The position numbers and the translations under genes are program-made. The notes beneath the pieces were generated by a model. The model was given only the letters and a program-made list of their open reading frames with translations, did not search any database and had not been told where the DNA came from. Positions 1 through 64,000 of a stretch of DNA of 64,000 nucleotides are shown one piece after another; position 1 is the stretch's first letter; every line of letters begins with the position of its first letter. This DNA is from Carpediemonas membranifera BICM (Eukaryota > Protista > Fornicata): NCBI GenBank assembly GCA_019828565.1, contig JAHDYR010000064.1:124001-188000 (forward strand), read 5' to 3'.

Positions 1-458
1 TCAAGGTCATGCACCAAGATGCGCTAGACAAAGTGTCAGCAACGACACCTATCTCGTCCGACTATGTGTTGGTCAAGTACCCGAATGGACCGCCGTCCAA
101 GTTGGCGTCAGGATGGCGAGGGCCTATGAAGCTAGTGCGTCCTATCGTGAGGCAGAACCTCACGGTGGGCTATGTCGTCAAGGATGTCAACACAAAGAAG
201 GAGTTCCAAGTCGCCTCGGAGAGAGTTCGCGCCTTTATGGGTGAGTTGTCCGAGCAACGGGCTCAGGAACTCGCGGCAGTCACGCTCGGTGAATATCTGG
301 TCGAGTCCATACTAGAGTCGACGAGTGAGGCCAGGATGAGAGACAGGAAGTTCCGGGTTAGATGGCTGGGATATGAGCCGTCAGAGGACACATGGGAACC
401 ATATGGGAATGTCAAGGGTTGTGAAGCACTGGATGTATTCCTGGGAAGGGCCAAGTAA
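1..458 (+). CDS. C-terminus of a Ty3/Gypsy Pol (integrase C-terminal region + chromodomain), truncated by the window edge; belongs to the outer (host) element
   Basis: KLASGWRGPMK (GPY/F-like motif), then a canonical chromodomain YLVESIL...FRVRWLGYEPSEDTWEP. Confidence 0.85.
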   Translation, partial: KVMHQDALDKVSATTPISSDYVLVKYPNGPPSKLASGWRGPMKLVRPIVRQNLTVGYVVKDVNTKKEFQVASERVRAFMGELSEQRAQELAAVTLGEYLVESILESTSEARMRDRKFRVRWLGYEPSEDTWEPYGNVKGCEALDVFLGRAK

Positions 459-487
459 ATGGCGCCCAGAGAGAGTCACAATCTGAT

Positions 488-1816
488 TTATTCAATGGCA
501 CCAAGGCTGTCACCAAGCTCAAAGAAGATGCCGTCATGCTCCCAGCGCCGACGAACACGACGCCATAAGTTATGCTCGTTGAGATAACGAGTGACAGGCA
601 TGGTGCGGCAAAGATCCTGGGTCAGGAAGGTCAGTGACGGCAGCGGATAGCCCGAAAACTGGACGAGCAGGATGAACGACTCCTCCTGGCGGGCGTTCTC
701 GTAGAGCTCGATGTGCTCTTTGACCTCCACCACACCGTACGCGGCGGACGTGTCCGTGAGCTGGAGCGTGAACAGCTCCTTGTTCATGGCAAGCTCCATA
801 GCCGGGAGATGCTCAAGCCGGACACAGGTCCAATAGGCCCGAACGAAGTCGCGGGAGCGGGTGGCGGTCAGGCGCGAGGCACCGCGGTTCTCAGCCGCCA
901 TAAGCAGCGAGAACATGGCTGGGTGTCGGCCTGCCATCACCACGCGCTTGAGGAGGTCCACCACCACATCACGAGAGACCGTGGCACCCGGCTCTCGAGT
1001 GCGCTTCAGCGCCAGGAGGGCTCCCTCAGCTGTGGCGACGTGGTTTGTGGCAAACCGGTCGCTCGTCCCGCCCTGGACCAGAGCCGCGGCTACGGCGCGA
1101 GTGTCTTGGACACCCTCCATGGAGCGCTGGAGAGCGCACCCGATGGCCGTCACCTCCGCGAACCGACGAAGGATGTCGGCAGAGACGTAAGCAGCCGTGA
1201 CCTCGGTCATAGCGCTGCCGAAGAGCTTCCCGGTCTGAACTCGGTCGAGGAGGGCTGTGAAATTGACTTCGAAGCAGTTGGAGAAGCGAGCAGTGCTGAT
1301 CTCCGCAAAGGTGGTGCGGAAGGTCTCGACCTGACGCTGCTCGCGTGCCGGAAGAGGTTCGGCGGGCTCGGTCGGCTCGGCGACGGTCACAATAGCCCTA
1401 GGGGTTTCGACATTGGCGCGGTAGCGGGTCTGTCGGTGGAATGGGCGGACAGGGACCTCTACGACACGCTGGTTGAACTCAGCGCCCAGCTCACTCGTGC
1501 GGGTGATTGTGGTCTGAGCAGATTCGGGATGGCAGTCGGTGATGTGCCGTCCGGAGCGTCGAGGTCGGAGAACGGTGCGATCGGGAGCTGAACCAGCTTC
1601 TTGGTGCGAAATGGCATCACCATCGGTGTTCTCAGCGGTGTTTTCAGTGGATGGAGGCGTGTGAGAACCTTCAGTAGCTTCCTGGGAGCCGTCACCATTC
1701 AGCAGCTCGACATGCTTTCGCTTCAAGGCCTGAAGATCGGAGATGAGCACACCAGTAGGATTGGCCGTCATATACTGGTCGATTGCAGCAAAGAGTTCCT
1801 CCTCTACGTTTGTCAT
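488..1816 (-). CDS. Antisense accessory ORF of the outer retroelement, with a degenerate C-terminal chromodomain-like region
   Basis: Long ORF (first ATG 1816) convergent with pol, 29 nt apart; C-terminus YGVVEVKEH...LLVQFSGYP...VTRYL resembles a chromodomain. Confidence 0.6.
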   Translation of the reverse strand: MTNVEEELFAAIDQYMTANPTGVLISDLQALKRKHVELLNGDGSQEATEGSHTPPSTENTAENTDGDAISHQEAGSAPDRTVLRPRRSGRHITDCHPESAQTTITRTSELGAEFNQRVVEVPVRPFHRQTRYRANVETPRAIVTVAEPTEPAEPLPAREQRQVETFRTTFAEISTARFSNCFEVNFTALLDRVQTGKLFGSAMTEVTAAYVSADILRRFAEVTAIGCALQRSMEGVQDTRAVAAALVQGGTSDRFATNHVATAEGALLALKRTREPGATVSRDVVVDLLKRVVMAGRHPAMFSLLMAAENRGASRLTATRSRDFVRAYWTCVRLEHLPAMELAMNKELFTLQLTDTSAAYGVVEVKEHIELYENARQEESFILLVQFSGYPLPSLTFLTQDLCRTMPVTRYLNEHNLWRRVRRRWEHDGIFFELGDSLGAIE

Positions 1817-2251
1817 AGCGCCGTTTGAAATCTGGGAGGCGTCCCAGATTTGATTTACATGTATACATGAGTTATATAATCTCAGGAGGACACCCACCGC
1901 GCAAGTTACAGACGCTGAGCACGCCTGTATAGCCAATACTGGCCAAGGGACAGCCGTTCACGTATTCTCTCGCGCGTTTTATGCCGAGACGAGATCTCGA
2001 GGAAAAGGGGAAGAAAACACCTCCAAGAAGTGATAATGGACAAAGTTTATACGAAGAACGTGGTTTTGATGTTGGTTATTCATGATGGAGCTCGTATTCT
2101 GGGCACAAGAAGTCCGAGCGGAGACGAAGAGAAGAAAACTCCCGTATCTCGCCAAGGAAGCGGAATTGGAGCTAGTTAACTGCATTTTTGAAGCCTATGT
2201 AAGAAATAGCGGAAGAGGAGCACAAACCGCCAACTATTCCGAATCAAGCCG

Positions 2252-2294
2252 TGTAGTCTCGGTCAGAGAAATCAATCAAGTGCAGTTTACCACA
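2252..2294 (-). repeat. 3' LTR (43 bp)
   Basis: tgtagtctcggtcagagaaatcaatcaagtgcagtttaccaca on + strand, identical to 6760-6802; imperfect terminal inverted repeat TGTRGT. Confidence 0.9.
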
Positions 2295-2303
2295 TCGCCC
2301 CCT
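2295..2303 (-). other. Polypurine tract of the nested chromovirus
   Basis: AGGGGGCGA on minus strand, running from the pol stop codon to the 3' LTR. Confidence 0.7.
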
Positions 2304-5300
2304 AGTGGCGAGAACGCCTAGCGTGTTGGACAAGGTAGTCCTGGCAGACCTTGTTGAAGTGGGCGTTTGAGTCACGATACTGGATAAACGCATCGTTGGT
2401 GAGGAGCTCAGTGATGGGTGCGTCTTGGTCCTCGTCGGCCTCGTAGCCGAGCCAACGCACCTGGCACATGGGCATGCCCGTGTCAGCGCGCTTGAACCAC
2501 TTGACGATGTGGTCGACGATCCCGTGGGGAGTGTCCTGGACGAAGTACTTGCGAGCTTCGTCGACCGTGAGGCGCTCCTGGAGCTTCGCCAGGCGACTGG
2601 CGTGCCTCTTGATAGTCTTGCCGGTGACAGGGTTCTCAAGGAGGTAGCCCTGGTCTTCGGTGGCGGCCCAAACCCGGTAGGGGCCACGCATCTTGAACTC
2701 GAGGCGAGGAACTGGGGCGTCGCGCTGCACGAGGACCCAGTCGCCGGGAGAAAGCTGGGAAGCGAGAGTGGGATAGAACCTGTCTTTCACCCCCTTCCTG
2801 GTGAGCTGAGCAGCTTTGATTGCAGCCATGGTGTGGATGGCACGGTCCATGGTCTCTTGGCTGACGCTCGATGTATCTGGGGCAGTCCTGGGCCCGTTCT
2901 TGACCTGGTGGTGGATGAGAGCCGCTGAAAAGGCGGCCTCGTGAGGCGTACGGCCACCGAGAGCAGCCGAAGGCGTAGAGTTGATGTTCAGCTCCGTCTG
3001 TTGCATGACGCTGCGCCATGTATGACGATTGTTGCCGTCGATCAGTGTAGAGATGCCAACACGTAGATGCCGGTTGATCTCACGGTTCTGGCGCTCAACA
3101 AGTCCGTTTGCTTCGTGTCGAAGAGGAGTAGTGTTATGGTGTACGATACCATACTGTGAGCAGAACTTAGAGAACTCGTGGTTGCAGAACTCCGATCCTG
3201 AATCGGTTTGAATAATGTCTGGGCATGCAAGTCTGGAGATGATGACGTCTTTGACCTGGTCAATAATTTCTCGCGGCTCCTTAGTGCGCAGGGGTATGAT
3301 TCGCGTGAGGCGAGTGCCAACATCGATGCATGTGAGGATGTATTTGAAGCCTTGGTCGGCCGGGTCGATAGGGCCTATGAGGTCCATGTGGACGACACAG
3401 AGCGGCGGTGCTGTCTGGATCATGCCTGGCGTGAACTGCACGTTCGTTCTGTTGGTCTGCTTAGCGCAGGTGACGCAATTCGTGACGTAACGTGAGACGT
3501 CCTCCCTGGCCCCGGGCCAAGAAAGTTCAGCGACATCTAGAAGGCGGAGCGTCGTCTCGACACCCGCGTGGTGTCTGTTATGGACGAAGAGGAAGCGCTC
3601 TTTCTTGAGCTGCTCGGGAAGGGACTCCATTAGTAGGGTCGGCACGCGCGAAAGGCCATCGGCCGCTGTGTTAGCGCAGCCGTCGACATGTACGAGCTCC
3701 GTGATGCTGTACTGGGCAACCTCCAGTGCCCAGCGGGCGACCTTTGGGGTCTCGGACCGGGCCATGAATGTGAGGTTGCGACTGTCGGTATGTAGTATGA
3801 TGTTCGAGCCCGCAAGGATTGAGCGAAAGCGCGACAGCGTGGACACGATGGCGAACATCTCCTGCTCGACGGTGGTCCATCGGGCCTCCGTATCAGAGAG
3901 CTTCTTGCTGTAAAAGGCGATCGGCCCCTTATCCTGGATAATTGAGGCGCCGATGCCCACGTTAGATGCGTCGGTATACACGTGGACGGGCTTGTCGGGC
4001 TGAAAGTGAGCGAGCTCAACTGCGTTGGCCGCTGCGGCCTTGAGGATCGACAATGAATTAGAGGCGTCATCGCTGGAGACGTGCTTCTTAGACGCGAGGT
4101 CCTGTAGGGGACGCGCCTTCTCAACGAAGTTGGGAATGAACTGGCGAATAAAGGAAAAGACACCCACGACATGCTTCGCGTCCTTGGAGGACTGCGGCAC
4201 GGGAAGGTCGGTGATGCCTTGTAGGCGCTTCGGGTCGATGCGGACCCCACTCCCTGAGACAATAAAGCCTAGGTATTCCACTTCCGAGGCCCCGATGATA
4301 GACTTGGTGGGTGACAGCCTAATGTTGGCTTCCGCGAGGGCGGCAAACAGCGACTCGACCTGGCCGAGCAACTCTTCTTCAGACGAAGCGTAGAGTAGAA
4401 TGTCGTCCACGAAGACCAAGCAGTGTGGAATGGGCTTCAGAAGGGTCTCCATGCGGGCCTGAAAGACCATGGGGCCATTGGTAACCCCAAACGGCAGCCG
4501 TGTGAACTGGAGGGTCTGACCTTGGTGGCTAAATGCCGTATACTTTCGGGAGGAGTCAGCCAAGGAGAGCTGAAAGAACCCAGATGTCAGGTCGAACTTC
4601 GCAAAGTGGGTCGCCCCTCGGACTTGCTCGAACAGTTCATCAGGACTGGGCATGCGATGCCATTCAGCCGTTGTCGCCTCATTGAGCTCTCTGAAGTCGA
4701 TGCAGAGTCTGTAAGGCGGGTCCGCACTGGGTTTCGGGACCATGAGGATAGGGCTCAGCCATCCTTCGTCCGTTGTGACTGTCGCGAGGATCCCAGCAGT
4801 AATCATCTGCGTGATGTAGAACGCTGCTGCAGCAGTGTGGGCAGCACTGCGAAGGCGTCGAACGGTCCTCACAGGGACGGCACTCTCGCGGATATGGATC
4901 TCGTACGGCGGAAGCTTGGCCGGCTCCTTGCCCAGCGGGCCAAAGATAAAGGCGAACGTCCCCAGCAAGAGCAGGAACTTGGCTCGTATGTCGCCAACCA
5001 CTCTGTCATGGACTTGTGGAAGGACCGCCGTCTCGTCGGGTGTAAAGAGATTAAGCATCTCTGAGGTGTTGGAGACGTCATGGAGGTGAGGAGGCTCCTC
5101 GGCGGTTACGGCGTTCGGCCCGAAATCCATTCCGGTGCGGCGGAGGAGGCTCTTCCCCAGGAGGCATGCGACGGGGAAGGTGTCGACAATGTGGGCTGTG
5201 ATGGTGATGGTCGTGGGGATCGGGAAGTAGTTCGGATCTATGAGGCGGAGCCTAAACGGCTCGGAGGGCTGCGCCTCGAGGGCTGTTGGTCCCTCGATGG

Positions 5301-5625
5301 CGTTGAGGACTACTGGGGAAGCCTTAGATTGCTTGATGCCCAGATACTGCGCGGCGTCCTTACGGATGATGAAGGGGAGTTGCTTGCCGCCGGTGTCCAT
5401 GTCCGCGACAATAGGCTTGCCTTCAACCTCGACGAGAGTGAGATAGTCGTCGCAGTCGGGGGGGATCTCCGTGGCTATGGGTGCCTGCGGGGACTGCATG
5501 AGTAGAGTCGTGCCCTGGGCGAGCTCCTTAAGCTTGCGTTCGTCGCGAATGCGCAGGGCCTCCTTGTGCTTGGTCTTATGCTTCTCGCTTGCTCTGAGGG
5601 AGGTGGATAAGTACTTGCTTGTCTG
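2302..5625 (-). CDS. pol: Pol polyprotein: aspartic protease, RT, RNase H, integrase, chromodomain
   Basis: DTG protease; RLCIDFRELN, LPFGV, FVDDIL (RT); TDAS...EMFAI...TDS (RNase H); H..HAG...CVTC, HMDLIGP, TDSGSEF, NGLVER (IN); RGPY; VRWLGY chromodomain. Frame is open from 5625; first ATG at 5499. Confidence 0.95.
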   Translation of the reverse strand, partial: QTSKYLSTSLRASEKHKTKHKEALRIRDERKLKELAQGTTLLMQSPQAPIATEIPPDCDDYLTLVEVEGKPIVADMDTGGKQLPFIIRKDAAQYLGIKQSKASPVVLNAIEGPTALEAQPSEPFRLRLIDPNYFPIPTTITITAHIVDTFPVACLLGKSLLRRTGMDFGPNAVTAEEPPHLHDVSNTSEMLNLFTPDETAVLPQVHDRVVGDIRAKFLLLLGTFAFIFGPLGKEPAKLPPYEIHIRESAVPVRTVRRLRSAAHTAAAAFYITQMITAGILATVTTDEGWLSPILMVPKPSADPPYRLCIDFRELNEATTAEWHRMPSPDELFEQVRGATHFAKFDLTSGFFQLSLADSSRKYTAFSHQGQTLQFTRLPFGVTNGPMVFQARMETLLKPIPHCLVFVDDILLYASSEEELLGQVESLFAALAEANIRLSPTKSIIGASEVEYLGFIVSGSGVRIDPKRLQGITDLPVPQSSKDAKHVVGVFSFIRQFIPNFVEKARPLQDLASKKHVSSDDASNSLSILKAAAANAVELAHFQPDKPVHVYTDASNVGIGASIIQDKGPIAFYSKKLSDTEARWTTVEQEMFAIVSTLSRFRSILAGSNIILHTDSRNLTFMARSETPKVARWALEVAQYSITELVHVDGCANTAADGLSRVPTLLMESLPEQLKKERFLFVHNRHHAGVETTLRLLDVAELSWPGAREDVSRYVTNCVTCAKQTNRTNVQFTPGMIQTAPPLCVVHMDLIGPIDPADQGFKYILTCIDVGTRLTRIIPLRTKEPREIIDQVKDVIISRLACPDIIQTDSGSEFCNHEFSKFCSQYGIVHHNTTPLRHEANGLVERQNREINRHLRVGISTLIDGNNRHTWRSVMQQTELNINSTPSAALGGRTPHEAAFSAALIHHQVKNGPRTAPDTSSVSQETMDRAIHTMAAIKAAQLTRKGVKDRFYPTLASQLSPGDWVLVQRDAPVPRLEFKMRGPYRVWAATEDQGYLLENPVTGKTIKRHASRLAKLQERLTVDEARKYFVQDTPHGIVDHIVKWFKRADTGMPMCQVRWLGYEADEDQDAPITELLTNDAFIQYRDSNAHFNKVCQDYLVQHARRSRH

Positions 5626-6739
5626 TTATCTTAGACGGGTCGGACGTGAGCTGCTTTAGGACCTCGCAGTCAGCGTTCGAGTGGCCACGCGTGAAGTGCC
5701 AGTCGCATGCTTTGTGCTTTGTCTCACGAGAGGCGTGAGGCTTCTCCTGCCTCTGAGGCTGGTGGTGCGGAGTGGCATCTTTGCTCTTAGAGGCGCCTGG
5801 CGTCTCTTCATGGTCGATGGTTGTGGCAGTAGTGACGTAGAATCGGTCATACTTACGGATCGACGTGTCAGCCTCGACCAGGGCGGTCCGGGCCGTTGCG
5901 ATAAGGTCGGTGAGTGTAGTGTCCTCTGAGGCTATGAGGTTGGACGATCCCTCGCCGAAGACTAGGGCACGACTCTCGGCGTTAGGGAAGTTCAGCCCAT
6001 TCATGAGGGTCTGCTTCAGGTCTCGCTGCACGTTCGAGTCGGCCCTATCTTCGTCCACAAGTGCCAGCCCGGCGATTCTGTCGTACTGCGCGACGTAGGC
6101 CAGCGCAGAGGCGATGGTGCTCGTCCTCGATGTCCCAACCACCACCTTGGGTAGAGCGCGGAGGTGGGATAGGCTCTCTTGCGTATGGGTGTGTAACACC
6201 AGCCTCATGTATGCTAGGGTGTTGTTCGCCTGTAGGGTGAGGGCTTCGATCCGCTTAGTGGTGTCGAGGAGCTTGGCGGGTCCTTCAGTCTTGACCGCTG
6301 CGGCCAGAGTAGAGGATTGAGCGAGGAGAGCGATCTTGTTCTTCCGGTGTTCAGCCACGTCTGCATTCGTATAACCAGCGGCTAGCATCTCGGCGATGAG
6401 GTCGTCTAATATCCGAACCTCGCGCTCAGTGGCGGCGAGCTTGTGCTCACTCTCGGATTGTGACACGGCCTGGCGGTGTCTAACTAGGTAAGGTTGCGTC
6501 TCGCTCGCAAGGTAGTCGAGGAATTGGTCGCTCGACACGAACTTGTGCTTAGTGCCATCAATGGCTTCATAAGTGTAGCTCGCAGTGATCAGAGTTTGGA
6601 GCATGCTGCGAACCTCTTCTCTGCTTAGGTAGGATACCAGTAAGTCGGGTTTCTCCCTTGATCGTAGAGTACCCTTGTAGTCGTCGATAAAATTCGACCA
6701 CGAGACGATACTTCGTCCCGGCGATGTAATTTGACTCAT
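5576..6739 (-). CDS. gag: Gag-like protein with a C-terminal Cys/His knuckle
   Basis: Upstream of pol; first ATG inside the element (MSQITSP) is 20 nt after the 5' LTR; motif C-x2-H-x4-H-x4-C (CDWHFTRGHSNADC). Confidence 0.8.
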   Translation of the reverse strand: MSQITSPGRSIVSWSNFIDDYKGTLRSREKPDLLVSYLSREEVRSMLQTLITASYTYEAIDGTKHKFVSSDQFLDYLASETQPYLVRHRQAVSQSESEHKLAATEREVRILDDLIAEMLAAGYTNADVAEHRKNKIALLAQSSTLAAAVKTEGPAKLLDTTKRIEALTLQANNTLAYMRLVLHTHTQESLSHLRALPKVVVGTSRTSTIASALAYVAQYDRIAGLALVDEDRADSNVQRDLKQTLMNGLNFPNAESRALVFGEGSSNLIASEDTTLTDLIATARTALVEADTSIRKYDRFYVTTATTIDHEETPGASKSKDATPHHQPQRQEKPHASRETKHKACDWHFTRGHSNADCEVLKQLTSDPSKITDKQVLIHLPQSKREA

Positions 6740-6759
6740 ATATGGACTGTAGAAGCTTC

Positions 6760-6802
6760 TGTAGTCTCGGTCAGAGAAATCAATCAAGTGCAGTTTACCA
6801 CA
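6760..6802 (-). repeat. 5' LTR (43 bp)
   Basis: Identical to 2252-2294; followed on + strand by the TSD AGCCG. Confidence 0.9.
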
Positions 6803-7248
6803 AGCCGAATGCATGACATAACCTGCACGGTTTGATGCAATCAGACAGAACACTGGTATGTATCGACTACTAGGAGGGGCAGGATCCCCAGGTAAGATAC
6901 CCATGACACAGCGCGCTTATTTAGTGGTACCACGAGTCTTTTCGAATCTGTAGAATCTTTGCGCAATCTAGAAAATCTTTAGAGAATTTCCGTGGGTGGA
7001 CTCCACGCCGGGCGATGGCTTAGGACGCTATGTCGTCAGCCTAGTCAACGGATACTATCCGGCGTACACGCAAGTCCCGTGTGCGCGACGGTCAGCCCTC
7101 TAAGTTGAACTTAGTTGGCATCCCCGGATCACTGGTCATTCCCCAGCGATCGACGGTTATAGGGTCAGCACTCTTGGGCTGTTCCCCCAAGACCTGATTA
7201 ACAATGGTATCCTTTTCGTGATGCTCTTAACAGAGCATGGGGGGGAAG

Positions 7249-7356
7249 TGTCAGCCATTTATATATGAGATACGTATTTGATACGGTCTTGATCCGTCCA
7301 GCTCGACACCCTTGTGTCGAGCTCTCTTTGTAAAGTCTTTTTCCTTAGTGATCACA
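7249..7356 (+). repeat. Putative 3' LTR of the outer element (end uncertain)
   Basis: Starts with TG right after the PPT; contains TATA-like TTTATATAT and hairpin agctcgacac/gtgtcgagct; candidate end ...GATCACA at 7356. Confidence 0.45.
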
Positions 7357-7818
7357 ACGGGATTTTCACGAAACGCGATCAGTGCAATTGCGACAGCTGG
7401 GAGCTGAAAAGCGGAAGATATGCCTGTAACAAGGATCTATAACACCTCCTGAAGTTAGACTGCTGATAGCTAGTCTCGTTGTCGAGTTCTGAGCTTGCAC
7501 AAAAAAGTTGAATCTGAATTTCACGGTCAATATTGACCTAGATCGCGAAAGTGAAGGTGTAAGAAAAGGCTAACTCACCAACGAGAGCAGCTAGAGGAAA
7601 ATGGTAAAGGGTTTTGCAATCTGCATCCCCTGAGGAGTTCAGTTTCACACAGATGAGGATTTGAGAAAGCTCCCCTTTCACAACGTCTTTGGGCACCTTC
7701 GACGGCATCGATAATGATGAAGCATACCATTAGCCCTTATAGTCTATGATACACATCTACTGTTGGCGAAATGTTCTGCAATGTTGTCATCGACGAGATA
7801 TGGTACCACATTTTTTAT

Positions 7819-7931
7819 ATCTCAAGATTGATGAAGTGCCCCATCTAGCCGAGCATATCCGGGTGCTGTATGAAGGTCATATAGCACCCCAGTATGGTTG
7901 GTTAGTTGGGGCACTTCACCAATCCCGAGAT
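7819..7931. repeat. Long imperfect inverted repeat (fold-back of about 113 nt)
   Basis: Left arm gattgatgaagtgcccca...gggtgctgtatga matches the reverse complement of the right arm at 39/48 positions; short loop. Confidence 0.8.
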
Positions 7932-8243
7932 CGTGTGATTGAATCAATAGAACCCAGCGACTGTGACATCGCTGAGAGCTGAAACCAAGAGAGGATGTAA
8001 AACAGTAGTACTGAGCTTGCTTACAGACCAGCTTGTCATGTCGACCACTTTTCACCAACTACATAAAATGCGTTTCCCTATTTACTCGCCGATGAGCAAA
8101 ATAATGCTCGACAACGATGTAAGATATGCGTTATTCATCTATAAAGCACCTGCTGTTGTATTTAAATCGGCTTCAGGGGTTCTAGTTTCGGATATCGCCA
8201 TTTTCACTTCCTCACGACTTCCTCAGGCATCGAAACCCCGTTT

Positions 8244-8482
8244 TTAACAGTATGGAAGCAGATCTACTGTCTCTCGGACGTTGCCGCCGGCAGTAAATGC
8301 GTCTTGAAGCTGTTGAACGGTGGCTTTGAGCTCTGCGATCTCTTGGGCGGCGTCTCCCATCTGTTTCAGTTCGCTCTTGAACAACTGAACCGCCCTTATG
8401 AGACGCACGATCCCGTCTTTGAGATCGTATCGAATCATCCTCGACCTCTCGCGCCGAAGTTTTGGCTCCGCTGGCCTTGCCA
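8244..8482 (-). pseudogene. Probable 5' remnant (terminus + gag start) of an older related YR retroelement
   Basis: KQMGDAAQEIAELKATVQQLQ echoes the neighbouring gag start EKMGDAQPPVTLESLEALV; terminus GGCAAGG resembles the element start GGCATAC. Confidence 0.4.
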
Positions 8483-8520
8483 CGACTTGCAGTCGACTAC
8501 GGTCGAAGTCTCCAATTGAT
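8483..8520 (-). repeat. Split direct repeat B2 (3' terminus)
   Basis: cgacttgcagtcgactacggtcgaagtctccaattgat, identical to 8798-8835. Confidence 0.9.
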
Positions 8521-8563
8521 TAGATCAAATTTATACCCGAGATTGATGGGAAACATGCTCTGA

Positions 8564-8835
8564 CCTCCAGGCTCTCCAGTGTCACGGGGGGCTGTGCGTC
8601 GCCCATCTTCTCGGAACTACCGGGGAATGGGGTTTTAACCCCTTGGTAAAATTGGTCTGAACTGGACCGTAGATTTGATTCGAATATTTGGTCAATATTC
8701 GATCTCTCTCGAATATTTGTACCAGATGGCCGGTAGTCCATCTGGGCCTGTACCACGCCCCGAGGCGTACTTACGCATCGCGTCTACGACGGTATGCCGA
8801 CTTGCAGTCGACTACGGTCGAAGTCTCCAATTGAT
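8564..8835 (-). repeat. Internal B1-A2 copy (mimics the circle junction)
   Basis: A2 (8564-8798) abuts B1 (8798-8835) at tatgcCgactt. Confidence 0.9.
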
Positions 8836-9200
8836 GTATCCCGCCATCATATAATAAAAATTTTCTCTTCAGAAATTATTTCTCTGGTCTCCTGTGCCTC
8901 CAAGCATGCCATTGATGCCCATCTCTCAGGCACATATTTTCACAGCCTGATAGTCATTCTTTGTGCGCGGTTTTGGCCATTTCCATTCGCCGGCATTTTC
9001 TCACTCTCTCCGGCCAATTCTTCGATAGTCTTCGATATATCGATCTTATTAACCATTAGTGACAATCTGCTGCGGTTTCTCCTTTCTCCCGCCTTCTCTT
9101 CTGCTCTCTATCATATCTTTAACTCTTACATGGCCTATTGTACAGTCTAATGGGGCCTTATGCAATCATATTCTATGTATTATCCGTCTTTCTCGTCCTT

Positions 9201-10400
9201 CTACACCCAAGCGCTCGTGGAGAGGCGCACGGCTTCACTGACGTAGGTCTGCATCGAGTCGAGCTGTTTCCAGCCCCCGATTGCTTGGATCACTGCTGGG
9301 GCTACACCTAGCTTCATCATGTGGACTGCGCCTCCTCTCCGGAATGAGTGGCCCGACGCGCGCAGCACCTCCTCTAGGTCCATGGACATCTCCCATCTTC
9401 TCCAAGGGTGGTCTCTGTTCATCAGGGAGGACCTGTTGTCCTTGATCAGCGCGTCCCTGGCCTCGAATGAGCGCCACAGGGGTCCTTCATCTGGGAGGTT
9501 TTCCATATGTCTCGCAAGCCAGTCTGCCGGGTTGTCGTCTCCGGGGACGTTAGGGACCAGCTTTAGCATGGGTTCATCCGATGTCTTGGAGCGTCGTATG
9601 GTGATGGTGATGTCCCTGCCGTGTCGTTCGACGTCTGATGTTGAGAGCCCCCGTATCTCCCCCGACCGAGATATTGTCGCGAACCCGACCAGCCCGAAAG
9701 CTATTGCTTGAGTCAATGCTGGTGTGGCGCTCTTGCCTGCTTGCACCGCGGCCTGTGACAGGGTCTCCCTGGCTATTGGCCATGCTTTCCCCTGTTCGAC
9801 GCTGGCTTGACGTTGGGCACCTTCCAGCCAATCTGCCACAAGCCTTGATCAGGGGCCCGGTGGAGTGGTGGGCATTCTATGGGTTCGCCCAATGCGGTCA
9901 TTCCATCTCTGATGTTTGCCTCCTTCGTTAGCAGTGAGTCTTTGGCGAGGAAGGGCACCTCCCCTATAATGAACCATAGCAGTGTGTCGTCATCATCCCC
10001 CGCGATTGCCACCTCCTCGAACTCTTGCACCCACTTCTGGTCATGGATTTTCTCGTGGGCTTGTCGTACGATCTCCCATGCAGCTTCCCGTGGGGTTGGT
10101 GCCGGGTCGTCATTTTGTCCGAGGTAGGCCTCGAAGTCCGAGTCATCTGGTTCTCTGGTCATGTTGCGGAAGAATGTGAACTTTGCGGTCTCTGTTGCAA
10201 TTCGATCACGCGTCACCTTCTCGAGGCGGAGCAGGAGCGGGCTGGACGCGACCTTTCTCTCGACGTCCTCGTTCTTAGGACGGCTAGCCCGGGACCATAT
10301 TATCTGCGTTCTGGTTCTGTCGGGTGTCACGCCTGCGGCTCTTAGTGCTCGGTGTCGCGCTTGCACTGCTGATGCTGATAGGAAGATTCCGAGGCTGACG
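9201..10400 (-). CDS. Tyrosine recombinase (catalytic domain 9201-9839; N-terminal part in another frame, frameshift near 9845-9850; start uncertain)
   Basis: Catalytic set SRSGE (R), SKT (K), GHSFRRG (H-x-x-R), GGW, MQTY (Y). Confidence 0.85.
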
Positions 10401-12346
10401 TCATCACCGGGACCCAGTACGCCCTGAAGGGAATGTGTGTCTTGCCCTCGAACAGTACCGCCAACTCCGTGTCTGCCCACCAGTGGGCTGGTAGCGATGC
10501 GTTGACTGTCTCCTGTGCGACTCGGATAAGGCGCAAGTCGATGTTCGTCTGCCTGACTGGGGCGATAACTAGGATTCCTGACTGTTGTTGACTGGGATGT
10601 CTCTCTTCTCGTTGGTCTACGATTGCCTCCAGTCGTTCGGCCACTCGGTCGAGCATGGCCACCGGGGGGACCGCCACTGACCGGCACTCTGTCCAGTTCG
10701 CTGTGAACGCGTCTCTGCAGTAGTCGTAGTCCTGGGGTAAGAACCTTTCGGCCGCGAACAGCGCTCGGTCCACTGCTCCCCACCTCTCTATCGCAGCTGC
10801 CAGCAGGGCCGCTGGCATGGCCCAATCGAGCTTCTTGTACCTCGACAGAGCATCGGCCGTTGTGTTGAATACACCTGCGATATGTTTGACTCTCAAGCGG
10901 CAACCGTTGGCATGCAGGAAGTCGTGTAGGTCGGCGATCTCCCGGCGAATGTGGGCTGGGGCCTTCGTCGAACTCTTCGCAACCCACGCGAGTGACGAGG
11001 TGTTGTCTCCCGCGATCAGGACATCTCTGTCTCGGATCACATGTGCCCAGTGTCGCAGCGCCGTGGTTATGGCCCTCGTCTCTTTGCAGTTGATCGACTT
11101 GTGTATGAATGACTGCTTGAACCGGCCCTGGATCTCCATCCTCTCGCTGTCTGTCCATATTGTCGCGCCGTAAGCTACGTCCGAGGCGTCTGTCTCGACC
11201 CTGATCTCCGGTCGCGGTGACCCCTGCATTGCGTACTGCGGGTCTGTCGCGATCACACGCGCCCACCATCTGAGGTCTGTGCGGGCGTCTCGGGGCATGG
11301 AGGCTCTCGTAAATCGCTGACTCGGCGCAGTCACCATTAACTGGAGTTCTCTCAGTCGAGGAAGCGTTCTTGCTCCTACTGCGAATCTGGCGAAAAGGAG
11401 TTTGCCAATGAGTCGCTGGAGTTCTATCTTCGTTGTTCTTCGTTCTTTGAGCACCTGATCGATCATTCTTCTCAGCTCCACGCGCTTGTCGTTCGGAAGA
11501 GACATTGTGTTCTTGCGCGTATCGATAACTATTCCCAGGTACTCGATTCGTCGTGTCGGTGTAAGAACGCACTTGTTTCTCGAGATTATCATTCCTAGCC
11601 GCTCCATTATCTTCAGGACTTCGGGCATCTTTCGTGCTAGCTCTTGCTGTGATGGGTCGGCGAACAACAGGTCGTCTAGGTAGACGAACACTGTGAGAGA
11701 GCTCTCGGCGGATGATCTTCGCCGCCTGCGCCGTGATCGATTGAAATGCTTCCGGGGCCGTGTTGAGGCCGAAAGGAAGCGCGTTCCAGCGGTACGTGTT
11801 CCCTTCGTGCTGGAAGCCTAGCCATTTCCGACCCGTCTGTTCGACCAGGACTTGGTAATATCCGCTCTTCAGGTCCACGCTGGCGAGCCACGCCCCCTTG
11901 GTCAGTGCATTCGCTATCTCGGTCAATCCCTTCAGTCGGAATCGCCTGGTTGTCTGGTACCAGTTCACCGGCCTCAGGTCGTGGATGAGGCGCCAGTCTA
12001 TGTGGTTCTTCTTCAGCGTCATGAAGATTGGGCAGACTTGCGCTACCTCTGTCGGTGCACACTGCTCCACTGCTTGCAGCTCCATTAGCTCGTTGATTGT
12101 GTCTGTGATCGGGCCCTGTGACCCGTTGGGCGACGAGTTCGTCGTCTGCCCGTCCTGTACTGGGACTCCCTGCCGGAGTAAGTCCACGACGCTCGTGCTG
12201 GCCCCCATGGCCTCCCACTCTTTCCACGCTCGACTCATTGAGCCAACCACGTGTGTCCGTTGACCTGGACCAGAGACGGGCTGAGCGTCGGACAATAGGT
12301 GCCATGTGTCCTGGCTTGTTTCGCTTCTTGCTTGCTCTTGTGACAT
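10342..12346 (-). CDS. pol: DIRS-type Pol: RT + RNase H + Dam-like methyltransferase domain; frameshift near 11695-11705
   Basis: WRLIHDLR, VDLKSGY, LPFGL in one frame; VYLDDLL, YLGI, TDAS, INCKE, DN, N.TADALSR and LFAA...DAFTANW...VPP...LVIAP in the next frame. Confidence 0.88.
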
Positions 12347-12415
12347 TCTTCTCTGTATTCAAAACGTAGACGGTGCCTTTTTATATCTGAGGATGGCATA
12401 ACCTCACTTGGGCAA

Positions 12416-12934
12416 CTACTGCTGCCCCGGGGCCGCATTGCGGTTGCCCGAGGCTTTCTGGAATCTGTGGTTGTTGTATCCGTGGTTTCGGAAGGGACGC
12501 TTGGCGAACCGGTGTGATGTGTGAGCCCGCGTGGCAGGGATGGCCTTCTTGGCCTTGGCGGCGACCTTGACGAGGTCCTTGACGTTGGATATGTCCTCGG
12601 CGGTGACGATAAAGTAGGCGGCCGCTTCTTCGTTGGCAGAGTCGAGGACTCGGAGGAACTCGAGGCGCTTTTCAACGGCAAGATTAATGGCTGTGGTTAT
12701 GTCAGCAATCGTCTCCTTGCTGGGGTCAGCCAGGATTGACTTGATTTCTCCATGTAGGGCGCGCAGGTGTTGGAATTCTTTGAGCACTGCTGGGATTTTG
12801 GTGGGTTTGCGTACATCCTCAGCATTCGTGCGGACATCGTCAAGATTCTCGCTCAGTGATGCTATTGTAGCAGCCTGTGACCGCACCAGGGCCTCCAGGC
12901 TCTCCAGTGTCACGGGGGGCTGTGCGTCGCCCAT
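12416..12934 (-). CDS. gag: Gag-like ORF1 of the YR retroelement
   Basis: First ORF of the element; ATG (MGDAQPP) lies within repeat A1; coiled-coil N-terminus and basic C-terminus. Confidence 0.7.
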   Translation of the reverse strand: MGDAQPPVTLESLEALVRSQAATIASLSENLDDVRTNAEDVRKPTKIPAVLKEFQHLRALHGEIKSILADPSKETIADITTAINLAVEKRLEFLRVLDSANEEAAAYFIVTAEDISNVKDLVKVAAKAKKAIPATRAHTSHRFAKRPFRNHGYNNHRFQKASGNRNAAPGQQ

Positions 12935-13126
12935 CTTCTCGGAACTACCGGGGAATGGGGTTTTAACCCCTTGGTAAAATTGGTCTGAACTGGACCGTAG
13001 ATTTGATTCGAATATTTGGTCAATATTCGATCTCTCTCGAATATTTGTACCAGATGGCCGGTAGTCCATCTGGGCCTGTACCACGCCCCGAGGCGTACTT
13101 ACGCATCGCGTCTACGACGGTATGCC
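12892..13126 (-). repeat. Split direct repeat A1 (5' terminus)
   Basis: 235 bp matching 8564-8798; contains several hairpins (tcgaatatt/aatattcga; ccagatgg/ccatctgg; ggggtt/aacccc). Confidence 0.9.
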
Positions 13127-13128
13127 AT

Positions 13129-13201
13129 CCGATCATAGCTCAGTTGGCAGAGCATGGGACTGTAGATCCTGGGGTCGCTGGTTCAAATCCGGCTGATCGG
13201 A
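13129..13201 (+). tRNA. tRNA-Tyr (GTA), intronless
   Basis: Acceptor CCGATCA/TGATCGG + A discriminator, A-box TAGCTCAGTTGG, anticodon loop CTGTAGA, T-loop GTTCAAATC. Confidence 0.95.
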
Positions 13202-13202
13202 G

Positions 13203-13207
13203 TTTTT
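13203..13207 (+). terminator. Pol III terminator (T5)
   Basis: TTTTT 2 nt after the tRNA 3' end. Confidence 0.75.
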
Positions 13208-13720
13208 GTCATCAACCTTAAACTGCTCGTGGCTAAACTGCGTTACTCATTTAATCGAAATGAGACGGAACCCCCCGTCAAACTTCTCCAGCGGACTATA
13301 CTCTGTTGGTAATACGTGCCTTCTTGCCCTAGATGACTGGATATTCAGACAGTGAGGCGGACAATGAGCGAGCTGACATCGTTTGCCCAGCATGGCTCCG
13401 ATTGAACATACAATCTATCAAATTTCCACGCGTTGTTGACAGCTTGGTAATAAGGTACTAGGCGTATGCCAAGAATCTCGCTCAGCTACTGCGGTCGACG
13501 TGGCGATTTCGTTCTGTGGCATGACTCAACCCGCCACAGTCATAGCCGATAAAATCAGCCCGACCCACCTTGATCGCTGCCGACGATACTTATAGCACTC
13601 ATCTGACTCACCACACTCAATATCATTGACACCGACTGCATTGTCTGAACTCATGAAAGCGATGGCCCAAACTCACGAGGACGGCTGTGAACCACGGCCA
13701 GCCCCGTCATTTATTTCGAC

Positions 13721-16700
13721 TCAGATAACAGATGTAGGAAGCGGGACGTTACTAACAACGGCGTACTCCTCGCCGTATTCAGTGTCCCGCCTTGCATGAG
13801 TGATGCAGCTGCAAACTCTACAACCAAACAGCTCCCAGCCTTGCTTGACCCCGACCATATGTGCCGCCATCCCACTTGTGGAGATCGTCGTGATAAGCTC
13901 GGTGGATCTCACCCAGTTGGAGGTGACCTCATTGCCGAACGTCCAAAGTAGCGTGTCACAGGGCCAACCGTATAGCACCGTAAGCTTCTTGATGTACGCC
14001 GAGCAGGAAAGCGTCGGACATGCTGATGGCTCTCCCGTACACGAGCAGCTTAAGACGGGCGATGGATCATGGACAACGAAGAACACCTTGCCGCAAAGAC
14101 ATTGGAACTTCGCATCTCCATGGGTGTTGTTGTGATCTGCCCGAGCACGCTGGTGGTCCCAGAGGAGGAGGAACCGAGTGATGGGCGGTGAGGGGAAGAC
14201 TGTCAGCCGAAGCCGGCGGAGTTGAAGCATGGCGTGGTAGGCGCTGTAGCTCTTGGTGTCCATCAGATAGGCCATAGCGAGGGCTGCGGCCATCGAGGGC
14301 TGGTCGACTCGACCGTAGAGTAAGGTTCGACCCGACCGGGCAAGACCACCTCTGATAAAGTCGAAGACATCCTCTAGAGCCAGGATATAGCCCTGCTTGG
14401 CGGTTCCCACAGTGTTAAAAGTGTGCACAAAGTCACGCTCAAAGCGTTCACCCTGGAGCACGATGCCTGACGGTCCATCAACTGGCCTTAGGTCCATGAT
14501 CCCGTTCGCCAGCTGTCTAAACAGCGGAGACAGCTCATGGTGGAGGATGTCTTGGCACGGGTTTGGTTCAGTCGAGCAGTTTATGCACCGAGTCACCCCT
14601 AAACTGCGGAGAAAGTCGGCGTCTGTGGCCATGGAAATATCGGCGATACAGAGGTGCGGGGTGACGTGAGTGACTATGTGGCTGTACGATAGCTTGAGGT
14701 TGTCTGGGTGGTCTGGGTTCCTATCTCGGGAGGGGCGGGGAAGTCCGTAAGGAATGGGGATGTCCACGTCGAGCACGTATGAAGGGAGTTGGAGCTCGCC
14801 GATGAGAGTGTTAGTCATCCTTGCGAGCTCTGTGATGGGCGGACGTTGTGTGGGCGATCGAACGAGCACAGCGCGTAGGAACTGCTCGATCGCGGGACAC
14901 GTACTGATCTTCGCGAGTTTGTCGGGTGGCAATACGTCGTCAGTGCCAGTTACTCGGATATAGAACCTGACCCAGTCGTCATCGTAGTACAGGTACTCGC
15001 AGGTTAGGAGCTCGAAGAGGAGGCACGCAAGGCTCCAGACGTCGGCGGGCTGACCGGCCCCAGCCTTGCGGCGGCGGTCGAAGTTTGTCCGTTTCTTGGA
15101 TGCACCAAGCATCTCGGGAGCCTTGATGTACTCCGTGCCGCGGTTTCTCGTCGTAATACCGTCCTCTTCCTCGGTAAAAAGCTTAGACTCGCCAAAGTCG
15201 CCTACTGCCACACTGAATGGGAGGTCGACCGTTGGCCGATCGTCCATTAGAATGTTGTCGCACTTGAGATCAAAGTGGTTGACACCGCGAAGGGCGAGCT
15301 CGCGGCAGGCTTTGATGATGTCGCGATAAGTCATCAGATACAGTAAAAGATCTGGCATAAAATTCGGATCGCGTTTCTCACGCCAGGATCTGACAGAAGA
15401 TGCGTATCTTCTCATAACCACCCAATATCTATCCAATGTCACACCATAATCGTAGAGCTGACACACTGACTTGGACCCTCGGAATGTCTCCATGATCGCA
15501 ATCTCACTAAATATATCGTGTAGCACAGATCTCTCATAAATAGATTCAGGCATCTCCATCAGCTTCACGGCGACTTCGCTCGGGTTCGCAACCACAAGCG
15601 TAGGATCGTCATTGAACGGCCGCACATCTGCGACGTACACTGAGCCGTATGCGCCTTCCCCAATGAGCCGCATCGAGTGGTAAGCTGCGGGGGAGAAAAG
15701 CTGTCTGCACAAGAGTTTGAGGAGCCTGACCTGCCCCGGCCCGCCTTGCTGGGCCCGATCGAGAAGCTCGGGGAGAATATCAGCGTTGGCGTCGTTATTG
15801 AGATGATGGTGTAGTAAATGAGGAATGTTGATGCCGAGATTATCCATCGGGAACTGTGTGGTGTAGGAAGACTCAAGGGTGCCTGTCTTAGTGACAAGAC
15901 AAGTAAGAACCATGTCAAGGATTGTGACATGGAGTCTGGAGTCACTGTAGACGCGTCTGTAGCCCCTGAGGCGGGTGTACTCGGCCGTACGGCTGGCCTC
16001 GTCTTCTGTCTTGGCCTTATCCTGCTCGGAATCGCCCAGAGTTGAGTCGGTGGAGTCGGGCCGGGTCTGATTGGGTTCAGTGACGTTATCCTGCCCCTTC
16101 TGAGCGACTCTGTTGAGGTCGAGAGTGAGAGACATCGGCGACCCGCCAAAGTCGGGGGTTGAGTCGGAGCCTCCCTTCTTGGGGACGAGTCCGAGGTCTA
16201 GAGTCAGCCCCAGGCCGGGCAGAGGGCTCGAGGATGGTGCGGAATCGTCCTCATCATCTGATGATATGACCGGTGTGACTTGGAGCGAGTCAAGACCGTC
16301 GCCCTCGCCTTTCCTCGGGACCGTTGAGAGGTTGAGAGAAAGCGTGGGCGGGGGCACCGCGAGCTCCATCGCTGCGGCGAGCGGAGAATTGACTCCCTGG
16401 ACGTTGGCCTTGGGTCGAGCCCCGCCGCTGTCACAACGCCGGCTCCGCTCGCCCGCTTCTTTCTTGGCACGGGCTCGTGCGGCCATCTTGCGGCTTCCCA
16501 TGGTGTCCTTTCGTAGACAATCGTGTTCGAGGCCACATTCTCGCACCAAGAACTCGACCACGCGGAGCTGCTTGAACCGGGACTTTGCAGCGGGCACATG
16601 GTGCCGGGCGATCGCCAGTAGAACTGATAAATGAGCGGTAATCAATTGATTAACGGCGGAGCTCGGGTCGACTGAAGTGTAGAGTTGGACGAAAAGAAGA

Positions 16701-19102
16701 TAGTGGTGGGTGACGTAAAAGTCAATAAACGCTCGGTCTTCCAACAACGGCGAATCTGGCACAGAGAACAGCTTGCAAATGGCCCTACAGCAACTTGTCT
16801 TGACTTCTACATTCGACGCAGCGAGGCCCGTCATCAGCGTCTGGGCCAAAATACCCGTCTTCGGCGCCACTATCGCGTCGAGCCTGTGCAATGGATGCTC
16901 GTTCCATGCAAACGTGTGCGTCCGTCTCTGGCCGAGCTTCCTGGCTGGAGGAACGGAGAATGAGCCGAGGAACTCCCGCCTGCCGAACCTAACAGAGCTC
17001 TGGTAGTTTGGGGGGACTTCTCCAGCGATCAGGCCGGTCATGATCAGGGGGTGGCCTGCATCTCGCTTGACATAACGGGTAATGAGCGTGCAGACAGCGT
17101 CCACGTGAAGTGCAGCACGGACTCGGAAAGCTGAGAGAGCGTGGAGAGCTTCAGACCTTGTAGGGAAAAAAGACACGATCTCCTCTTGAAGTCTTGAGTT
17201 CAGCAGGATCATTCGGGTGTAACTCTCTAGCCAATCAAGCGTCGCGGCATCCAGGAGGGCCGTAAGAAGGAGAATGTCACCCCGAGTCTGTCTGTTCCGG
17301 TAGCAAACGATGTCTATAACCTCAAGTAATCTGTGGCAAATGAGGATATATAAATGACGCGACGTGGCCGCCCGACCCCGTGTTGAGACGAAGCTCAGCG
17401 TGGCTAAAAGGCCGGGAACCGAGTCCTCAAAGACGGTTCCGATCAGAACGCGGGTGTGGCATCGATCAATGTAGCCAAGCAACATGGTGACAAACGCGGC
17501 ACCGTCTTCGAGCATCGAGAGTGATGGGGATTTGGCAGAGAAGATCGTGACCAGACGCTCGCCTACTGTGAACGCAAAGGTGTCCTTGCGACGGCGAATC
17601 TGGTCTACTCGCTTGGGGTGGACCATCGAATCAAAACCAAATCTTGCCCATATCCCGAAAAAAGATTCAGTCTCGAGGGCGTATTTCTGGAGAACCATAA
17701 ACGACGCAGTGACGACAGTCTGCCTCAGCAGCGGAGTGGGCGTCCTCGAGGCCAGATAAAGCTCAGCCACAAGTGCTCCGGTAAAGTTTGGCAGGTACAG
17801 CGACGCCTGCCTCCCCTCGAGGCCCTTGGAGATACAGAGCAGGAGGAACACGCGACACCGCGTCCTGACGTCTCTGAGCGACCCTACTGCTGCCGAATTG
17901 ATGATCTCCATCCCCTCGTGTTCAATGACCAGCGGCACCTCAGTATCTCTCTCGGCTCTGCCCCACAGCGTGCCCAGTGGGTCACCCTGATCCTTAGATA
18001 AATACTCCGCGGCCGAGACCATGGACGGTGCGACGAACGAACGTCCGCCGAGTCCTGCGGCTTGAACGTGGCGTCGGAGGTCGACTACGATGGACAGGTC
18101 CCGTGACATGACAGACTCGCCGAGTCTACGAGCAAGGTCGTTGAATACGTTCCTGTTCTTGTGTCCTCGACCCTTGCCTGCTTCCTCGCGGTCGGCCTCG
18201 CGGCGGCGTTGGGCTCGTGTAGGAACGAAGGCGGGAAGGGCGTTGAGGTTGAGCAGTGGGACGTTCGGAGGCCTACGCTGGGTGCTCTGGGCATTCCTCC
18301 GCTTGGTAGCGAGTGGTCTATTAAGCCTAGCACGTCCCCCACTGCGTCGTCCGGCCATCATGCTGCGCCCACTATCGCCACGACCTGACCCAGCCCGGTA
18401 CTGCGAGCTGGAGTCATTGAATGTGCCCAGGACCCTCTCAAGGGCTGGAACCATTCGTGCTACGGGTGGAGAGTCCAGCATGTCGTTCGTGGGAGAGTCG
18501 GGTGACTCGAATAATGACTTCACACCTGCTGACACTGCCCGCTCGCTGTTTCTACTCCCTGAAAAGTTCCTCTCGTGCTTCCCAATGCCTTCTGGCTGCA
18601 GTTCAACAAATAGATCACCTTCGCGATCATCCATAAAATCGGGAGCTTCGGTCGGAGCGTCAGAGAGAACCGAATAACCTGATAAAATGGACGCTCCTGA
18701 AGCAGCACTTCCGGGACGACCCTCATCTGAGTCATCATCATAGCGCATGGAGGCGCCAGAGCCGAGAGACATTTGGCTAAAGGTGGTTCGGGCGCTATTC
18801 AGAACAGCTGCTGGCTCATTTGAGTTCGCTTCGAATGCTGCAAAGTGGACTAATGGGTGTAATTGGTGATATATGGCTACAAGACGTCGCAGGCCGTTAT
18901 TGTCGGCAAAGTAGTCGCAGTTTTCCTGTGAATTCGCTATAATGGCATAAAGCATTTGATATTGACGAGAATACGTTGGATTAGACTCAATTCCTGCTAA
19001 TATATTGTCAGTTGGAAGCGTTGGCATCCGAATGCAGGTTTTCAAGCATAAAATGCACTTTAGATAAGCCAGCCTGCATGGACTCTTCTCCAGGTCTCTC
19101 AT
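13721..19102 (-). CDS. Large Ser/Thr protein kinase with a C-terminal degenerate dual-specificity-phosphatase-like domain and Cys-rich tail
   Basis: GEGAYG, VAVK, HFDLKCDN, DFG, APE, DVWS; then LRSLGVTRCINCS...AALAMAYLM...LRRLR. Confidence 0.85.
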   Translation of the reverse strand: MRDLEKSPCRLAYLKCILCLKTCIRMPTLPTDNILAGIESNPTYSRQYQMLYAIIANSQENCDYFADNNGLRRLVAIYHQLHPLVHFAAFEANSNEPAAVLNSARTTFSQMSLGSGASMRYDDDSDEGRPGSAASGASILSGYSVLSDAPTEAPDFMDDREGDLFVELQPEGIGKHERNFSGSRNSERAVSAGVKSLFESPDSPTNDMLDSPPVARMVPALERVLGTFNDSSSQYRAGSGRGDSGRSMMAGRRSGGRARLNRPLATKRRNAQSTQRRPPNVPLLNLNALPAFVPTRAQRRREADREEAGKGRGHKNRNVFNDLARRLGESVMSRDLSIVVDLRRHVQAAGLGGRSFVAPSMVSAAEYLSKDQGDPLGTLWGRAERDTEVPLVIEHEGMEIINSAAVGSLRDVRTRCRVFLLLCISKGLEGRQASLYLPNFTGALVAELYLASRTPTPLLRQTVVTASFMVLQKYALETESFFGIWARFGFDSMVHPKRVDQIRRRKDTFAFTVGERLVTIFSAKSPSLSMLEDGAAFVTMLLGYIDRCHTRVLIGTVFEDSVPGLLATLSFVSTRGRAATSRHLYILICHRLLEVIDIVCYRNRQTRGDILLLTALLDAATLDWLESYTRMILLNSRLQEEIVSFFPTRSEALHALSAFRVRAALHVDAVCTLITRYVKRDAGHPLIMTGLIAGEVPPNYQSSVRFGRREFLGSFSVPPARKLGQRRTHTFAWNEHPLHRLDAIVAPKTGILAQTLMTGLAASNVEVKTSCCRAICKLFSVPDSPLLEDRAFIDFYVTHHYLLFVQLYTSVDPSSAVNQLITAHLSVLLAIARHHVPAAKSRFKQLRVVEFLVRECGLEHDCLRKDTMGSRKMAARARAKKEAGERSRRCDSGGARPKANVQGVNSPLAAAMELAVPPPTLSLNLSTVPRKGEGDGLDSLQVTPVISSDDEDDSAPSSSPLPGLGLTLDLGLVPKKGGSDSTPDFGGSPMSLTLDLNRVAQKGQDNVTEPNQTRPDSTDSTLGDSEQDKAKTEDEASRTAEYTRLRGYRRVYSDSRLHVTILDMVLTCLVTKTGTLESSYTTQFPMDNLGINIPHLLHHHLNNDANADILPELLDRAQQGGPGQVRLLKLLCRQLFSPAAYHSMRLIGEGAYGSVYVADVRPFNDDPTLVVANPSEVAVKLMEMPESIYERSVLHDIFSEIAIMETFRGSKSVCQLYDYGVTLDRYWVVMRRYASSVRSWREKRDPNFMPDLLLYLMTYRDIIKACRELALRGVNHFDLKCDNILMDDRPTVDLPFSVAVGDFGESKLFTEEEDGITTRNRGTEYIKAPEMLGASKKRTNFDRRRKAGAGQPADVWSLACLLFELLTCEYLYYDDDWVRFYIRVTGTDDVLPPDKLAKISTCPAIEQFLRAVLVRSPTQRPPITELARMTNTLIGELQLPSYVLDVDIPIPYGLPRPSRDRNPDHPDNLKLSYSHIVTHVTPHLCIADISMATDADFLRSLGVTRCINCSTEPNPCQDILHHELSPLFRQLANGIMDLRPVDGPSGIVLQGERFERDFVHTFNTVGTAKQGYILALEDVFDFIRGGLARSGRTLLYGRVDQPSMAAALAMAYLMDTKSYSAYHAMLQLRRLRLTVFPSPPITRFLLLWDHQRARADHNNTHGDAKFQCLCGKVFFVVHDPSPVLSCSCTGEPSACPTLSCSAYIKKLTVLYGWPCDTLLWTFGNEVTSNWVRSTELITTISTSGMAAHMVGVKQGWELFGCRVCSCITHARRDTEYGEEYAVVSNVPLPTSVI

Positions 19103-19281
19103 GGGTGGATATCTTACTGGAGACCCATCCGATCCCCAGCCCGCATCACGCGCATTTTATCAGTTAGCAAGAGGCTCAGCGTGAAGAAGGCGTTGTGAGA
19201 GGTTTCTTTGACGTTTCAACAGAAAATTAGTAGAATATCTTCTGGTAACACTCAACTCTTCCATCTTTTCCGCTTTGAGAC

Positions 19282-20322
19282 ATGCATCCTTCAAGACCAG
19301 CAAATGCTTCACGAAGAACGACACATCGCCCCGTTTCAACCACAGATGGGCCGAAATTCCCTTTCATGGCCACAGTTTTGTTTGATTACGTCGCTTCAGG
19401 TCCTGGCGAGCTCACCATCTCCCGTGGCGACACAGTCGAGGTCACCGACCCTGGTCCCGACGGCTGGGCCCGCGGCCGTGTAGGTTTCGGGGCAGTAGGA
19501 TGGTTCCCTTTCGACTATGTCGAGGAACTCCATGCAGTCCAGTCTGAGGCCGACGATTCAGACGAACTCGCCAACATTGTAGCGATGACGGGGCCTGACT
19601 TTACTAAGGGAGAGCTCGCATCACTCAGTACGACGGGAAACACGCCGTGGGAGGTCATATGGCGCCTCATACAGGCTTTCCTGCAGCATGGATCAGACGA
19701 CAACGAGGGCCGCAAGATCCTGCCGCCGCCGGACGAGCGTCTGTTCACTACAGACCTCGCCCGCGTGCTGGATAAGGACAGGACGAACGTGCCCGTGTTC
19801 CTGACCCATGCTATTGACTATCTCAGAGACACATGCGCCACGAAAGCAGAGGGGATCTTCCGACTATCAGCGTCTGCCTCTGACATGCAGCAGTGGCGCC
19901 TGGCTCTGGATTACGACCACACGCTGCCCCTGGACCCGATCAACGACCATAACTTAGTCGCCTCTCTCCTCAAGATGTTTGTACGAGAGATTCCGGGCGC
20001 CCTTATAAGCCATGAGGCAGGAGACAAGCTGATTCATACGCTGACCAAGCCTCCGACAAGCATGGTGGCGACTATGAATGGGCTGCCCGCGGAGAAACGG
20101 AACACGCTCTGTGCGCTGATGGATCTGCTCGTTGAGATTGCCGAGATTGAGGAAAATCGGATGGATGCCAACAATCTGGCCCTGATTTTCGGTCAGAATA
20201 TTTTCCACCAGCCGCCTGGATTTGATCCGGATCTCATGAAAGGCCAGATCGCCGTCCTTCGCCGAATGATCGAGAATTGGAGCAGTATCCGGGGTTTGTT
20301 GATCGGACCCTCATCCTCGTGA
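19282..20322 (+). CDS. SH3 + RhoGAP domain protein
   Basis: VLFDY...ELTISRGD...GW...GWFPFDYV (SH3); EGIFRLS, ASLLKMFVRE, NRMDANNLALIFG (RhoGAP). Confidence 0.92.
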   Translation: MHPSRPANASRRTTHRPVSTTDGPKFPFMATVLFDYVASGPGELTISRGDTVEVTDPGPDGWARGRVGFGAVGWFPFDYVEELHAVQSEADDSDELANIVAMTGPDFTKGELASLSTTGNTPWEVIWRLIQAFLQHGSDDNEGRKILPPPDERLFTTDLARVLDKDRTNVPVFLTHAIDYLRDTCATKAEGIFRLSASASDMQQWRLALDYDHTLPLDPINDHNLVASLLKMFVREIPGALISHEAGDKLIHTLTKPPTSMVATMNGLPAEKRNTLCALMDLLVEIAEIEENRMDANNLALIFGQNIFHQPPGFDPDLMKGQIAVLRRMIENWSSIRGLLIGPSSS

Positions 20323-20530
20323 AAGCATGGGGAATTGTACTGCTACGGTAAAACTTATCGCTGCTGGCGGGTATTGAGTGTAGTTTGGTGTCTTTTGCTG
20401 GCTGTGGTCGTCGCCTGTGAGATCGGAAATGAAATGAAATCGTCAATTTCCCGCGGCATCGAGCGCAGAGGCAATGCCGGCGGCAGCGTGAACCCTCAGA
20501 ACGCGTTCAATCAGCAAAGATAACCAAACA

Positions 20531-21177
20531 ATGGTCTACGAACAAGCCCCTCTTCCCTACAAGTCCCTCGAGCCCCACTACGACGATAGAACGCTCGATG
20601 TCCACTACAACAAGCACCACAAGGCCTACATCGACAAGGTCAACGCTGCGCTCAAAGAAGTCGGCATGGAGGACAAGGCCCTCGAGTACGTCCTCGGCCA
20701 CCTCGACGAGGTCCCCGAGGCCAAGCGCCAGTTCATCGCCAACAACGGCGGCGGCGCCTGGAACCACTCCTTCTTCTGGAAGTGCATGGCCGTTTGTACA
20801 CACCACACCCCATTCTTACCCAGCCTGAGAGCGAGCGCGGCGAGATGAGCCCCGAGCTGCGTGCTGCCATCGAGCGCGACTTCGGCGACTTCAAGACCTT
20901 CATGACGGGCTTCGCTGACGCTGCTGCAACCCAGTTCGGCTCCGGCTGGGCGTGGCTTGTCATCGACCCCGCCACCAAGAAGCTGTCGATCATGAAGACG
21001 CTCAACCAGGCGACCCCCATCAACGAGGGCAAGTTCAAGCCTCTACTCACCATCGATGTGTGGGAGCACGCCTACTACTTGCTTCACATGTCCAACCGTC
21101 CTGGATGGATCAAGACTTTTGGCCACAATCTCGTGAACTGGAACTTCGTCAATGCCGAGTTCGCCAAGTTCCAGTAA
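20531..21177 (+). CDS. sod: Fe/Mn superoxide dismutase, 2 exons (intron 20792-20823)
   Basis: HYNKHH, NNGGGAWNHSFFW, FGSGWAWL, IDVWEHAYY; removing a 32-nt GT..AG intron joins the two ORFs in frame. Confidence 0.95.
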
Positions 21178-21399
21178 GCGCAATTAAAACTTCAGGTTAG
21201 CGTCATGTGTTGTAGTGGTAGTAAGGGAGAAGTCGATGGTCGCGTCGAGTTCATATTTGGATGGATGGTGAGGATGATGTCGACGACCCCTCTCCCCGAA
21301 TTCTGATGCTGTCGAGCTGAACACCGATGGAATTCACAGTGTGTACAAGTTTATAACGTATGAAGCAGAGTGCTCGATGATGGCCCCTCAGTCGCCCGA

Positions 21400-22323
21400 T
21401 CAAACCACGTTGAACTGATTACCGACGAACACACCCACACCGTCCAGGGGACACACTCCAGTTAGCAGCTCACCGCCACCTGAAGTTACGACCGGCCCAG
21501 ACTTACTCAGTGCAGAGTCAAAACCGCCGTCATGTCCAAGTCCAGTGGCGCGAATGCCCAGGTCACCCACACCCACACCCACACCCACACCCGCATCTAA
21601 GGTCATCTGTGCCCGGCCAGCGTCTAGGTGCAGCTGGTATGAGGGCTTCATCAGCTGGAGATGAGGCAGGCTGGGTGTCATAAACAGGCCGAAGATCACC
21701 AGTATGGCAAGAAGCTGGGTCACACCCTCGCCGGTCTGCCCGGCAGCCTTGGCCCCGACCGTCATGGTCTGCTGCATGGCCTTCATAAACTCAAAGATGG
21801 TCGCCATGCCCTGCTTAAGCTCCTTGACGTCGCTATGGAGATCACTAGCTTCTTCGGCTACAGCGTGGATGTCCTCCGGCTTGCTGGTGGCTACGTCCTT
21901 GATTGTCGAGTGAAGCTGCGCGACCTGTGATTTCAGAGCGTCTCTTTCAGTTCGCATCCGTTGAAGCTCCTCCTCAAGTGCTGCGTTGCGCTGTTTCTCC
22001 TCAGTTACTTGCTGTTCAAGAACAGAGATGTTCCCTTTCGCCTTAGCACGGCTCTTGCGGGCAGCCTCGCGATTGGACTCACGCCTGCGGGCCTTCTTCT
22101 CTTCCACGGTGAGCGATTCACGCGGTTTCTTCATCGGCTCGCTGTCAGAGTTGCTGTCCATAGGCATAGGAGAGAGTTCAAGCGCCTTTCGCCTACGAGG
22201 AGCCTCGCTGAGGATGTCAGAAGAGTCTGTGGCCGGTGAGTTCAAGTTTGGGTCATTGAAGCCCGGTAGGATAGGTAGAGGAACGAATTGAGGACCATCA
22301 GGAAGAAAGTTCAAGTAATCCAT
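21400..22323 (-). CDS. bZIP transcription factor with a C-terminal transmembrane segment (ATF6/CREB3-like architecture)
   Basis: RRRESNREAARKSRAK + heptad leucines; hydrophobic LLAILVIFGLFM. Confidence 0.85.
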   Translation of the reverse strand: MDYLNFLPDGPQFVPLPILPGFNDPNLNSPATDSSDILSEAPRRRKALELSPMPMDSNSDSEPMKKPRESLTVEEKKARRRESNREAARKSRAKAKGNISVLEQQVTEEKQRNAALEEELQRMRTERDALKSQVAQLHSTIKDVATSKPEDIHAVAEEASDLHSDVKELKQGMATIFEFMKAMQQTMTVGAKAAGQTGEGVTQLLAILVIFGLFMTPSLPHLQLMKPSYQLHLDAGRAQMTLDAGVGVGVGVGDLGIRATGLGHDGGFDSALSKSGPVVTSGGGELLTGVCPLDGVGVFVGNQFNVV

Positions 22324-22370
22324 GGTCTTTTGTTGTTGAAACTGTTCTGGTTGGCAGTGCTGAGGCGTGA

Positions 22371-22378
22371 TGACGTCA
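22371..22378. promoter_or_regulatory. CRE palindrome TGACGTCA upstream of the bZIP gene
   Basis: Perfect CRE/ATF site about 48 nt upstream of the bZIP ATG, in a divergent intergenic region. Confidence 0.5.
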
Positions 22379-22532
22379 GCACACGCAGGGATTACGGTTG
22401 CGGATGTAAATCATGTAAATTAGTTAGAACGACGAGAGTAACTCTGTCACGTCCCATGCGATAGTCAGCTTGAGCTCTTAGAAGCCCGGGGCCGTCTGGC
22501 TATGCACCTAATCATTTGATGAAAAAACGCTC

Positions 22533-23762
22533 GTGATGTCCAATCTCGAGCAACTGGAGGAGCAGAGGGATAAGCTGATGGCAGAGGTCCAAAGTCTCCG
22601 CAAAGGGCTAGCTACCACTGCCAGAAAAGCGGAAGCACGCCAGTCTGCGACTGATAACCAAGTCTCCCGAGAATTTCTCCTCGAGGGTTTCCTTAAGACG
22701 CAAATGCACACCAACACCTTAATCAATGACTATACTAACCGCATAATCTCCGCGAAGAAGGCTCTAGAGGACCATGTCGCGAACTACCGGTCCACCCCTG
22801 CCGCCGCCGCCCTCGAACGCCAGATCCTGCACAACATAGACCCCAACGAGCACGAGAGCGCATACCCGCCTCTCTTCACACTCACCCCAAGCTCTATTTT
22901 ATCTGCGGCCATCGAGCACTGTGAAGAACAGGGCATGTCTGTCGCCGCTACCACTCTTCCCCAGCCTACTGTGGCGGTCGACGCAGACGACACCACGCTC
23001 ACTGTAGCAGATCTCCAGAAGATCCACCTGACTCAGTGGGTCATGGCCGAGGAGGCTGAGGCCGAGCTTTCAGCCCAGCCCCGGTGTAACGAGCGAAACC
23101 CAGCCTACCTCGCCGCAGCTGAGGCCGCATGCGACGACATCATAGCCAAGCTGACTGAGCGACTCAAGGACTCATCCCAAGGCAGGTCGGAGGCCCAGTC
23201 TGAGCGGATCGCCGCACTCGAGGAGACTTTGGATGAGAGTAAGAGGCGGCTGACGGCGCTGTGGACCGAGAACAGGGTGGCTGCGGCAGAATTCGGGCTG
23301 AGAAGAAACATCGTGCCGGCAAAGCTCCCAGCGGAATGGGACTTCTCGGCGTGTAACTCGACGGAACTCGAGGCGTTCGGGAGGGTCGACCTGGATGCTC
23401 TTCGGTCAATTGACCCTGCCCGGGATATCGCCCAAGTCTCGATCGCCCAGAGCCACGGTTCCAGCAAGCCTCGGGACGCCAAGGCTTCAGTCTCAGTGAA
23501 TTCTGATACAGCCACCGCAATCGCCCAGAGTGTGGCTAAGATCGACACGGCCAGAGAGTCGACAGATGAGACAGTCACCACTCTCAGAGATTCGATCAAG
23601 GAAAGTTTATTAGCAGTCAAGGACGGCATGGCCGATCTGACCGCGGCGGGGGAGGCGATGGCAGTGTGGGTGTCCGAGCCCGTGGGCGGGCTTGTGGCTG
23701 GCGGGGACTGGAAGGCTGTGCGGGAGTCGTTGAACACTAAGGTGCTCCAAAGCGTCCGGTGA
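22533..23762 (+). CDS. Hypothetical coiled-coil protein
   Basis: 409-aa ORF with heptad patterns; no motif recognised. Confidence 0.7.
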   Translation: MMSNLEQLEEQRDKLMAEVQSLRKGLATTARKAEARQSATDNQVSREFLLEGFLKTQMHTNTLINDYTNRIISAKKALEDHVANYRSTPAAAALERQILHNIDPNEHESAYPPLFTLTPSSILSAAIEHCEEQGMSVAATTLPQPTVAVDADDTTLTVADLQKIHLTQWVMAEEAEAELSAQPRCNERNPAYLAAAEAACDDIIAKLTERLKDSSQGRSEAQSERIAALEETLDESKRRLTALWTENRVAAAEFGLRRNIVPAKLPAEWDFSACNSTELEAFGRVDLDALRSIDPARDIAQVSIAQSHGSSKPRDAKASVSVNSDTATAIAQSVAKIDTARESTDETVTTLRDSIKESLLAVKDGMADLTAAGEAMAVWVSEPVGGLVAGGDWKAVRESLNTKVLQSVR

Positions 23763-23928
23763 GTTCTCACTGTGTTGTTCGTTTGTTGTTGCCGTAGGAA
23801 CCGTCATACGAGTGTTGTAAATGCTTGTGCTGGGTCATATTGGGCGATCTTTGGTCAGACTCAGTCCGATTGGCCGGAGATCGGTTGAGATTTCTCAATA
23901 AAATTCGGCGAACAACGGCAAGGAAGCA

Positions 23929-26900
23929 ATGCGAGAGGCGCGAGCTCGTATTGGACGCAAGGAGCTGTACAAGTGGGCTACAAGCGTATGTGGACTTAAC
24001 TGTACTCGTATTGATGACCTTAAGAACGGTGTTATCTTCATTTCCCTCTTCGATCGCCTTTTCCCCTCTCTCATTGACGAACGCTTCCCATACTCCCGCA
24101 AGCCCGATTCCAGGTCTGAATTGAACCAGAACTGGGACACGCTTCACTCCATCTTCAAGTATCTCGGCATCCCCGATCGAATTTGTGCTGAAAACGCCAT
24201 CATGTCTGGCAACCTGACGGCCGCTTACAACTTCCTCGTACTCTTCTTCTTCCTCGACACCGTCCTCGAAGACAGGCAGATCGAAGTCGACTTTGCTCAC
24301 GCCGTTGACCCTGTTTTGGCAGGCTTCCTCCAAGGCCAAGAAGCTCTCGACGCCATCGACCGCGCCCAGAACCCCCCTAAGCGCGCCACATCGGCAAAGA
24401 AGGCGGAGGGCGAGGACAGCACGGCCACAGTCACCGTCCTGCCCCAGACATCGGCCCACACGGTCGATTCAGTCTTCTTCGAGCAGCTTAGACCTATTTC
24501 AGCCGACGCCACGGAAGACGAGGCCCGAGACAGCAACGCTGTGGACGCCATGAGTGACAAGGACAAGGACAAGGGCACCGAGTCCCCAGCCGACAGCGAG
24601 TCCGTGCGGTCTGACAGGACTAGAAAGTTCCAGGACGTGTTCGACGGCCCTCTGAGTGATCAGGGCCAGGGGCTCTCGCCTATGGTGTCGCCCGTGCCTG
24701 CTCCTCGACCTGCTTCAGTGGCCGAGTCGCGGGGGGACTGGGAAGCGAAGGGGGAGGCTGGAAAGGAGGCCAAGACAGAGCTACAGGCCGAGGTTGAGGG
24801 TATCAACGTAGCGCGGCTGCTGGACAGACTCGAGGCGCTTCAGATGGACAATACTAGGTTGAAACGGGCAGCATCGAGCAGCCAGAGTCAGCTGGACAAG
24901 GATCGGCAGATTACTGTCCTCACCAGACGGGTTGGGTCACTACGGAGACAACTAGACCTTGCAGAACACGAGCGCTCGCTAGTAGACGAAGCCCTGAGGA
25001 AGAGAATTGATGATCTCGAGCATCTTTCAAAGATCGAGGTCCAGGCAGCCGAGTACAAGCTCCATTCGAAGTACACTGTGGACCTAGCAGAGGTACAGAG
25101 AGAGCTTGGTCTGGCTGAGGAGAGGCACATGGCCGAGATGTCAGAGCACGCGATAGCGCTCGAGTCTACCCCTGAGGAGAGCGACGAGTCCCCTGCGGAG
25201 CTTGTACAGAAGATCACAGCGCTTCACACTGAGCTGGACGCCATGCGGAGGGCGTATGACAGGGCCACTGCCCGGAGCAAGGCGCTAGAGGGCCGAGTGG
25301 GGGAGCTCGCCAACAAGGCGCAGGATTTGGACACGAGCGAGGGCGGTGTGAAGCCCACCGACGTGTGCAGCAAGACAGACCTACTCACTGGTGAGCTCAA
25401 CGCTGCCAAGGAGACGATCCGCCGCCTCAAGCTCCAGGTGGAGGGTGCCACCACCGGCACGGACAGGGAAATGGAGCTGCAGGCTGAGATCACGTGCCTC
25501 AGAGGAGATCTGCAGCGTCTGGTCCAGGCAAACCAGTATCTAAGGCAGAGATCATCGCTGTTCGACAAACTCAACGCTGAAATCGACGAGAGCGGAGCTG
25601 CTTTGGCTCGTATGCGAGCCAGAGACGCTAGCGAGCCCTTCGACTCGATTCCCACAGCTATGGCCCGCTGGCTACCTGACCTGACCCAGACATTCGACGG
25701 CAACGCCGATGACAGTGACGCCAGACGCAGTGAGACACGTATTCTTCTCTCGAACCTCGACACGGCCACACCGCTTACAGAAGAGGAAGTCGGCCTGCTC
25801 CGGGGAGTGTTCTGGGAGATGATTGGAACCGAGCAGGTTCACGCTGATCGCCTAATCAGGTGCAGACATTATATCAAGGCCCTGTTCGAGCAGCTACAGT
25901 CGGTGAGAGAAATGCATGTCGCGTCCGTCGCGGAGATGACCGAGGGCCACAGGATGGAAGTAGAGGAGATCCGAGCAAGCCTCATTGCAGCCAAAGACAC
26001 CGTGGTCGACGACAACGCATCGCTCCAAGTCCAACTGCATCTCACAAAGACACAACTAGCAGACCTTGAGGCGGAGCACGCGGACATGGCAGATGAACTC
26101 CAAACCATGCGCCAGAGCCTTGTCGAGGACGGAGACTCCAGGATACAGGAGATGAAGGGCCGAGTTAGAGGCCTAAGGGAGCAGCTCGCGACACAGAAAG
26201 TGCGGGAAGACTTGTGGAAGTCGCTAGTTAACACTCATAGAGAGTATATTAAGCTCGTCAAGGAACTTCCGACCGTTGGACGCGAGACCACGCGACACCG
26301 CGAGCTTCAGGCCAGACGTAGCGGTCTTGAGAGAACCACTGCCAGCCTCATCGAGCAGCTTGGAACACTACAAGTGGACGAGACGGCCATCCCACCTGAA
26401 GTCGATGACGGGCACGTGAAGAAGCAGCTGGAGACGCTTGACCAGGCGCGGATGAAGGAGCATGCCAGATTTAGAGAGGCAAAGCTTCAGTCGGACGCCA
26501 AGGAGCGGCGCGTGCAGGAGCTGACTACTCAGCTTGCCGTGATGAAGGAGAATGAACAAACGCTCGCCCTAGAACTCGGGAAACTGAGGCAGGCGCACAG
26601 CGAGCTTCGTACCCAGCTGGCACAGAATAGCCTGGACGCTGATGCCCGAGTTGCTCGACTCAGGGCGGAGTTTGGTGCTCTCGCCGACACCATTCACGAA
26701 GGGTCTACCGCTATGGCCAGCCCAGCACTGCCCAAGGCGGGTGAGGCAAAGGGCAGGCATTCCAAGGGGTCTGGTGACGATGAAGGGTCTGAAGTGCTCG
26801 CCCCGCTCGTCCCGGACAGCGATAGCGAGAACAACGACGGCGACGACGATGACGACGATGATGATGAGTTGCTTGATGCCGATATTGGTGTGCTCGTCGA

Positions 26901-26964
26901 CCGAGTTGGGGCGATGGCGCGGCACCAGGCGCCACCCGTGCACTCGCACAGCCCCTCTGTGTGA
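23929..26964 (+). CDS. Calponin-homology (EB1/Hook-like) domain + long coiled coil; probably cytoskeletal
   Basis: GRKELYKWA...IDDLKNGVIFISLFDRLFP...NW.TL..IF; coiled coil; acidic tail. Confidence 0.75.
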   Translation: MREARARIGRKELYKWATSVCGLNCTRIDDLKNGVIFISLFDRLFPSLIDERFPYSRKPDSRSELNQNWDTLHSIFKYLGIPDRICAENAIMSGNLTAAYNFLVLFFFLDTVLEDRQIEVDFAHAVDPVLAGFLQGQEALDAIDRAQNPPKRATSAKKAEGEDSTATVTVLPQTSAHTVDSVFFEQLRPISADATEDEARDSNAVDAMSDKDKDKGTESPADSESVRSDRTRKFQDVFDGPLSDQGQGLSPMVSPVPAPRPASVAESRGDWEAKGEAGKEAKTELQAEVEGINVARLLDRLEALQMDNTRLKRAASSSQSQLDKDRQITVLTRRVGSLRRQLDLAEHERSLVDEALRKRIDDLEHLSKIEVQAAEYKLHSKYTVDLAEVQRELGLAEERHMAEMSEHAIALESTPEESDESPAELVQKITALHTELDAMRRAYDRATARSKALEGRVGELANKAQDLDTSEGGVKPTDVCSKTDLLTGELNAAKETIRRLKLQVEGATTGTDREMELQAEITCLRGDLQRLVQANQYLRQRSSLFDKLNAEIDESGAALARMRARDASEPFDSIPTAMARWLPDLTQTFDGNADDSDARRSETRILLSNLDTATPLTEEEVGLLRGVFWEMIGTEQVHADRLIRCRHYIKALFEQLQSVREMHVASVAEMTEGHRMEVEEIRASLIAAKDTVVDDNASLQVQLHLTKTQLADLEAEHADMADELQTMRQSLVEDGDSRIQEMKGRVRGLREQLATQKVREDLWKSLVNTHREYIKLVKELPTVGRETTRHRELQARRSGLERTTASLIEQLGTLQVDETAIPPEVDDGHVKKQLETLDQARMKEHARFREAKLQSDAKERRVQELTTQLAVMKENEQTLALELGKLRQAHSELRTQLAQNSLDADARVARLRAEFGALADTIHEGSTAMASPALPKAGEAKGRHSKGSGDDEGSEVLAPLVPDSDSENNDGDDDDDDDDELLDADIGVLVDRVGAMARHQAPPVHSHSPSV

Positions 26965-27044
26965 TGTAACAATACCGCAATTATAAAGATGCTTCGATCG
27001 AAAAGAACGGCATGGTGCACTTTAGTGCTTTAGTTTTAGACAGT

Positions 27045-29441
27045 CTATTTATTTCCGCTGTCAGCCTCCTTGCGTCTGAACGTCTTTGCCTGGAGCTCTC
27101 GAAGCCACACCCGCAGCGCCGCATCATCCAGCGACGACCAGCACGCTGCCCGCAACCGTCTCACAATTTCGCCCTGCACCGCGCCGGCGGATGGGGCGGC
27201 GTCCGCGCTGCTCCGTTGCCTCAGCACTACAAGCACCTCCTCTGCTTTCTGGATAAACGCCGCAGGCAAGCCCTCCTTCGCCGCCGCTTCCACGCCCCAC
27301 GCGTTGTTTGCTCCTTGTGGCGTGCCTTTGACGACGGCATGGTTGGGCGTGACAACGAAGGGCTGGATCATCGGCTGGGCTGCGAGCTTTCGGAGGTATG
27401 GGTAGTGCGTGGCAAGCACCGGCGTGGCCCCTGCTTGGGCCAAGAACTCGACCAGCGCCCATGCGAGAGAGGCCCCGTCTGTCGCCGAGGTGCCGCGACC
27501 GAACTCGTCGAGCAGGACAAGCGCAGTTGAGGAGGTTTCAGCCAGGGCAAGAGCGGTAGCGGCACTAGAGCACTCAGCAGCGAACGAGGAGACCGTGGCG
27601 CTGGCATCGTCTTCTGTACCTATTCGAGCAAGCACACAGTCTGTCAGCCGTACGGCACACCGCTCAGCAGGCACCGGACAGCCAACATGGGCCAGCACAG
27701 TCGCCACGCCTAGAGACTGAAGGAGCACGGATTTGCCTGCCCCGTGAGGCCCCCAGACGACGTGCCCGCAGTCTAGGGATACATCCTGGCCAACAAGCCC
27801 GTCTCTAGGTAACAGCGGGCTTGTCAGCTGGGTAGCGGCGAGGACGGGGCCGGCCGAGGTCAGCGTGGGGCGACAGCACTCGTGGGTGGCGGCGAAGGTG
27901 GCGAAGCCGAGCAGGACGTCTACAAGGGCTACTGCGTCTATGAGTCGCATGACGTGCGGCAGGTCTTGGCGCACAGCGTGGACGAGCTCCTCGGCTGCTC
28001 CGGCCATTGCCGCGGAGATCTCTTTGAGCGCGGCCGACACGCGAGTGTTTAGGCGATCAAGTACATCAGTTGTCGCTATCAGCTTGCGTCTGCCGGGTAG
28101 GGCCAGGAGAGGGTCGGGTAGGGTCTTCGTGCCCCTCGGCAGACTCAGATGGAACAATAACTGCGGACTAAACTTCAGCCCGACTGCCAGACCGGTGTCG
28201 GCGGCCACAGCATCCTTGTGCGCTTCAATGTCATCGACGATCTCTGTGAGAACTGCCCTGCATGCGTCTAGCACGCCGTTACCCCCGCCCCGGATGGAAA
28301 ACGTCTCTCGCATCAGCGTGACTAGCGCGTTGCCTCGGGGTGGGAGGTCGGGGGTCAATGCGGCGTCGAGAGTGGAGTGAAGTTGGGCAAAGGAGGCCTC
28401 TTCGCTCCGCAGGAAGTCGCCCATGGAGGCGAACAGCGCGCTGTGGGTTGACTGGGCTAGGGCTGCAGCTAGCTCGGCTGTGTGGGTCAGCGCCGCTCTG
28501 ACTCGAAGCAGGGCGTCCAGTACTGGTCTGAGCACGCCGTTGATGCCCTGTTTGGGGATCACTGAGAGCCTGGCGACGGCCTGGGCGATGTTTAGGTCCG
28601 CGTACTGGGCGATCGCGGCTTGTAGAGTGTAGTGCAGGTCTCGGTTGGACAATAGCTCCGCCACTGCGTCCTGGCGCTGCACCAAGGTCTCCATATCAGT
28701 GTATGGCTGGAGCAGCGCTCGAACTAGAGCCCTGCGGCCGTCATCCGTGCGTGTAGGGATGACGCTAGCCACGCTGGGCTGGCCCTGCTTGGTGGGAGTC
28801 AAGCAAAGCGCCCGGGCAGTGTGGGAGTCGAGTAGCAGGCGGCCGTGGATGGAAGCTGGGGTGACAGTGAGTGTCTTCTGGCCTAGTATGACGTTCCTGG
28901 TCTGTTCGAGGTAGGCTATCGCAGCTCCAGCAGCACCAATGCAGTCTCCGAAGTCAGTTGTGTCCACTGGGGCTAGGAAGTAGCTATGAGTGTCTCCTGC
29001 TCGGAAGAGACGGCGTTGTAGGGTTACTACGCGCAGTCCAGCCTCGGATAGGCCCTGGAGGAGGGTGACGGCGCCTAGGTTTGTTGGCACAAGGACCTCG
29101 TGGGGCATGACGAGTGAGAGAAGGCCCAAGGTGTGGACGAAGGTGTTGGAGTCCGTGAAGTGGTACAGCTCGACCGTATTCCGGTCGGTGAAGAAGATGC
29201 AGATGGACACGAAGCCGCTCTTCTCAATGGTGAGCGCTGCAACGGATGATTCAACACTAGAGAGTGTGTGGGGCGTGATTCTGCTCGTAGATGCAGCGTT
29301 TGAGAGATTTCTTGAGCGGTTATTGGGATTAGGCGTGCAGCTCTCGCCAATAAGCGTGAAATTGGATTCTTCGGCTCCATTTTGCTGCATGTCGAAAGGA
29401 TTGCCCATCTGAGCATTCATGAAGTCGTCGATATCGTCCAT
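27045..29441 (-). CDS. MSH4: MutS homolog, MSH4-like (meiotic; no mismatch-binding domain)
   Basis: GPHGAGKS, SSFAAE, LLDEFGRGTS, ATHY; N-terminus FTDSNTFVHTL...PHEVL is like MSH4. Confidence 0.75.
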   Translation of the reverse strand: MDDIDDFMNAQMGNPFDMQQNGAEESNFTLIGESCTPNPNNRSRNLSNAASTSRITPHTLSSVESSVAALTIEKSGFVSICIFFTDRNTVELYHFTDSNTFVHTLGLLSLVMPHEVLVPTNLGAVTLLQGLSEAGLRVVTLQRRLFRAGDTHSYFLAPVDTTDFGDCIGAAGAAIAYLEQTRNVILGQKTLTVTPASIHGRLLLDSHTARALCLTPTKQGQPSVASVIPTRTDDGRRALVRALLQPYTDMETLVQRQDAVAELLSNRDLHYTLQAAIAQYADLNIAQAVARLSVIPKQGINGVLRPVLDALLRVRAALTHTAELAAALAQSTHSALFASMGDFLRSEEASFAQLHSTLDAALTPDLPPRGNALVTLMRETFSIRGGGNGVLDACRAVLTEIVDDIEAHKDAVAADTGLAVGLKFSPQLLFHLSLPRGTKTLPDPLLALPGRRKLIATTDVLDRLNTRVSAALKEISAAMAGAAEELVHAVRQDLPHVMRLIDAVALVDVLLGFATFAATHECCRPTLTSAGPVLAATQLTSPLLPRDGLVGQDVSLDCGHVVWGPHGAGKSVLLQSLGVATVLAHVGCPVPAERCAVRLTDCVLARIGTEDDASATVSSFAAECSSAATALALAETSSTALVLLDEFGRGTSATDGASLAWALVEFLAQAGATPVLATHYPYLRKLAAQPMIQPFVVTPNHAVVKGTPQGANNAWGVEAAAKEGLPAAFIQKAEEVLVVLRQRSSADAAPSAGAVQGEIVRRLRAACWSSLDDAALRVWLRELQAKTFRRKEADSGNK

Positions 29442-29521
29442 GGTGACCTAAGAGACGCGATTCTTCTCTTTTCTCGGAAATGGCTTTCCGGACATACGAT
29501 CTGCGCTAATCTGACAAAACT

Positions 29522-31843
29522 TTATCGACTCTCTTCTGCAAGATTTGCGCCAAAACGGTGACCATCCATCTGTCCCCTGACCCAATATCCGCTTTGGTAC
29601 CCTTTGCCATAGTTGTATGCCGTCCCATACCCGTCGGGCATGCCGTTACGCCAGTGCCCATCGTAATATGCGCCATCATGCAGGACCACCTTGCCTTCGC
29701 CATGGTATTTGCCTCTCTGGAACTCCCCTTCGTACCTTTGTTCACCATTACTGCCATGATCTACTGAGACGATGTGGCCATGGGGAAGGCCATCGTAAAA
29801 GTCTCCCTGCTTATAGGACCCATCGGGATCGCGGAGTACACCCTTGCCCTGCCGGCTTCCATGGGCGCATTCTCCCTTGTACACTATCCCCGCCGGGTAT
29901 ACTATCATACAAAGGCCGTGTGCCTGGTAGTTTCGAGATCCACCATGATAGCAGGGTTCGCTGACCGTGCCCAGGAAGTTGTCATTGCTCCAGCGGCCAG
30001 CCTTCACCTGCCCATTGCTCTGGATGTTACACCGCAGCGCCCCTACGCCATGATATTTCCCGTCCTTAAACTGCCCCTCGTACTCCTGAGTCAGTCGACC
30101 CGATTTCAAGTCTGACTCGCAGCTTGCAAACGACCAAACACCCCACCCATTGGCTACCGAGCGCTCGATCTCGCCTTCATACTTCTGAGCTCCCGAGCTG
30201 ATCCAGCCGAGCGATATAGTGCCGCGCCCCTTTCCAAATGCAGTCCACTCAGCCTCGATGGTCCCCTTGCCGTGCCAGTACGTTCCCTTGCCTCTCCAGT
30301 CGTCGTCGCGCCAGCAACCAGTGTAACGGTCCCCGTCCCAATAAGTACAGGATCCCCCGCCGTGCATGCGGCCGTTGTCCCAGTCACCAGTGTACTCCTT
30401 CTTACAACTCCCTGAGCTCTGGCTCCAGTACTTCGTGCCGCGACCATGGTACTTGCTCGATGAGAATGAACCATGGTAGAATCCACCAGAAGGAAAGTAG
30501 TAGTCGCCGTAGCCATCGCGCTTGGCGTGTGAGAACATCCCTTTGTAGACCCTGCCGTCGGGATATATCACGAAACCGGAACCGTGGGCATCACCGTCTC
30601 GACTGGCGCCCCGATAAAAAGACTTACCGAGGTTACCAAGGAACTTGCCGTTGTCCCAGTTGCCAGCCTTCACTGGGCCTCGCTCATGGACATCACACCA
30701 CATCGCCCCCACACCGTGAATCTGGCCGTCCTTAAACTGCCCCTCGTATTCTTGAGTCAGTCTGGCCGACGAATCCCTCCATTGGAACTTGACCCAGCCG
30801 TGTGGCTTGCCCTCCTTCACTCCGCCAACGTACGACTTATGTTCGCTCGTGTATGTGACAGTTGCCTCGCCAGTAAGCATAGCGGTCCAAATCCCGCGTG
30901 CAACCATGTTGCATGTGGTGTATGTGCCCTTACCGTACCAGTCGCCGCTCCTCCACTCGCCATCGTATGTGTTCTTGGTAGTAAACGTCCTCTTGCCACA
31001 GCCGTGTGGTCTATCGTTGTCCCAGTCTCCCTTGTACTTGCTACCATCGCTGAACTTCAACTTGCCCCGGCCCTGTCTTGCTCCGTCATTGACGGTGCCC
31101 TTGTAGACAGCTCCATCGGGGAAGCGGATCTCACCCTTGCCAGTCGCCTTGCCTTCAGCTGTCTCGCCATTGTATACACGTCCATTGCAGAACTTAACCT
31201 CCGCCTTTCCCACGCACTTGCCCGCCTTGAATTTGCCAGTGATACTGCAGACAGCGTTTGCAGCCTGGCTTGAGGGGAACAGTATCACTCCTTCTCCGTG
31301 TGCGACCCCACCCTTGACCCACCCCTCGTACGCATGACCGTCAGGGTAGATGACAATCGTGCGGCACCTGCTCTTGGTTGGCTCGGGTCCGAGATATCTG
31401 ATCGAAGCTGGAGGGCCTTTGAAGGTCCCGTTGCTGAAAATACCGGCGCGGACCCCATCCGTGTCCTTACGAACACCGAGGCCGTCAGCATTGTCCTCTT
31501 TGAAGAAACCTTCGTAGCTCCAAGTGTCTTTGGTCAACACTCCGTGTCCATGGAACATATCGTCCTTCCACTCGCCCTCGTAGACACTTGTGTCATCGTA
31601 GCGGAGGACACCGAAGCCACAGCACTGACCGTCCACCATTGTGCCCTGAAAGACATCGCCGGTGGGCAATCTCCATGTTACAGGGCCGTTTGCTTCATCG
31701 TTTGCAAACATGCCCTTGAGCTTTGATCCATCTGGCCATTTGACGGAGCCATAGCCGTGTCGCACGCCGTTGCGCCAGTATCCCTTGTATACACGGCCAT
31801 CGTCATAGGTTTTCGTCTGTTTACCGCTGCTTAGCAGTCCCAT
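29522..31843 (-). CDS. MORN-repeat protein (likely start MGLLSS at 31843; ORF extends to 32173)
   Basis: Many YxGxWxxGxxHGxG repeats; internally duplicated module RLTQEYEGQFKDG near 30060-30097 and 30727-30765. Confidence 0.9.
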   Translation of the reverse strand: MGLLSSGKQTKTYDDGRVYKGYWRNGVRHGYGSVKWPDGSKLKGMFANDEANGPVTWRLPTGDVFQGTMVDGQCCGFGVLRYDDTSVYEGEWKDDMFHGHGVLTKDTWSYEGFFKEDNADGLGVRKDTDGVRAGIFSNGTFKGPPASIRYLGPEPTKSRCRTIVIYPDGHAYEGWVKGGVAHGEGVILFPSSQAANAVCSITGKFKAGKCVGKAEVKFCNGRVYNGETAEGKATGKGEIRFPDGAVYKGTVNDGARQGRGKLKFSDGSKYKGDWDNDRPHGCGKRTFTTKNTYDGEWRSGDWYGKGTYTTCNMVARGIWTAMLTGEATVTYTSEHKSYVGGVKEGKPHGWVKFQWRDSSARLTQEYEGQFKDGQIHGVGAMWCDVHERGPVKAGNWDNGKFLGNLGKSFYRGASRDGDAHGSGFVIYPDGRVYKGMFSHAKRDGYGDYYFPSGGFYHGSFSSSKYHGRGTKYWSQSSGSCKKEYTGDWDNGRMHGGGSCTYWDGDRYTGCWRDDDWRGKGTYWHGKGTIEAEWTAFGKGRGTISLGWISSGAQKYEGEIERSVANGWGVWSFASCESDLKSGRLTQEYEGQFKDGKYHGVGALRCNIQSNGQVKAGRWSNDNFLGTVSEPCYHGGSRNYQAHGLCMIVYPAGIVYKGECAHGSRQGKGVLRDPDGSYKQGDFYDGLPHGHIVSVDHGSNGEQRYEGEFQRGKYHGEGKVVLHDGAYYDGHWRNGMPDGYGTAYNYGKGYQSGYWVRGQMDGHRFGANLAEESR

Positions 31844-32938
31844 GAAGAAGAAGATGTGTGTAGAAGAAGAAAAAACCTCTTGGAGGTTAAAACTGTGCGG
31901 CATCGTGACAATGCCAACGTAACTCCAACCGAGTCGAAAAAATATGAGCAGTTCTATCCGCCGTAATGGGCGGGAGGGACATGACACCGCCACGAGAAAG
32001 ACACAGAGAGCGTATGGGTCTTCCTCTAAAGTGCGTGCGACTGATGAGTCGATTATGGTCGCCTCGCCGCTCATAAGTACAGCCTGTACTGTCCATGGAC
32101 GATCGGTGGGAGTTGGGGGAGTAGATTCATTGCTCGCTGTCTGGTGTGTTGCCAGTGGGCCTCCACGGGGCATGGCATGGAAGATCGAGACCTTTGCGAC
32201 ACTATCAATGAATCTGAAGAAGATACAAGAACAACTTATACGTCATATGGCATAATAGACGGGTAATCGTGGCATCTGCGCTCGATCCCGCCGACAATGA
32301 GCGCCTTGTTGGTGATAGAAGCAAAACTGAAACAGGATTAAAGCAAAACAGTTCTAGAGAGCATATTATTTCGAATAGATGCTCAAAATCACAGTAGCAT
32401 ACCCTCTACATGTCTCTAGTCCGAGTTCAATGCCATGCTTTCAATGCGACTCCACTGGAGTCACGACCGCCACAAACACAGTATTCAGACCTCTCCCGCG
32501 GACCAGCCCTGTTGCACACTGTTCGCTAGCCTCATTAAGCGATTTCCACGATTTTCAAGAATCGCCGACAGCTTTTACTGGGAGTGACAACCATGACATT
32601 GTTTTCCCGGACCAAGCGGTCATGGTCTCAATCTACAAACTGCGCACCTAACGTGCGTATATTCTTCGCCTAAGTCCATACCAGGCTTGAATTTGGGTCA
32701 ATATCGCCTGAAGCCAGTTGATCCTCTTCAAATCATTCGACTGAGGAGGGGCAATCTGAGTGTTTGGAGGGCTGTAGCCCGAGGCACTGCCTGTAGCAAG
32801 ATAGAGCTTGACTAGATAAAGACATTAGGCGTTGGACAATCACCGGAATGCATCTTGGTGATCCGATTTCGATCGCAAAAGATTTGATGGCCTCATCTTG
32901 CTGTCATCCAAACAATAATTCCGACAGTGCGTGTAATT

Positions 32939-35900
32939 ATGCCCATTCGCCACCGTGAAAGTAGCCTGGACTTGCTTCCCGATGTTAACGCGCCTGATAG
33001 TAACCAAGAGCACTCCCCTCATCCCTTCCTTGACCTGGAAGGCAAGCCTCAGAAGCTTGCGGACAGTTCTTTCCACTTCACCAGCACCAAGGAGCTTGAT
33101 CGTGCCCGCTATCTTGCTCAGTACACTCCTGAAGAGGCGGAGCAGCGTCTGCGTGACCAGCGCGACATTAAGACGCTCATTGATGTCAAGCTCAGCTCCG
33201 CCGGGCTCCCCCCCGTATCCGATGCCGAGGGCTTCATGAACGTTGCCCAGATGGTCCTCGACCACTACAAGGCGCGCTCCTCCGATATGCGCGACCATCT
33301 CTGCCCCGCCGATCGCCGCATCCAGACGTTCATGGACAAGTATGTCGCCGATACCAAGCCTTGTGGCCCCGTCGACCTCCCTGATCGCACCTTTGTCTGC
33401 GATCGTGCTGGTATTGCCCGCGAGATCTGCATCCCCATCGACCGCGATGAGTACAAGAACGAGAACATCTCGTCCTACCGCGTCAAGCAGGGTGTGCTTC
33501 ACAACCCCTTCAACGACAGACGTACCACCAAGGGCGTCTTCCATATCAGCGAGGGCGGCTACCCCATCCCCGACGACAAGATCGCCGTTCCCAAGCAGAC
33601 GTTCGCCAACCTGCTCCACTACGCCCTCAACCCGACCTCGAAGGACATCCTGGAGCTTCCCTACTCCTCCACCAAGCCCAGAGACCAGCGCGCCCACTGC
33701 TGGGTCTCTGCCCTCCTCCGACCCGTCGTCCAGCCTGGCGTCCACAACTACGAGTCAGAGAAAAGCATGGAGGTGCGCTTCTTCGCCCCCGCCTCCCTTG
33801 CAGCCAACGTTGACTTCGTCGAGTCGATCTTCGGTAACGCCGGCGATCCATTCCTCCCCGAGAACGACGCAGGCCTCGACATCGAGCACTGGACGGGCAC
33901 CACGGGCTGCATCATCCTCTGCCCCCACCTCCGCAAGGTCACCAAGAAGCAGGCCGGCCTCCCCCACAAGTCCGAGGCCACCGAGCGCCAGCTGCGGGAC
34001 GGTATGTTCTGGTCAGAGGAGGACAGTGGCATGGGGCTCTTCTACCACAACGGCGGCGCTTTCAAGCTGTGTGCACGCACGGCTGACGGCGTGATGGTCA
34101 CCCTGATCGCGGACAACTACTTCGGCTACAGCAAGGTTTGTGCCACTCCCCTTTCCCACGCTAACACAGAAGGAGGTCAAGACCATGCTCTCGTTCTCTG
34201 CCAACTTCTTCGGCCTATCCGAGGAGGAGCACGCCGGTGGCGCCATCTGCGCTGCCACTTATAACTGGGGCCTTGAGTTCGCCGCTGACACACGCGTGGA
34301 GAACGCTGAGACGAAATTCATCGATCAACTCCAGACTTACGGTGATCTGATGAACTTCGACGAGGAGCTCGGATGTGCTTTCGACCGCAACTTCTCGGAG
34401 ATCATCTATGTGCCCGAGACGACCCACATCTCTATCACCCGCAAGTCGGTTGAGTGGAAGCACCCCAAGACTGGCGCCAACATCTCTACCAAGCTACTCT
34501 ATGGCAAGAACTACATTCTTCCCTGCGGTTACATGGTCACCCTCGAGATCCAGCGCCAGAACGCCACCAGCAAGAAGCAGTGGGCCCTCATTGGCCGCAA
34601 GGCTGACGGCATCACCTGCCACAAGCCGTCCACCGTCTCTGGCGGCGGCAAGGTATGTACCCAACCCCACCCTCACACAGTCCGAGATCTCCAAGTCCTT
34701 CGACGACAACACTTTTGCCAAGCCCGTTTTCGTCGGCGATTTTGCAGAGACCATTCGCCGAGTCGACGAGGTTCTGAAGAAGGATTACGGTTTCCGCTTC
34801 AAGCACATCGAGTACAAGGCGGACACCCGCCCCATCCTGTCGCCCAACCGCTCCCTCGGCTCCGTCATCAAGCTTCTCACCCCCGACCACGGCGAGTATA
34901 CGGAAGAGTACAACACCTGGGTCGAGCAGCTGCCCGCTGACATCAAGAGCTTCGTCTTCATCGTCAAGACGTACTACCAGCCCGAGTGGAAGGACGACTG
35001 GGCCTCCCACTTCGGAGTCGACCTCATCAACGGCGTCCGCGGCCACGAGCTACTCTTCGACGGCCACACTATCTCCTCTAACCACGCCCGTATCGGCCTC
35101 TACTCTGACTCCATGTGGCGCGCCTTCAAGCTCCGTCAGGACTTCCACGCCTCCCGCAAGATCCAGCTCGAGGACGACATCACCGCCTCGACCGTTGTAC
35201 CCACGGATGTCGTCAAGTACTGCGGCTCCCCCGCAGCCTGCGCTGCTGGCTCCGTCAAGCTCGTCACCAACTGCGAGTACCGCTTCTTCCAGCGCCCCGA
35301 CGATGCCGTCATCCGCGGCCACGACAAGCACGCCGAGGAGGACCTGTCCCGCATGGACGGCCAGCTCTTCTGCTCCAACTACGAGCCCCTAACGATTGAC
35401 CAGGCTGTCGAGGTGTTCGAGGACTCCACGGACCTGTACAACTATACTCAGCCAGTTGTCGACCTCGTCGAGACCATGGTAAGCAAGAACCCCGGCGCCC
35501 GCACCTGGATCTGCTCCGACAGACCCCGTATCGTCAACGGTGCGCCCTCTAAGAACGTCCGCTACCTCGAGACGCGCGAGTCTCTCAGCAACCGCCTGCC
35601 CCGCTACGTCGCCGAGGTCTGCGCCCGCCTCTACCGCCGCGTGCCGATGGAGTGCCCCGTCCACTTCCCCGTGACCTGCGTCCTGCCCGGCCGCCGTCTC
35701 AACCAGGTTGACCACGCCCGCGGCATCCCCGGCCTGGCCGTCTACTCGCCCCTCCACTACCAGGAGCTGCCCGAGCTCTTCATGGACTTCGCCACGTGCC
35801 TCACTGGCGCCTCGCCGTCCACCACGGGCTTCGGCATGGAGGGAGCCCTCACCAAGGGTCCGTTCAATTGCCTCCAGGCCACCGCCGACCTCAACAACGC

Positions 35901-36672
35901 CCTCGTCTCGCTGCTCCTCACTCAGCACGGTGTCTTCTCCTCCGCCGCCGGCTACATCGGCCCTAAACTGCGCGTTGACCACGACTTCTCGCTGATGATG
36001 CCCGAGCTCTTCTGCCGTATGACCGAGGAGGAGCGCGAGCCGGGCTATCTGCTCGAACACGGCTTCCTTGAGAAGCTCGAGGACTTCGAGTACAACGGCA
36101 AGGAGGTCCTCGCCTCCCGCCTGGGCTTCCGCGTCACCCGCAAGTTCATCACGCACTTCTTTGGCCGCATCTTCGACACCCCCGACGCCCTCTTCGATGA
36201 CGAGCACCTCAAGCCCGAGATGCAGGGTCTCGACGACTACGTCAACGGCATCGAAGCCATCGTCAACGCCCAGCGCGTGACTGCCGAGCGCTACTTCCGC
36301 GACGGCGCCATCGAGAACGCCTGTCCGCCCCTCCGCGCCGTTCTTGAGTGTGCCGCGCACGGTCACTACGAGGGCAAGCCCATCACCCACCCCGACATCC
36401 GCGCCATGTTCACCCGCGAGGCCCTCGTCAAGTCCGAATGGTACCAGCAGCGTCTCAAGACCAAGCGGGATCGCGACATCAACCGCGCGGCCAAGTTCAT
36501 CGGCTACATGACCGAGCTCTCCTCCCGCACCCGCGTGGCTGATTCTCTGCGTCGGAGAGTGAACCTTGACGATCGTATGGCGCGCGCCCACCAAATGCTG
36601 GATGAGTTCCGCGACCCCGCGTATCTTGAGCATCTGTTTGGCACTATTGGCGCTGATCCCATCACCAAGTAA
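32939..36672 (+). CDS. PPi-type phosphoenolpyruvate carboxykinase, 3 exons (introns 34136-34169 and 34653-34680)
   Basis: KQGVLHNP.NDRRTTKGVFHI.EGG.PIP.DK; splicing restores DNYFGYSK|KEVKT and the P-loop SGGGK|SEISKS; SPSTTG.G.EGALTKGPFN; strong C-ending codon bias. Confidence 0.9.
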
Positions 36673-36823
36673 GCCTTTAAACTTTGTATACCCTTGCTTG
36701 CGGCAGCCAAGTATTTGGCGGCTCAGTTACAGGATCGCGAGCGTATCAGGGTGAGTCGAATGGAGTCGCTTTTACATATTAATAGTAATAAATTCTACCT
36801 CAACTTGCAATATTGTGATCGTT

Positions 36824-37934
36824 TCAAGAGATTCCGAGACCCAGCAAACCCATATCCTCGCCGATGTATGACGATCCCTGACCAAAGGCGACCCGGTTGG
36901 CCCGCTCGCGGACAGCGGTCATCTGGGTTCGTCTCCGGCGAGCATTGTACTTGCGGCCGGCGCGGTGTTTCTTCTTGTCCCCGGGCATCGCTATCTTCAG
37001 CTGGCGTTGAGTAATCCTTTGATTAGGTGCAAGGGAGTTCTCGAATGCCTTGAGAACCTGGTCGCGGGTCTTCTGCCCAAAATTGCCCTCTGGATCGGTA
37101 CACGCGATGTCAACCGCCGCCACGAGCTTGAATTTGTTGGCAAGCTTGGTCAGAATCTTATTGCCCATCTTCTTTTCATCTAGACCGTTTTCCTCAACAA
37201 TGTCTGCCGCAATGTCGGCGAGCACCCCACCTTGCGGCTTTCTTCGCTGCGATAGTCTATAAGCCTTCCCCACCATCTTGATCTGGCCAGTAGTACGTCG
37301 AGCAAATCCGTCGCCTGGGTTTACCCGCCCCGCTTCGTCGTCCTGCACGCAGGATGCAAGAACGCTTGCAACTCTTGGGTTTGCCAGGAAATTATAAATG
37401 TTGGGATAACGAGCCAATGTCTCACTTGCAAGCCAGTCGTCAAGTCGTATGACAGCATCCTCCAGGGCGTCTGCGAACCGTGCCATGTTGTCTATCAGCG
37501 GTGAAGGGGTGGGTGTCGAGGGTGCCCGGAGGACCACGAGACGACTGAGCGCTGCCTGGGGCTCACTGAGAATTCCCTGGTCTATAAGTGTGTCTATGTC
37601 CCGGCCGTTGATGTAGCAGGCGCATAAATGGACGAACTGGCGGGGGGTGAGCTCGGGGGGTGTAAGGCGATCGTACTCTGGGATCGCGGAGGATATTAGG
37701 CCAATGAGCCTTGCCTGCAGTGCAAAAAAGACATTGCCTCAAACGCCTTTGTAGTGATAGTGATGAGGAAAGGCTTGATTTTGAAGATAAAGACTCTTCG
37801 ACAAGTCTTTCGACAGCCGCAAGATCTAGCGTCTCATGAAGCTGAAGCTCGTCTTCTTTCTGCATTTCAGTATCGGAATCGTCTTCAATACCGTCAAACA
37901 ACGCGTCTACATCGATATCACTGAAGTCACTCAT
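36824..37934 (-). CDS. PRP31: Prp31-like Nop-domain splicing factor; apparent 1-nt frameshift in the A6 run 37724-37729
   Basis: KLANKFKLVAAVD (Nop); KKHRAGRKY...MTAVRERANRVAFG (Prp31 C-terminus); removing one base joins 37934 to the 37537 frame. Confidence 0.75.
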
Positions 37935-38099
37935 TGGAGAAACGAGCAGGATAAGGCATCCAGCGTTGTGTTTATACTGCGCAGCACTGCCCTGTCTCCC
38001 TCCTACTCACGTCTTAAGTCGGTAGGGAGATCGTCTTCTCCAGGGCTTCCACAAAGCGTCTTCTTCGTGGACGTCAGCACAGCTGCAAACTTCACAATC

Positions 38100-38612
38100 G
38101 CTCACACGTCGTCTCATTGTCTTCTATTCCACATTAAATTCACTTCTACACTTGTATATGCTGGTAATGGTGTTCATCGTCGGCTCTTATATGTCATCTT
38201 CATCAATGACCAGCTGCACACCTGTAGTACATGACGCCGACTTCCACAAAGGACTGCTCACTCGTCTACGCGGCGGTCATCCGGGTCAGGCCTACGCGGC
38301 CATCGTGCAATTAACTGCCACGCCCCCTACAAGCGAGTTCGTCCGCGTGATGACCAGCACGTTCACCCACATCGTGTGATGCTCTGCGAAAATCCACAGT
38401 GCCGTGGTGCTCAGTGGCGCGCAACAGTTCCTGATGCTCTGAATGTTGATCATCGGGACAAGAGTGCTGCAGAGAACATCCTGTGGCGTTCTCTTGCCAC
38501 GGAAGATGAGCTCAGTGGCTCTCCGTTCAGTCGCACATTGATCCCACGTCTTCAAACATCATTCCAGTATCATCAATTGGCTAACCGTCAACATTCGTCT
38601 ACGGACGGATGA
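38100..38612 (+). pseudogene. Decayed Fanzor/TnpB-like nuclease, C-terminal half
   Basis: LVYAGNG (38151-38171); INCHAPY...HRVMLCENPQC zinc ribbon; HRDKSAAENIL RuvC-III-like motif (38451-38483); several frameshifts. Confidence 0.6.
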
Positions 38613-38824
38613 TGTTGTGCAGTTTGGCACTTTGATCGTTCCTTACAGGCCCTGTCTGGGATGTTCGAACAATGTGTTTACTATATTGCTAAATTCAGGG
38701 AAAATCGACCACTGTTCAGATTTTTATGAGCTGAATTAAGTAAAAACAGATGAATTTTTAGCTAAAATCAACCGTTTTAAGCGCTTAATTCGGTTGATTT
38801 TCGCTCAAAAGTCAGCTTTGCGCA

Positions 38825-39799
38825 ATGTATTCTGAAGACCTAAGGTGGCGCTGTGTGTTTCTAGCCACCATATATGGATGGTCCTTTCGAGAAATAGCCT
38901 TAGTTATGCACATTCAGAGCCATACAACTATCAGCCAATGGGTTTCACGAGCTGAAAAGACAGGAAGTGTTCGTCATACTGACAGAGACAAGCGAAAGCC
39001 TCAAGTACCGATGGAAGTCATTGTTTACCTTACAGAGCTGATTAGATCAGATCCCTGTTTCTATTTGGACGAGCTTCGAGATAAGATCGTTCACAAGTTC
39101 AACCGAAAGATCTCCACCGCCACAGTGTGGCGCATACTACGCTTCAGCTTGAACATGACACGGAAGAGCCTCGAAAGACGAGCCACACAAGCAACAAGCA
39201 TGCAGTTTGCCCGGTTTAGTGCCGAGCTCAACGCCGTTTACCACTGTCAGGATCAGCTTATATTTGCTGACGAGACGGCAAAAGACCTTCGTGCTGGGAT
39301 TAGGCTTCGCGGCTGGGCCACTGTTGGCCAGAGATGCAAAGTCACTCTGCCTTTCTCCCGCGGCCAGAGGTATAGTGTGTGCGCATGGCTGGGTCATGAC
39401 GGCATACTAGGGCATACAATAACGCCAGGGACATTCGACAGGCAGCTATTCTACGACTCCTTTATCGCCAATGTGTATTACAAAATGAATCCATGGCCTG
39501 GGCCACGGTCGATCTTAATGCTCGACAACGCCTCAATTCACCACTTTCCTCAGTTGCAGCAATGTATCGACAACATTGGCGCCAAGATGATCTTTCTGCC
39601 CCCATACAGTCCGCACCTTAATCCCATAGAGGTCATGTTCTCCATCATCAAGTCTCGCATACAGAGAGATCAAGCTGCTTTTGCTCAAGCTCCAGCATCC
39701 ACACTGAGCAGGCTCTTCGCTGAAGTGACCAACAGTCAATCACACCTCTTCAGCTCCCATGGCTACCACGACGGGCAGCTGGACATACACTTCAGATAA
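38825..39799 (+). CDS. IS630/Tc1-like DDE transposase
   Basis: YSEDLRWR HTH, YLDEL..IS.ATVWR, FADET, MLDNASIH, FLPPYSPHLNPIE. Confidence 0.93.
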   Translation: MYSEDLRWRCVFLATIYGWSFREIALVMHIQSHTTISQWVSRAEKTGSVRHTDRDKRKPQVPMEVIVYLTELIRSDPCFYLDELRDKIVHKFNRKISTATVWRILRFSLNMTRKSLERRATQATSMQFARFSAELNAVYHCQDQLIFADETAKDLRAGIRLRGWATVGQRCKVTLPFSRGQRYSVCAWLGHDGILGHTITPGTFDRQLFYDSFIANVYYKMNPWPGPRSILMLDNASIHHFPQLQQCIDNIGAKMIFLPPYSPHLNPIEVMFSIIKSRIQRDQAAFAQAPASTLSRLFAEVTNSQSHLFSSHGYHDGQLDIHFR

Positions 39800-39808
39800 A
39801 CGCTTTAT

Positions 39809-40540
39809 TCAGTCTTCCTGGTGCTCGTAGTCGGGAATGTTGAGGCTGTTGGGCATGATAGGCGGCGGGGGACGACTGACCGGAGCTGGAGTTGTCTGGG
39901 CGCGTCTCAGTAGTGCTCGGACTTCAGTTACACGCTCATAGGGGACTGGAACGAGGACATACGCATCCAAGTCGAAGTTGGGAGACCGTCTAGGATGCTG
40001 AGGTGTCTCTGCAAGCTCTTGGCTCGCTTGTGGCCGCTCGTATTGAACGCCAGCCGGTGGATCAAGGGCAGTGACTCCGTCAACTCCTGACGCCAGGGAG
40101 TGAGCCCAACCCATCAGCTGAGATTCGGTCAGGCCAGGATTGGCAGCACGAAGGATCTCGCGGGCTTCATGCAAAGCCTCTCGGCCGACGAGTGCGTTTC
40201 GCGGTTGGTGGACAGGTTGAGATGAAGCTGTGGTCTTGTTGGGGTCAGCAGTCCACACATATGCCTCAGGCTTGCTGCATCTGGTGAACTTGCTCCAGGC
40301 AGCCATAGTAATGTCTTCTAAGAAGACCTTATCATTGGGAAGCTTGTAACGTACCTGAATTCTCTGCTTTGCAACGCTCTCTGCAATGTTATACCCCTTT
40401 TCGCTGACCAAGTTGCGAATATCACGCACGAAGGCTTCCATAGCTGTCCACTCTTGCTTCATCTGCACTATAAACGTGCAAAGTACCTTGTTACGAGACT
40501 TCTTCACCTTAATAGTAACATCCGTTCCCTCATCGTCCAT
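39809..40540 (-). CDS. Hypothetical transposon accessory protein
   Basis: 243-aa ORF with stop 9 nt from the transposase stop, inside the inverted-repeat boundaries. Confidence 0.65.
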   Translation of the reverse strand: MDDEGTDVTIKVKKSRNKVLCTFIVQMKQEWTAMEAFVRDIRNLVSEKGYNIAESVAKQRIQVRYKLPNDKVFLEDITMAAWSKFTRCSKPEAYVWTADPNKTTASSQPVHQPRNALVGREALHEAREILRAANPGLTESQLMGWAHSLASGVDGVTALDPPAGVQYERPQASQELAETPQHPRRSPNFDLDAYVLVPVPYERVTEVRALLRRAQTTPAPVSRPPPPIMPNSLNIPDYEHQED

Positions 40541-40699
40541 CGCTCAATTCACCTGTTTTCAGCACTCAAAACACAGTGTTTGATTGCTTAATTCAGGACT
40601 CAAAATAAACAAGCTCGTGGTTGATTTAAGGTGAAAAAAGCAATATTATTGTTTTTATTATTATACTGCGCAACAGGGAGAATGTGACAGGACAAACGA

Positions 40700-42271
40700 A
40701 TGGTCATCGCTCAATGGTTGCTCTTGGCGGTACTAACAACATTTGCGCTTTGTGGCACACCGATATGGTCAACATCGAAGCCTTTCACCTCAACAGTGTC
40801 GATTACCCCACATACGCTTCGAGACCTTGTCGCTGGAGACCAGTACGGTCTTAATATTGTATGATACGGCACAAGTATAGCTATTGGAGCTCGTGGGGTC
40901 GATAACAATACCGGTGCAGTCTTTGTTTCCACGTGGACGCCTGAGAAGCCGTTCATTCTCTCGTACGAGCACGAGCTGTCTGCCAGCAACGGAGCAGACG
41001 GCGATCTCTTCGGCTCTAGCCTCGCCATGAACAACAACGGTCTTCTTGTCGTCGGGGCGCCAGGTCGCGGATTCCACAGAGGATCGATCTATGCTTTTGT
41101 TTACGACAACGGCTATTGGATCCAGACCTTGTCCCTTACCGAGTGGGCGACAAGCACGGCCAGCTACGGCGCTGATATTTCCATGGATGACCATTTGGTG
41201 GTGGTGGGCTCGCCAACTTATAACTTTGGCAAGGTGTTTGTATACACGATCTCCGGAGAGACGCTCTCATTCAAAACTCGGCTGACCCAACCGAGCGGCA
41301 ACTTCGGAGTCTCCGTTGCAGTCGATTCGACCTACATCGCAGTCGGCGCGGACATGTTCATCGACCCGTACGGAGCACAAGGCGGCCTGGTGCACCTTTA
41401 CCGATTCAACGAGAAGACCGACGCTTGGGTCCTCTGGGAGCAATTTATCCATGGTGAGGAGGGTGGTTTGTATGGCCGTCGGGTGGCACTCAACTCGGAG
41501 ATGAACCTGCTGGCGATCGGGTCACCTGGCTCCACACAATGCTGTGGTCCAGACGTAGAGACACGGACAGGTATGGTCGAGGTCTACCATTGGTATGAAC
41601 AGTCTGCCAGTGGAGCTGAGACGGCGAGTTGGGGGTCGGTCATGGTCTACCCAGAGGATGGCGCGCGAGGAGACATCTTTGGCGGAGGGTCAATGGAGTT
41701 GAACGGCGATGTGCTCGTTGTGGGAGGGATGCCAAGCGACAGCGAGCGGAGAGGAGCAGTATACATGTACCGCATATCAATCGAAGAAGCAGCAAATGAC
41801 GGTAACCCCAGCGTGTCTCACGTGTTGATCGGGGTGGTCACGGATGAGGTCCTAGACCATGACAACGTCTTGTTCGGAGCAGGGGTCACAGTTGACCTGG
41901 ACGCTTGCCAGATGCTCGTCGGAGCTCCCGGTTTGAATGGGCAGAGTGGCGGTGTGTTTGCCGTATCATTTACAATGCCGGCCGAGTCCGTCCTCATGAC
42001 TACAACTACACTGGGCGTGGCATTGCTCGTGCTTGTATGCTGTGGCTTGAGCGGGGTGGGAGCCGTTGTGATTGTGGGAGCCGTTGTGGTCGTGACTTCC
42101 GGATTGGGCGCGTTGTCATTCATGGGGATAATTGTTGGTCATGGGTCACGCGCCAGGCGGCCGGAGATCATCAGCAAGATGGTTGCAGGGCTAGATAACA
42201 CTTACAGGTGCACCAAGCCGACTATTTATACTATTCCAGACATCCTGCAGAGTATCACCGGACAAAAATAA
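40700..42271 (+). CDS. FG-GAP beta-propeller type-I membrane protein with an in-frame TGA at 40862-40864 (possible pseudogene)
   Basis: Signal-like MVIAQWLLLAVLTTFALC in frame with the 41027 ORF; FGSSLA..VVGAP, FGVSVAV..AVGA repeats; hydrophobic C-terminus. Confidence 0.8.
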
Positions 42272-42389
42272 GTGTGTAAAGAGATAAGGAAACCAGAGCG
42301 TCGGCCCGATAGTTTATCGCTGCGGGGAATGCTCGAGGTTCTACCCGCTAGGTTGATTCGGCAAGCACAATTCGGTCTTGGGTCATGCG

Positions 42390-44816
42390 TCAGCTCGCGG
42401 CAAGGAGGCGCCGCTCAACCCACTCGAGGCCGCAGACTTCGCCAAGGAACCCAGTGATACTGTCCAGATCTGGAGATTGTGAGCTAATCAAAGCATCGAG
42501 GAATCCTGCCCAGAAAGATCGCCCAGTCTCGACCATCCCTTGCGCTGACAGATTCACAAGAACTCGAACAAGCTGGGAAGATTCAGTAGGCTGCTGAACA
42601 ATCAAAGATCTGACTGTATCTGGCAGAGATCTTGCGGTCGAGAGGGCAGATACGGCCTTTGCCCACTGGACATCTTCGAGACCCTTGAAAATGTAGGAAA
42701 TCAGCAGAGATTGGAGCGATACAGAAGATATCGCATCAAATATCGACCAGAATGAATCAGTAATCTTCGATGCGAATGGACCAGTAAGATAATCCGCGAA
42801 AACCGACACAAATAGTCTCGAACAGGCAGAGACGAAGGAGTTCGCGACCGGCTTGGCCACAGCGCACTCAGTCATCTTCACAAGCTCGTCTGTCGATCGA
42901 TTCCTAATGACATTGGCAATAATCATATCGCCCAAACTCACTGGTTCGAATTGAACGATTGAATCAGAGTGGGCAGCAACCATCTTGGGGAGAGTGCCTG
43001 GGGAGAATATTGGACCGACGAGCGGGCACGCGGGATCAATGATTGGATAACATAGCGCTAGATCCGATGAATCTATGAGTGACTCTGGATCTGGCAAAGA
43101 TCCGTCTTCCGCGATGGGTATGAGCATCGATAGGGTGTCGGGTCGCTTGTCATAGCGATGCCGGGAAAGCACCACGGCATGTGCCGGAATACCGAGTTGC
43201 CGGATACTTTTTGCCGGAATAAAAACGAGTTCTGTTACCGAGCTGGCGAGGATGGTTGGCTGAGCGAGATTGGCGCAGACCGCAATCACTGTGCCAGATT
43301 GTGTGTGGGCGATCACGGTTGGGTTGGTCGCCCCAAGCACAGCGATAGACTCAAGCTGATGGATAGATTTGAGCTGATATGCAAATATTGTCGAGATTGT
43401 CTCGCTTTCGATCTGATACAAAATGATAGAATAAGCCTGAAGATACGTTGAATATACAGCCCAAGCGACTAGATCATCGCTTGTAGCCACAATTGTAGTC
43501 GGGAAGCAGAATGGGGGCAGGGTGTCAACCCCAAGCGTCACCCCAGTCGCGTCCATCAACGCCACGGTCAGCCCACTGCCTGCCTGCGGCCCCACGGTCG
43601 CCTCCGCCCTGCTGACCGTCTCCGTAGCTTCTGACACACTCCTGAGCCTCAGCATCAAGGCCCGATTGCCCACACGAGTGGCCCAGAACGCCCTGTCCGG
43701 CGTTGTTGACCACACAGCTCTGGGGTTTCTGGTGTGTGTGCCGTAGTGTGACAAGGCTGTGATAGTGTGGGTAGTTGGATCTTGTGTCGCGTGATACAAG
43801 GAGACTTCGGCTTCGAATACGACTTCTGAGTGAAATGTGGGTCCTGCGGAAAAGGAGACCGAGCTTGGCGACACCATGAGTGGGCCTATAATGGTATACA
43901 TAGGCACCATGTAAACGAGTCTCATATTATAAAAAAGCACCGAGTTCCCGCAAAACTGCACCTTCGGACAATGGAAAGGGAGTGTCAACGTGGCCAATGG
44001 AACGAGCGCGTGTGACAGGATTGTGACACTCGTCCCGCTAGACACTACCAACCCGAATGGTACGGGTGCCATGGTTTCTATCGGGCCTGCGTGTGTGTAT
44101 TTGGCGAGTGGTTGCATTGTTTCGACCAGACGTGTAGTGATTGTCTGGCCTCGAGCTGCAGCGACTATATGGCCTCCGCAAAGGAGTGCCAGCCTGTCTA
44201 CAGGCAGAGCCTGTGCTGATTTCCCCGGCTGAATGATCACAATACGTCGATCGGCGGGACTCTGGAGGGTTGCGATAACAGCTCTGCCGGCAGAGGCAAC
44301 ATCGACTATGGAAGCGGGTCGACTCTTCACCATGGTGGACAGGTCGTGCAAAAGGGTGGGTACTAGGTCATTGACACCAACACGGGCGATGGTTACGTTG
44401 GTGCCAAAGTGAAGCGTGCCTGCAATTCCAGTGCTGATTGCGGTGACGTCGGGGAGAGAGCTGCGGAACCGGATGGGGTTCATCGTGCACTTGTCAGGCT
44501 CAGAGGTGCTGAAGACGACCGAGAGGACCTTCACGTTCTTTCGTTCATGGATTGCGAGCAGGCGCCCTGAATTCAGCGCTCGGACGGCTCTAGGATCCCT
44601 GATGCCGTGCTTATGCACAGCAAGCTGATTCAAACAGCCCTGGCGGATGGAATAGATGTGTACAGCCTTGGGCGAGAGCGCCGTGATGAATTCGTCGCCA
44701 ACATGGTTATGAACGACGCATGTGTCAATAATCTGCGTTGATAGAGTAGCATGTATGTGGTTTTCGATTGAAGTTGGTACTGCTTTACCCATGGCCAACT
44801 TTTCAGCCGCTGGCAA
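42390..44816 (-). CDS. Hypothetical protein (beta-rich N-terminus, helical C-terminus)
   Basis: 808-aa ORF; no diagnostic motif. Confidence 0.7.
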   Translation of the reverse strand: MPAAEKLAMGKAVPTSIENHIHATLSTQIIDTCVVHNHVGDEFITALSPKAVHIYSIRQGCLNQLAVHKHGIRDPRAVRALNSGRLLAIHERKNVKVLSVVFSTSEPDKCTMNPIRFRSSLPDVTAISTGIAGTLHFGTNVTIARVGVNDLVPTLLHDLSTMVKSRPASIVDVASAGRAVIATLQSPADRRIVIIQPGKSAQALPVDRLALLCGGHIVAAARGQTITTRLVETMQPLAKYTHAGPIETMAPVPFGLVVSSGTSVTILSHALVPLATLTLPFHCPKVQFCGNSVLFYNMRLVYMVPMYTIIGPLMVSPSSVSFSAGPTFHSEVVFEAEVSLYHATQDPTTHTITALSHYGTHTRNPRAVWSTTPDRAFWATRVGNRALMLRLRSVSEATETVSRAEATVGPQAGSGLTVALMDATGVTLGVDTLPPFCFPTTIVATSDDLVAWAVYSTYLQAYSIILYQIESETISTIFAYQLKSIHQLESIAVLGATNPTVIAHTQSGTVIAVCANLAQPTILASSVTELVFIPAKSIRQLGIPAHAVVLSRHRYDKRPDTLSMLIPIAEDGSLPDPESLIDSSDLALCYPIIDPACPLVGPIFSPGTLPKMVAAHSDSIVQFEPVSLGDMIIANVIRNRSTDELVKMTECAVAKPVANSFVSACSRLFVSVFADYLTGPFASKITDSFWSIFDAISSVSLQSLLISYIFKGLEDVQWAKAVSALSTARSLPDTVRSLIVQQPTESSQLVRVLVNLSAQGMVETGRSFWAGFLDALISSQSPDLDSITGFLGEVCGLEWVERRLLAAS

Positions 44817-45006
44817 TACAGTGCTTCCGAAATCCTCTCGATATTACCTTGACCAATCGAGACACCCATATCTCACCCTAGCTGACCCCCCTGCCTCGCT
44901 GTACTGCACTGCTGCTCTTGCGTCGCCTGACCAGTTTTGCCAGATTTGACACTGCGAAGTACGAAGATGAGCCAGATGCGAACTTCATGCAGAAACGCAA
45001 AAACCC

Positions 45007-46917
45007 ATGGCTGAAGCAGCAAAAGATAAGCCATACACCAACTATACTGAAAAAACAGGCGCTTACTGTGCCTTCGTCGTCCCCACAGGCATTCGCTACT
45101 CCTACAAGCCGTACATCGATCAGATCTTGTACACCCATGCCACCTCAGACCGCAAATCGAAGGAAAGAGTGCGCCACTATCGCCATCTGAGCGCCACTAC
45201 GATGAAGCAAGCAATCCTCGATCGCCGCCGCCTGTACAGCGCGAACCACGTCGAGCGTGCTCTCACCATCGCCCGCCGCGTCCACACCTACCGCGCCCTC
45301 CGTGAGCGTGAGCGCCGCATGGGCGTGCTAGACGTCGACATCACTCCGTGGGCCGTCTCGTGCGGCACGAAGGCCAAGCGCGAGGAACTCGCCAAGCGGG
45401 GCTGGTCCCTTCAGTTCCTAGACCCCCTATGGAAGGAAGGCCAGGCTGCATACCGCCGCAAGACCCGCCTGCGGTGGCAGACCAACAAGATCCGCGAGCA
45501 CCTCTTCCACGTGGACGAAGTCTGCCGCGCCAAGGCCCTCGAACGAGCCCACCGCGCCTTCATCCGGGACGCCAACATCATCGAGGTCCCCACCGCATGG
45601 TTTACTACCAACGCCGCGCTCCCTTCTGTCGAACTCCTTGCTCGTCTCTCCATGACCCCCCGCCGTCCCACACGGGCTCAGCTCAGAGCACGCCACACGG
45701 CTGCCGTGCACCGTAGAGAGAGCGCGCTTCGCGAGGTCCGAACTAAGGCACATACTCAGACCGCGAAGGCCGCGGACATAGCTTCGCGCATGAGGCGTCA
45801 GCGCGCCCTCGAGGCTCGTCGTATCACCATCTCGGTCTCCAGATCTCGCACACGGCCCAGCCCTCGCCTCCACGCCCGTCTGACTTTCCAGCTCAGGCCC
45901 AGGTCATCATTCATTCATTCATCATTCCTCGCCTCATTCAGAGCCAACCAAGCCCGCAAGCAGCAGATCGCCGCCAAGACCGCCTTTGCCCGCAAGGAGA
46001 TCGCCAAGGTCGATCATATACAACACGAGCGCCTTGTGGCTGCCCAGAAGGCCTATCTTCTCGACGTTACCGGCCTCTTCAAGAAGCCCTGGCCTCGCTC
46101 CAGAGCCAAGCCGGCCGTCCAGCGCCGCCTCGAGACTAGAATCAGGACCATCCGCCCAGCCACCTCTCTCCAGATCTACCACGCCAACCAGCGCAGAGGC
46201 AACATCATCTTTGCACGTCAGTGGGCCTGCCGCCGACACTGGGCGCGTGTCCGCGTTATTTCCACCAAGTACCGCGCCGGCCGCACTCGTCGGCCTCGGG
46301 GTGGGGTGACCTGGACCGTACCCAACCCAGAGCCTGTCAGGTCGAGGCCAAGGCTTGAGGCTAGGCTCCGTGCTAGACCAGAGGCTAAGCTCGCAGGTAC
46401 GTACCACGTGATGCAGCAGATTGCGTCGCTCCGTCGGGCTCAGATCGCGGAGCTTCAGCGCCAGAGGATCGAAGGACATGTCCTGCGGGGCCAGAGGAAC
46501 GTTCGTGCCACAAGGCTTGCTCAGGAGGCCGCCATCCAGCGTCTTGGGGAGACTATCGAGATCGAGCAGTCCTTTGTCTCCTCCTGCCGCGACGCCATCA
46601 TGCGTGACCGTATGATGCTTGCCAGAGTCGCCTCGATTAAGCTCCAAGAAGCTCGTCGCCGCAAGGCTCTGCACGAGGATTTGGCGTATCGTACTATGGT
46701 CCAGCAGGTCGACCTCAGACTCAAGCTCGCAGATATCCGTAAGCGTGCTCTTGCCCGGCAGCGCAGGATGAGGCTCCGTGCGAGCGATCTGCACGCTAGA
46801 CGGGTGCGGCTCCGTCGTTCGCTCAGGGTCAAGGGAGCGGGTGTAATTGGTGCAGCGGCTGACAAGGCGATCGCGGCGTCGTTGGAGGAACCCGTGTTGG
46901 GTGCCAGCATCAGATAG
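45007..46917 (+). CDS. Hypothetical very basic Arg/Ala-rich helical protein
   Basis: 636-aa ORF with loosely repeated P..RL.ARL segments. Confidence 0.7.
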   Translation: MAEAAKDKPYTNYTEKTGAYCAFVVPTGIRYSYKPYIDQILYTHATSDRKSKERVRHYRHLSATTMKQAILDRRRLYSANHVERALTIARRVHTYRALRERERRMGVLDVDITPWAVSCGTKAKREELAKRGWSLQFLDPLWKEGQAAYRRKTRLRWQTNKIREHLFHVDEVCRAKALERAHRAFIRDANIIEVPTAWFTTNAALPSVELLARLSMTPRRPTRAQLRARHTAAVHRRESALREVRTKAHTQTAKAADIASRMRRQRALEARRITISVSRSRTRPSPRLHARLTFQLRPRSSFIHSSFLASFRANQARKQQIAAKTAFARKEIAKVDHIQHERLVAAQKAYLLDVTGLFKKPWPRSRAKPAVQRRLETRIRTIRPATSLQIYHANQRRGNIIFARQWACRRHWARVRVISTKYRAGRTRRPRGGVTWTVPNPEPVRSRPRLEARLRARPEAKLAGTYHVMQQIASLRRAQIAELQRQRIEGHVLRGQRNVRATRLAQEAAIQRLGETIEIEQSFVSSCRDAIMRDRMMLARVASIKLQEARRRKALHEDLAYRTMVQQVDLRLKLADIRKRALARQRRMRLRASDLHARRVRLRRSLRVKGAGVIGAAADKAIAASLEEPVLGASIR

Positions 46918-47024
46918 ATACAGAATCGGATTTGTAAATATGCGTCATGGCGGCTTGGGCGTTAAGTGATGCAGACGGACCTGTAATGGCAGGGTATAAT
47001 AATAAGTTGTTTTAAAGTTTAAAA

Positions 47025-47709
47025 TCAGAGCAGTCCGCTAAATACAATAACGGCGACGTTCTCCGAGGTATAGTCAGGATGAAGCTCGCTGGGGTCCAGC
47101 TCTCGCCAGTGCTTGAACACCTTTGGCCCTCTAGTGTGGAATATCTTCTCTCCCTCTGTTCCCCGGTACCAATGGGCGGCTATCCCGACAGCTTTAGGCG
47201 AATGCTGAATCATTCCAATCAAAACATCAATCAAAGGGTCGACCAAATGCTCATAGTAGAAAGTCTCTGCACACAACAGCAGGTCGGCCTTGGGGAGGGC
47301 CGTGACATTGTCCTGGCCCCATACGAAGGGCTGGGTGTGCACCTCGCCACCACTACGGGCGGTAAGCTTGCGGACAGCGGCGAGGTTGCGTGTTATGTTC
47401 TCTTGGGCACGCTTGGTGACATCGGGTAGGTCTGTGGCGATTGCATGAGCGCCGAGGGCTCCGCTGAAGATCGTTGTGATCGCGGAAACGCCGCAGCCGA
47501 ACTCAACGGTTTTCATGCCCTTCATGGACTTGTATTTGAGAGGAAGATAGTTTGCAAGCACAAATGAGGCATCCCAGAGGGTGCCGCCAACGTTTCCGTC
47601 CCCGGCGAGCGCATCTGTCTGTTGGAAGGCCATTTGCTCTCCAAGGACATCGACCTTCATCGAATCGAGCCATCTTTCACGATATGAATCCCATCCTCTT
47701 TCTTTCATA
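47025..47709 (-). CDS. Seven-beta-strand lysine methyltransferase (METTL21/Methyltransf_16 family); start uncertain
   Basis: GGTLWDAS..LA.YL, VEFGCG, ATDL, WG, DLLLCAETFY. Confidence 0.85.
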
Positions 47710-48110
47710 ACAGTGCCAACCGCTCTTTTGGGCCTTCGCTCGTTGCAACTTTCTGCTTCGGGCAGGATAAGACACGCTCCGCTCCTGGGCTTTAAGCCCG
47801 GCCGAGCCGCTGACAGTGTTGGACCGGTTACGTAATACATGCAATGCACATACATAAATCGATAAGACACGTGATCTGAGACTGAGGCTGAGGCTGAAAA
47901 GACAGAAAAGTGACGTATATTGCTTCGTGTGGTTCACATTTGTCTGATCAGCGGGTCTGGACAACTTTCGCTCGATATCCACATTGCCTATGCCTGCCTA
48001 TATGATCGTATTTCGTTTCGGTCTATTTACCAAATTATTGGCGCAATTTCTCTGAAAAAAAATATTATACTCGCGGCTCATTTTGTTGACTTGTAGTCTT
48101 CGAGCGCGCG

Positions 48111-48148
48111 TTTCGCAAGAGGCGTGGGTTCGAGTCCGAGTAGTGACA
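48111..48148 (+). pseudogene. 3' half of a tRNA-Leu/Ser-like sequence
   Basis: Variable-arm-like TTCGCAAGAG, GCGTGGGTTCGAGTCC (B-box), 3' TAGTGACA; T-stem broken and 5' half absent. Confidence 0.4.
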
Positions 48149-49322
48149 GTGATGAGACAAAGCATATGCCTGAGGTAAGCTGGGCCGTTAATTCGGTGAG
48201 CTGGCCGATGCAGACAGCCAAGCTCTGAGTCCTTTTGTCACGCCCGATGAACGGGCCATCTGACCCGCTACGCTTGTACTAAATCCAACGGGGGAAGAAT
48301 ATTTATTCAAGAACCCCTGGTTTCACTGTGTAAATATTCGGTAACTCACCGTCGGCCGTTGAACTAAGTAAGTTACGAAGGTACCTCACTTACCACGAGG
48401 CGGACGCCGAATTGGCGCGGTCTTGCAGCTTCGCGCTGCAATTCTTCGACCATCTGTCAGCATAAACTGCACCGACAGACGTTGACCGTGGCGCACTAAC
48501 TTTCGTCAGCCGCCGCCACTGGCCGTCGCCCGGGCGACAAATTGCTGGGGTACTACCCGATGCTTATTGTTGTCATGCGTGAGAGCAACGTGATTGCTCA
48601 GGCCCTGTTGCAACATGAGTAACAGAAAAGACGAGATCTTGAACTTGATGAATTGTGACTTTAGAGCTGGACGGAGGGAGAGCTGGTAGCTGATGACGCG
48701 GGCATTCTTCACAGTCGCATCCCCCACACCCGCGGCCTTCAGCGGCCGGCAACTAGATGTCGAGGGCGATGTCGACGTGCTCGAGCGTTGGCCTTGTTGC
48801 TGATCAGCTGCGCCGAGCAGCATTGGTCCAGACATCGCTACCGGCCCCATGAGCCCCTGTTCGTGGACCCGCAGCTCCCCACTCAGTTGGGTTCCGGCCG
48901 TATTAGACCATGGCGAGCCGCTGGAACACGAAGCCTTGCGCCATGTTGGGAGGATCTGCGCCCACCTGCGGGTTGGATAGATCACACGGGCTCCGATACC
49001 GTCGCTGGAGGACGTTCTGGGGAACTACATGAGAAAACAGAGGACGCCGGCCAGAAGATCCTGTTCCCGGGAACGAGAAACGCCGACAAATTAACAATTA
49101 CAGCTATAGGTAAGCTATACTATGGCTCTGTAACAATCAGTAGTGCATCAAAGCTACAGATGCGTACAGAGCTACACAATCTGTGTCTTAAAGTGCGGTG
49201 GCCAGGGCGGAGACACAGCCGTTGGGGTAGAACTGCTCCACTGTGCTTGACAGGGCCTCGAATGCCCGAGTAGACCCTCTCAGCGCCAGACCATAAACTG
49301 CACTGCGCTATCACGACGATAG

Positions 49323-52248
49323 ATGCAGGAGGTTGATGCAAAGATCACTGCTATGCGTGATTTGATGAAACTGAGGGCCCGCCGTGCCCGGAGTGAGAAG
49401 AGAAAGGCCTTCCACAACCTTCTGAGCGAAGTCGGCGAGCATGCGCTTCCAACGGACCAGTATGAGCTTCTTTACACCGACAACCACGGCCAAAAGATGA
49501 CGAAGAAGGAACGTGCCGACCACGAGCGTCGTATCGCTTCCCACCAGCGCGAACAGCTTGGCCTGAACAAACGGGCCCGCACCGACGCCGAACCACCAGC
49601 ACTCCCCGAGTATCTCTTCGAGAAGCCGCAGAACGAGCCCCGCGAGATCTCTGAGGAAGACCTGGAAGAATATGAGTCCACGGATTCCGAATCCGACGGC
49701 CAGACCGCCCCCGCCGTGCTGTGGCCCGAGACAGCCCGAGAGCTGAAGCATCCAGAGTGGAATGCCCGCATGGACGCGGTAGAAAGGGATGAGCATGGTC
49801 ATGCCGTCATTAGCCACGGGAGGAAGCTCGACTCAGTCAAGCTGGGCGACACCTTCCAGCACAAGCTCCGCGAGGACCTGGAGAAGTACATGATCCCTCG
49901 GGACATCGACTCTGAGGCCGAGCAGGCAAGAATGAAGCTCGACGTTGTGATGGGGGAGACCAACATCACGAGAGCCCTCGACGAGCACGACGTCGTCGTC
50001 CTGACCTCGGAAACGGGCTCAGGCAAGAGCACGCAGGTGCCACAGATCCTGTTCGAGGCAGGCTACGCCGCTAACGGCATGATCGGGGTCACCGAGCCCC
50101 GCCGGGTCGCGGCAATCAGTCTCGCGCGCCGAGTCAAGGCAGAGATGGCTCTATGCACTCAACCCGACCTCGTAGGCCACAGCGTCCGCTTCGACAAGTC
50201 CCTCTCCGATCAGACCCGCATCCTGTACGCCACCGACGGCGTTGTCCGACAGATGGCGTTGTCGGCCCCGCTGCTCCCCCAGTTCTCCGTAGTGGTAGTG
50301 GACGAGGCGCACGAGAGGACAGTGATGACTGACACGCTCATAGGCTTCCTCGTTAGAGCCATCCAAGCCCGTAAGGAGGCTGGAATGCCGCACCTTAAGG
50401 TCGTGATCATGTCGGCGACCATCCAGGAAGAGGTCTTCAAGACGGTGTTCGCAGCACACGGGGCCACCGTGGCATGCGTGTCTATTGTTCCAGCGAAGAA
50501 CCCACACAAGGTGGTAGTCAAGCCGCCGGCCACGCTCAACAACGAGAAGCTGAACTTCGGCGATAGCCTAGAGAAGCTCAAGGAGCTCCAGGCGAGGCCC
50601 AGAGAGTTCTCGGGGTGGGTCGCTGATGCAGTGTCAAGTATAGTTGCCAAGAAGGTCAGAGACCGCTCGAGAGGAGCCGATGACCCAACCTACGTGCCCA
50701 AGACCATCCTCGCCTTCCTCCCAGGCCAGGGCGAGATCCTCGAGGCCATCATACTCACTGCCGAGAAACTAGGCGCTGAGGGCGACGAGGGGGCATTTGA
50801 CGAGACAATGGAGGACTCAGACGACGAAACAGAGACACCTACCCCCGCGGGTCGACTCATACGCACGAGACAGGCCAGGGCCGAGCTCCTGCCCCTCTAC
50901 GGCACCCTGAGGCCGGGCCAGCAGGACCGGGTGTTCGCCTGCCCTCGTCGACGGGGTGGCGGCTGCGAGGGTTGTATTCGCCACCAACATCGCGGAGACG
51001 TCTCTTACCATCCCTGACGTCGACCTTGTAGTCGACTCTGGAGTCGAGAAACGTGCAGTTTTTGACCCACTTTCTGAACGGACTGAACTCAAGCTAGTCA
51101 AGATCTCAAGGATGTCTGTAGAGCAGCGCAAGGGCCGTACTGGCCGCACATGTAACGGTGAGGTCATACACATGTACGCTGACTACCAAATAGACCGTAT
51201 GGAGCCCGCCCCGCCCGCCCAGGTCGAGCATTCGTCGCTGCTGGACACCGTGGTGTTGCTCCGAGCTCTCAGGATCCGCCCCGAGGAGTTCGCATTCCCG
51301 GGTGGGGTGCCTTCAGGTCTAGCAGCAGCGAGCGAGACATTAGACAACCTCTTGGCCATTGTCTCACTGGGAAAGAAGGCCTCTGCCCAGTCGGCCGAGG
51401 AGAAGGCCAAGGTTAAGAGAATGAAGCGTGCTGTCGTCAAACGCGTCGCTGCCTTCCCCATCAAGCCGAGAGCAGCCCTGTTCATCTCTGTCGTCGTCAG
51501 CTCCATCACCAGAGAATCTAACGCCGCCAAGCTCGACTATCTCCGGGCCGCACTCACCCTTGCTGCTGTACTTGCCGTTGACAAGCGCCCAGAGACCTTG
51601 TGGTGCGGCGTGTCAGATTCCAAGCGTGCCGAGTATCTCGCAGCAGGGTTGGTCGACGAGCGGTCAGACCACTTGACAATCGCCCAAATCGTCGAGAGCG
51701 CTGCTTCGAACCCCCACCCCGCTGATCTTCTCGTGAGAGAGATCCTGAACGTCCGCGCCCAGCTTGTCCGAGTCGCTGTCGACCAGCATGCCGTCGTCTT
51801 GCCCAAGCTGGGCGAAGTGACCGACGACCCTGCCGCACTCGCCCGTGCTCTGGCGCTGACACCCCCGAATAACCTGCTGAAGGATGGTTCGAGAGGATTC
51901 AAAGCGATGCTCCGTGGATTAATATTGTGCACTTTTAGGGACACTGTTGCCGTCCGGGGTAAGAAGACCCAAGCCGACTGGACGTACAGGTTTAGTAGGA
52001 TCGACGGCCACCGTTTTGTTCGTATTCACAACAGCTCTCCGCTTGCAGGGCTTGCTAAGGAAAGTGGGGATGCTTTACCCAAGTATGTTACTACTGACCC
52101 GACGTCAGTGTTTGCCCCCAACAAGGCCGTGTTCCTGAACATGGTCACGGTGGTGGACAAGGCGCAGGTGGAGAAGTACTGTGACGCTAGGCTGGTGAAG
52201 GCGTTACGGAAGGAGGTTGGGGTTGACCCCAAGAAGCACCGCGGATAA
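49323..52248 (+). CDS. DHX37: DEAH-box RNA helicase, DHX37/Dhr1-like; frameshift near 50935-50955
   Basis: ETGSGKSTQVPQILFEAGY, TEPRRVAA, DEAHER, MSAT, FLPG, LPLYG in frame 1; ATNIAETSLTIP, QRKGRTGR in frame 2. Confidence 0.8.
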
Positions 52249-52380
52249 ATATTTTATTGTTATTCTGGGCATGGCTGTGGCTAGCTTGGAGTGTGGCGGG
52301 GTTGTCTGCTTGCTGGGGTGGCTCAGAGAGCTCTTCGCATCTTTAAGGATTGGTAGAGCGCTCGTCGACAAAGCTTGTTA

Positions 52381-53175
52381 ATGAGCCTCGAAGAGCCGCC
52401 AGAACTAACAGCGTTGCGCAGAATGCTGATGAATGAACGCAAGAAGTCGCAAGATTGCTCTCTCGCCCTTCTTCATAAGGAAGACAAGATCAAAGCCCTA
52501 GAACGCGAGCTTAACGACGCCAAGGCAACAATTCATCGCCTCATCGATGAAAACAAGCGCCTTCAAATCAAAGCAGGCATGGCCAGTGCCGTTACCCCGT
52601 CCCTACCGACGCCCCCGTCCTCCAAGCTCGGCCTTGCCATCCGCAGCGCCCTGTCTCTTTCAGATAAGGCAGCCACAGCCGGCCAGAACCTCACTCCAAC
52701 CCGCACGAGTCGGTCCAACTCCACCTTGAGTGCGGCCGACTCACTTATGGGCCGTTCGTTCGAGGACGTTGAAGAGGACGCCATCCGCCCTAGGACGCCC
52801 AGGACAAGCCACCCAACCACCCCTGAGCGAGCAGACAGACTTCTACAGACACCTTCAAGTGCATTTTCGACCTCTGGACCAATCGAACTCCCTTCAGTCG
52901 ACATCCTCAAGGAACTAATCAGATCCGAGCTCGTAAGAAACGGCCTCGGGACGCACGCGGCCATGGGAAGCGAGGACTCGGCCGCCCAGGCAGCCCTGCT
53001 CTCCCTGGCTGATGATGGGGAGGACGCCGAGTATGCTTCTGTTGCAGAGGGGCTTGAGCGGAAGATCAAAGCTGGCGCAGTTCATCTCACGCCGAAGCCC
53101 GAGGACTGGAAGTACAAGTCCCCTGTAAGGCGTGTGAAGAAGGCGAAGAAGGGGCCGAGGCGAGGTACTGGCTGA
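52381..53175 (+). CDS. Hypothetical protein (short coiled coil + Ser/Thr/Pro-rich region)
   Basis: ORF of about 264 aa filling the intergenic gap. Confidence 0.65.
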   Translation: MSLEEPPELTALRRMLMNERKKSQDCSLALLHKEDKIKALERELNDAKATIHRLIDENKRLQIKAGMASAVTPSLPTPPSSKLGLAIRSALSLSDKAATAGQNLTPTRTSRSNSTLSAADSLMGRSFEDVEEDAIRPRTPRTSHPTTPERADRLLQTPSSAFSTSGPIELPSVDILKELIRSELVRNGLGTHAAMGSEDSAAQAALLSLADDGEDAEYASVAEGLERKIKAGAVHLTPKPEDWKYKSPVRRVKKAKKGPRRGTG

Positions 53176-53279
53176 GCTCGACTGAGTAGCAAGCCCAGCC
53201 TGAACGATGATTGAATGAAGACACGTTTTTAACAAGAGCATGGGATAAAACTTTACAAATACAGAGAGCTAGCAACTAT

Positions 53280-54305
53280 CTACACTAGCTTACCGAACAC
53301 CTGCAGCGGAATGGCGTTCGGGTGAATGATGGCCGCCTCGTCGTCCGAATCATACGAGTCGCCCACCAGATCACTGCTGCTCTGGAAGGGCGACATACCG
53401 TGTGACGGCTCCTCGCTGCGTGTGGTAGACAATGGAGAGTGCTCCATGTGCGCCTCAGGCCCTGGGCGGCCTACAGCAAGGGTGAGGGGCGAGTCGGCGT
53501 TCTTCGAGTGAACCATGCGAACAATGTTCATCACAAGCTCATGCTCAGCAGCTATGATCGAGTGGCGGTTGCGAAGGTGGGCTGAGACTGCGCTTTCTTT
53601 GCTGAACTTGGCGTGGCAGCTGGCCAAGGGGCAGACGAACTGATCAGTGTGCACCTCACGCTGGTGCTTCGAAAGCTGAGGCACGTACTTGCGGCACGCC
53701 TCACACCAGTATTTGCTTCGCTCGCTAGGGGCCAATAGCTCGGTGTGAGCTGTTGCAAAATGACCGTGGAGGTCGTAATGGAGAGTGTGGCACTTCGGGC
53801 ACTCATATCGAGCTCGTTCGGTCGGTGTAATCTCGTTGGCGTGGTGCGCTAGCCTGTGCTTGACGACTATATTCGGCACATGGCTGTAGAATGTGCATCC
53901 ACCACAACACAGGTGGGAATGAGCGTGCTTCATGTGCTTATACACCTCATCCACTGAGGCGAAGCCCTGGCCGCAGCTTTCTTTCGCGCAGGGCACGAGG
54001 CGATGGACCTCGAGCATGTGGACTGTCCTACTGGTGATGGTGGGGAACGATTGGTTGCAGACGCTGCTGGAACCATTCGCCGTGGTAACGCACCGGCAAG
54101 TATACTTCCCCTTCTTGCGTGCGGTAACTTGTGAGAGCATCGTTTCTTCAGCGCGGGCCGGTACCGAGAAACGGATAGTTGTGGTATTGAAACCCAACCA
54201 AATCAAATCTTTTGCGATGGGGTCGCCCGCTATTTGTGTTGCGTCAAGCAGTGGGCCCAGGAGGCCACTTAGAGCCCACCGTCTCAGATTATGGTGGTCA
54301 ATCAT
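53280..54305 (-). CDS. C2H2 zinc-finger protein
   Basis: Several C-x2-4-C...H-x3-4-H units (e.g. CPLASCHAKFSKESAVSAHLRNRH). Confidence 0.85.
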   Translation of the reverse strand: MIDHHNLRRWALSGLLGPLLDATQIAGDPIAKDLIWLGFNTTTIRFSVPARAEETMLSQVTARKKGKYTCRCVTTANGSSSVCNQSFPTITSRTVHMLEVHRLVPCAKESCGQGFASVDEVYKHMKHAHSHLCCGGCTFYSHVPNIVVKHRLAHHANEITPTERARYECPKCHTLHYDLHGHFATAHTELLAPSERSKYWCEACRKYVPQLSKHQREVHTDQFVCPLASCHAKFSKESAVSAHLRNRHSIIAAEHELVMNIVRMVHSKNADSPLTLAVGRPGPEAHMEHSPLSTTRSEEPSHGMSPFQSSSDLVGDSYDSDDEAAIIHPNAIPLQVFGKLV

Positions 54306-54414
54306 TTTGGTTCTAAAGACGGTGTTGGGAACGGAAGGGACTGGTACTACGGAAACATGCGGGAATCACAACTGCCGCCGTACTCCATGGGCCCTACCGC
54401 CGTAAAAATGTCGT

Positions 54415-55245
54415 TTGACCATTGTTGAACTGGTCTGCCTCCAATTTCGCAACGACGATTTGCTCTTGCATGACAGTGGCCCGATGAACGCACTCGTCAA
54501 AATCATGCGTGGACTTCCCACCGCTATCCAGTTGCCTCCATCTCTTAAGATCACCAGTTGCTCTGCGCCTACAACACGAAGAAACTCCCGCAGTGACCTT
54601 AATCCATCATCAATTTCCATAGAGACGCTTGTATCATTCTTCGACATCAATCTAACGCCCTTTATACCGCAACCGCAAGTGTTTAAGCCCACAGAAGCTG
54701 TTGCTATGAGGGATCTCCAAGAACTCCTGCTCAACAACGGCCACGCCGTAGACAGGCTCTCCATGCGTCCTTTCACCATTGCCAACCAGTACGAGGTTGA
54801 GGGCCGCACGTGCACCTTTACCGCCTCCGTCCATGGCCTGACGACCAACAAAGTCCCCATCATCATCTTCAGCCCAGACCAGCTTGCCGCAGGCATGCTG
54901 ATCCCTACTGATTCACACACACGCCTCTCCTTCCGAGCAGTAACTGTGCGTCTACTCGTATCCATGGCCATGCTCGTCCAGGACACGTCCCAGGCCATTC
55001 TTGTCTATAGAGACGACTACTCCATCGGCTCAGTCTCCTTGTTCACAGCGAGGCTTGCATATGAGTGGCTGCAGTATAGAAGGACGCTCTTGTACAACAT
55101 TTCATTCTTTTGCCGCGAGGTTCGCACTGACGCTGAGGAGGAGCGAGCTAGGGTTCTTGTACACTCGATGGCGTGCGACGTGTTCAGCCACAAGCTCGCT
55201 ATTGACGCCGCATCACCTAGGCTGCACGATTTTCAGTCCGGTTGA
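54415..55245 (+). CDS. Hypothetical protein (start uncertain)
   Basis: 276-aa ORF only. Confidence 0.55.
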   Translation: MTIVELVCLQFRNDDLLLHDSGPMNALVKIMRGLPTAIQLPPSLKITSCSAPTTRRNSRSDLNPSSISIETLVSFFDINLTPFIPQPQVFKPTEAVAMRDLQELLLNNGHAVDRLSMRPFTIANQYEVEGRTCTFTASVHGLTTNKVPIIIFSPDQLAAGMLIPTDSHTRLSFRAVTVRLLVSMAMLVQDTSQAILVYRDDYSIGSVSLFTARLAYEWLQYRRTLLYNISFFCREVRTDAEEERARVLVHSMACDVFSHKLAIDAASPRLHDFQSG

Positions 55246-55372
55246 CCATGCTCTGTCTTTTGATTCGATCAATATTTTTCCACATCCGACGCATATAACA
55301 CACATAACATAAACCACGGTTACGTCCTATCTGAGATTTACTTTAACCATTACGTTAATCAGCCCCACGTCC

Positions 55373-56209
55373 CTATCCTGGCGAGCTGACAGCCGAGCGC
55401 CGCGCTCTTCTCGGCGACACGCCCGCGCTAAACTTCGACTCAATCTGACTTGACTCCCAGCCCTCCAATCGACAAGGCGACAGCGCCGGGACCGAGCTCG
55501 GCTGGTATAGGTCCCGCTGTCTGCATGGAATTTTTCTGCGATCCTTTGCCAGCAGCCTGCCGTCCCGCGACCGTTTGCAGAACACGACCGCAACTGAGTC
55601 AGGCTGAAGCTCAGCGTCGTCAAATGCTGGAGAACATGGCTGACCCACTGCGAACTGGTCGCCGCATTGGATAACGCATGGTGTGTTGTTGGAGATGATA
55701 TGGCCGGCCACTGGCTTGAACACGCGCGTCTTAGGGACCAGCGTGCGTACACCATCGTTGCGGGTGACTACACGATGTCTGTGCCGCAATCTCGGGATGA
55801 AAGCGCTGAAAATGAAGGGAAGCGAGGCGTGTGTAAGGATCGTGATCACTCTGTAAAACGTAGTTTGGACGGTACTCAGTAGAAGAACAACCCAGAGCGT
55901 AAACTGGGCATTCCAGAAGTTACCTGAGCATATTGAGCAAGAGCTGAGGAGGGCAAGCACCATGATGAACGCCGCAACATAGAGGATGGCAGAGGTCAAT
56001 AGGAAGTATGCAACGAGGCCAAAACGGAAGAAGAAACGCTTTGGAATCAGGCTTGGGACTCCTACGATCAGTAGCAAGGCCACAATCGGCAAAAGGTAGT
56101 AAGAGGCAAGTGCAAGGGCAGCCACCACCGTCAAAACGCACATGACGCCCAGATTAACGAAGCAGATGCCCCACAGAGCAGCAACAGTTGCTCTTCTATA
56201 GTTAAACAT
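55373..56209 (-). CDS. Hypothetical multi-pass membrane protein
   Basis: 4-5 hydrophobic segments in the N-terminal half. Confidence 0.6.
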   Translation of the reverse strand: MFNYRRATVAALWGICFVNLGVMCVLTVVAALALASYYLLPIVALLLIVGVPSLIPKRFFFRFGLVAYFLLTSAILYVAAFIMVLALLSSCSICSGNFWNAQFTLWVVLLLSTVQTTFYRVITILTHASLPFIFSAFIPRLRHRHRVVTRNDGVRTLVPKTRVFKPVAGHIISNNTPCVIQCGDQFAVGQPCSPAFDDAELQPDSVAVVFCKRSRDGRLLAKDRRKIPCRQRDLYQPSSVPALSPCRLEGWESSQIESKFSAGVSPRRARRSAVSSPG

Positions 56210-56341
56210 TGTCTATTGAACAAACTCACGGTGTAGCTACGACATCGCAATTCGTAGTGCAGATTATTCCGCGGCAGTCGCTTTGCGTGATGTAAGCACA
56301 GCATACTTACGAACTCAACTCGTCTACATCTAACCATCTAT

Positions 56342-58963
56342 TTACTTAAACCCTGGCTTTTTCGGGCTCCGAAGTGCCATGCCAGCACCGAAACTGGCGG
56401 CGATGCCGGCCCCCATCAACCCCCAGCGGACGCCGTTATTCAGACGACGGACCTCAGCTCCGACCACCGCACGCTCCGTGGTTTCCTCCACAGAATCCTT
56501 AGCCCCAGTAGCAGTCTGCTCCTGGTGCTGGGCGATCACTATCCTGAGGCTCTCGACCTCTTGTTCCAGCGCTGCCTTCTCGGCGGTGACTGTGGCTAGA
56601 GCAGCCTCGAGATGGCTAATGGCATCGTTGTTGGCGTCGACTGAGCTTGCAAGCCGTGTTTCGAGCGCGGCCTTGTCGGATAGAAGGTCGGCGACGACGA
56701 CCTCGTGCTCCTCAGTCGTCGAGACGAGTGCGGCCTCCAGCGCAGCCTTCTCGTCAGCGATGGAGTCGACCTTGCCCTTCAGCTCCTTGTGGAGCTCCGC
56801 GAACTTCGCGTCTTCGGTCCCGCAATAAACTGCCTGATCCTGCTCGACCTCATCAACCCCCCTCTTCCAGATCATCCTTTCATTCTGCTCGCGGACACTC
56901 GCCAACTCGCCCTCGACCTGCACCAGCCTCGCCTTGAGATCATCGGCCCTCGCCTCCGCCTCTCCGAGCCCGCTCGCCCGCTGCTCGAGCATCTGGCTGA
57001 TTGTCTGCTCCAGGGCAAACCCGGCCAGCCTGTGCTCCTCGGACTGGTCTCTGAGCCGCCCTTCAAGCTCTGCCCGCTCGGCCCTTAGCGCCTCCACCAC
57101 GGTCTCGAGGTCAGACTGAGTCGCCTGGGTCGTTGACTGCGCCTCGACAAGTCTGGTCTGAAGAGCCGCGGTCTCCTCGGTCAGAGCCGCGATCCTCGAG
57201 TGGAGGGTGGCCTCGGTGTTGTCCCGGTCCTTGAGCGCCTCTGCTGTGTGCCGGGCAGCGGCACGGGTCTCCTCCTCGAGCGAGGCGACTCGACCCTGCA
57301 GTTGCGTCTTCTCGCCGTCCAGCTTGGCCACAGTCTGTCTCAGCTTCGTGATTACTCCGTTGGCGACGTCCTTTGCCCGCTGCATGCCAGCCAGGTCACC
57401 CTTCAGCGCTGTAACGGTCTCCCCAAGCTCTGCAACATCATCTCTTGCCTTCCGCTCCTGCGTTTCAACCACAGAGACGGGGCGACCCTCCGTGACGTTG
57501 GGTGCTCGTGCTTGGCCACCGACCGCCTTGTGCCCTCGACCCGCGACTAACTGAAGATTCTTGGCCAGGGCCTTGTTCTCCTTCTCCATTGCTTCCAGCT
57601 TCGTCTCATGCTTAATCCGAGTTTGGTCCAGCTCGAGGGTTTTGGCCTCGGATGCCTCAAGAAGATCATATAATTCGCCAATCTTCTCCGTCAGAGCCAG
57701 TTTGGCCGCCCGAGCAGCCTTCAGCTTGGACTCCACGAGCTGCTTCTCGGCCTCGACGTCCTCGACGGCCTGCTCGAGGTCCTCGCGGTCTTGCAGGCTG
57801 TCCTTGTGTGAGGTGGCAACTTCATCGTATTTGGCTTTGAGTACCTTGTAAACCTGCTCGGATTCAATCAGAGAGACCTTGAGGTCGCGGGTCGTCTCGG
57901 TGAGTGCGGCGAGCTCGGCGTTGTTCTTCTCGCGCTCGGAAGTGAGGCTCGCGACACGGGCTTGGAGGCCAGCGTGCTCGGTACGGAGAATACCGTAGTT
58001 CTTGGACATCCGCTTGTGCTCCTTCTTGAGTCCGTCGAGCTCTCGTGAGGCAGCCTCAGCCTTGGTCTCGAAATCCGTCTTTTGGAGACGAAGAACGTTA
58101 AGCTCTTCCTCGAGATCAACACTAGAGCCACGCCGGGCCTTCGCCTCGTTGGCCTCGACCACGAAGTGCTCCATGGCGGCCCTCTGCTGGTCTAGCGCGT
58201 CGCATCGCATCTTCATCTCGCGCAGCTCATCCTCGAGGGCATCGGTCCGAAGCGCCTTGCCTTGCGCATCACGCAGCTGCTCCACCATGACCGAGAATGA
58301 GTTGTCCATGCGCTCCTTCTCGGCTCTGAGGGTCGATATCGTCTCCCGAAGCACGCGCTGCTCGTCTTTCGCCTGGCTCACCCATTCTTCGCCGAAAGAA
58401 CGGACAGTCTCCCTAATACGGTCCATGTCCCTGATCTTGGCCCGCTCCTCCTCAGTCTCGGCGTCCTCGTGGGCGCGGAGGACGGCCAGTTCGGCCTTGA
58501 GCCACTCGTTTTCCCGCGTGGCCCAAAAGACAATCTCCTCCTTCGTCGAGTTGACCTGAGCGAGCGCCTTGTTATCACGCTGCAGGTCCATGATCATCTC
58601 CTTCAGATCGAAGAGATCGTTGCTGAGACTGTCACTCTCAACGATCGTCAGCCAGTCGTTGCGAGGCGAAGTCGGTGCTGATGCGTTCTGACTGCCGTAG
58701 CCAGCAGGAGGCTTCAGCTTTGATACTGGACGACCGTGAATTGGTACGCTAGCCTCGCTCGTGGCATCCCCGCGCTTTGAAAAGGGCGAACCAAGGATGG
58801 GTGTGGCCATGCTGACTGCACGCTGCCGTAAGCTCAGCGTATTGCGCCTACTAGCACTAGACTTCGATTGTGTTGACGGTGAAGCTCCTTCTGCAACAGA
58901 GCCTCGAGGTGGCATGCCTCCTTGGCATTCGAACAAATTACATGTCCCATTTATCGTATACAT
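56342..58963 (-). CDS. Long coiled-coil protein with a putative C-terminal tail anchor
   Basis: Heptad repeats over about 700 aa; WGLMGAGIAASFGAGMAL followed by a basic tail. Confidence 0.8.
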   Translation of the reverse strand: MYTINGTCNLFECQGGMPPRGSVAEGASPSTQSKSSASRRNTLSLRQRAVSMATPILGSPFSKRGDATSEASVPIHGRPVSKLKPPAGYGSQNASAPTSPRNDWLTIVESDSLSNDLFDLKEMIMDLQRDNKALAQVNSTKEEIVFWATRENEWLKAELAVLRAHEDAETEEERAKIRDMDRIRETVRSFGEEWVSQAKDEQRVLRETISTLRAEKERMDNSFSVMVEQLRDAQGKALRTDALEDELREMKMRCDALDQQRAAMEHFVVEANEAKARRGSSVDLEEELNVLRLQKTDFETKAEAASRELDGLKKEHKRMSKNYGILRTEHAGLQARVASLTSEREKNNAELAALTETTRDLKVSLIESEQVYKVLKAKYDEVATSHKDSLQDREDLEQAVEDVEAEKQLVESKLKAARAAKLALTEKIGELYDLLEASEAKTLELDQTRIKHETKLEAMEKENKALAKNLQLVAGRGHKAVGGQARAPNVTEGRPVSVVETQERKARDDVAELGETVTALKGDLAGMQRAKDVANGVITKLRQTVAKLDGEKTQLQGRVASLEEETRAAARHTAEALKDRDNTEATLHSRIAALTEETAALQTRLVEAQSTTQATQSDLETVVEALRAERAELEGRLRDQSEEHRLAGFALEQTISQMLEQRASGLGEAEARADDLKARLVQVEGELASVREQNERMIWKRGVDEVEQDQAVYCGTEDAKFAELHKELKGKVDSIADEKAALEAALVSTTEEHEVVVADLLSDKAALETRLASSVDANNDAISHLEAALATVTAEKAALEQEVESLRIVIAQHQEQTATGAKDSVEETTERAVVGAEVRRLNNGVRWGLMGAGIAASFGAGMALRSPKKPGFK

Positions 58964-59415
58964 CAGGGTTTACCCTGCTCCCGAGCGCGGGCACGTCATG
59001 TCGTGAGTCCGGAGGGAGCTCTTAGAGGTGGACGCGACTAGGGAGGAATGAAAGGACAACTTACACAGCTCTCGCGTCAATGGTCCGGCTGCACCCGCGG
59101 CACATGACCTGCCTCCGGTTCGCGCTGATTGTGGCCGACCGATCGGCTCGTCGACGCCATGCCAGCCATATAACGCCATAATCGAACAGGATGACAGCGC
59201 TCACATTCGGCGAGGAAGCGTGGGTCGGGCGGGTCCAGCAGGTACGGCGTCCACTCTGCAGCTCTTGCGTTGAGCAAGCCTGGAGACAACGGTGTCGTGT
59301 TCAGCTACGAAAGCGCCCCATTTTACAGCAATACATCGGGCTCACAGAGTAAAAAGTTGTCCTTTATTCCTCATTGTGCACGTTAATGCCAGACCTAATC
59401 AATTGATTAACACAA

Positions 59416-61219
59416 TCATTTTTCAGCCCTCTCTTCCGCAAGGATCGCGAGCCTTCTTCTATGTGTATTAAGCGCCTGAATGAGCGTCACATCATCCGGA
59501 GTCTCCTTAGCTACTCTCAACAAAAGCCGGCTGAGCGTGTTGGTCAAAACATAGCATTCCGTCGCATCCTTTCCAGCACACATCGTATCTACGTTGAGAG
59601 AGATCCGCGCCATCCTGTACACCTGCCTCAGCTCGCCCGGTGTGACGTCTGCTCGTATTTCGAGCAGTTTACGGCACGATGGGGAGTCGATGAAGGCTCG
59701 ATACATTGCACGCCAGTCTCTGCGTTTCATGGAGAACAGCTTGGGCTTGCCGATATTGGCGAGGAGCTCGGCCTCGCTGAATGAATCAATAGGTTGGGGA
59801 TCTTGAAGAAAAGCCTCGCCCGCGAGTGTGTTAATCAGCGGTGGCCTGAAGTATCTGTCGAAAGGAGTCAGGAACTCGTCCATAAGAGAGCCAAAGTGGT
59901 TACGGACAACCGCTTCGATGTCATCGGCACCGCGGCATTTGTTGGCGTTCTTAATAACCGCTGAATCTGGTGCAAGCGTGGTTGGGAAGTTAATCTCAAT
60001 CTTGAACTTCTTGGTAGGTGTGGCGAGGTGAATGACAACGTCCCAGGACTCAAGCCAACGTTCACATACGGGGTTGGTTACTCCTACAATAGTCGCCTTG
60101 GGTGGCGGGGTAGTAAAAATCTTATCGAAATCTCGGTCATATATCGGAAGATACGGTCTGTAATCTCCGCCAAAGGGACATGGGTCAGTGAGGGTCAAGA
60201 GACCAAGGACGGTGAGCCCCACGTTCCTCGGGTGTGCGCCAAAGACCAGGATCGATCTGCCGGTCAGCACAGCCTCGAAGCATGCCCACAGCGACTCGAG
60301 CTGACTCTTGACTCGACTGACTTTGGCTCCAAAGTGGGTAATGAGTGTCTGCGGACCGCAAACGGGCAAGTGGTGTTCGATTAGAGCCATGGGTGACTCC
60401 GACCTGTCATCTGAGGCCGCATAGAGGTAGGAGAAGCCAGGGCGTGGGGCACCAGGGATGGGGCAGGCGGGGATCACTCCGTGGACGGACATCGACCGGG
60501 ATCTCCTCAGCCGGGGCCGGGGAGCTGCCGGGGGAGACTGGACCATCCTGTGGCCTATCTCAGCGTAAGCATCGCCCAGGTCATGCATCTGGGTCGAGGC
60601 GTGGACCTTACCTTTGCCGCATGTCTGGGTCTTGGGTCGAGGTAAGGCGAAAGTGCCGACCGTGCCAAGGAGAGGCAGACAGGCAACAGAGCCGGGTAGA
60701 GGAGCGGGCCAGGTGGTTGTTGACCTGTACGTCTCTTTGAATATCTCTAGGACGTTGGTATGCTCGAGGGCGGTGGGGCCGACGATGCTGGTAATGTACT
60801 CGGTGACGTCCACGTAGCTGTGGCGCATAAGGACAACTATAGCGCACTGGGAGTGGCCTCTCTGGTTCGTGGGGTCGGGACGCTGGCGGTAGAAGGTCAT
60901 GCCGAAGAGGCTTTGCTCTTTGATCGGGCCTTCAGGACGTTTGAAAACGAAGGCGAAGGATGTGTCTCCTTCGATGCAATCGTTGGAGTCTGGGAACGAT
61001 AGAAACGCAAGGTTCACCCTATCGCTCTCTGAAAGCGCCGTGGTTTCTGGATAGACGTACTCCACTGTCTGGCCCTGTGTTAGAGGCTCGGAGAAAACGA
61101 ACTTCATGGATATTGAACGTAACATAGATTAGAGAGTGAAGCCACGCTGATTCAGCGGCCCCATCGACGTCATACTCTTGTGTGACGACCATCCGAGGAT
61201 TGTTGCAGGCTATGCTCAT
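59416..61219 (-). CDS. DENND6: DENND6-like DENN-domain Rab GEF, 2 exons (intron 61075-61102)
   Basis: Splicing gives YVTFNIHE|GQTVEYVYP; LAFLSFPDSN, RGHSQ, DYRPY, GVTNP, FLTPFDRYF. Confidence 0.85.
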
Positions 61220-61467
61220 CCGATTGAATCACGATGAAAACAGCGCTGCTGGACTTGCATGTGTGTGTGCAGGGTGGAGAGGACGACAGATGTATTGTGG
61301 CGGCGGTCTTTGAAAGTTAAGTAGGTCAACCTGCATGACACGCAAAGTCAAGGCATGCATTATTGGCATAACCGTACGGCTATCAGGCCTCATCCACCTG
61401 CAACTCGCCCCACTCCCCACTCACACGTTCACCGGGCACTGGATCTTTATATGTCTCACGGTACAAA

Positions 61468-61974
61468 TCATGACCTGAGCTGGTCCATGATGTCGTGGGG
61501 AATGATACGGACCAAGAGGGAGGACATGATGCGGTACAGGATGAAGAAGAAGAGAAGTAGATACATGACCATTCTGATGATTGTTGACTTCTTCGAAGCA
61601 CCAAAGTGGATAAAGATGTTGGATGAATCAAACTTGACAGCATTGTTCCTGATGCGCTGTACTTGGATGACGATGAGTGGGACCATCAAGACGAGGAAAC
61701 CGAGCCAGTCAAAGCAGAGCATCAGGAGGACGCTCGCGGCAAAAGTGACGTAGACCTCGGGGAACATCCACCGGTTCAGCTTCTGGCAGAAAGTGATGGG
61801 GTTGATGAAATCTTGCTCCAGGTCAGAAAGGAAGAGGAGAACACCCAATTGAAAAAAGAAAAAAAGAAGGAATACAGCGCATACCCAGGTGACACAATAC
61901 ATCAGAATCTGCAGAATGGTCACATTGGGGTTAATAATTCCATTCAAAGGGAAATGAGCGAAGGCTTCGAGCAT
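61468..61974 (-). CDS. Cornichon/Erv14 family ER cargo receptor
   Basis: LSDLEQDFINP..FC.KLN...FPE and three hydrophobic segments. Confidence 0.88.
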   Translation of the reverse strand: MLEAFAHFPLNGIINPNVTILQILMYCVTWVCAVFLLFFFFQLGVLLFLSDLEQDFINPITFCQKLNRWMFPEVYVTFAASVLLMLCFDWLGFLVLMVPLIVIQVQRIRNNAVKFDSSNIFIHFGASKKSTIIRMVMYLLLFFFILYRIMSSLLVRIIPHDIMDQLRS

Positions 61975-62267
61975 TTTCCAGCTCTTTTCGAGTTCGTGCT
62001 GCTGGAATTACGTGAATCAATGTAATCCGAGGTTATCTCACATAAATGAGAAACAAGCCTCTGCCAACGTCATGATGAAACCCACATATCAGACGTAAGC
62101 ATGCTGGATCGCCTCACCTGCCCTCCATGAGACACCATCGGCCACTCAGCAATGATCCGGATCAAAGTACGAGTCAATTCGCAACAAATGCCCAACCATG
62201 GAAAGGCGCAGGATGGCTCTCGTCATACAAAACATGTGCTGAGCTTTATATGCATCTGGCAGCTTTC

Positions 62268-63467
62268 TTAATCGAGGCGGCGCTTGGCATCGCGCTCGAC
62301 GATCTTCTCGAGGGTAGCGGCGGGGTCCTTGAAGCGGGTGGCGAGGATCATGGCAGCGATGGCCCAGGGCTTGTTGCCGGCCTCGTTCCAGGAGTTCACG
62401 CGGAACTTCTCGAAAGTGGGGATGTCAACCTCGCCGTGCTCGCAGTTCAGGCCGGTGGTATCGCAGGGGAGGCAGTGGCACCACTGAGCGTCGGGGGCGC
62501 ACAGCTTCATGCGCTCCTCGGTGCACTCCCAGTCGATGTGCTTCTTGTTGCCCTCGAGAAGGCGCTTCTCGAGCTCGTCGAGCTTCTCCTGGAAGTCCTT
62601 GCCGCCCTTGCGGAGGAGCTCAGTGCGCTCAACGGCGAAGTTGTAGCCGAGCCAGCTCTTGGGGTAGACGATGTCGGCGTCCTTGAAGGCCTCGTCCATG
62701 GAGTGGGAGACGGTGAACTTGCCGCCAGACTCCTCGGCGTGCTTCTTGGCAACCTCGATGGTCTCGGGGAGGAGGTCGTAGCCCTCGGGGTGGGCGAGAT
62801 GGACGTCCATGCCGAAGCGGGTCATGAGGGCGATGATGGACTGGGGGACGGAGAGGGGCTTGCCGTAGGCGGGGGAGTAGGCCCAGGTCATGGCGATCTT
62901 CTTGCCCTTGAGCTTGTCGAGGCCACCGTAGGTCTTGGCGAAGTGGAGGAGGTCGCACATGGCCTGGGTGGGGTGGTCCTGGTCGCACTGCAGGTTGACG
63001 ATAGAGGGGCGCTGGTGAAGCACACCGGCGTCGAAGCCCTCCTGGACGGCCTCAGCGGTCTCAACCTGGAATTCGTGGCCTTCGCCGACGAACTTGTCGT
63101 CACGGATGCCGATGCACTCAGTGAGGAAAGAGATCATGTTGGCGCCCTCGCGGACAGTCTCGCCGTGAGCAGCCTGGGACTTGGTGTCGTCGAAGTCCTG
63201 GACCTGGAGGCCGAGGAGAGCGGCAGCGGAGGCAAAGGAGAAGCGAGTACGGGTGGAGTTATCGCGGAACTGGGAAACACCGAGAGAGCCGTTCTGGAAG
63301 ACGCGGCAGTCGATGTTCTCCTTGTAGAGAGCCTCGAGAGCAAGGGCGATCTTGGCAGTGCCCTCGATCTGTTCCTGGGTCATGTCCCATGTACGAAGCC
63401 AGTCCTTGTTGTACAGGTCGATGTTGAGCTCCTTAAGCTCTTTGATGATAGATTCAATCTTCTCCAT
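62268..63467 (-). CDS. ygeW: YgeW-type (knotted) carbamoyltransferase
   Basis: FRDNSTRTRFSFASA, HGETVRE.ANMISF, NLQCD.DHPTQ, MTWAYSP.YGKPLSVPQ, DADIVYPKSW, HCLP. Confidence 0.88.
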   Translation of the reverse strand: MEKIESIIKELKELNIDLYNKDWLRTWDMTQEQIEGTAKIALALEALYKENIDCRVFQNGSLGVSQFRDNSTRTRFSFASAAALLGLQVQDFDDTKSQAAHGETVREGANMISFLTECIGIRDDKFVGEGHEFQVETAEAVQEGFDAGVLHQRPSIVNLQCDQDHPTQAMCDLLHFAKTYGGLDKLKGKKIAMTWAYSPAYGKPLSVPQSIIALMTRFGMDVHLAHPEGYDLLPETIEVAKKHAEESGGKFTVSHSMDEAFKDADIVYPKSWLGYNFAVERTELLRKGGKDFQEKLDELEKRLLEGNKKHIDWECTEERMKLCAPDAQWCHCLPCDTTGLNCEHGEVDIPTFEKFRVNSWNEAGNKPWAIAAMILATRFKDPAATLEKIVERDAKRRLD

Positions 63468-64000
63468 CTATGGTAAGAAAAGGGAGGTGTTAGACGCTAC
63501 TGTAGCTTCTGTAGCGTACACAAAACGAACAAACTAGCAAGGCTTTGTCGAGACAAAAACTGTGTCCCGAAAACGAAGACGTCAAGAGAAGTCAAGATTG
63601 AGCACAACGGATTTTATATCAAGACCGAACCGTTAAGAAAGCCAACCGGCCGTGGTGAGCGGCCAATCCAGCCCGTGATAAGCCACCCTATTCGGTTTTG
63701 GATTTTCTTTGATGTGACCCTAAACTGCGGAAGTTCGATTAAGTGTTTCAATAAGAGCTCAAGGCCACACCATCGACTCAATCTGACGACTAATGTCATG
63801 GCCCGGATTTAATGTGACTAGTTCCCTGACTCGGAATGCGCAGTTTATAAAGATAGTTATCGGAACCTTAAGGATATCACACTAAGATCACTCAAGGAGC
63901 ACGAAAAGGCCGACTAACCCCATAGTTATGCAGTATTTCATGCACCCCACACTCTACTGTGCGCCCATTGCCCTCCCAAGCAACTTAGCTCATCCGCCCC

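Follow-up and report, generated by a model that had tools for sequence, protein, structure and literature searches.

In the window, which is the whole stretch of 64,000 nucleotides of Carpediemonas membranifera BICM DNA that was analysed, a Ty3/gypsy-like element of about 4.55 kb is located on the minus strand between two very short direct repeats. The following features define it:

2247 to 2251, no strand: target-site duplication (TSD) AGCCG on the 3' side of the element
2252 to 2294, minus strand: 3' LTR, 43 bp, same sequence as the 5' LTR
2295 to 2303, minus strand: polypurine tract (PPT)-like AGGGGGCGA, which shares bases with the pol stop and adjoins the 3' LTR
2302 to 5625, minus strand: pol frame, 1107 aa, PR-RT-RH-IN (HHCC, DDE, GPY)-chromo-like, with no stop inside
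5576 to 6739, minus strand: gag of 387 aa, in which residues 345-358 form a Cx2Hx4Hx4C knuckle
6760 to 6802, minus strand: 5' LTR, 43 bp, TG...CA
6803 to 6807, no strand: TSD AGCCG on the 5' side of the element

The two 43-bp direct repeats (TG...CA on the minus strand) were identical, and they were the only 2 occurrences across the whole window when up to 3 mismatches were allowed. None of 100 shuffles contained any match, and the chance probability is about 0.001 for the 5-bp TSD and about 0.004 for the TG..CA ends. The PPT-like AGGGGGCGA has 9 nt, of which 8 are purines, and the gag ATG at 6739 lies 20 nt past the 5' LTR. Terminal direct repeats, TG..CA ends, a TSD in the 4-6 bp range, and a PPT before the 3' LTR were all found, as is usual for Ty3/gypsy elements. 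The earlier note had described the identical repeats, the perfect TSD, the PPT running from the pol stop, the position of the gag ATG, and an integrase-type insertion; each of these was recovered, the last from the TG..CA ends together with the 5-bp TSD. The integrase would insert the cDNA with a 5-bp duplication. The insertion had also been called recent, which is plausible from the intact frames and the copies with about 99% identity, although the 0 differences between the two LTRs bound their divergence only at <6.7%.

The element is apparently nested in the 3' portion of a second gypsy element, of which these parts were identified:

3 to 458, plus strand: IN-chromodomain end of a second Ty3/gypsy element, the putative outer element (Chromo E 7e-9)
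7249 to 7395, plus strand: putative 147-bp 3' LTR of the outer element, TGTC..GACA, with TATATA and TGTAAA

A PPT-like run at 7239-7248 directly precedes the putative outer-element 3' LTR, and no outer-element 5' LTR was found within the window.

Pol is in the +1 frame relative to gag, with a gag/pol overlap of 50 nt. It is fairly likely that pol is expressed via a +1 frameshift in this overlap; the alternative would be a start at the Met of pol codon 43. Pfam matches in pol include RVT_1, RT_RNaseH, Integrase_H2C2, and rve, the full set of catalytic motifs is retained, and the best PDB match is Ty3 Gag-Pol (E 4e-62). The protease gave a weak Pfam match below the cut-off (E 0.011), with the DTG motif present. 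The homologue search with the integrase returned 3 weak matches and that with gag none at E 0.01; Gag was assigned from look-alikes by features. The uninterrupted PR-RT-RH-IN-chromo pol that had been proposed is thus upheld in its open frame and in PR (weak)-RT-RH-IN, whereas for the chromodomain, which has no Pfam match, support extends only to a diverged chromo-like domain:

2365 to 2529, minus strand, limits approximate: diverged chromodomain-like tail, which lacks both the WEP tryptophan and the first aromatic residue of the cage

No Pfam chromodomain match was obtained in the pol tail even at E 5. On the other hand, a profile from 12 of 24 chromo-bearing hits gave the tail 14.4 bits, against a best score of 6.8 among 1000 shuffles, and the tail is homologous to the Pfam-positive chromodomain tail of the neighbouring element (E 4e-7). 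The structural model of the tail, which was built on chromo-bearing alignment rows, had a pLDDT of 91 and resembled the HP1 chromodomain (TM(target) 0.80, rmsd 1.7 A; Foldseek E 0.018). The single-sequence fold was poor (pLDDT 42), and the PDB sequence search with the tail gave only weak MPP8 chromodomain matches (E 0.58), ranked under unrelated hits. The group I aromatic cage of three residues, with positions as in HP1, is incomplete: the first aromatic is absent, and W and Y of VRWLGY are retained. The C-terminal domain is therefore supported only as a diverged chromo-like domain, which may steer the integrase to repeat-rich chromatin. In both trees, the RT was placed outside the fungal/fish chromovirus group (support 98/95). 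Constraining it into this group was 36.7 lnL worse (p-AU 0.092); the group was named once the first tree was known, and the trees had no Tf1, Skipper, or plant references. Because the chromodomain is diverged and without a Pfam match, and because the RT falls outside the sampled chromovirus clade, the chromovirus assignment of the earlier note is unproven: the chromo-like tail at the integrase C-terminus stands, but membership in the clade is not established.

Expression was followed in cDNA contigs from 3 runs of one sample, which a tool guessed to be RNA, in agreement with the polyA tails. Among the runs listed as having the sequence, none is recorded as RNA and none was a DNA run. The contigs cover only the ends of the element, with 2401-6488 uncovered, a gap that counts neither for nor against expression. 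They point to two features within the 5' LTR:

6789, minus strand: cDNA 5' end at LTR nt 14 (C/A junction) in a related, interrupted copy; probable transcription start
6793 to 6799, minus strand: GGTAAAC, LTR nt 4-10, putative host-type polyA signal, upstream of the mapped 5' end

Contigs ending at 6789 were present in 3 of 3 runs, and 2 of these contigs bear a 24-nt tag that was also found at host cDNA ends. At 5 of 6 host loci, the tagged end precedes an ORF of at least 168 aa on the same strand, 23-48 nt from its ATG and mostly at C/A. The tag does not mark a gene start in every case: one lies at an antisense position within a DIRS element (11426), another comes before a 40-aa ORF only, and one gene has two tagged ends 9 nt apart. 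For polyadenylation, 19 of 21 host genes have a TAAA no more than 70 nt from the stop, versus 10.7% of random windows, and the polyA junctions (n = 4) are 8, 9, 9, and 9-12 nt past a TAAA. The polyA signals reported for Giardia and Trichomonas are AGTAAA and TAAA (PMC3916229). On the sense strand of the element, TAAA is found in both LTRs (nt 6-9) and once in gag, and nowhere else; its depletion in pol is not significant (0 versus a mean of 2.4, P 0.054). In the 3' LTR, the polyA motif lies 12 nt after the final pol-stop base.

In the reading that we consider probable, the element is a Ty3/gypsy LTR retrotransposon that is intact, has LTRs of 43 bp, and likely remains autonomous; its LTR is predicted to be reduced to the ends needed by integrase, a polyA signal of the host type, and a start resembling an initiator. 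There is good reason to expect that RNA polymerase II starts at LTR nt 14, at an initiator-like C/A as in host genes, which would give a U3 of 13 nt and a leader of 50 nt. The TAAA would then lie in U3, so the RNA 5' end would be without the signal, which would act solely in the 3' LTR. With cleavage 8-12 nt further on, R would comprise about 4-8 nt and U5 about 22-26 nt, a layout that we slightly favour, and productive RNA may start further upstream. The smallest R regions cited have minima of 10-11 nt (PMC3601003), so the predicted R is shorter. Short core promoters are known from Giardia (PMC1885649). A very small or internal promoter, as proposed in the earlier note, is supported by the cDNA 5' end at LTR nt 14. 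The other proposal of the note, read-through from the surrounding element, is not favoured, since the pol of the putative outer element is on the opposite strand.

The same element could nevertheless have an LTR without its own promoter, so that the productive RNA is a read-through from flanking host or outer-element promoters that includes most of the LTR and has a longer R, and the nt-14 start is minor or non-productive. Merely 13 bp of the element are upstream of nt 14, and strand transfer would be hard with an R of 4-8 nt. Furthermore, the copy with the nt-14 start is interrupted; it departs from the element at 6489 and may therefore be defective, with its transcription driven from the DNA that flanks it. 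In Giardia, loose AT-rich patches allow promiscuous transcription (PMC1885649), and Tf2 has alternative starts, of which a downstream one yields non-productive RNAs (PMC5341516). Against this, the nt-14 end shares the C/A context and the leader length with host starts, and an RNA begun upstream of nt 6 would have the TAAA signal at its 5' end. We regard read-through as unlikely compared with a start inside the 43-bp LTR.

The short LTR was also found in a second copy. Contigs in 3 of 3 runs match from 2251 to 2397-2400 with 1-2 differences and then continue into a flank that is absent from the window. The 43-bp LTR is thus supported as a family trait and not a one-off deletion, because this other copy shares the LTR boundary but not the flank; the minimal-LTR family suggested before is borne out to this extent, by cDNA contigs from one sample. 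In addition, protein J8273_2268 of the free-living protist Carpediemonas membranifera shows 99.1% identity over 566 aa; it differs by a substitution, a 2-aa gap, and a frameshift. Part of the leader seems similar to a common small-RNA library adapter; an adapter artefact was rejected because cDNA contigs span the passage from leader to gag and differ at 3 positions over 301 nt.

The 43-mers might instead be remnants of a longer LTR, a deletion in a progenitor having been copied to both ends in a few copies of a possibly dead-end sub-lineage. The neighbouring gypsy element does seem to carry an LTR of conventional length, 147 bp, in which there is a TATA-like box, and a close relative from another species was not found in the metagenome and viral contig searches. 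Searches of metagenome contigs for the exact LTR and of viral contigs for a 29-nt part of it had no match, and neither had the P0010 search of viral contigs. Pol matched 1 distant 2.4-kb locus among the metagenome contigs. The alignment query gave 40 + 3 distant loci with 24-38% identity; of the 22 distant loci of at least 3 kb, 5 had repeats. These were all at or near contig ends, where overlaps of the assembly or partial LTRs are their most likely cause, and a bounded LTR pair was seen at none of the loci. However, the TG and CA ends, TSD, PPT, polyA-like motif, and start site are all kept, gag and pol are both intact, and the second copy agrees in its 3' LTR and in the boundary, so that a remnant is improbable. 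An assembly artefact or chance repeats can be dismissed as very improbable: the junctions of this locus were spanned by 0 reads, but the shuffles and chance probabilities given above and the independent cDNA contigs, in which the 3' LTR is again joined to the pol end and the leader to gag, speak against it.

A primer-binding site (PBS) complementary to a tRNA 3' end is usual, though not universal, in Ty3/gypsy elements. The 20-nt leader has no canonical TGG PBS, a point that, like the +1 frame and overlap of pol and gag, is absent from the earlier note. Three features are relevant to the initiation of reverse transcription:

6751 to 6760, minus strand: 10-nt palindrome of the last LTR base and 9 leader bases, at the site of the missing PBS
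6744 to 6753, minus strand: 10 nt complementary to the anticodon arm of host tRNA-Tyr(GTA), beginning 6 nt past the LTR end; candidate half-tRNA primer site
13128 to 13202, plus strand: tRNA-Tyr(GTA) gene, used in the primer test

The tRNA was the only Rfam match over 1-14000. The window rate of such an LTR-abutting palindrome is 0.0011 per centre. The tRNA-Tyr match overlaps the palindrome, and a 10-nt match was reached in 12 of 20000 leader shuffles, for the one tRNA tested, which was chosen post hoc for its resemblance. The longest complementarity between leader and LTR was 4 nt, and self-priming of the Tf1 type was rejected on this basis. A GalEa-type second site pairs at 7 of 9 positions at 35 nt, which is reached by 31% of random windows, and a full GalEa-type hairpin is thus not supported. 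It is very likely that minus-strand synthesis is not started by a tRNA 3' end. Our best, still tentative, guess is a mechanism using the LTR-abutting palindrome, as proposed for the GalEa hairpin site; other means are possible to a slightly lesser degree, and a half tRNA-Tyr is a rather unlikely second choice. A half-tRNA primer in Ty3/gypsy and an R as short as about 4-5 nt were not found in our literature searches. It is doubtful, but conceivable, that all parts combine in an active gypsy lineage with a 13-nt U3 (att end and polyA signal only), an R of about 4-5 nt, a short U5, and priming without a tRNA 3' end via the palindrome or half tRNA-Tyr. Such an R, if true, would mean that minus-strand transfer is nearly homology-free.

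Common LTR finders demand an LTR of at least 100 bp by default, and short-LTR families would be under-annotated if finders require longer LTRs. With 43 bp, the LTR is near the minimum for a protein-intact element and provides a natural test of the LTR size limit. The mapped 5' end and the host-calibrated polyA signal give a testable U3/R/U5 map. Since the LTR layout is partly readable, two questions become testable, namely the R homology needed for strand transfer and the priming of a gypsy element without a PBS.

Several known systems share parts of this organization. The half-tRNA-primed copia, Ty5, Osser, Bryco, and Bianca elements have a leader complementary to a tRNA anticodon arm, like the candidate 10-nt match here; however, they are Ty1/copia elements using Met or Ile tRNA, and here a gypsy element would use tRNA-Tyr at a site 6 nt away from the LTR. 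In a plant survey, half-tRNAs were exclusive to copia (all PMC5371799, PMC6317226). The Conserved Hairpin Site of fungal GalEa comprises 9 nt after the 5' LTR, is palindromic with the last A of the LTR, and replaces the PBS (PMC5445492), which is the same geometry as here. GalEa is, in contrast, a Ty1/copia element with a conserved complementary CHSeq2 12-41 nt downstream (PMC5445492), the equivalent of which is unsupported here. The Tf1/sushi/Tcn1 chromoviruses are likewise chromodomain-bearing Ty3/gypsy elements without a tRNA-type PBS, but their priming is by self-pairing of the PBS with the 5' end of the RNA (PMC6317226), and the leader here matches the LTR over only 4 nt. The RT of the element is outside the sampled fungal/fish clade. 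Dictyostelid Skipper is also a protist Ty3/gypsy element that has gag and pol ORFs, carries a chromodomain at the C-terminus, and lacks a canonical TGG PBS; the Skipper-2 chromodomain is diverged like the tail described here. Skipper differs in its polypyrimidine stretch after the LTR and its CCHC knuckle, in place of the palindrome/tRNA-Tyr match and CHHC knuckle (PMC5006619). SMART FRetro129 of grasses also has very short LTRs (85 bp), TGT..ACA ends, and a 5-bp TSD, but it is non-autonomous, 292 bp long, and its LTR is twice as long (PMC3281118). The closest precedent for the LTR itself is provided by retro S and retro L, two Ty3/gypsy consensus elements of Anncaliia algerae, which are listed as complete with LTRs of 45 and 50 bp in Supplementary Table S1 of Parisot et al. 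(2014; PMC4202319). According to that table, LTR shortness by itself has precedent, and the uniqueness of minimal LTRs in the earlier note was overstated. These microsporidian elements are listed with a single ORF and 3.1-3.8 kb, whereas the 4.55-kb element has separate gag and pol and a chromo-like tail. Together with them, it suggests that LTR shrinkage recurs in hosts with compact promoters.

In this work, the short-LTR retrotransposon at 2247-6807 was confirmed as a real feature, and its parts are as follows.

6760-6802, minus strand: 5' LTR, 43 bp, direct repeat with TG...CA ends
2252-2294, minus strand: 3' LTR, 43 bp, identical to the 5' LTR
Between 5' LTR and gag, minus strand: leader, 20 nt
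6739-5576, minus strand: gag, 387 aa
5625-2302, minus strand: pol, 1107 aa, stop to stop
Overlapping the pol stop, minus strand: purine-rich tract (PPT), 9 nt

The identical terminal repeats, the distance from the 5' LTR to the gag ATG, the PPT at the pol stop and the 5-bp TSD (AGCCG, bordering the element at both outer ends) were all recovered as the earlier note had described them. The LTR sequence had only two matches in the whole window at ≤3 mismatches, and 0/100 shuffles gave any. The gag and pol frames overlap by 50 nt, with pol in the +1 frame. The earlier note had read pol as an uninterrupted PR-RT-RH-IN-chromo frame. The open frame held, with Pfam matches to RT, RNase H, integrase zinc finger and integrase core and the full set of RT, RH and IN catalytic motifs; the protease match was weaker than the cut-off, although a DTG motif is nonetheless present, but no Pfam chromodomain match was obtained in pol. 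The closest solved structure to pol was Ty3 Gag-Pol (E 4e-62). A sequence homologue search with gag at E 0.01 returned none; its closest feature-based clusters bear zf-CCHC or Retrotrans_gag (score ≤0.92), and gag contains a Cx2Hx4Hx4C knuckle. We consider it quite probable that this is an intact Ty3/gypsy element with LTRs cut down to the integrase ends, a host-type polyA signal and an initiator-like start.

The C-terminal tail of pol is diverged but chromodomain-like. It aligned with the Pfam-positive tail of the putative outer element, the neighbouring gypsy on the plus strand (E 4e-7), and scored 14.4 bits on a profile of 12 chromo-bearing matches out of 24, against ≤6.8 in 1000 shuffles. 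The tail model (19 alignment rows, pLDDT 91) matched Ty3 integrase and the chromodomains of HP1/MPP8, with an rmsd of 1.7 Å and a TM score by target of 0.80, although the alignment biases the model; no structure match reached E <0.001, and the first cage aromatic is absent. In two RT-RH trees (106 of 120 matches, 14 being left out for short coverage, and 55 rows, respectively), the element formed a long branch outside the fungal/fish chromovirus group supported at 98/95. The first tree grouped it weakly (SH-aLRT 81) with unnamed elements bearing chromodomains; the second placed it in none of the starred sets. Placement within the fungal/fish group by constraint was not rejected (p-AU 0.092). 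Thus, of the chromovirus claimed earlier, the chromo-like tail stands, but clade membership is unproven. The element would work like a chromodomain-bearing gypsy.

The best pol match was J8273_2268, by name a Carpediemonas membranifera protein, with 99.1% identity across 566 aa; the remaining matches were ≤35% identical. As it has one substituted residue, a gap of 2 aa and a frameshift, it would be another copy or come from another assembly version. The cDNA evidence comprises three small runs (X1-X3) of one sample, whose RNA status is a tool guess. A contig in all three runs spans 2397-2400 through the pol end, PPT and entire 3' LTR to 2251 with 1-2 differences, and then enters a flank without a match in the window. 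The same 3' LTR with a different flank therefore marks a second insertion, with its outer boundary within 1 nt. The earlier expectation of copies with the same ends is thus supported at the one end seen. One such contig bears a polyA tail at 2397, and is therefore an antisense transcript entering from a neighbouring gene; this site (~2397 of the second copy) lies 9 nt past a cryptic TAAA on the antisense strand of pol. At the 2247-6807 locus itself, no read among the three runs spanned the junctions.

Another contig in 3/3 runs covers 6489-6789 (3 differences in 301 nt) and ends at 6789, which is LTR nt 14 on the sense strand, with a 24-nt tag joined there in two runs. As a control, the same runs were aligned to 44500-64000; among the loose ends and pieces listed, ends of host cDNA also bore this tag. 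At least six host loci were compared (four with the tag listed, two in which an unaligned start of 23-25 nt implies it). Among those listed, 5/6 ends, mostly at C|A, lay 23-48 nt 5' of an ATG opening an ORF of at least 168 aa on the same strand, and the sixth precedes a 40-aa ORF. Host mRNA leaders in 13700-64000 are 23-48 nt with C|A starts. Given its C|A context and its position 50 nt ahead of the gag ATG, the cDNA end in the LTR looks like a normal host transcription start. On the other hand, one tagged end is antisense within the DIRS element at 8564-13126, and one host gene shows two ends 9 nt apart. The transcript exits the element at 6489, and so derives from an interrupted copy. Past 6489 this copy enters non-window sequence starting TGTG on the element strand, possibly another element inserted in gag or a deletion derivative.

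For the polyA signal, 21 long ORFs out of 44 were taken as real genes. TAAA occurred ≤70 nt from the stop in 19/21, against 10.7% of 5000 random windows, and the four polyA junctions seen lay 8, 9, 9 and 9-12 nt after a TAAA. Host 3' ends in 13700-64000 carry a TAAA-core signal, often overlapping the stop codon; AGTAAA and TAAA are the signals reported for Giardia and Trichomonas (PMC3916229). On the element sense strand, TAAA is found only at nt 6-9 of both LTRs and once in gag, its absence from pol being borderline only (P 0.054). With a predicted 3' end, U3 would be 13 nt, R ~4-8 nt and U5 ~22-26 nt, and because TAAA lies upstream of the start, the signal would act at the 3' end alone. The predicted R is shorter than the shortest values in the available text of PMC3601003 (Sire 10 nt, MMTV 11 nt), and Tf2 is able to use a non-productive downstream start (PMC5341516), which makes the tiny-R layout the boldest step.

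Priming may, tentatively, use a 10-nt palindrome formed by the last LTR A and nine leader bases. It is one of three palindromes of this size in the element (window rate 0.0011 per centre) and has the same geometry as in fungal GalEa CHSeq1 (PMC5445492), but a GalEa-type matching second site was unsupported downstream. Some other primer is conceivable, with a slightly lower probability. A half tRNA-Tyr primer is rather unlikely: leader nt 7-16, overlapped by the palindrome, show complementarity to the anticodon arm of the tRNA-Tyr encoded in the window (12/20000 leader shuffles match as well, for a single tRNA chosen after the resemblance had been noticed), but the match begins 6 nt from the end of the LTR, and the available text of a plant survey (PMC6317226) confines half-tRNA primers to copia. 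The leader lacks TGG and shares no more than a 4-nt match with the LTR, so that priming by a tRNA 3' end does not fit, nor does self-priming of the Tf1 type (compared after PMC6317226). The full combination of a 13-nt U3, R of ~4-5 nt, short U5 and priming without a tRNA 3' end, via palindrome or half tRNA-Tyr, is doubtful.

The surroundings of the insertion are as follows.

3-458, plus strand: gypsy end with canonical chromodomain (putative outer element, Pfam)
488-1957, minus strand: ORF after the outer pol, on the opposite strand; paralogue J8273_6937 (31% identical, named for C. membranifera)
7239-7395, plus strand: PPT-like run and putative 147-bp LTR (7249-7395) with TATATA and TGTAAA, beyond the insertion

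Since the chromodomain end, PPT-like run and putative LTR flank it on the plus strand, the element seems nested antisense in a gypsy element with an ordinary LTR, whose 5' LTR would lie outside the window. Sense read-through from the surrounding element, one of the options in the earlier note, is not favoured, the outer element being antisense. At 8564-13126 lies a DIRS/Ngaro-like retroelement of the tyrosine-recombinase type, which has identical direct repeats of 235 bp and a 38-bp split repeat; only 1-2 bp separate its end from the downstream tRNA-Tyr gene (13128), which may point to targeting of tRNA genes. The ORF at 38798-39799 (region 38748-40543), beside a palindromic repeat (38748-38817), is presumably a DDE/Tc1-like transposase, judged by motifs. 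A large gene across three overlapping frames (32888-36672), which we take to resemble pyrophosphate-type PEP carboxykinase, probably has short introns. Furthermore, 40 Ty3/gypsy-like pol loci (L002-L041) lie in contigs assigned to prokaryotic MAGs; these are probably eukaryotic retroelements that were mis-binned.

Neither this element nor any Carpediemonas LTR element is described in the literature searched (few subscription papers, without Repbase), and 'LTR', 'retrotranspos' and 'transposable' are absent from the main text of the C. membranifera genome paper (PMC8516963). None of the main texts searched discusses an LTR shorter than the 85 bp of a non-autonomous element (PMC3281118). In Anncaliia, the LTRs of complete gypsy consensus elements measure 45 bp (retro S), 50 bp (retro L), 73 bp and 90 bp (PMC4202319, Supplementary Table S1); a length of 43 bp thus lies at the floor of known LTR sizes and not far below it. 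Skipper elements, in which the PBS is likewise lost, provide a protist precedent (PMC5006619). The Anncaliia gypsy elements are microsporidian. What is new here is that a protist element outside microsporidia combines separate gag and pol frames, a protease motif and a chromo-like tail with a 5' end mapped within the LTR, an R predicted to be tiny and a missing canonical primer site.
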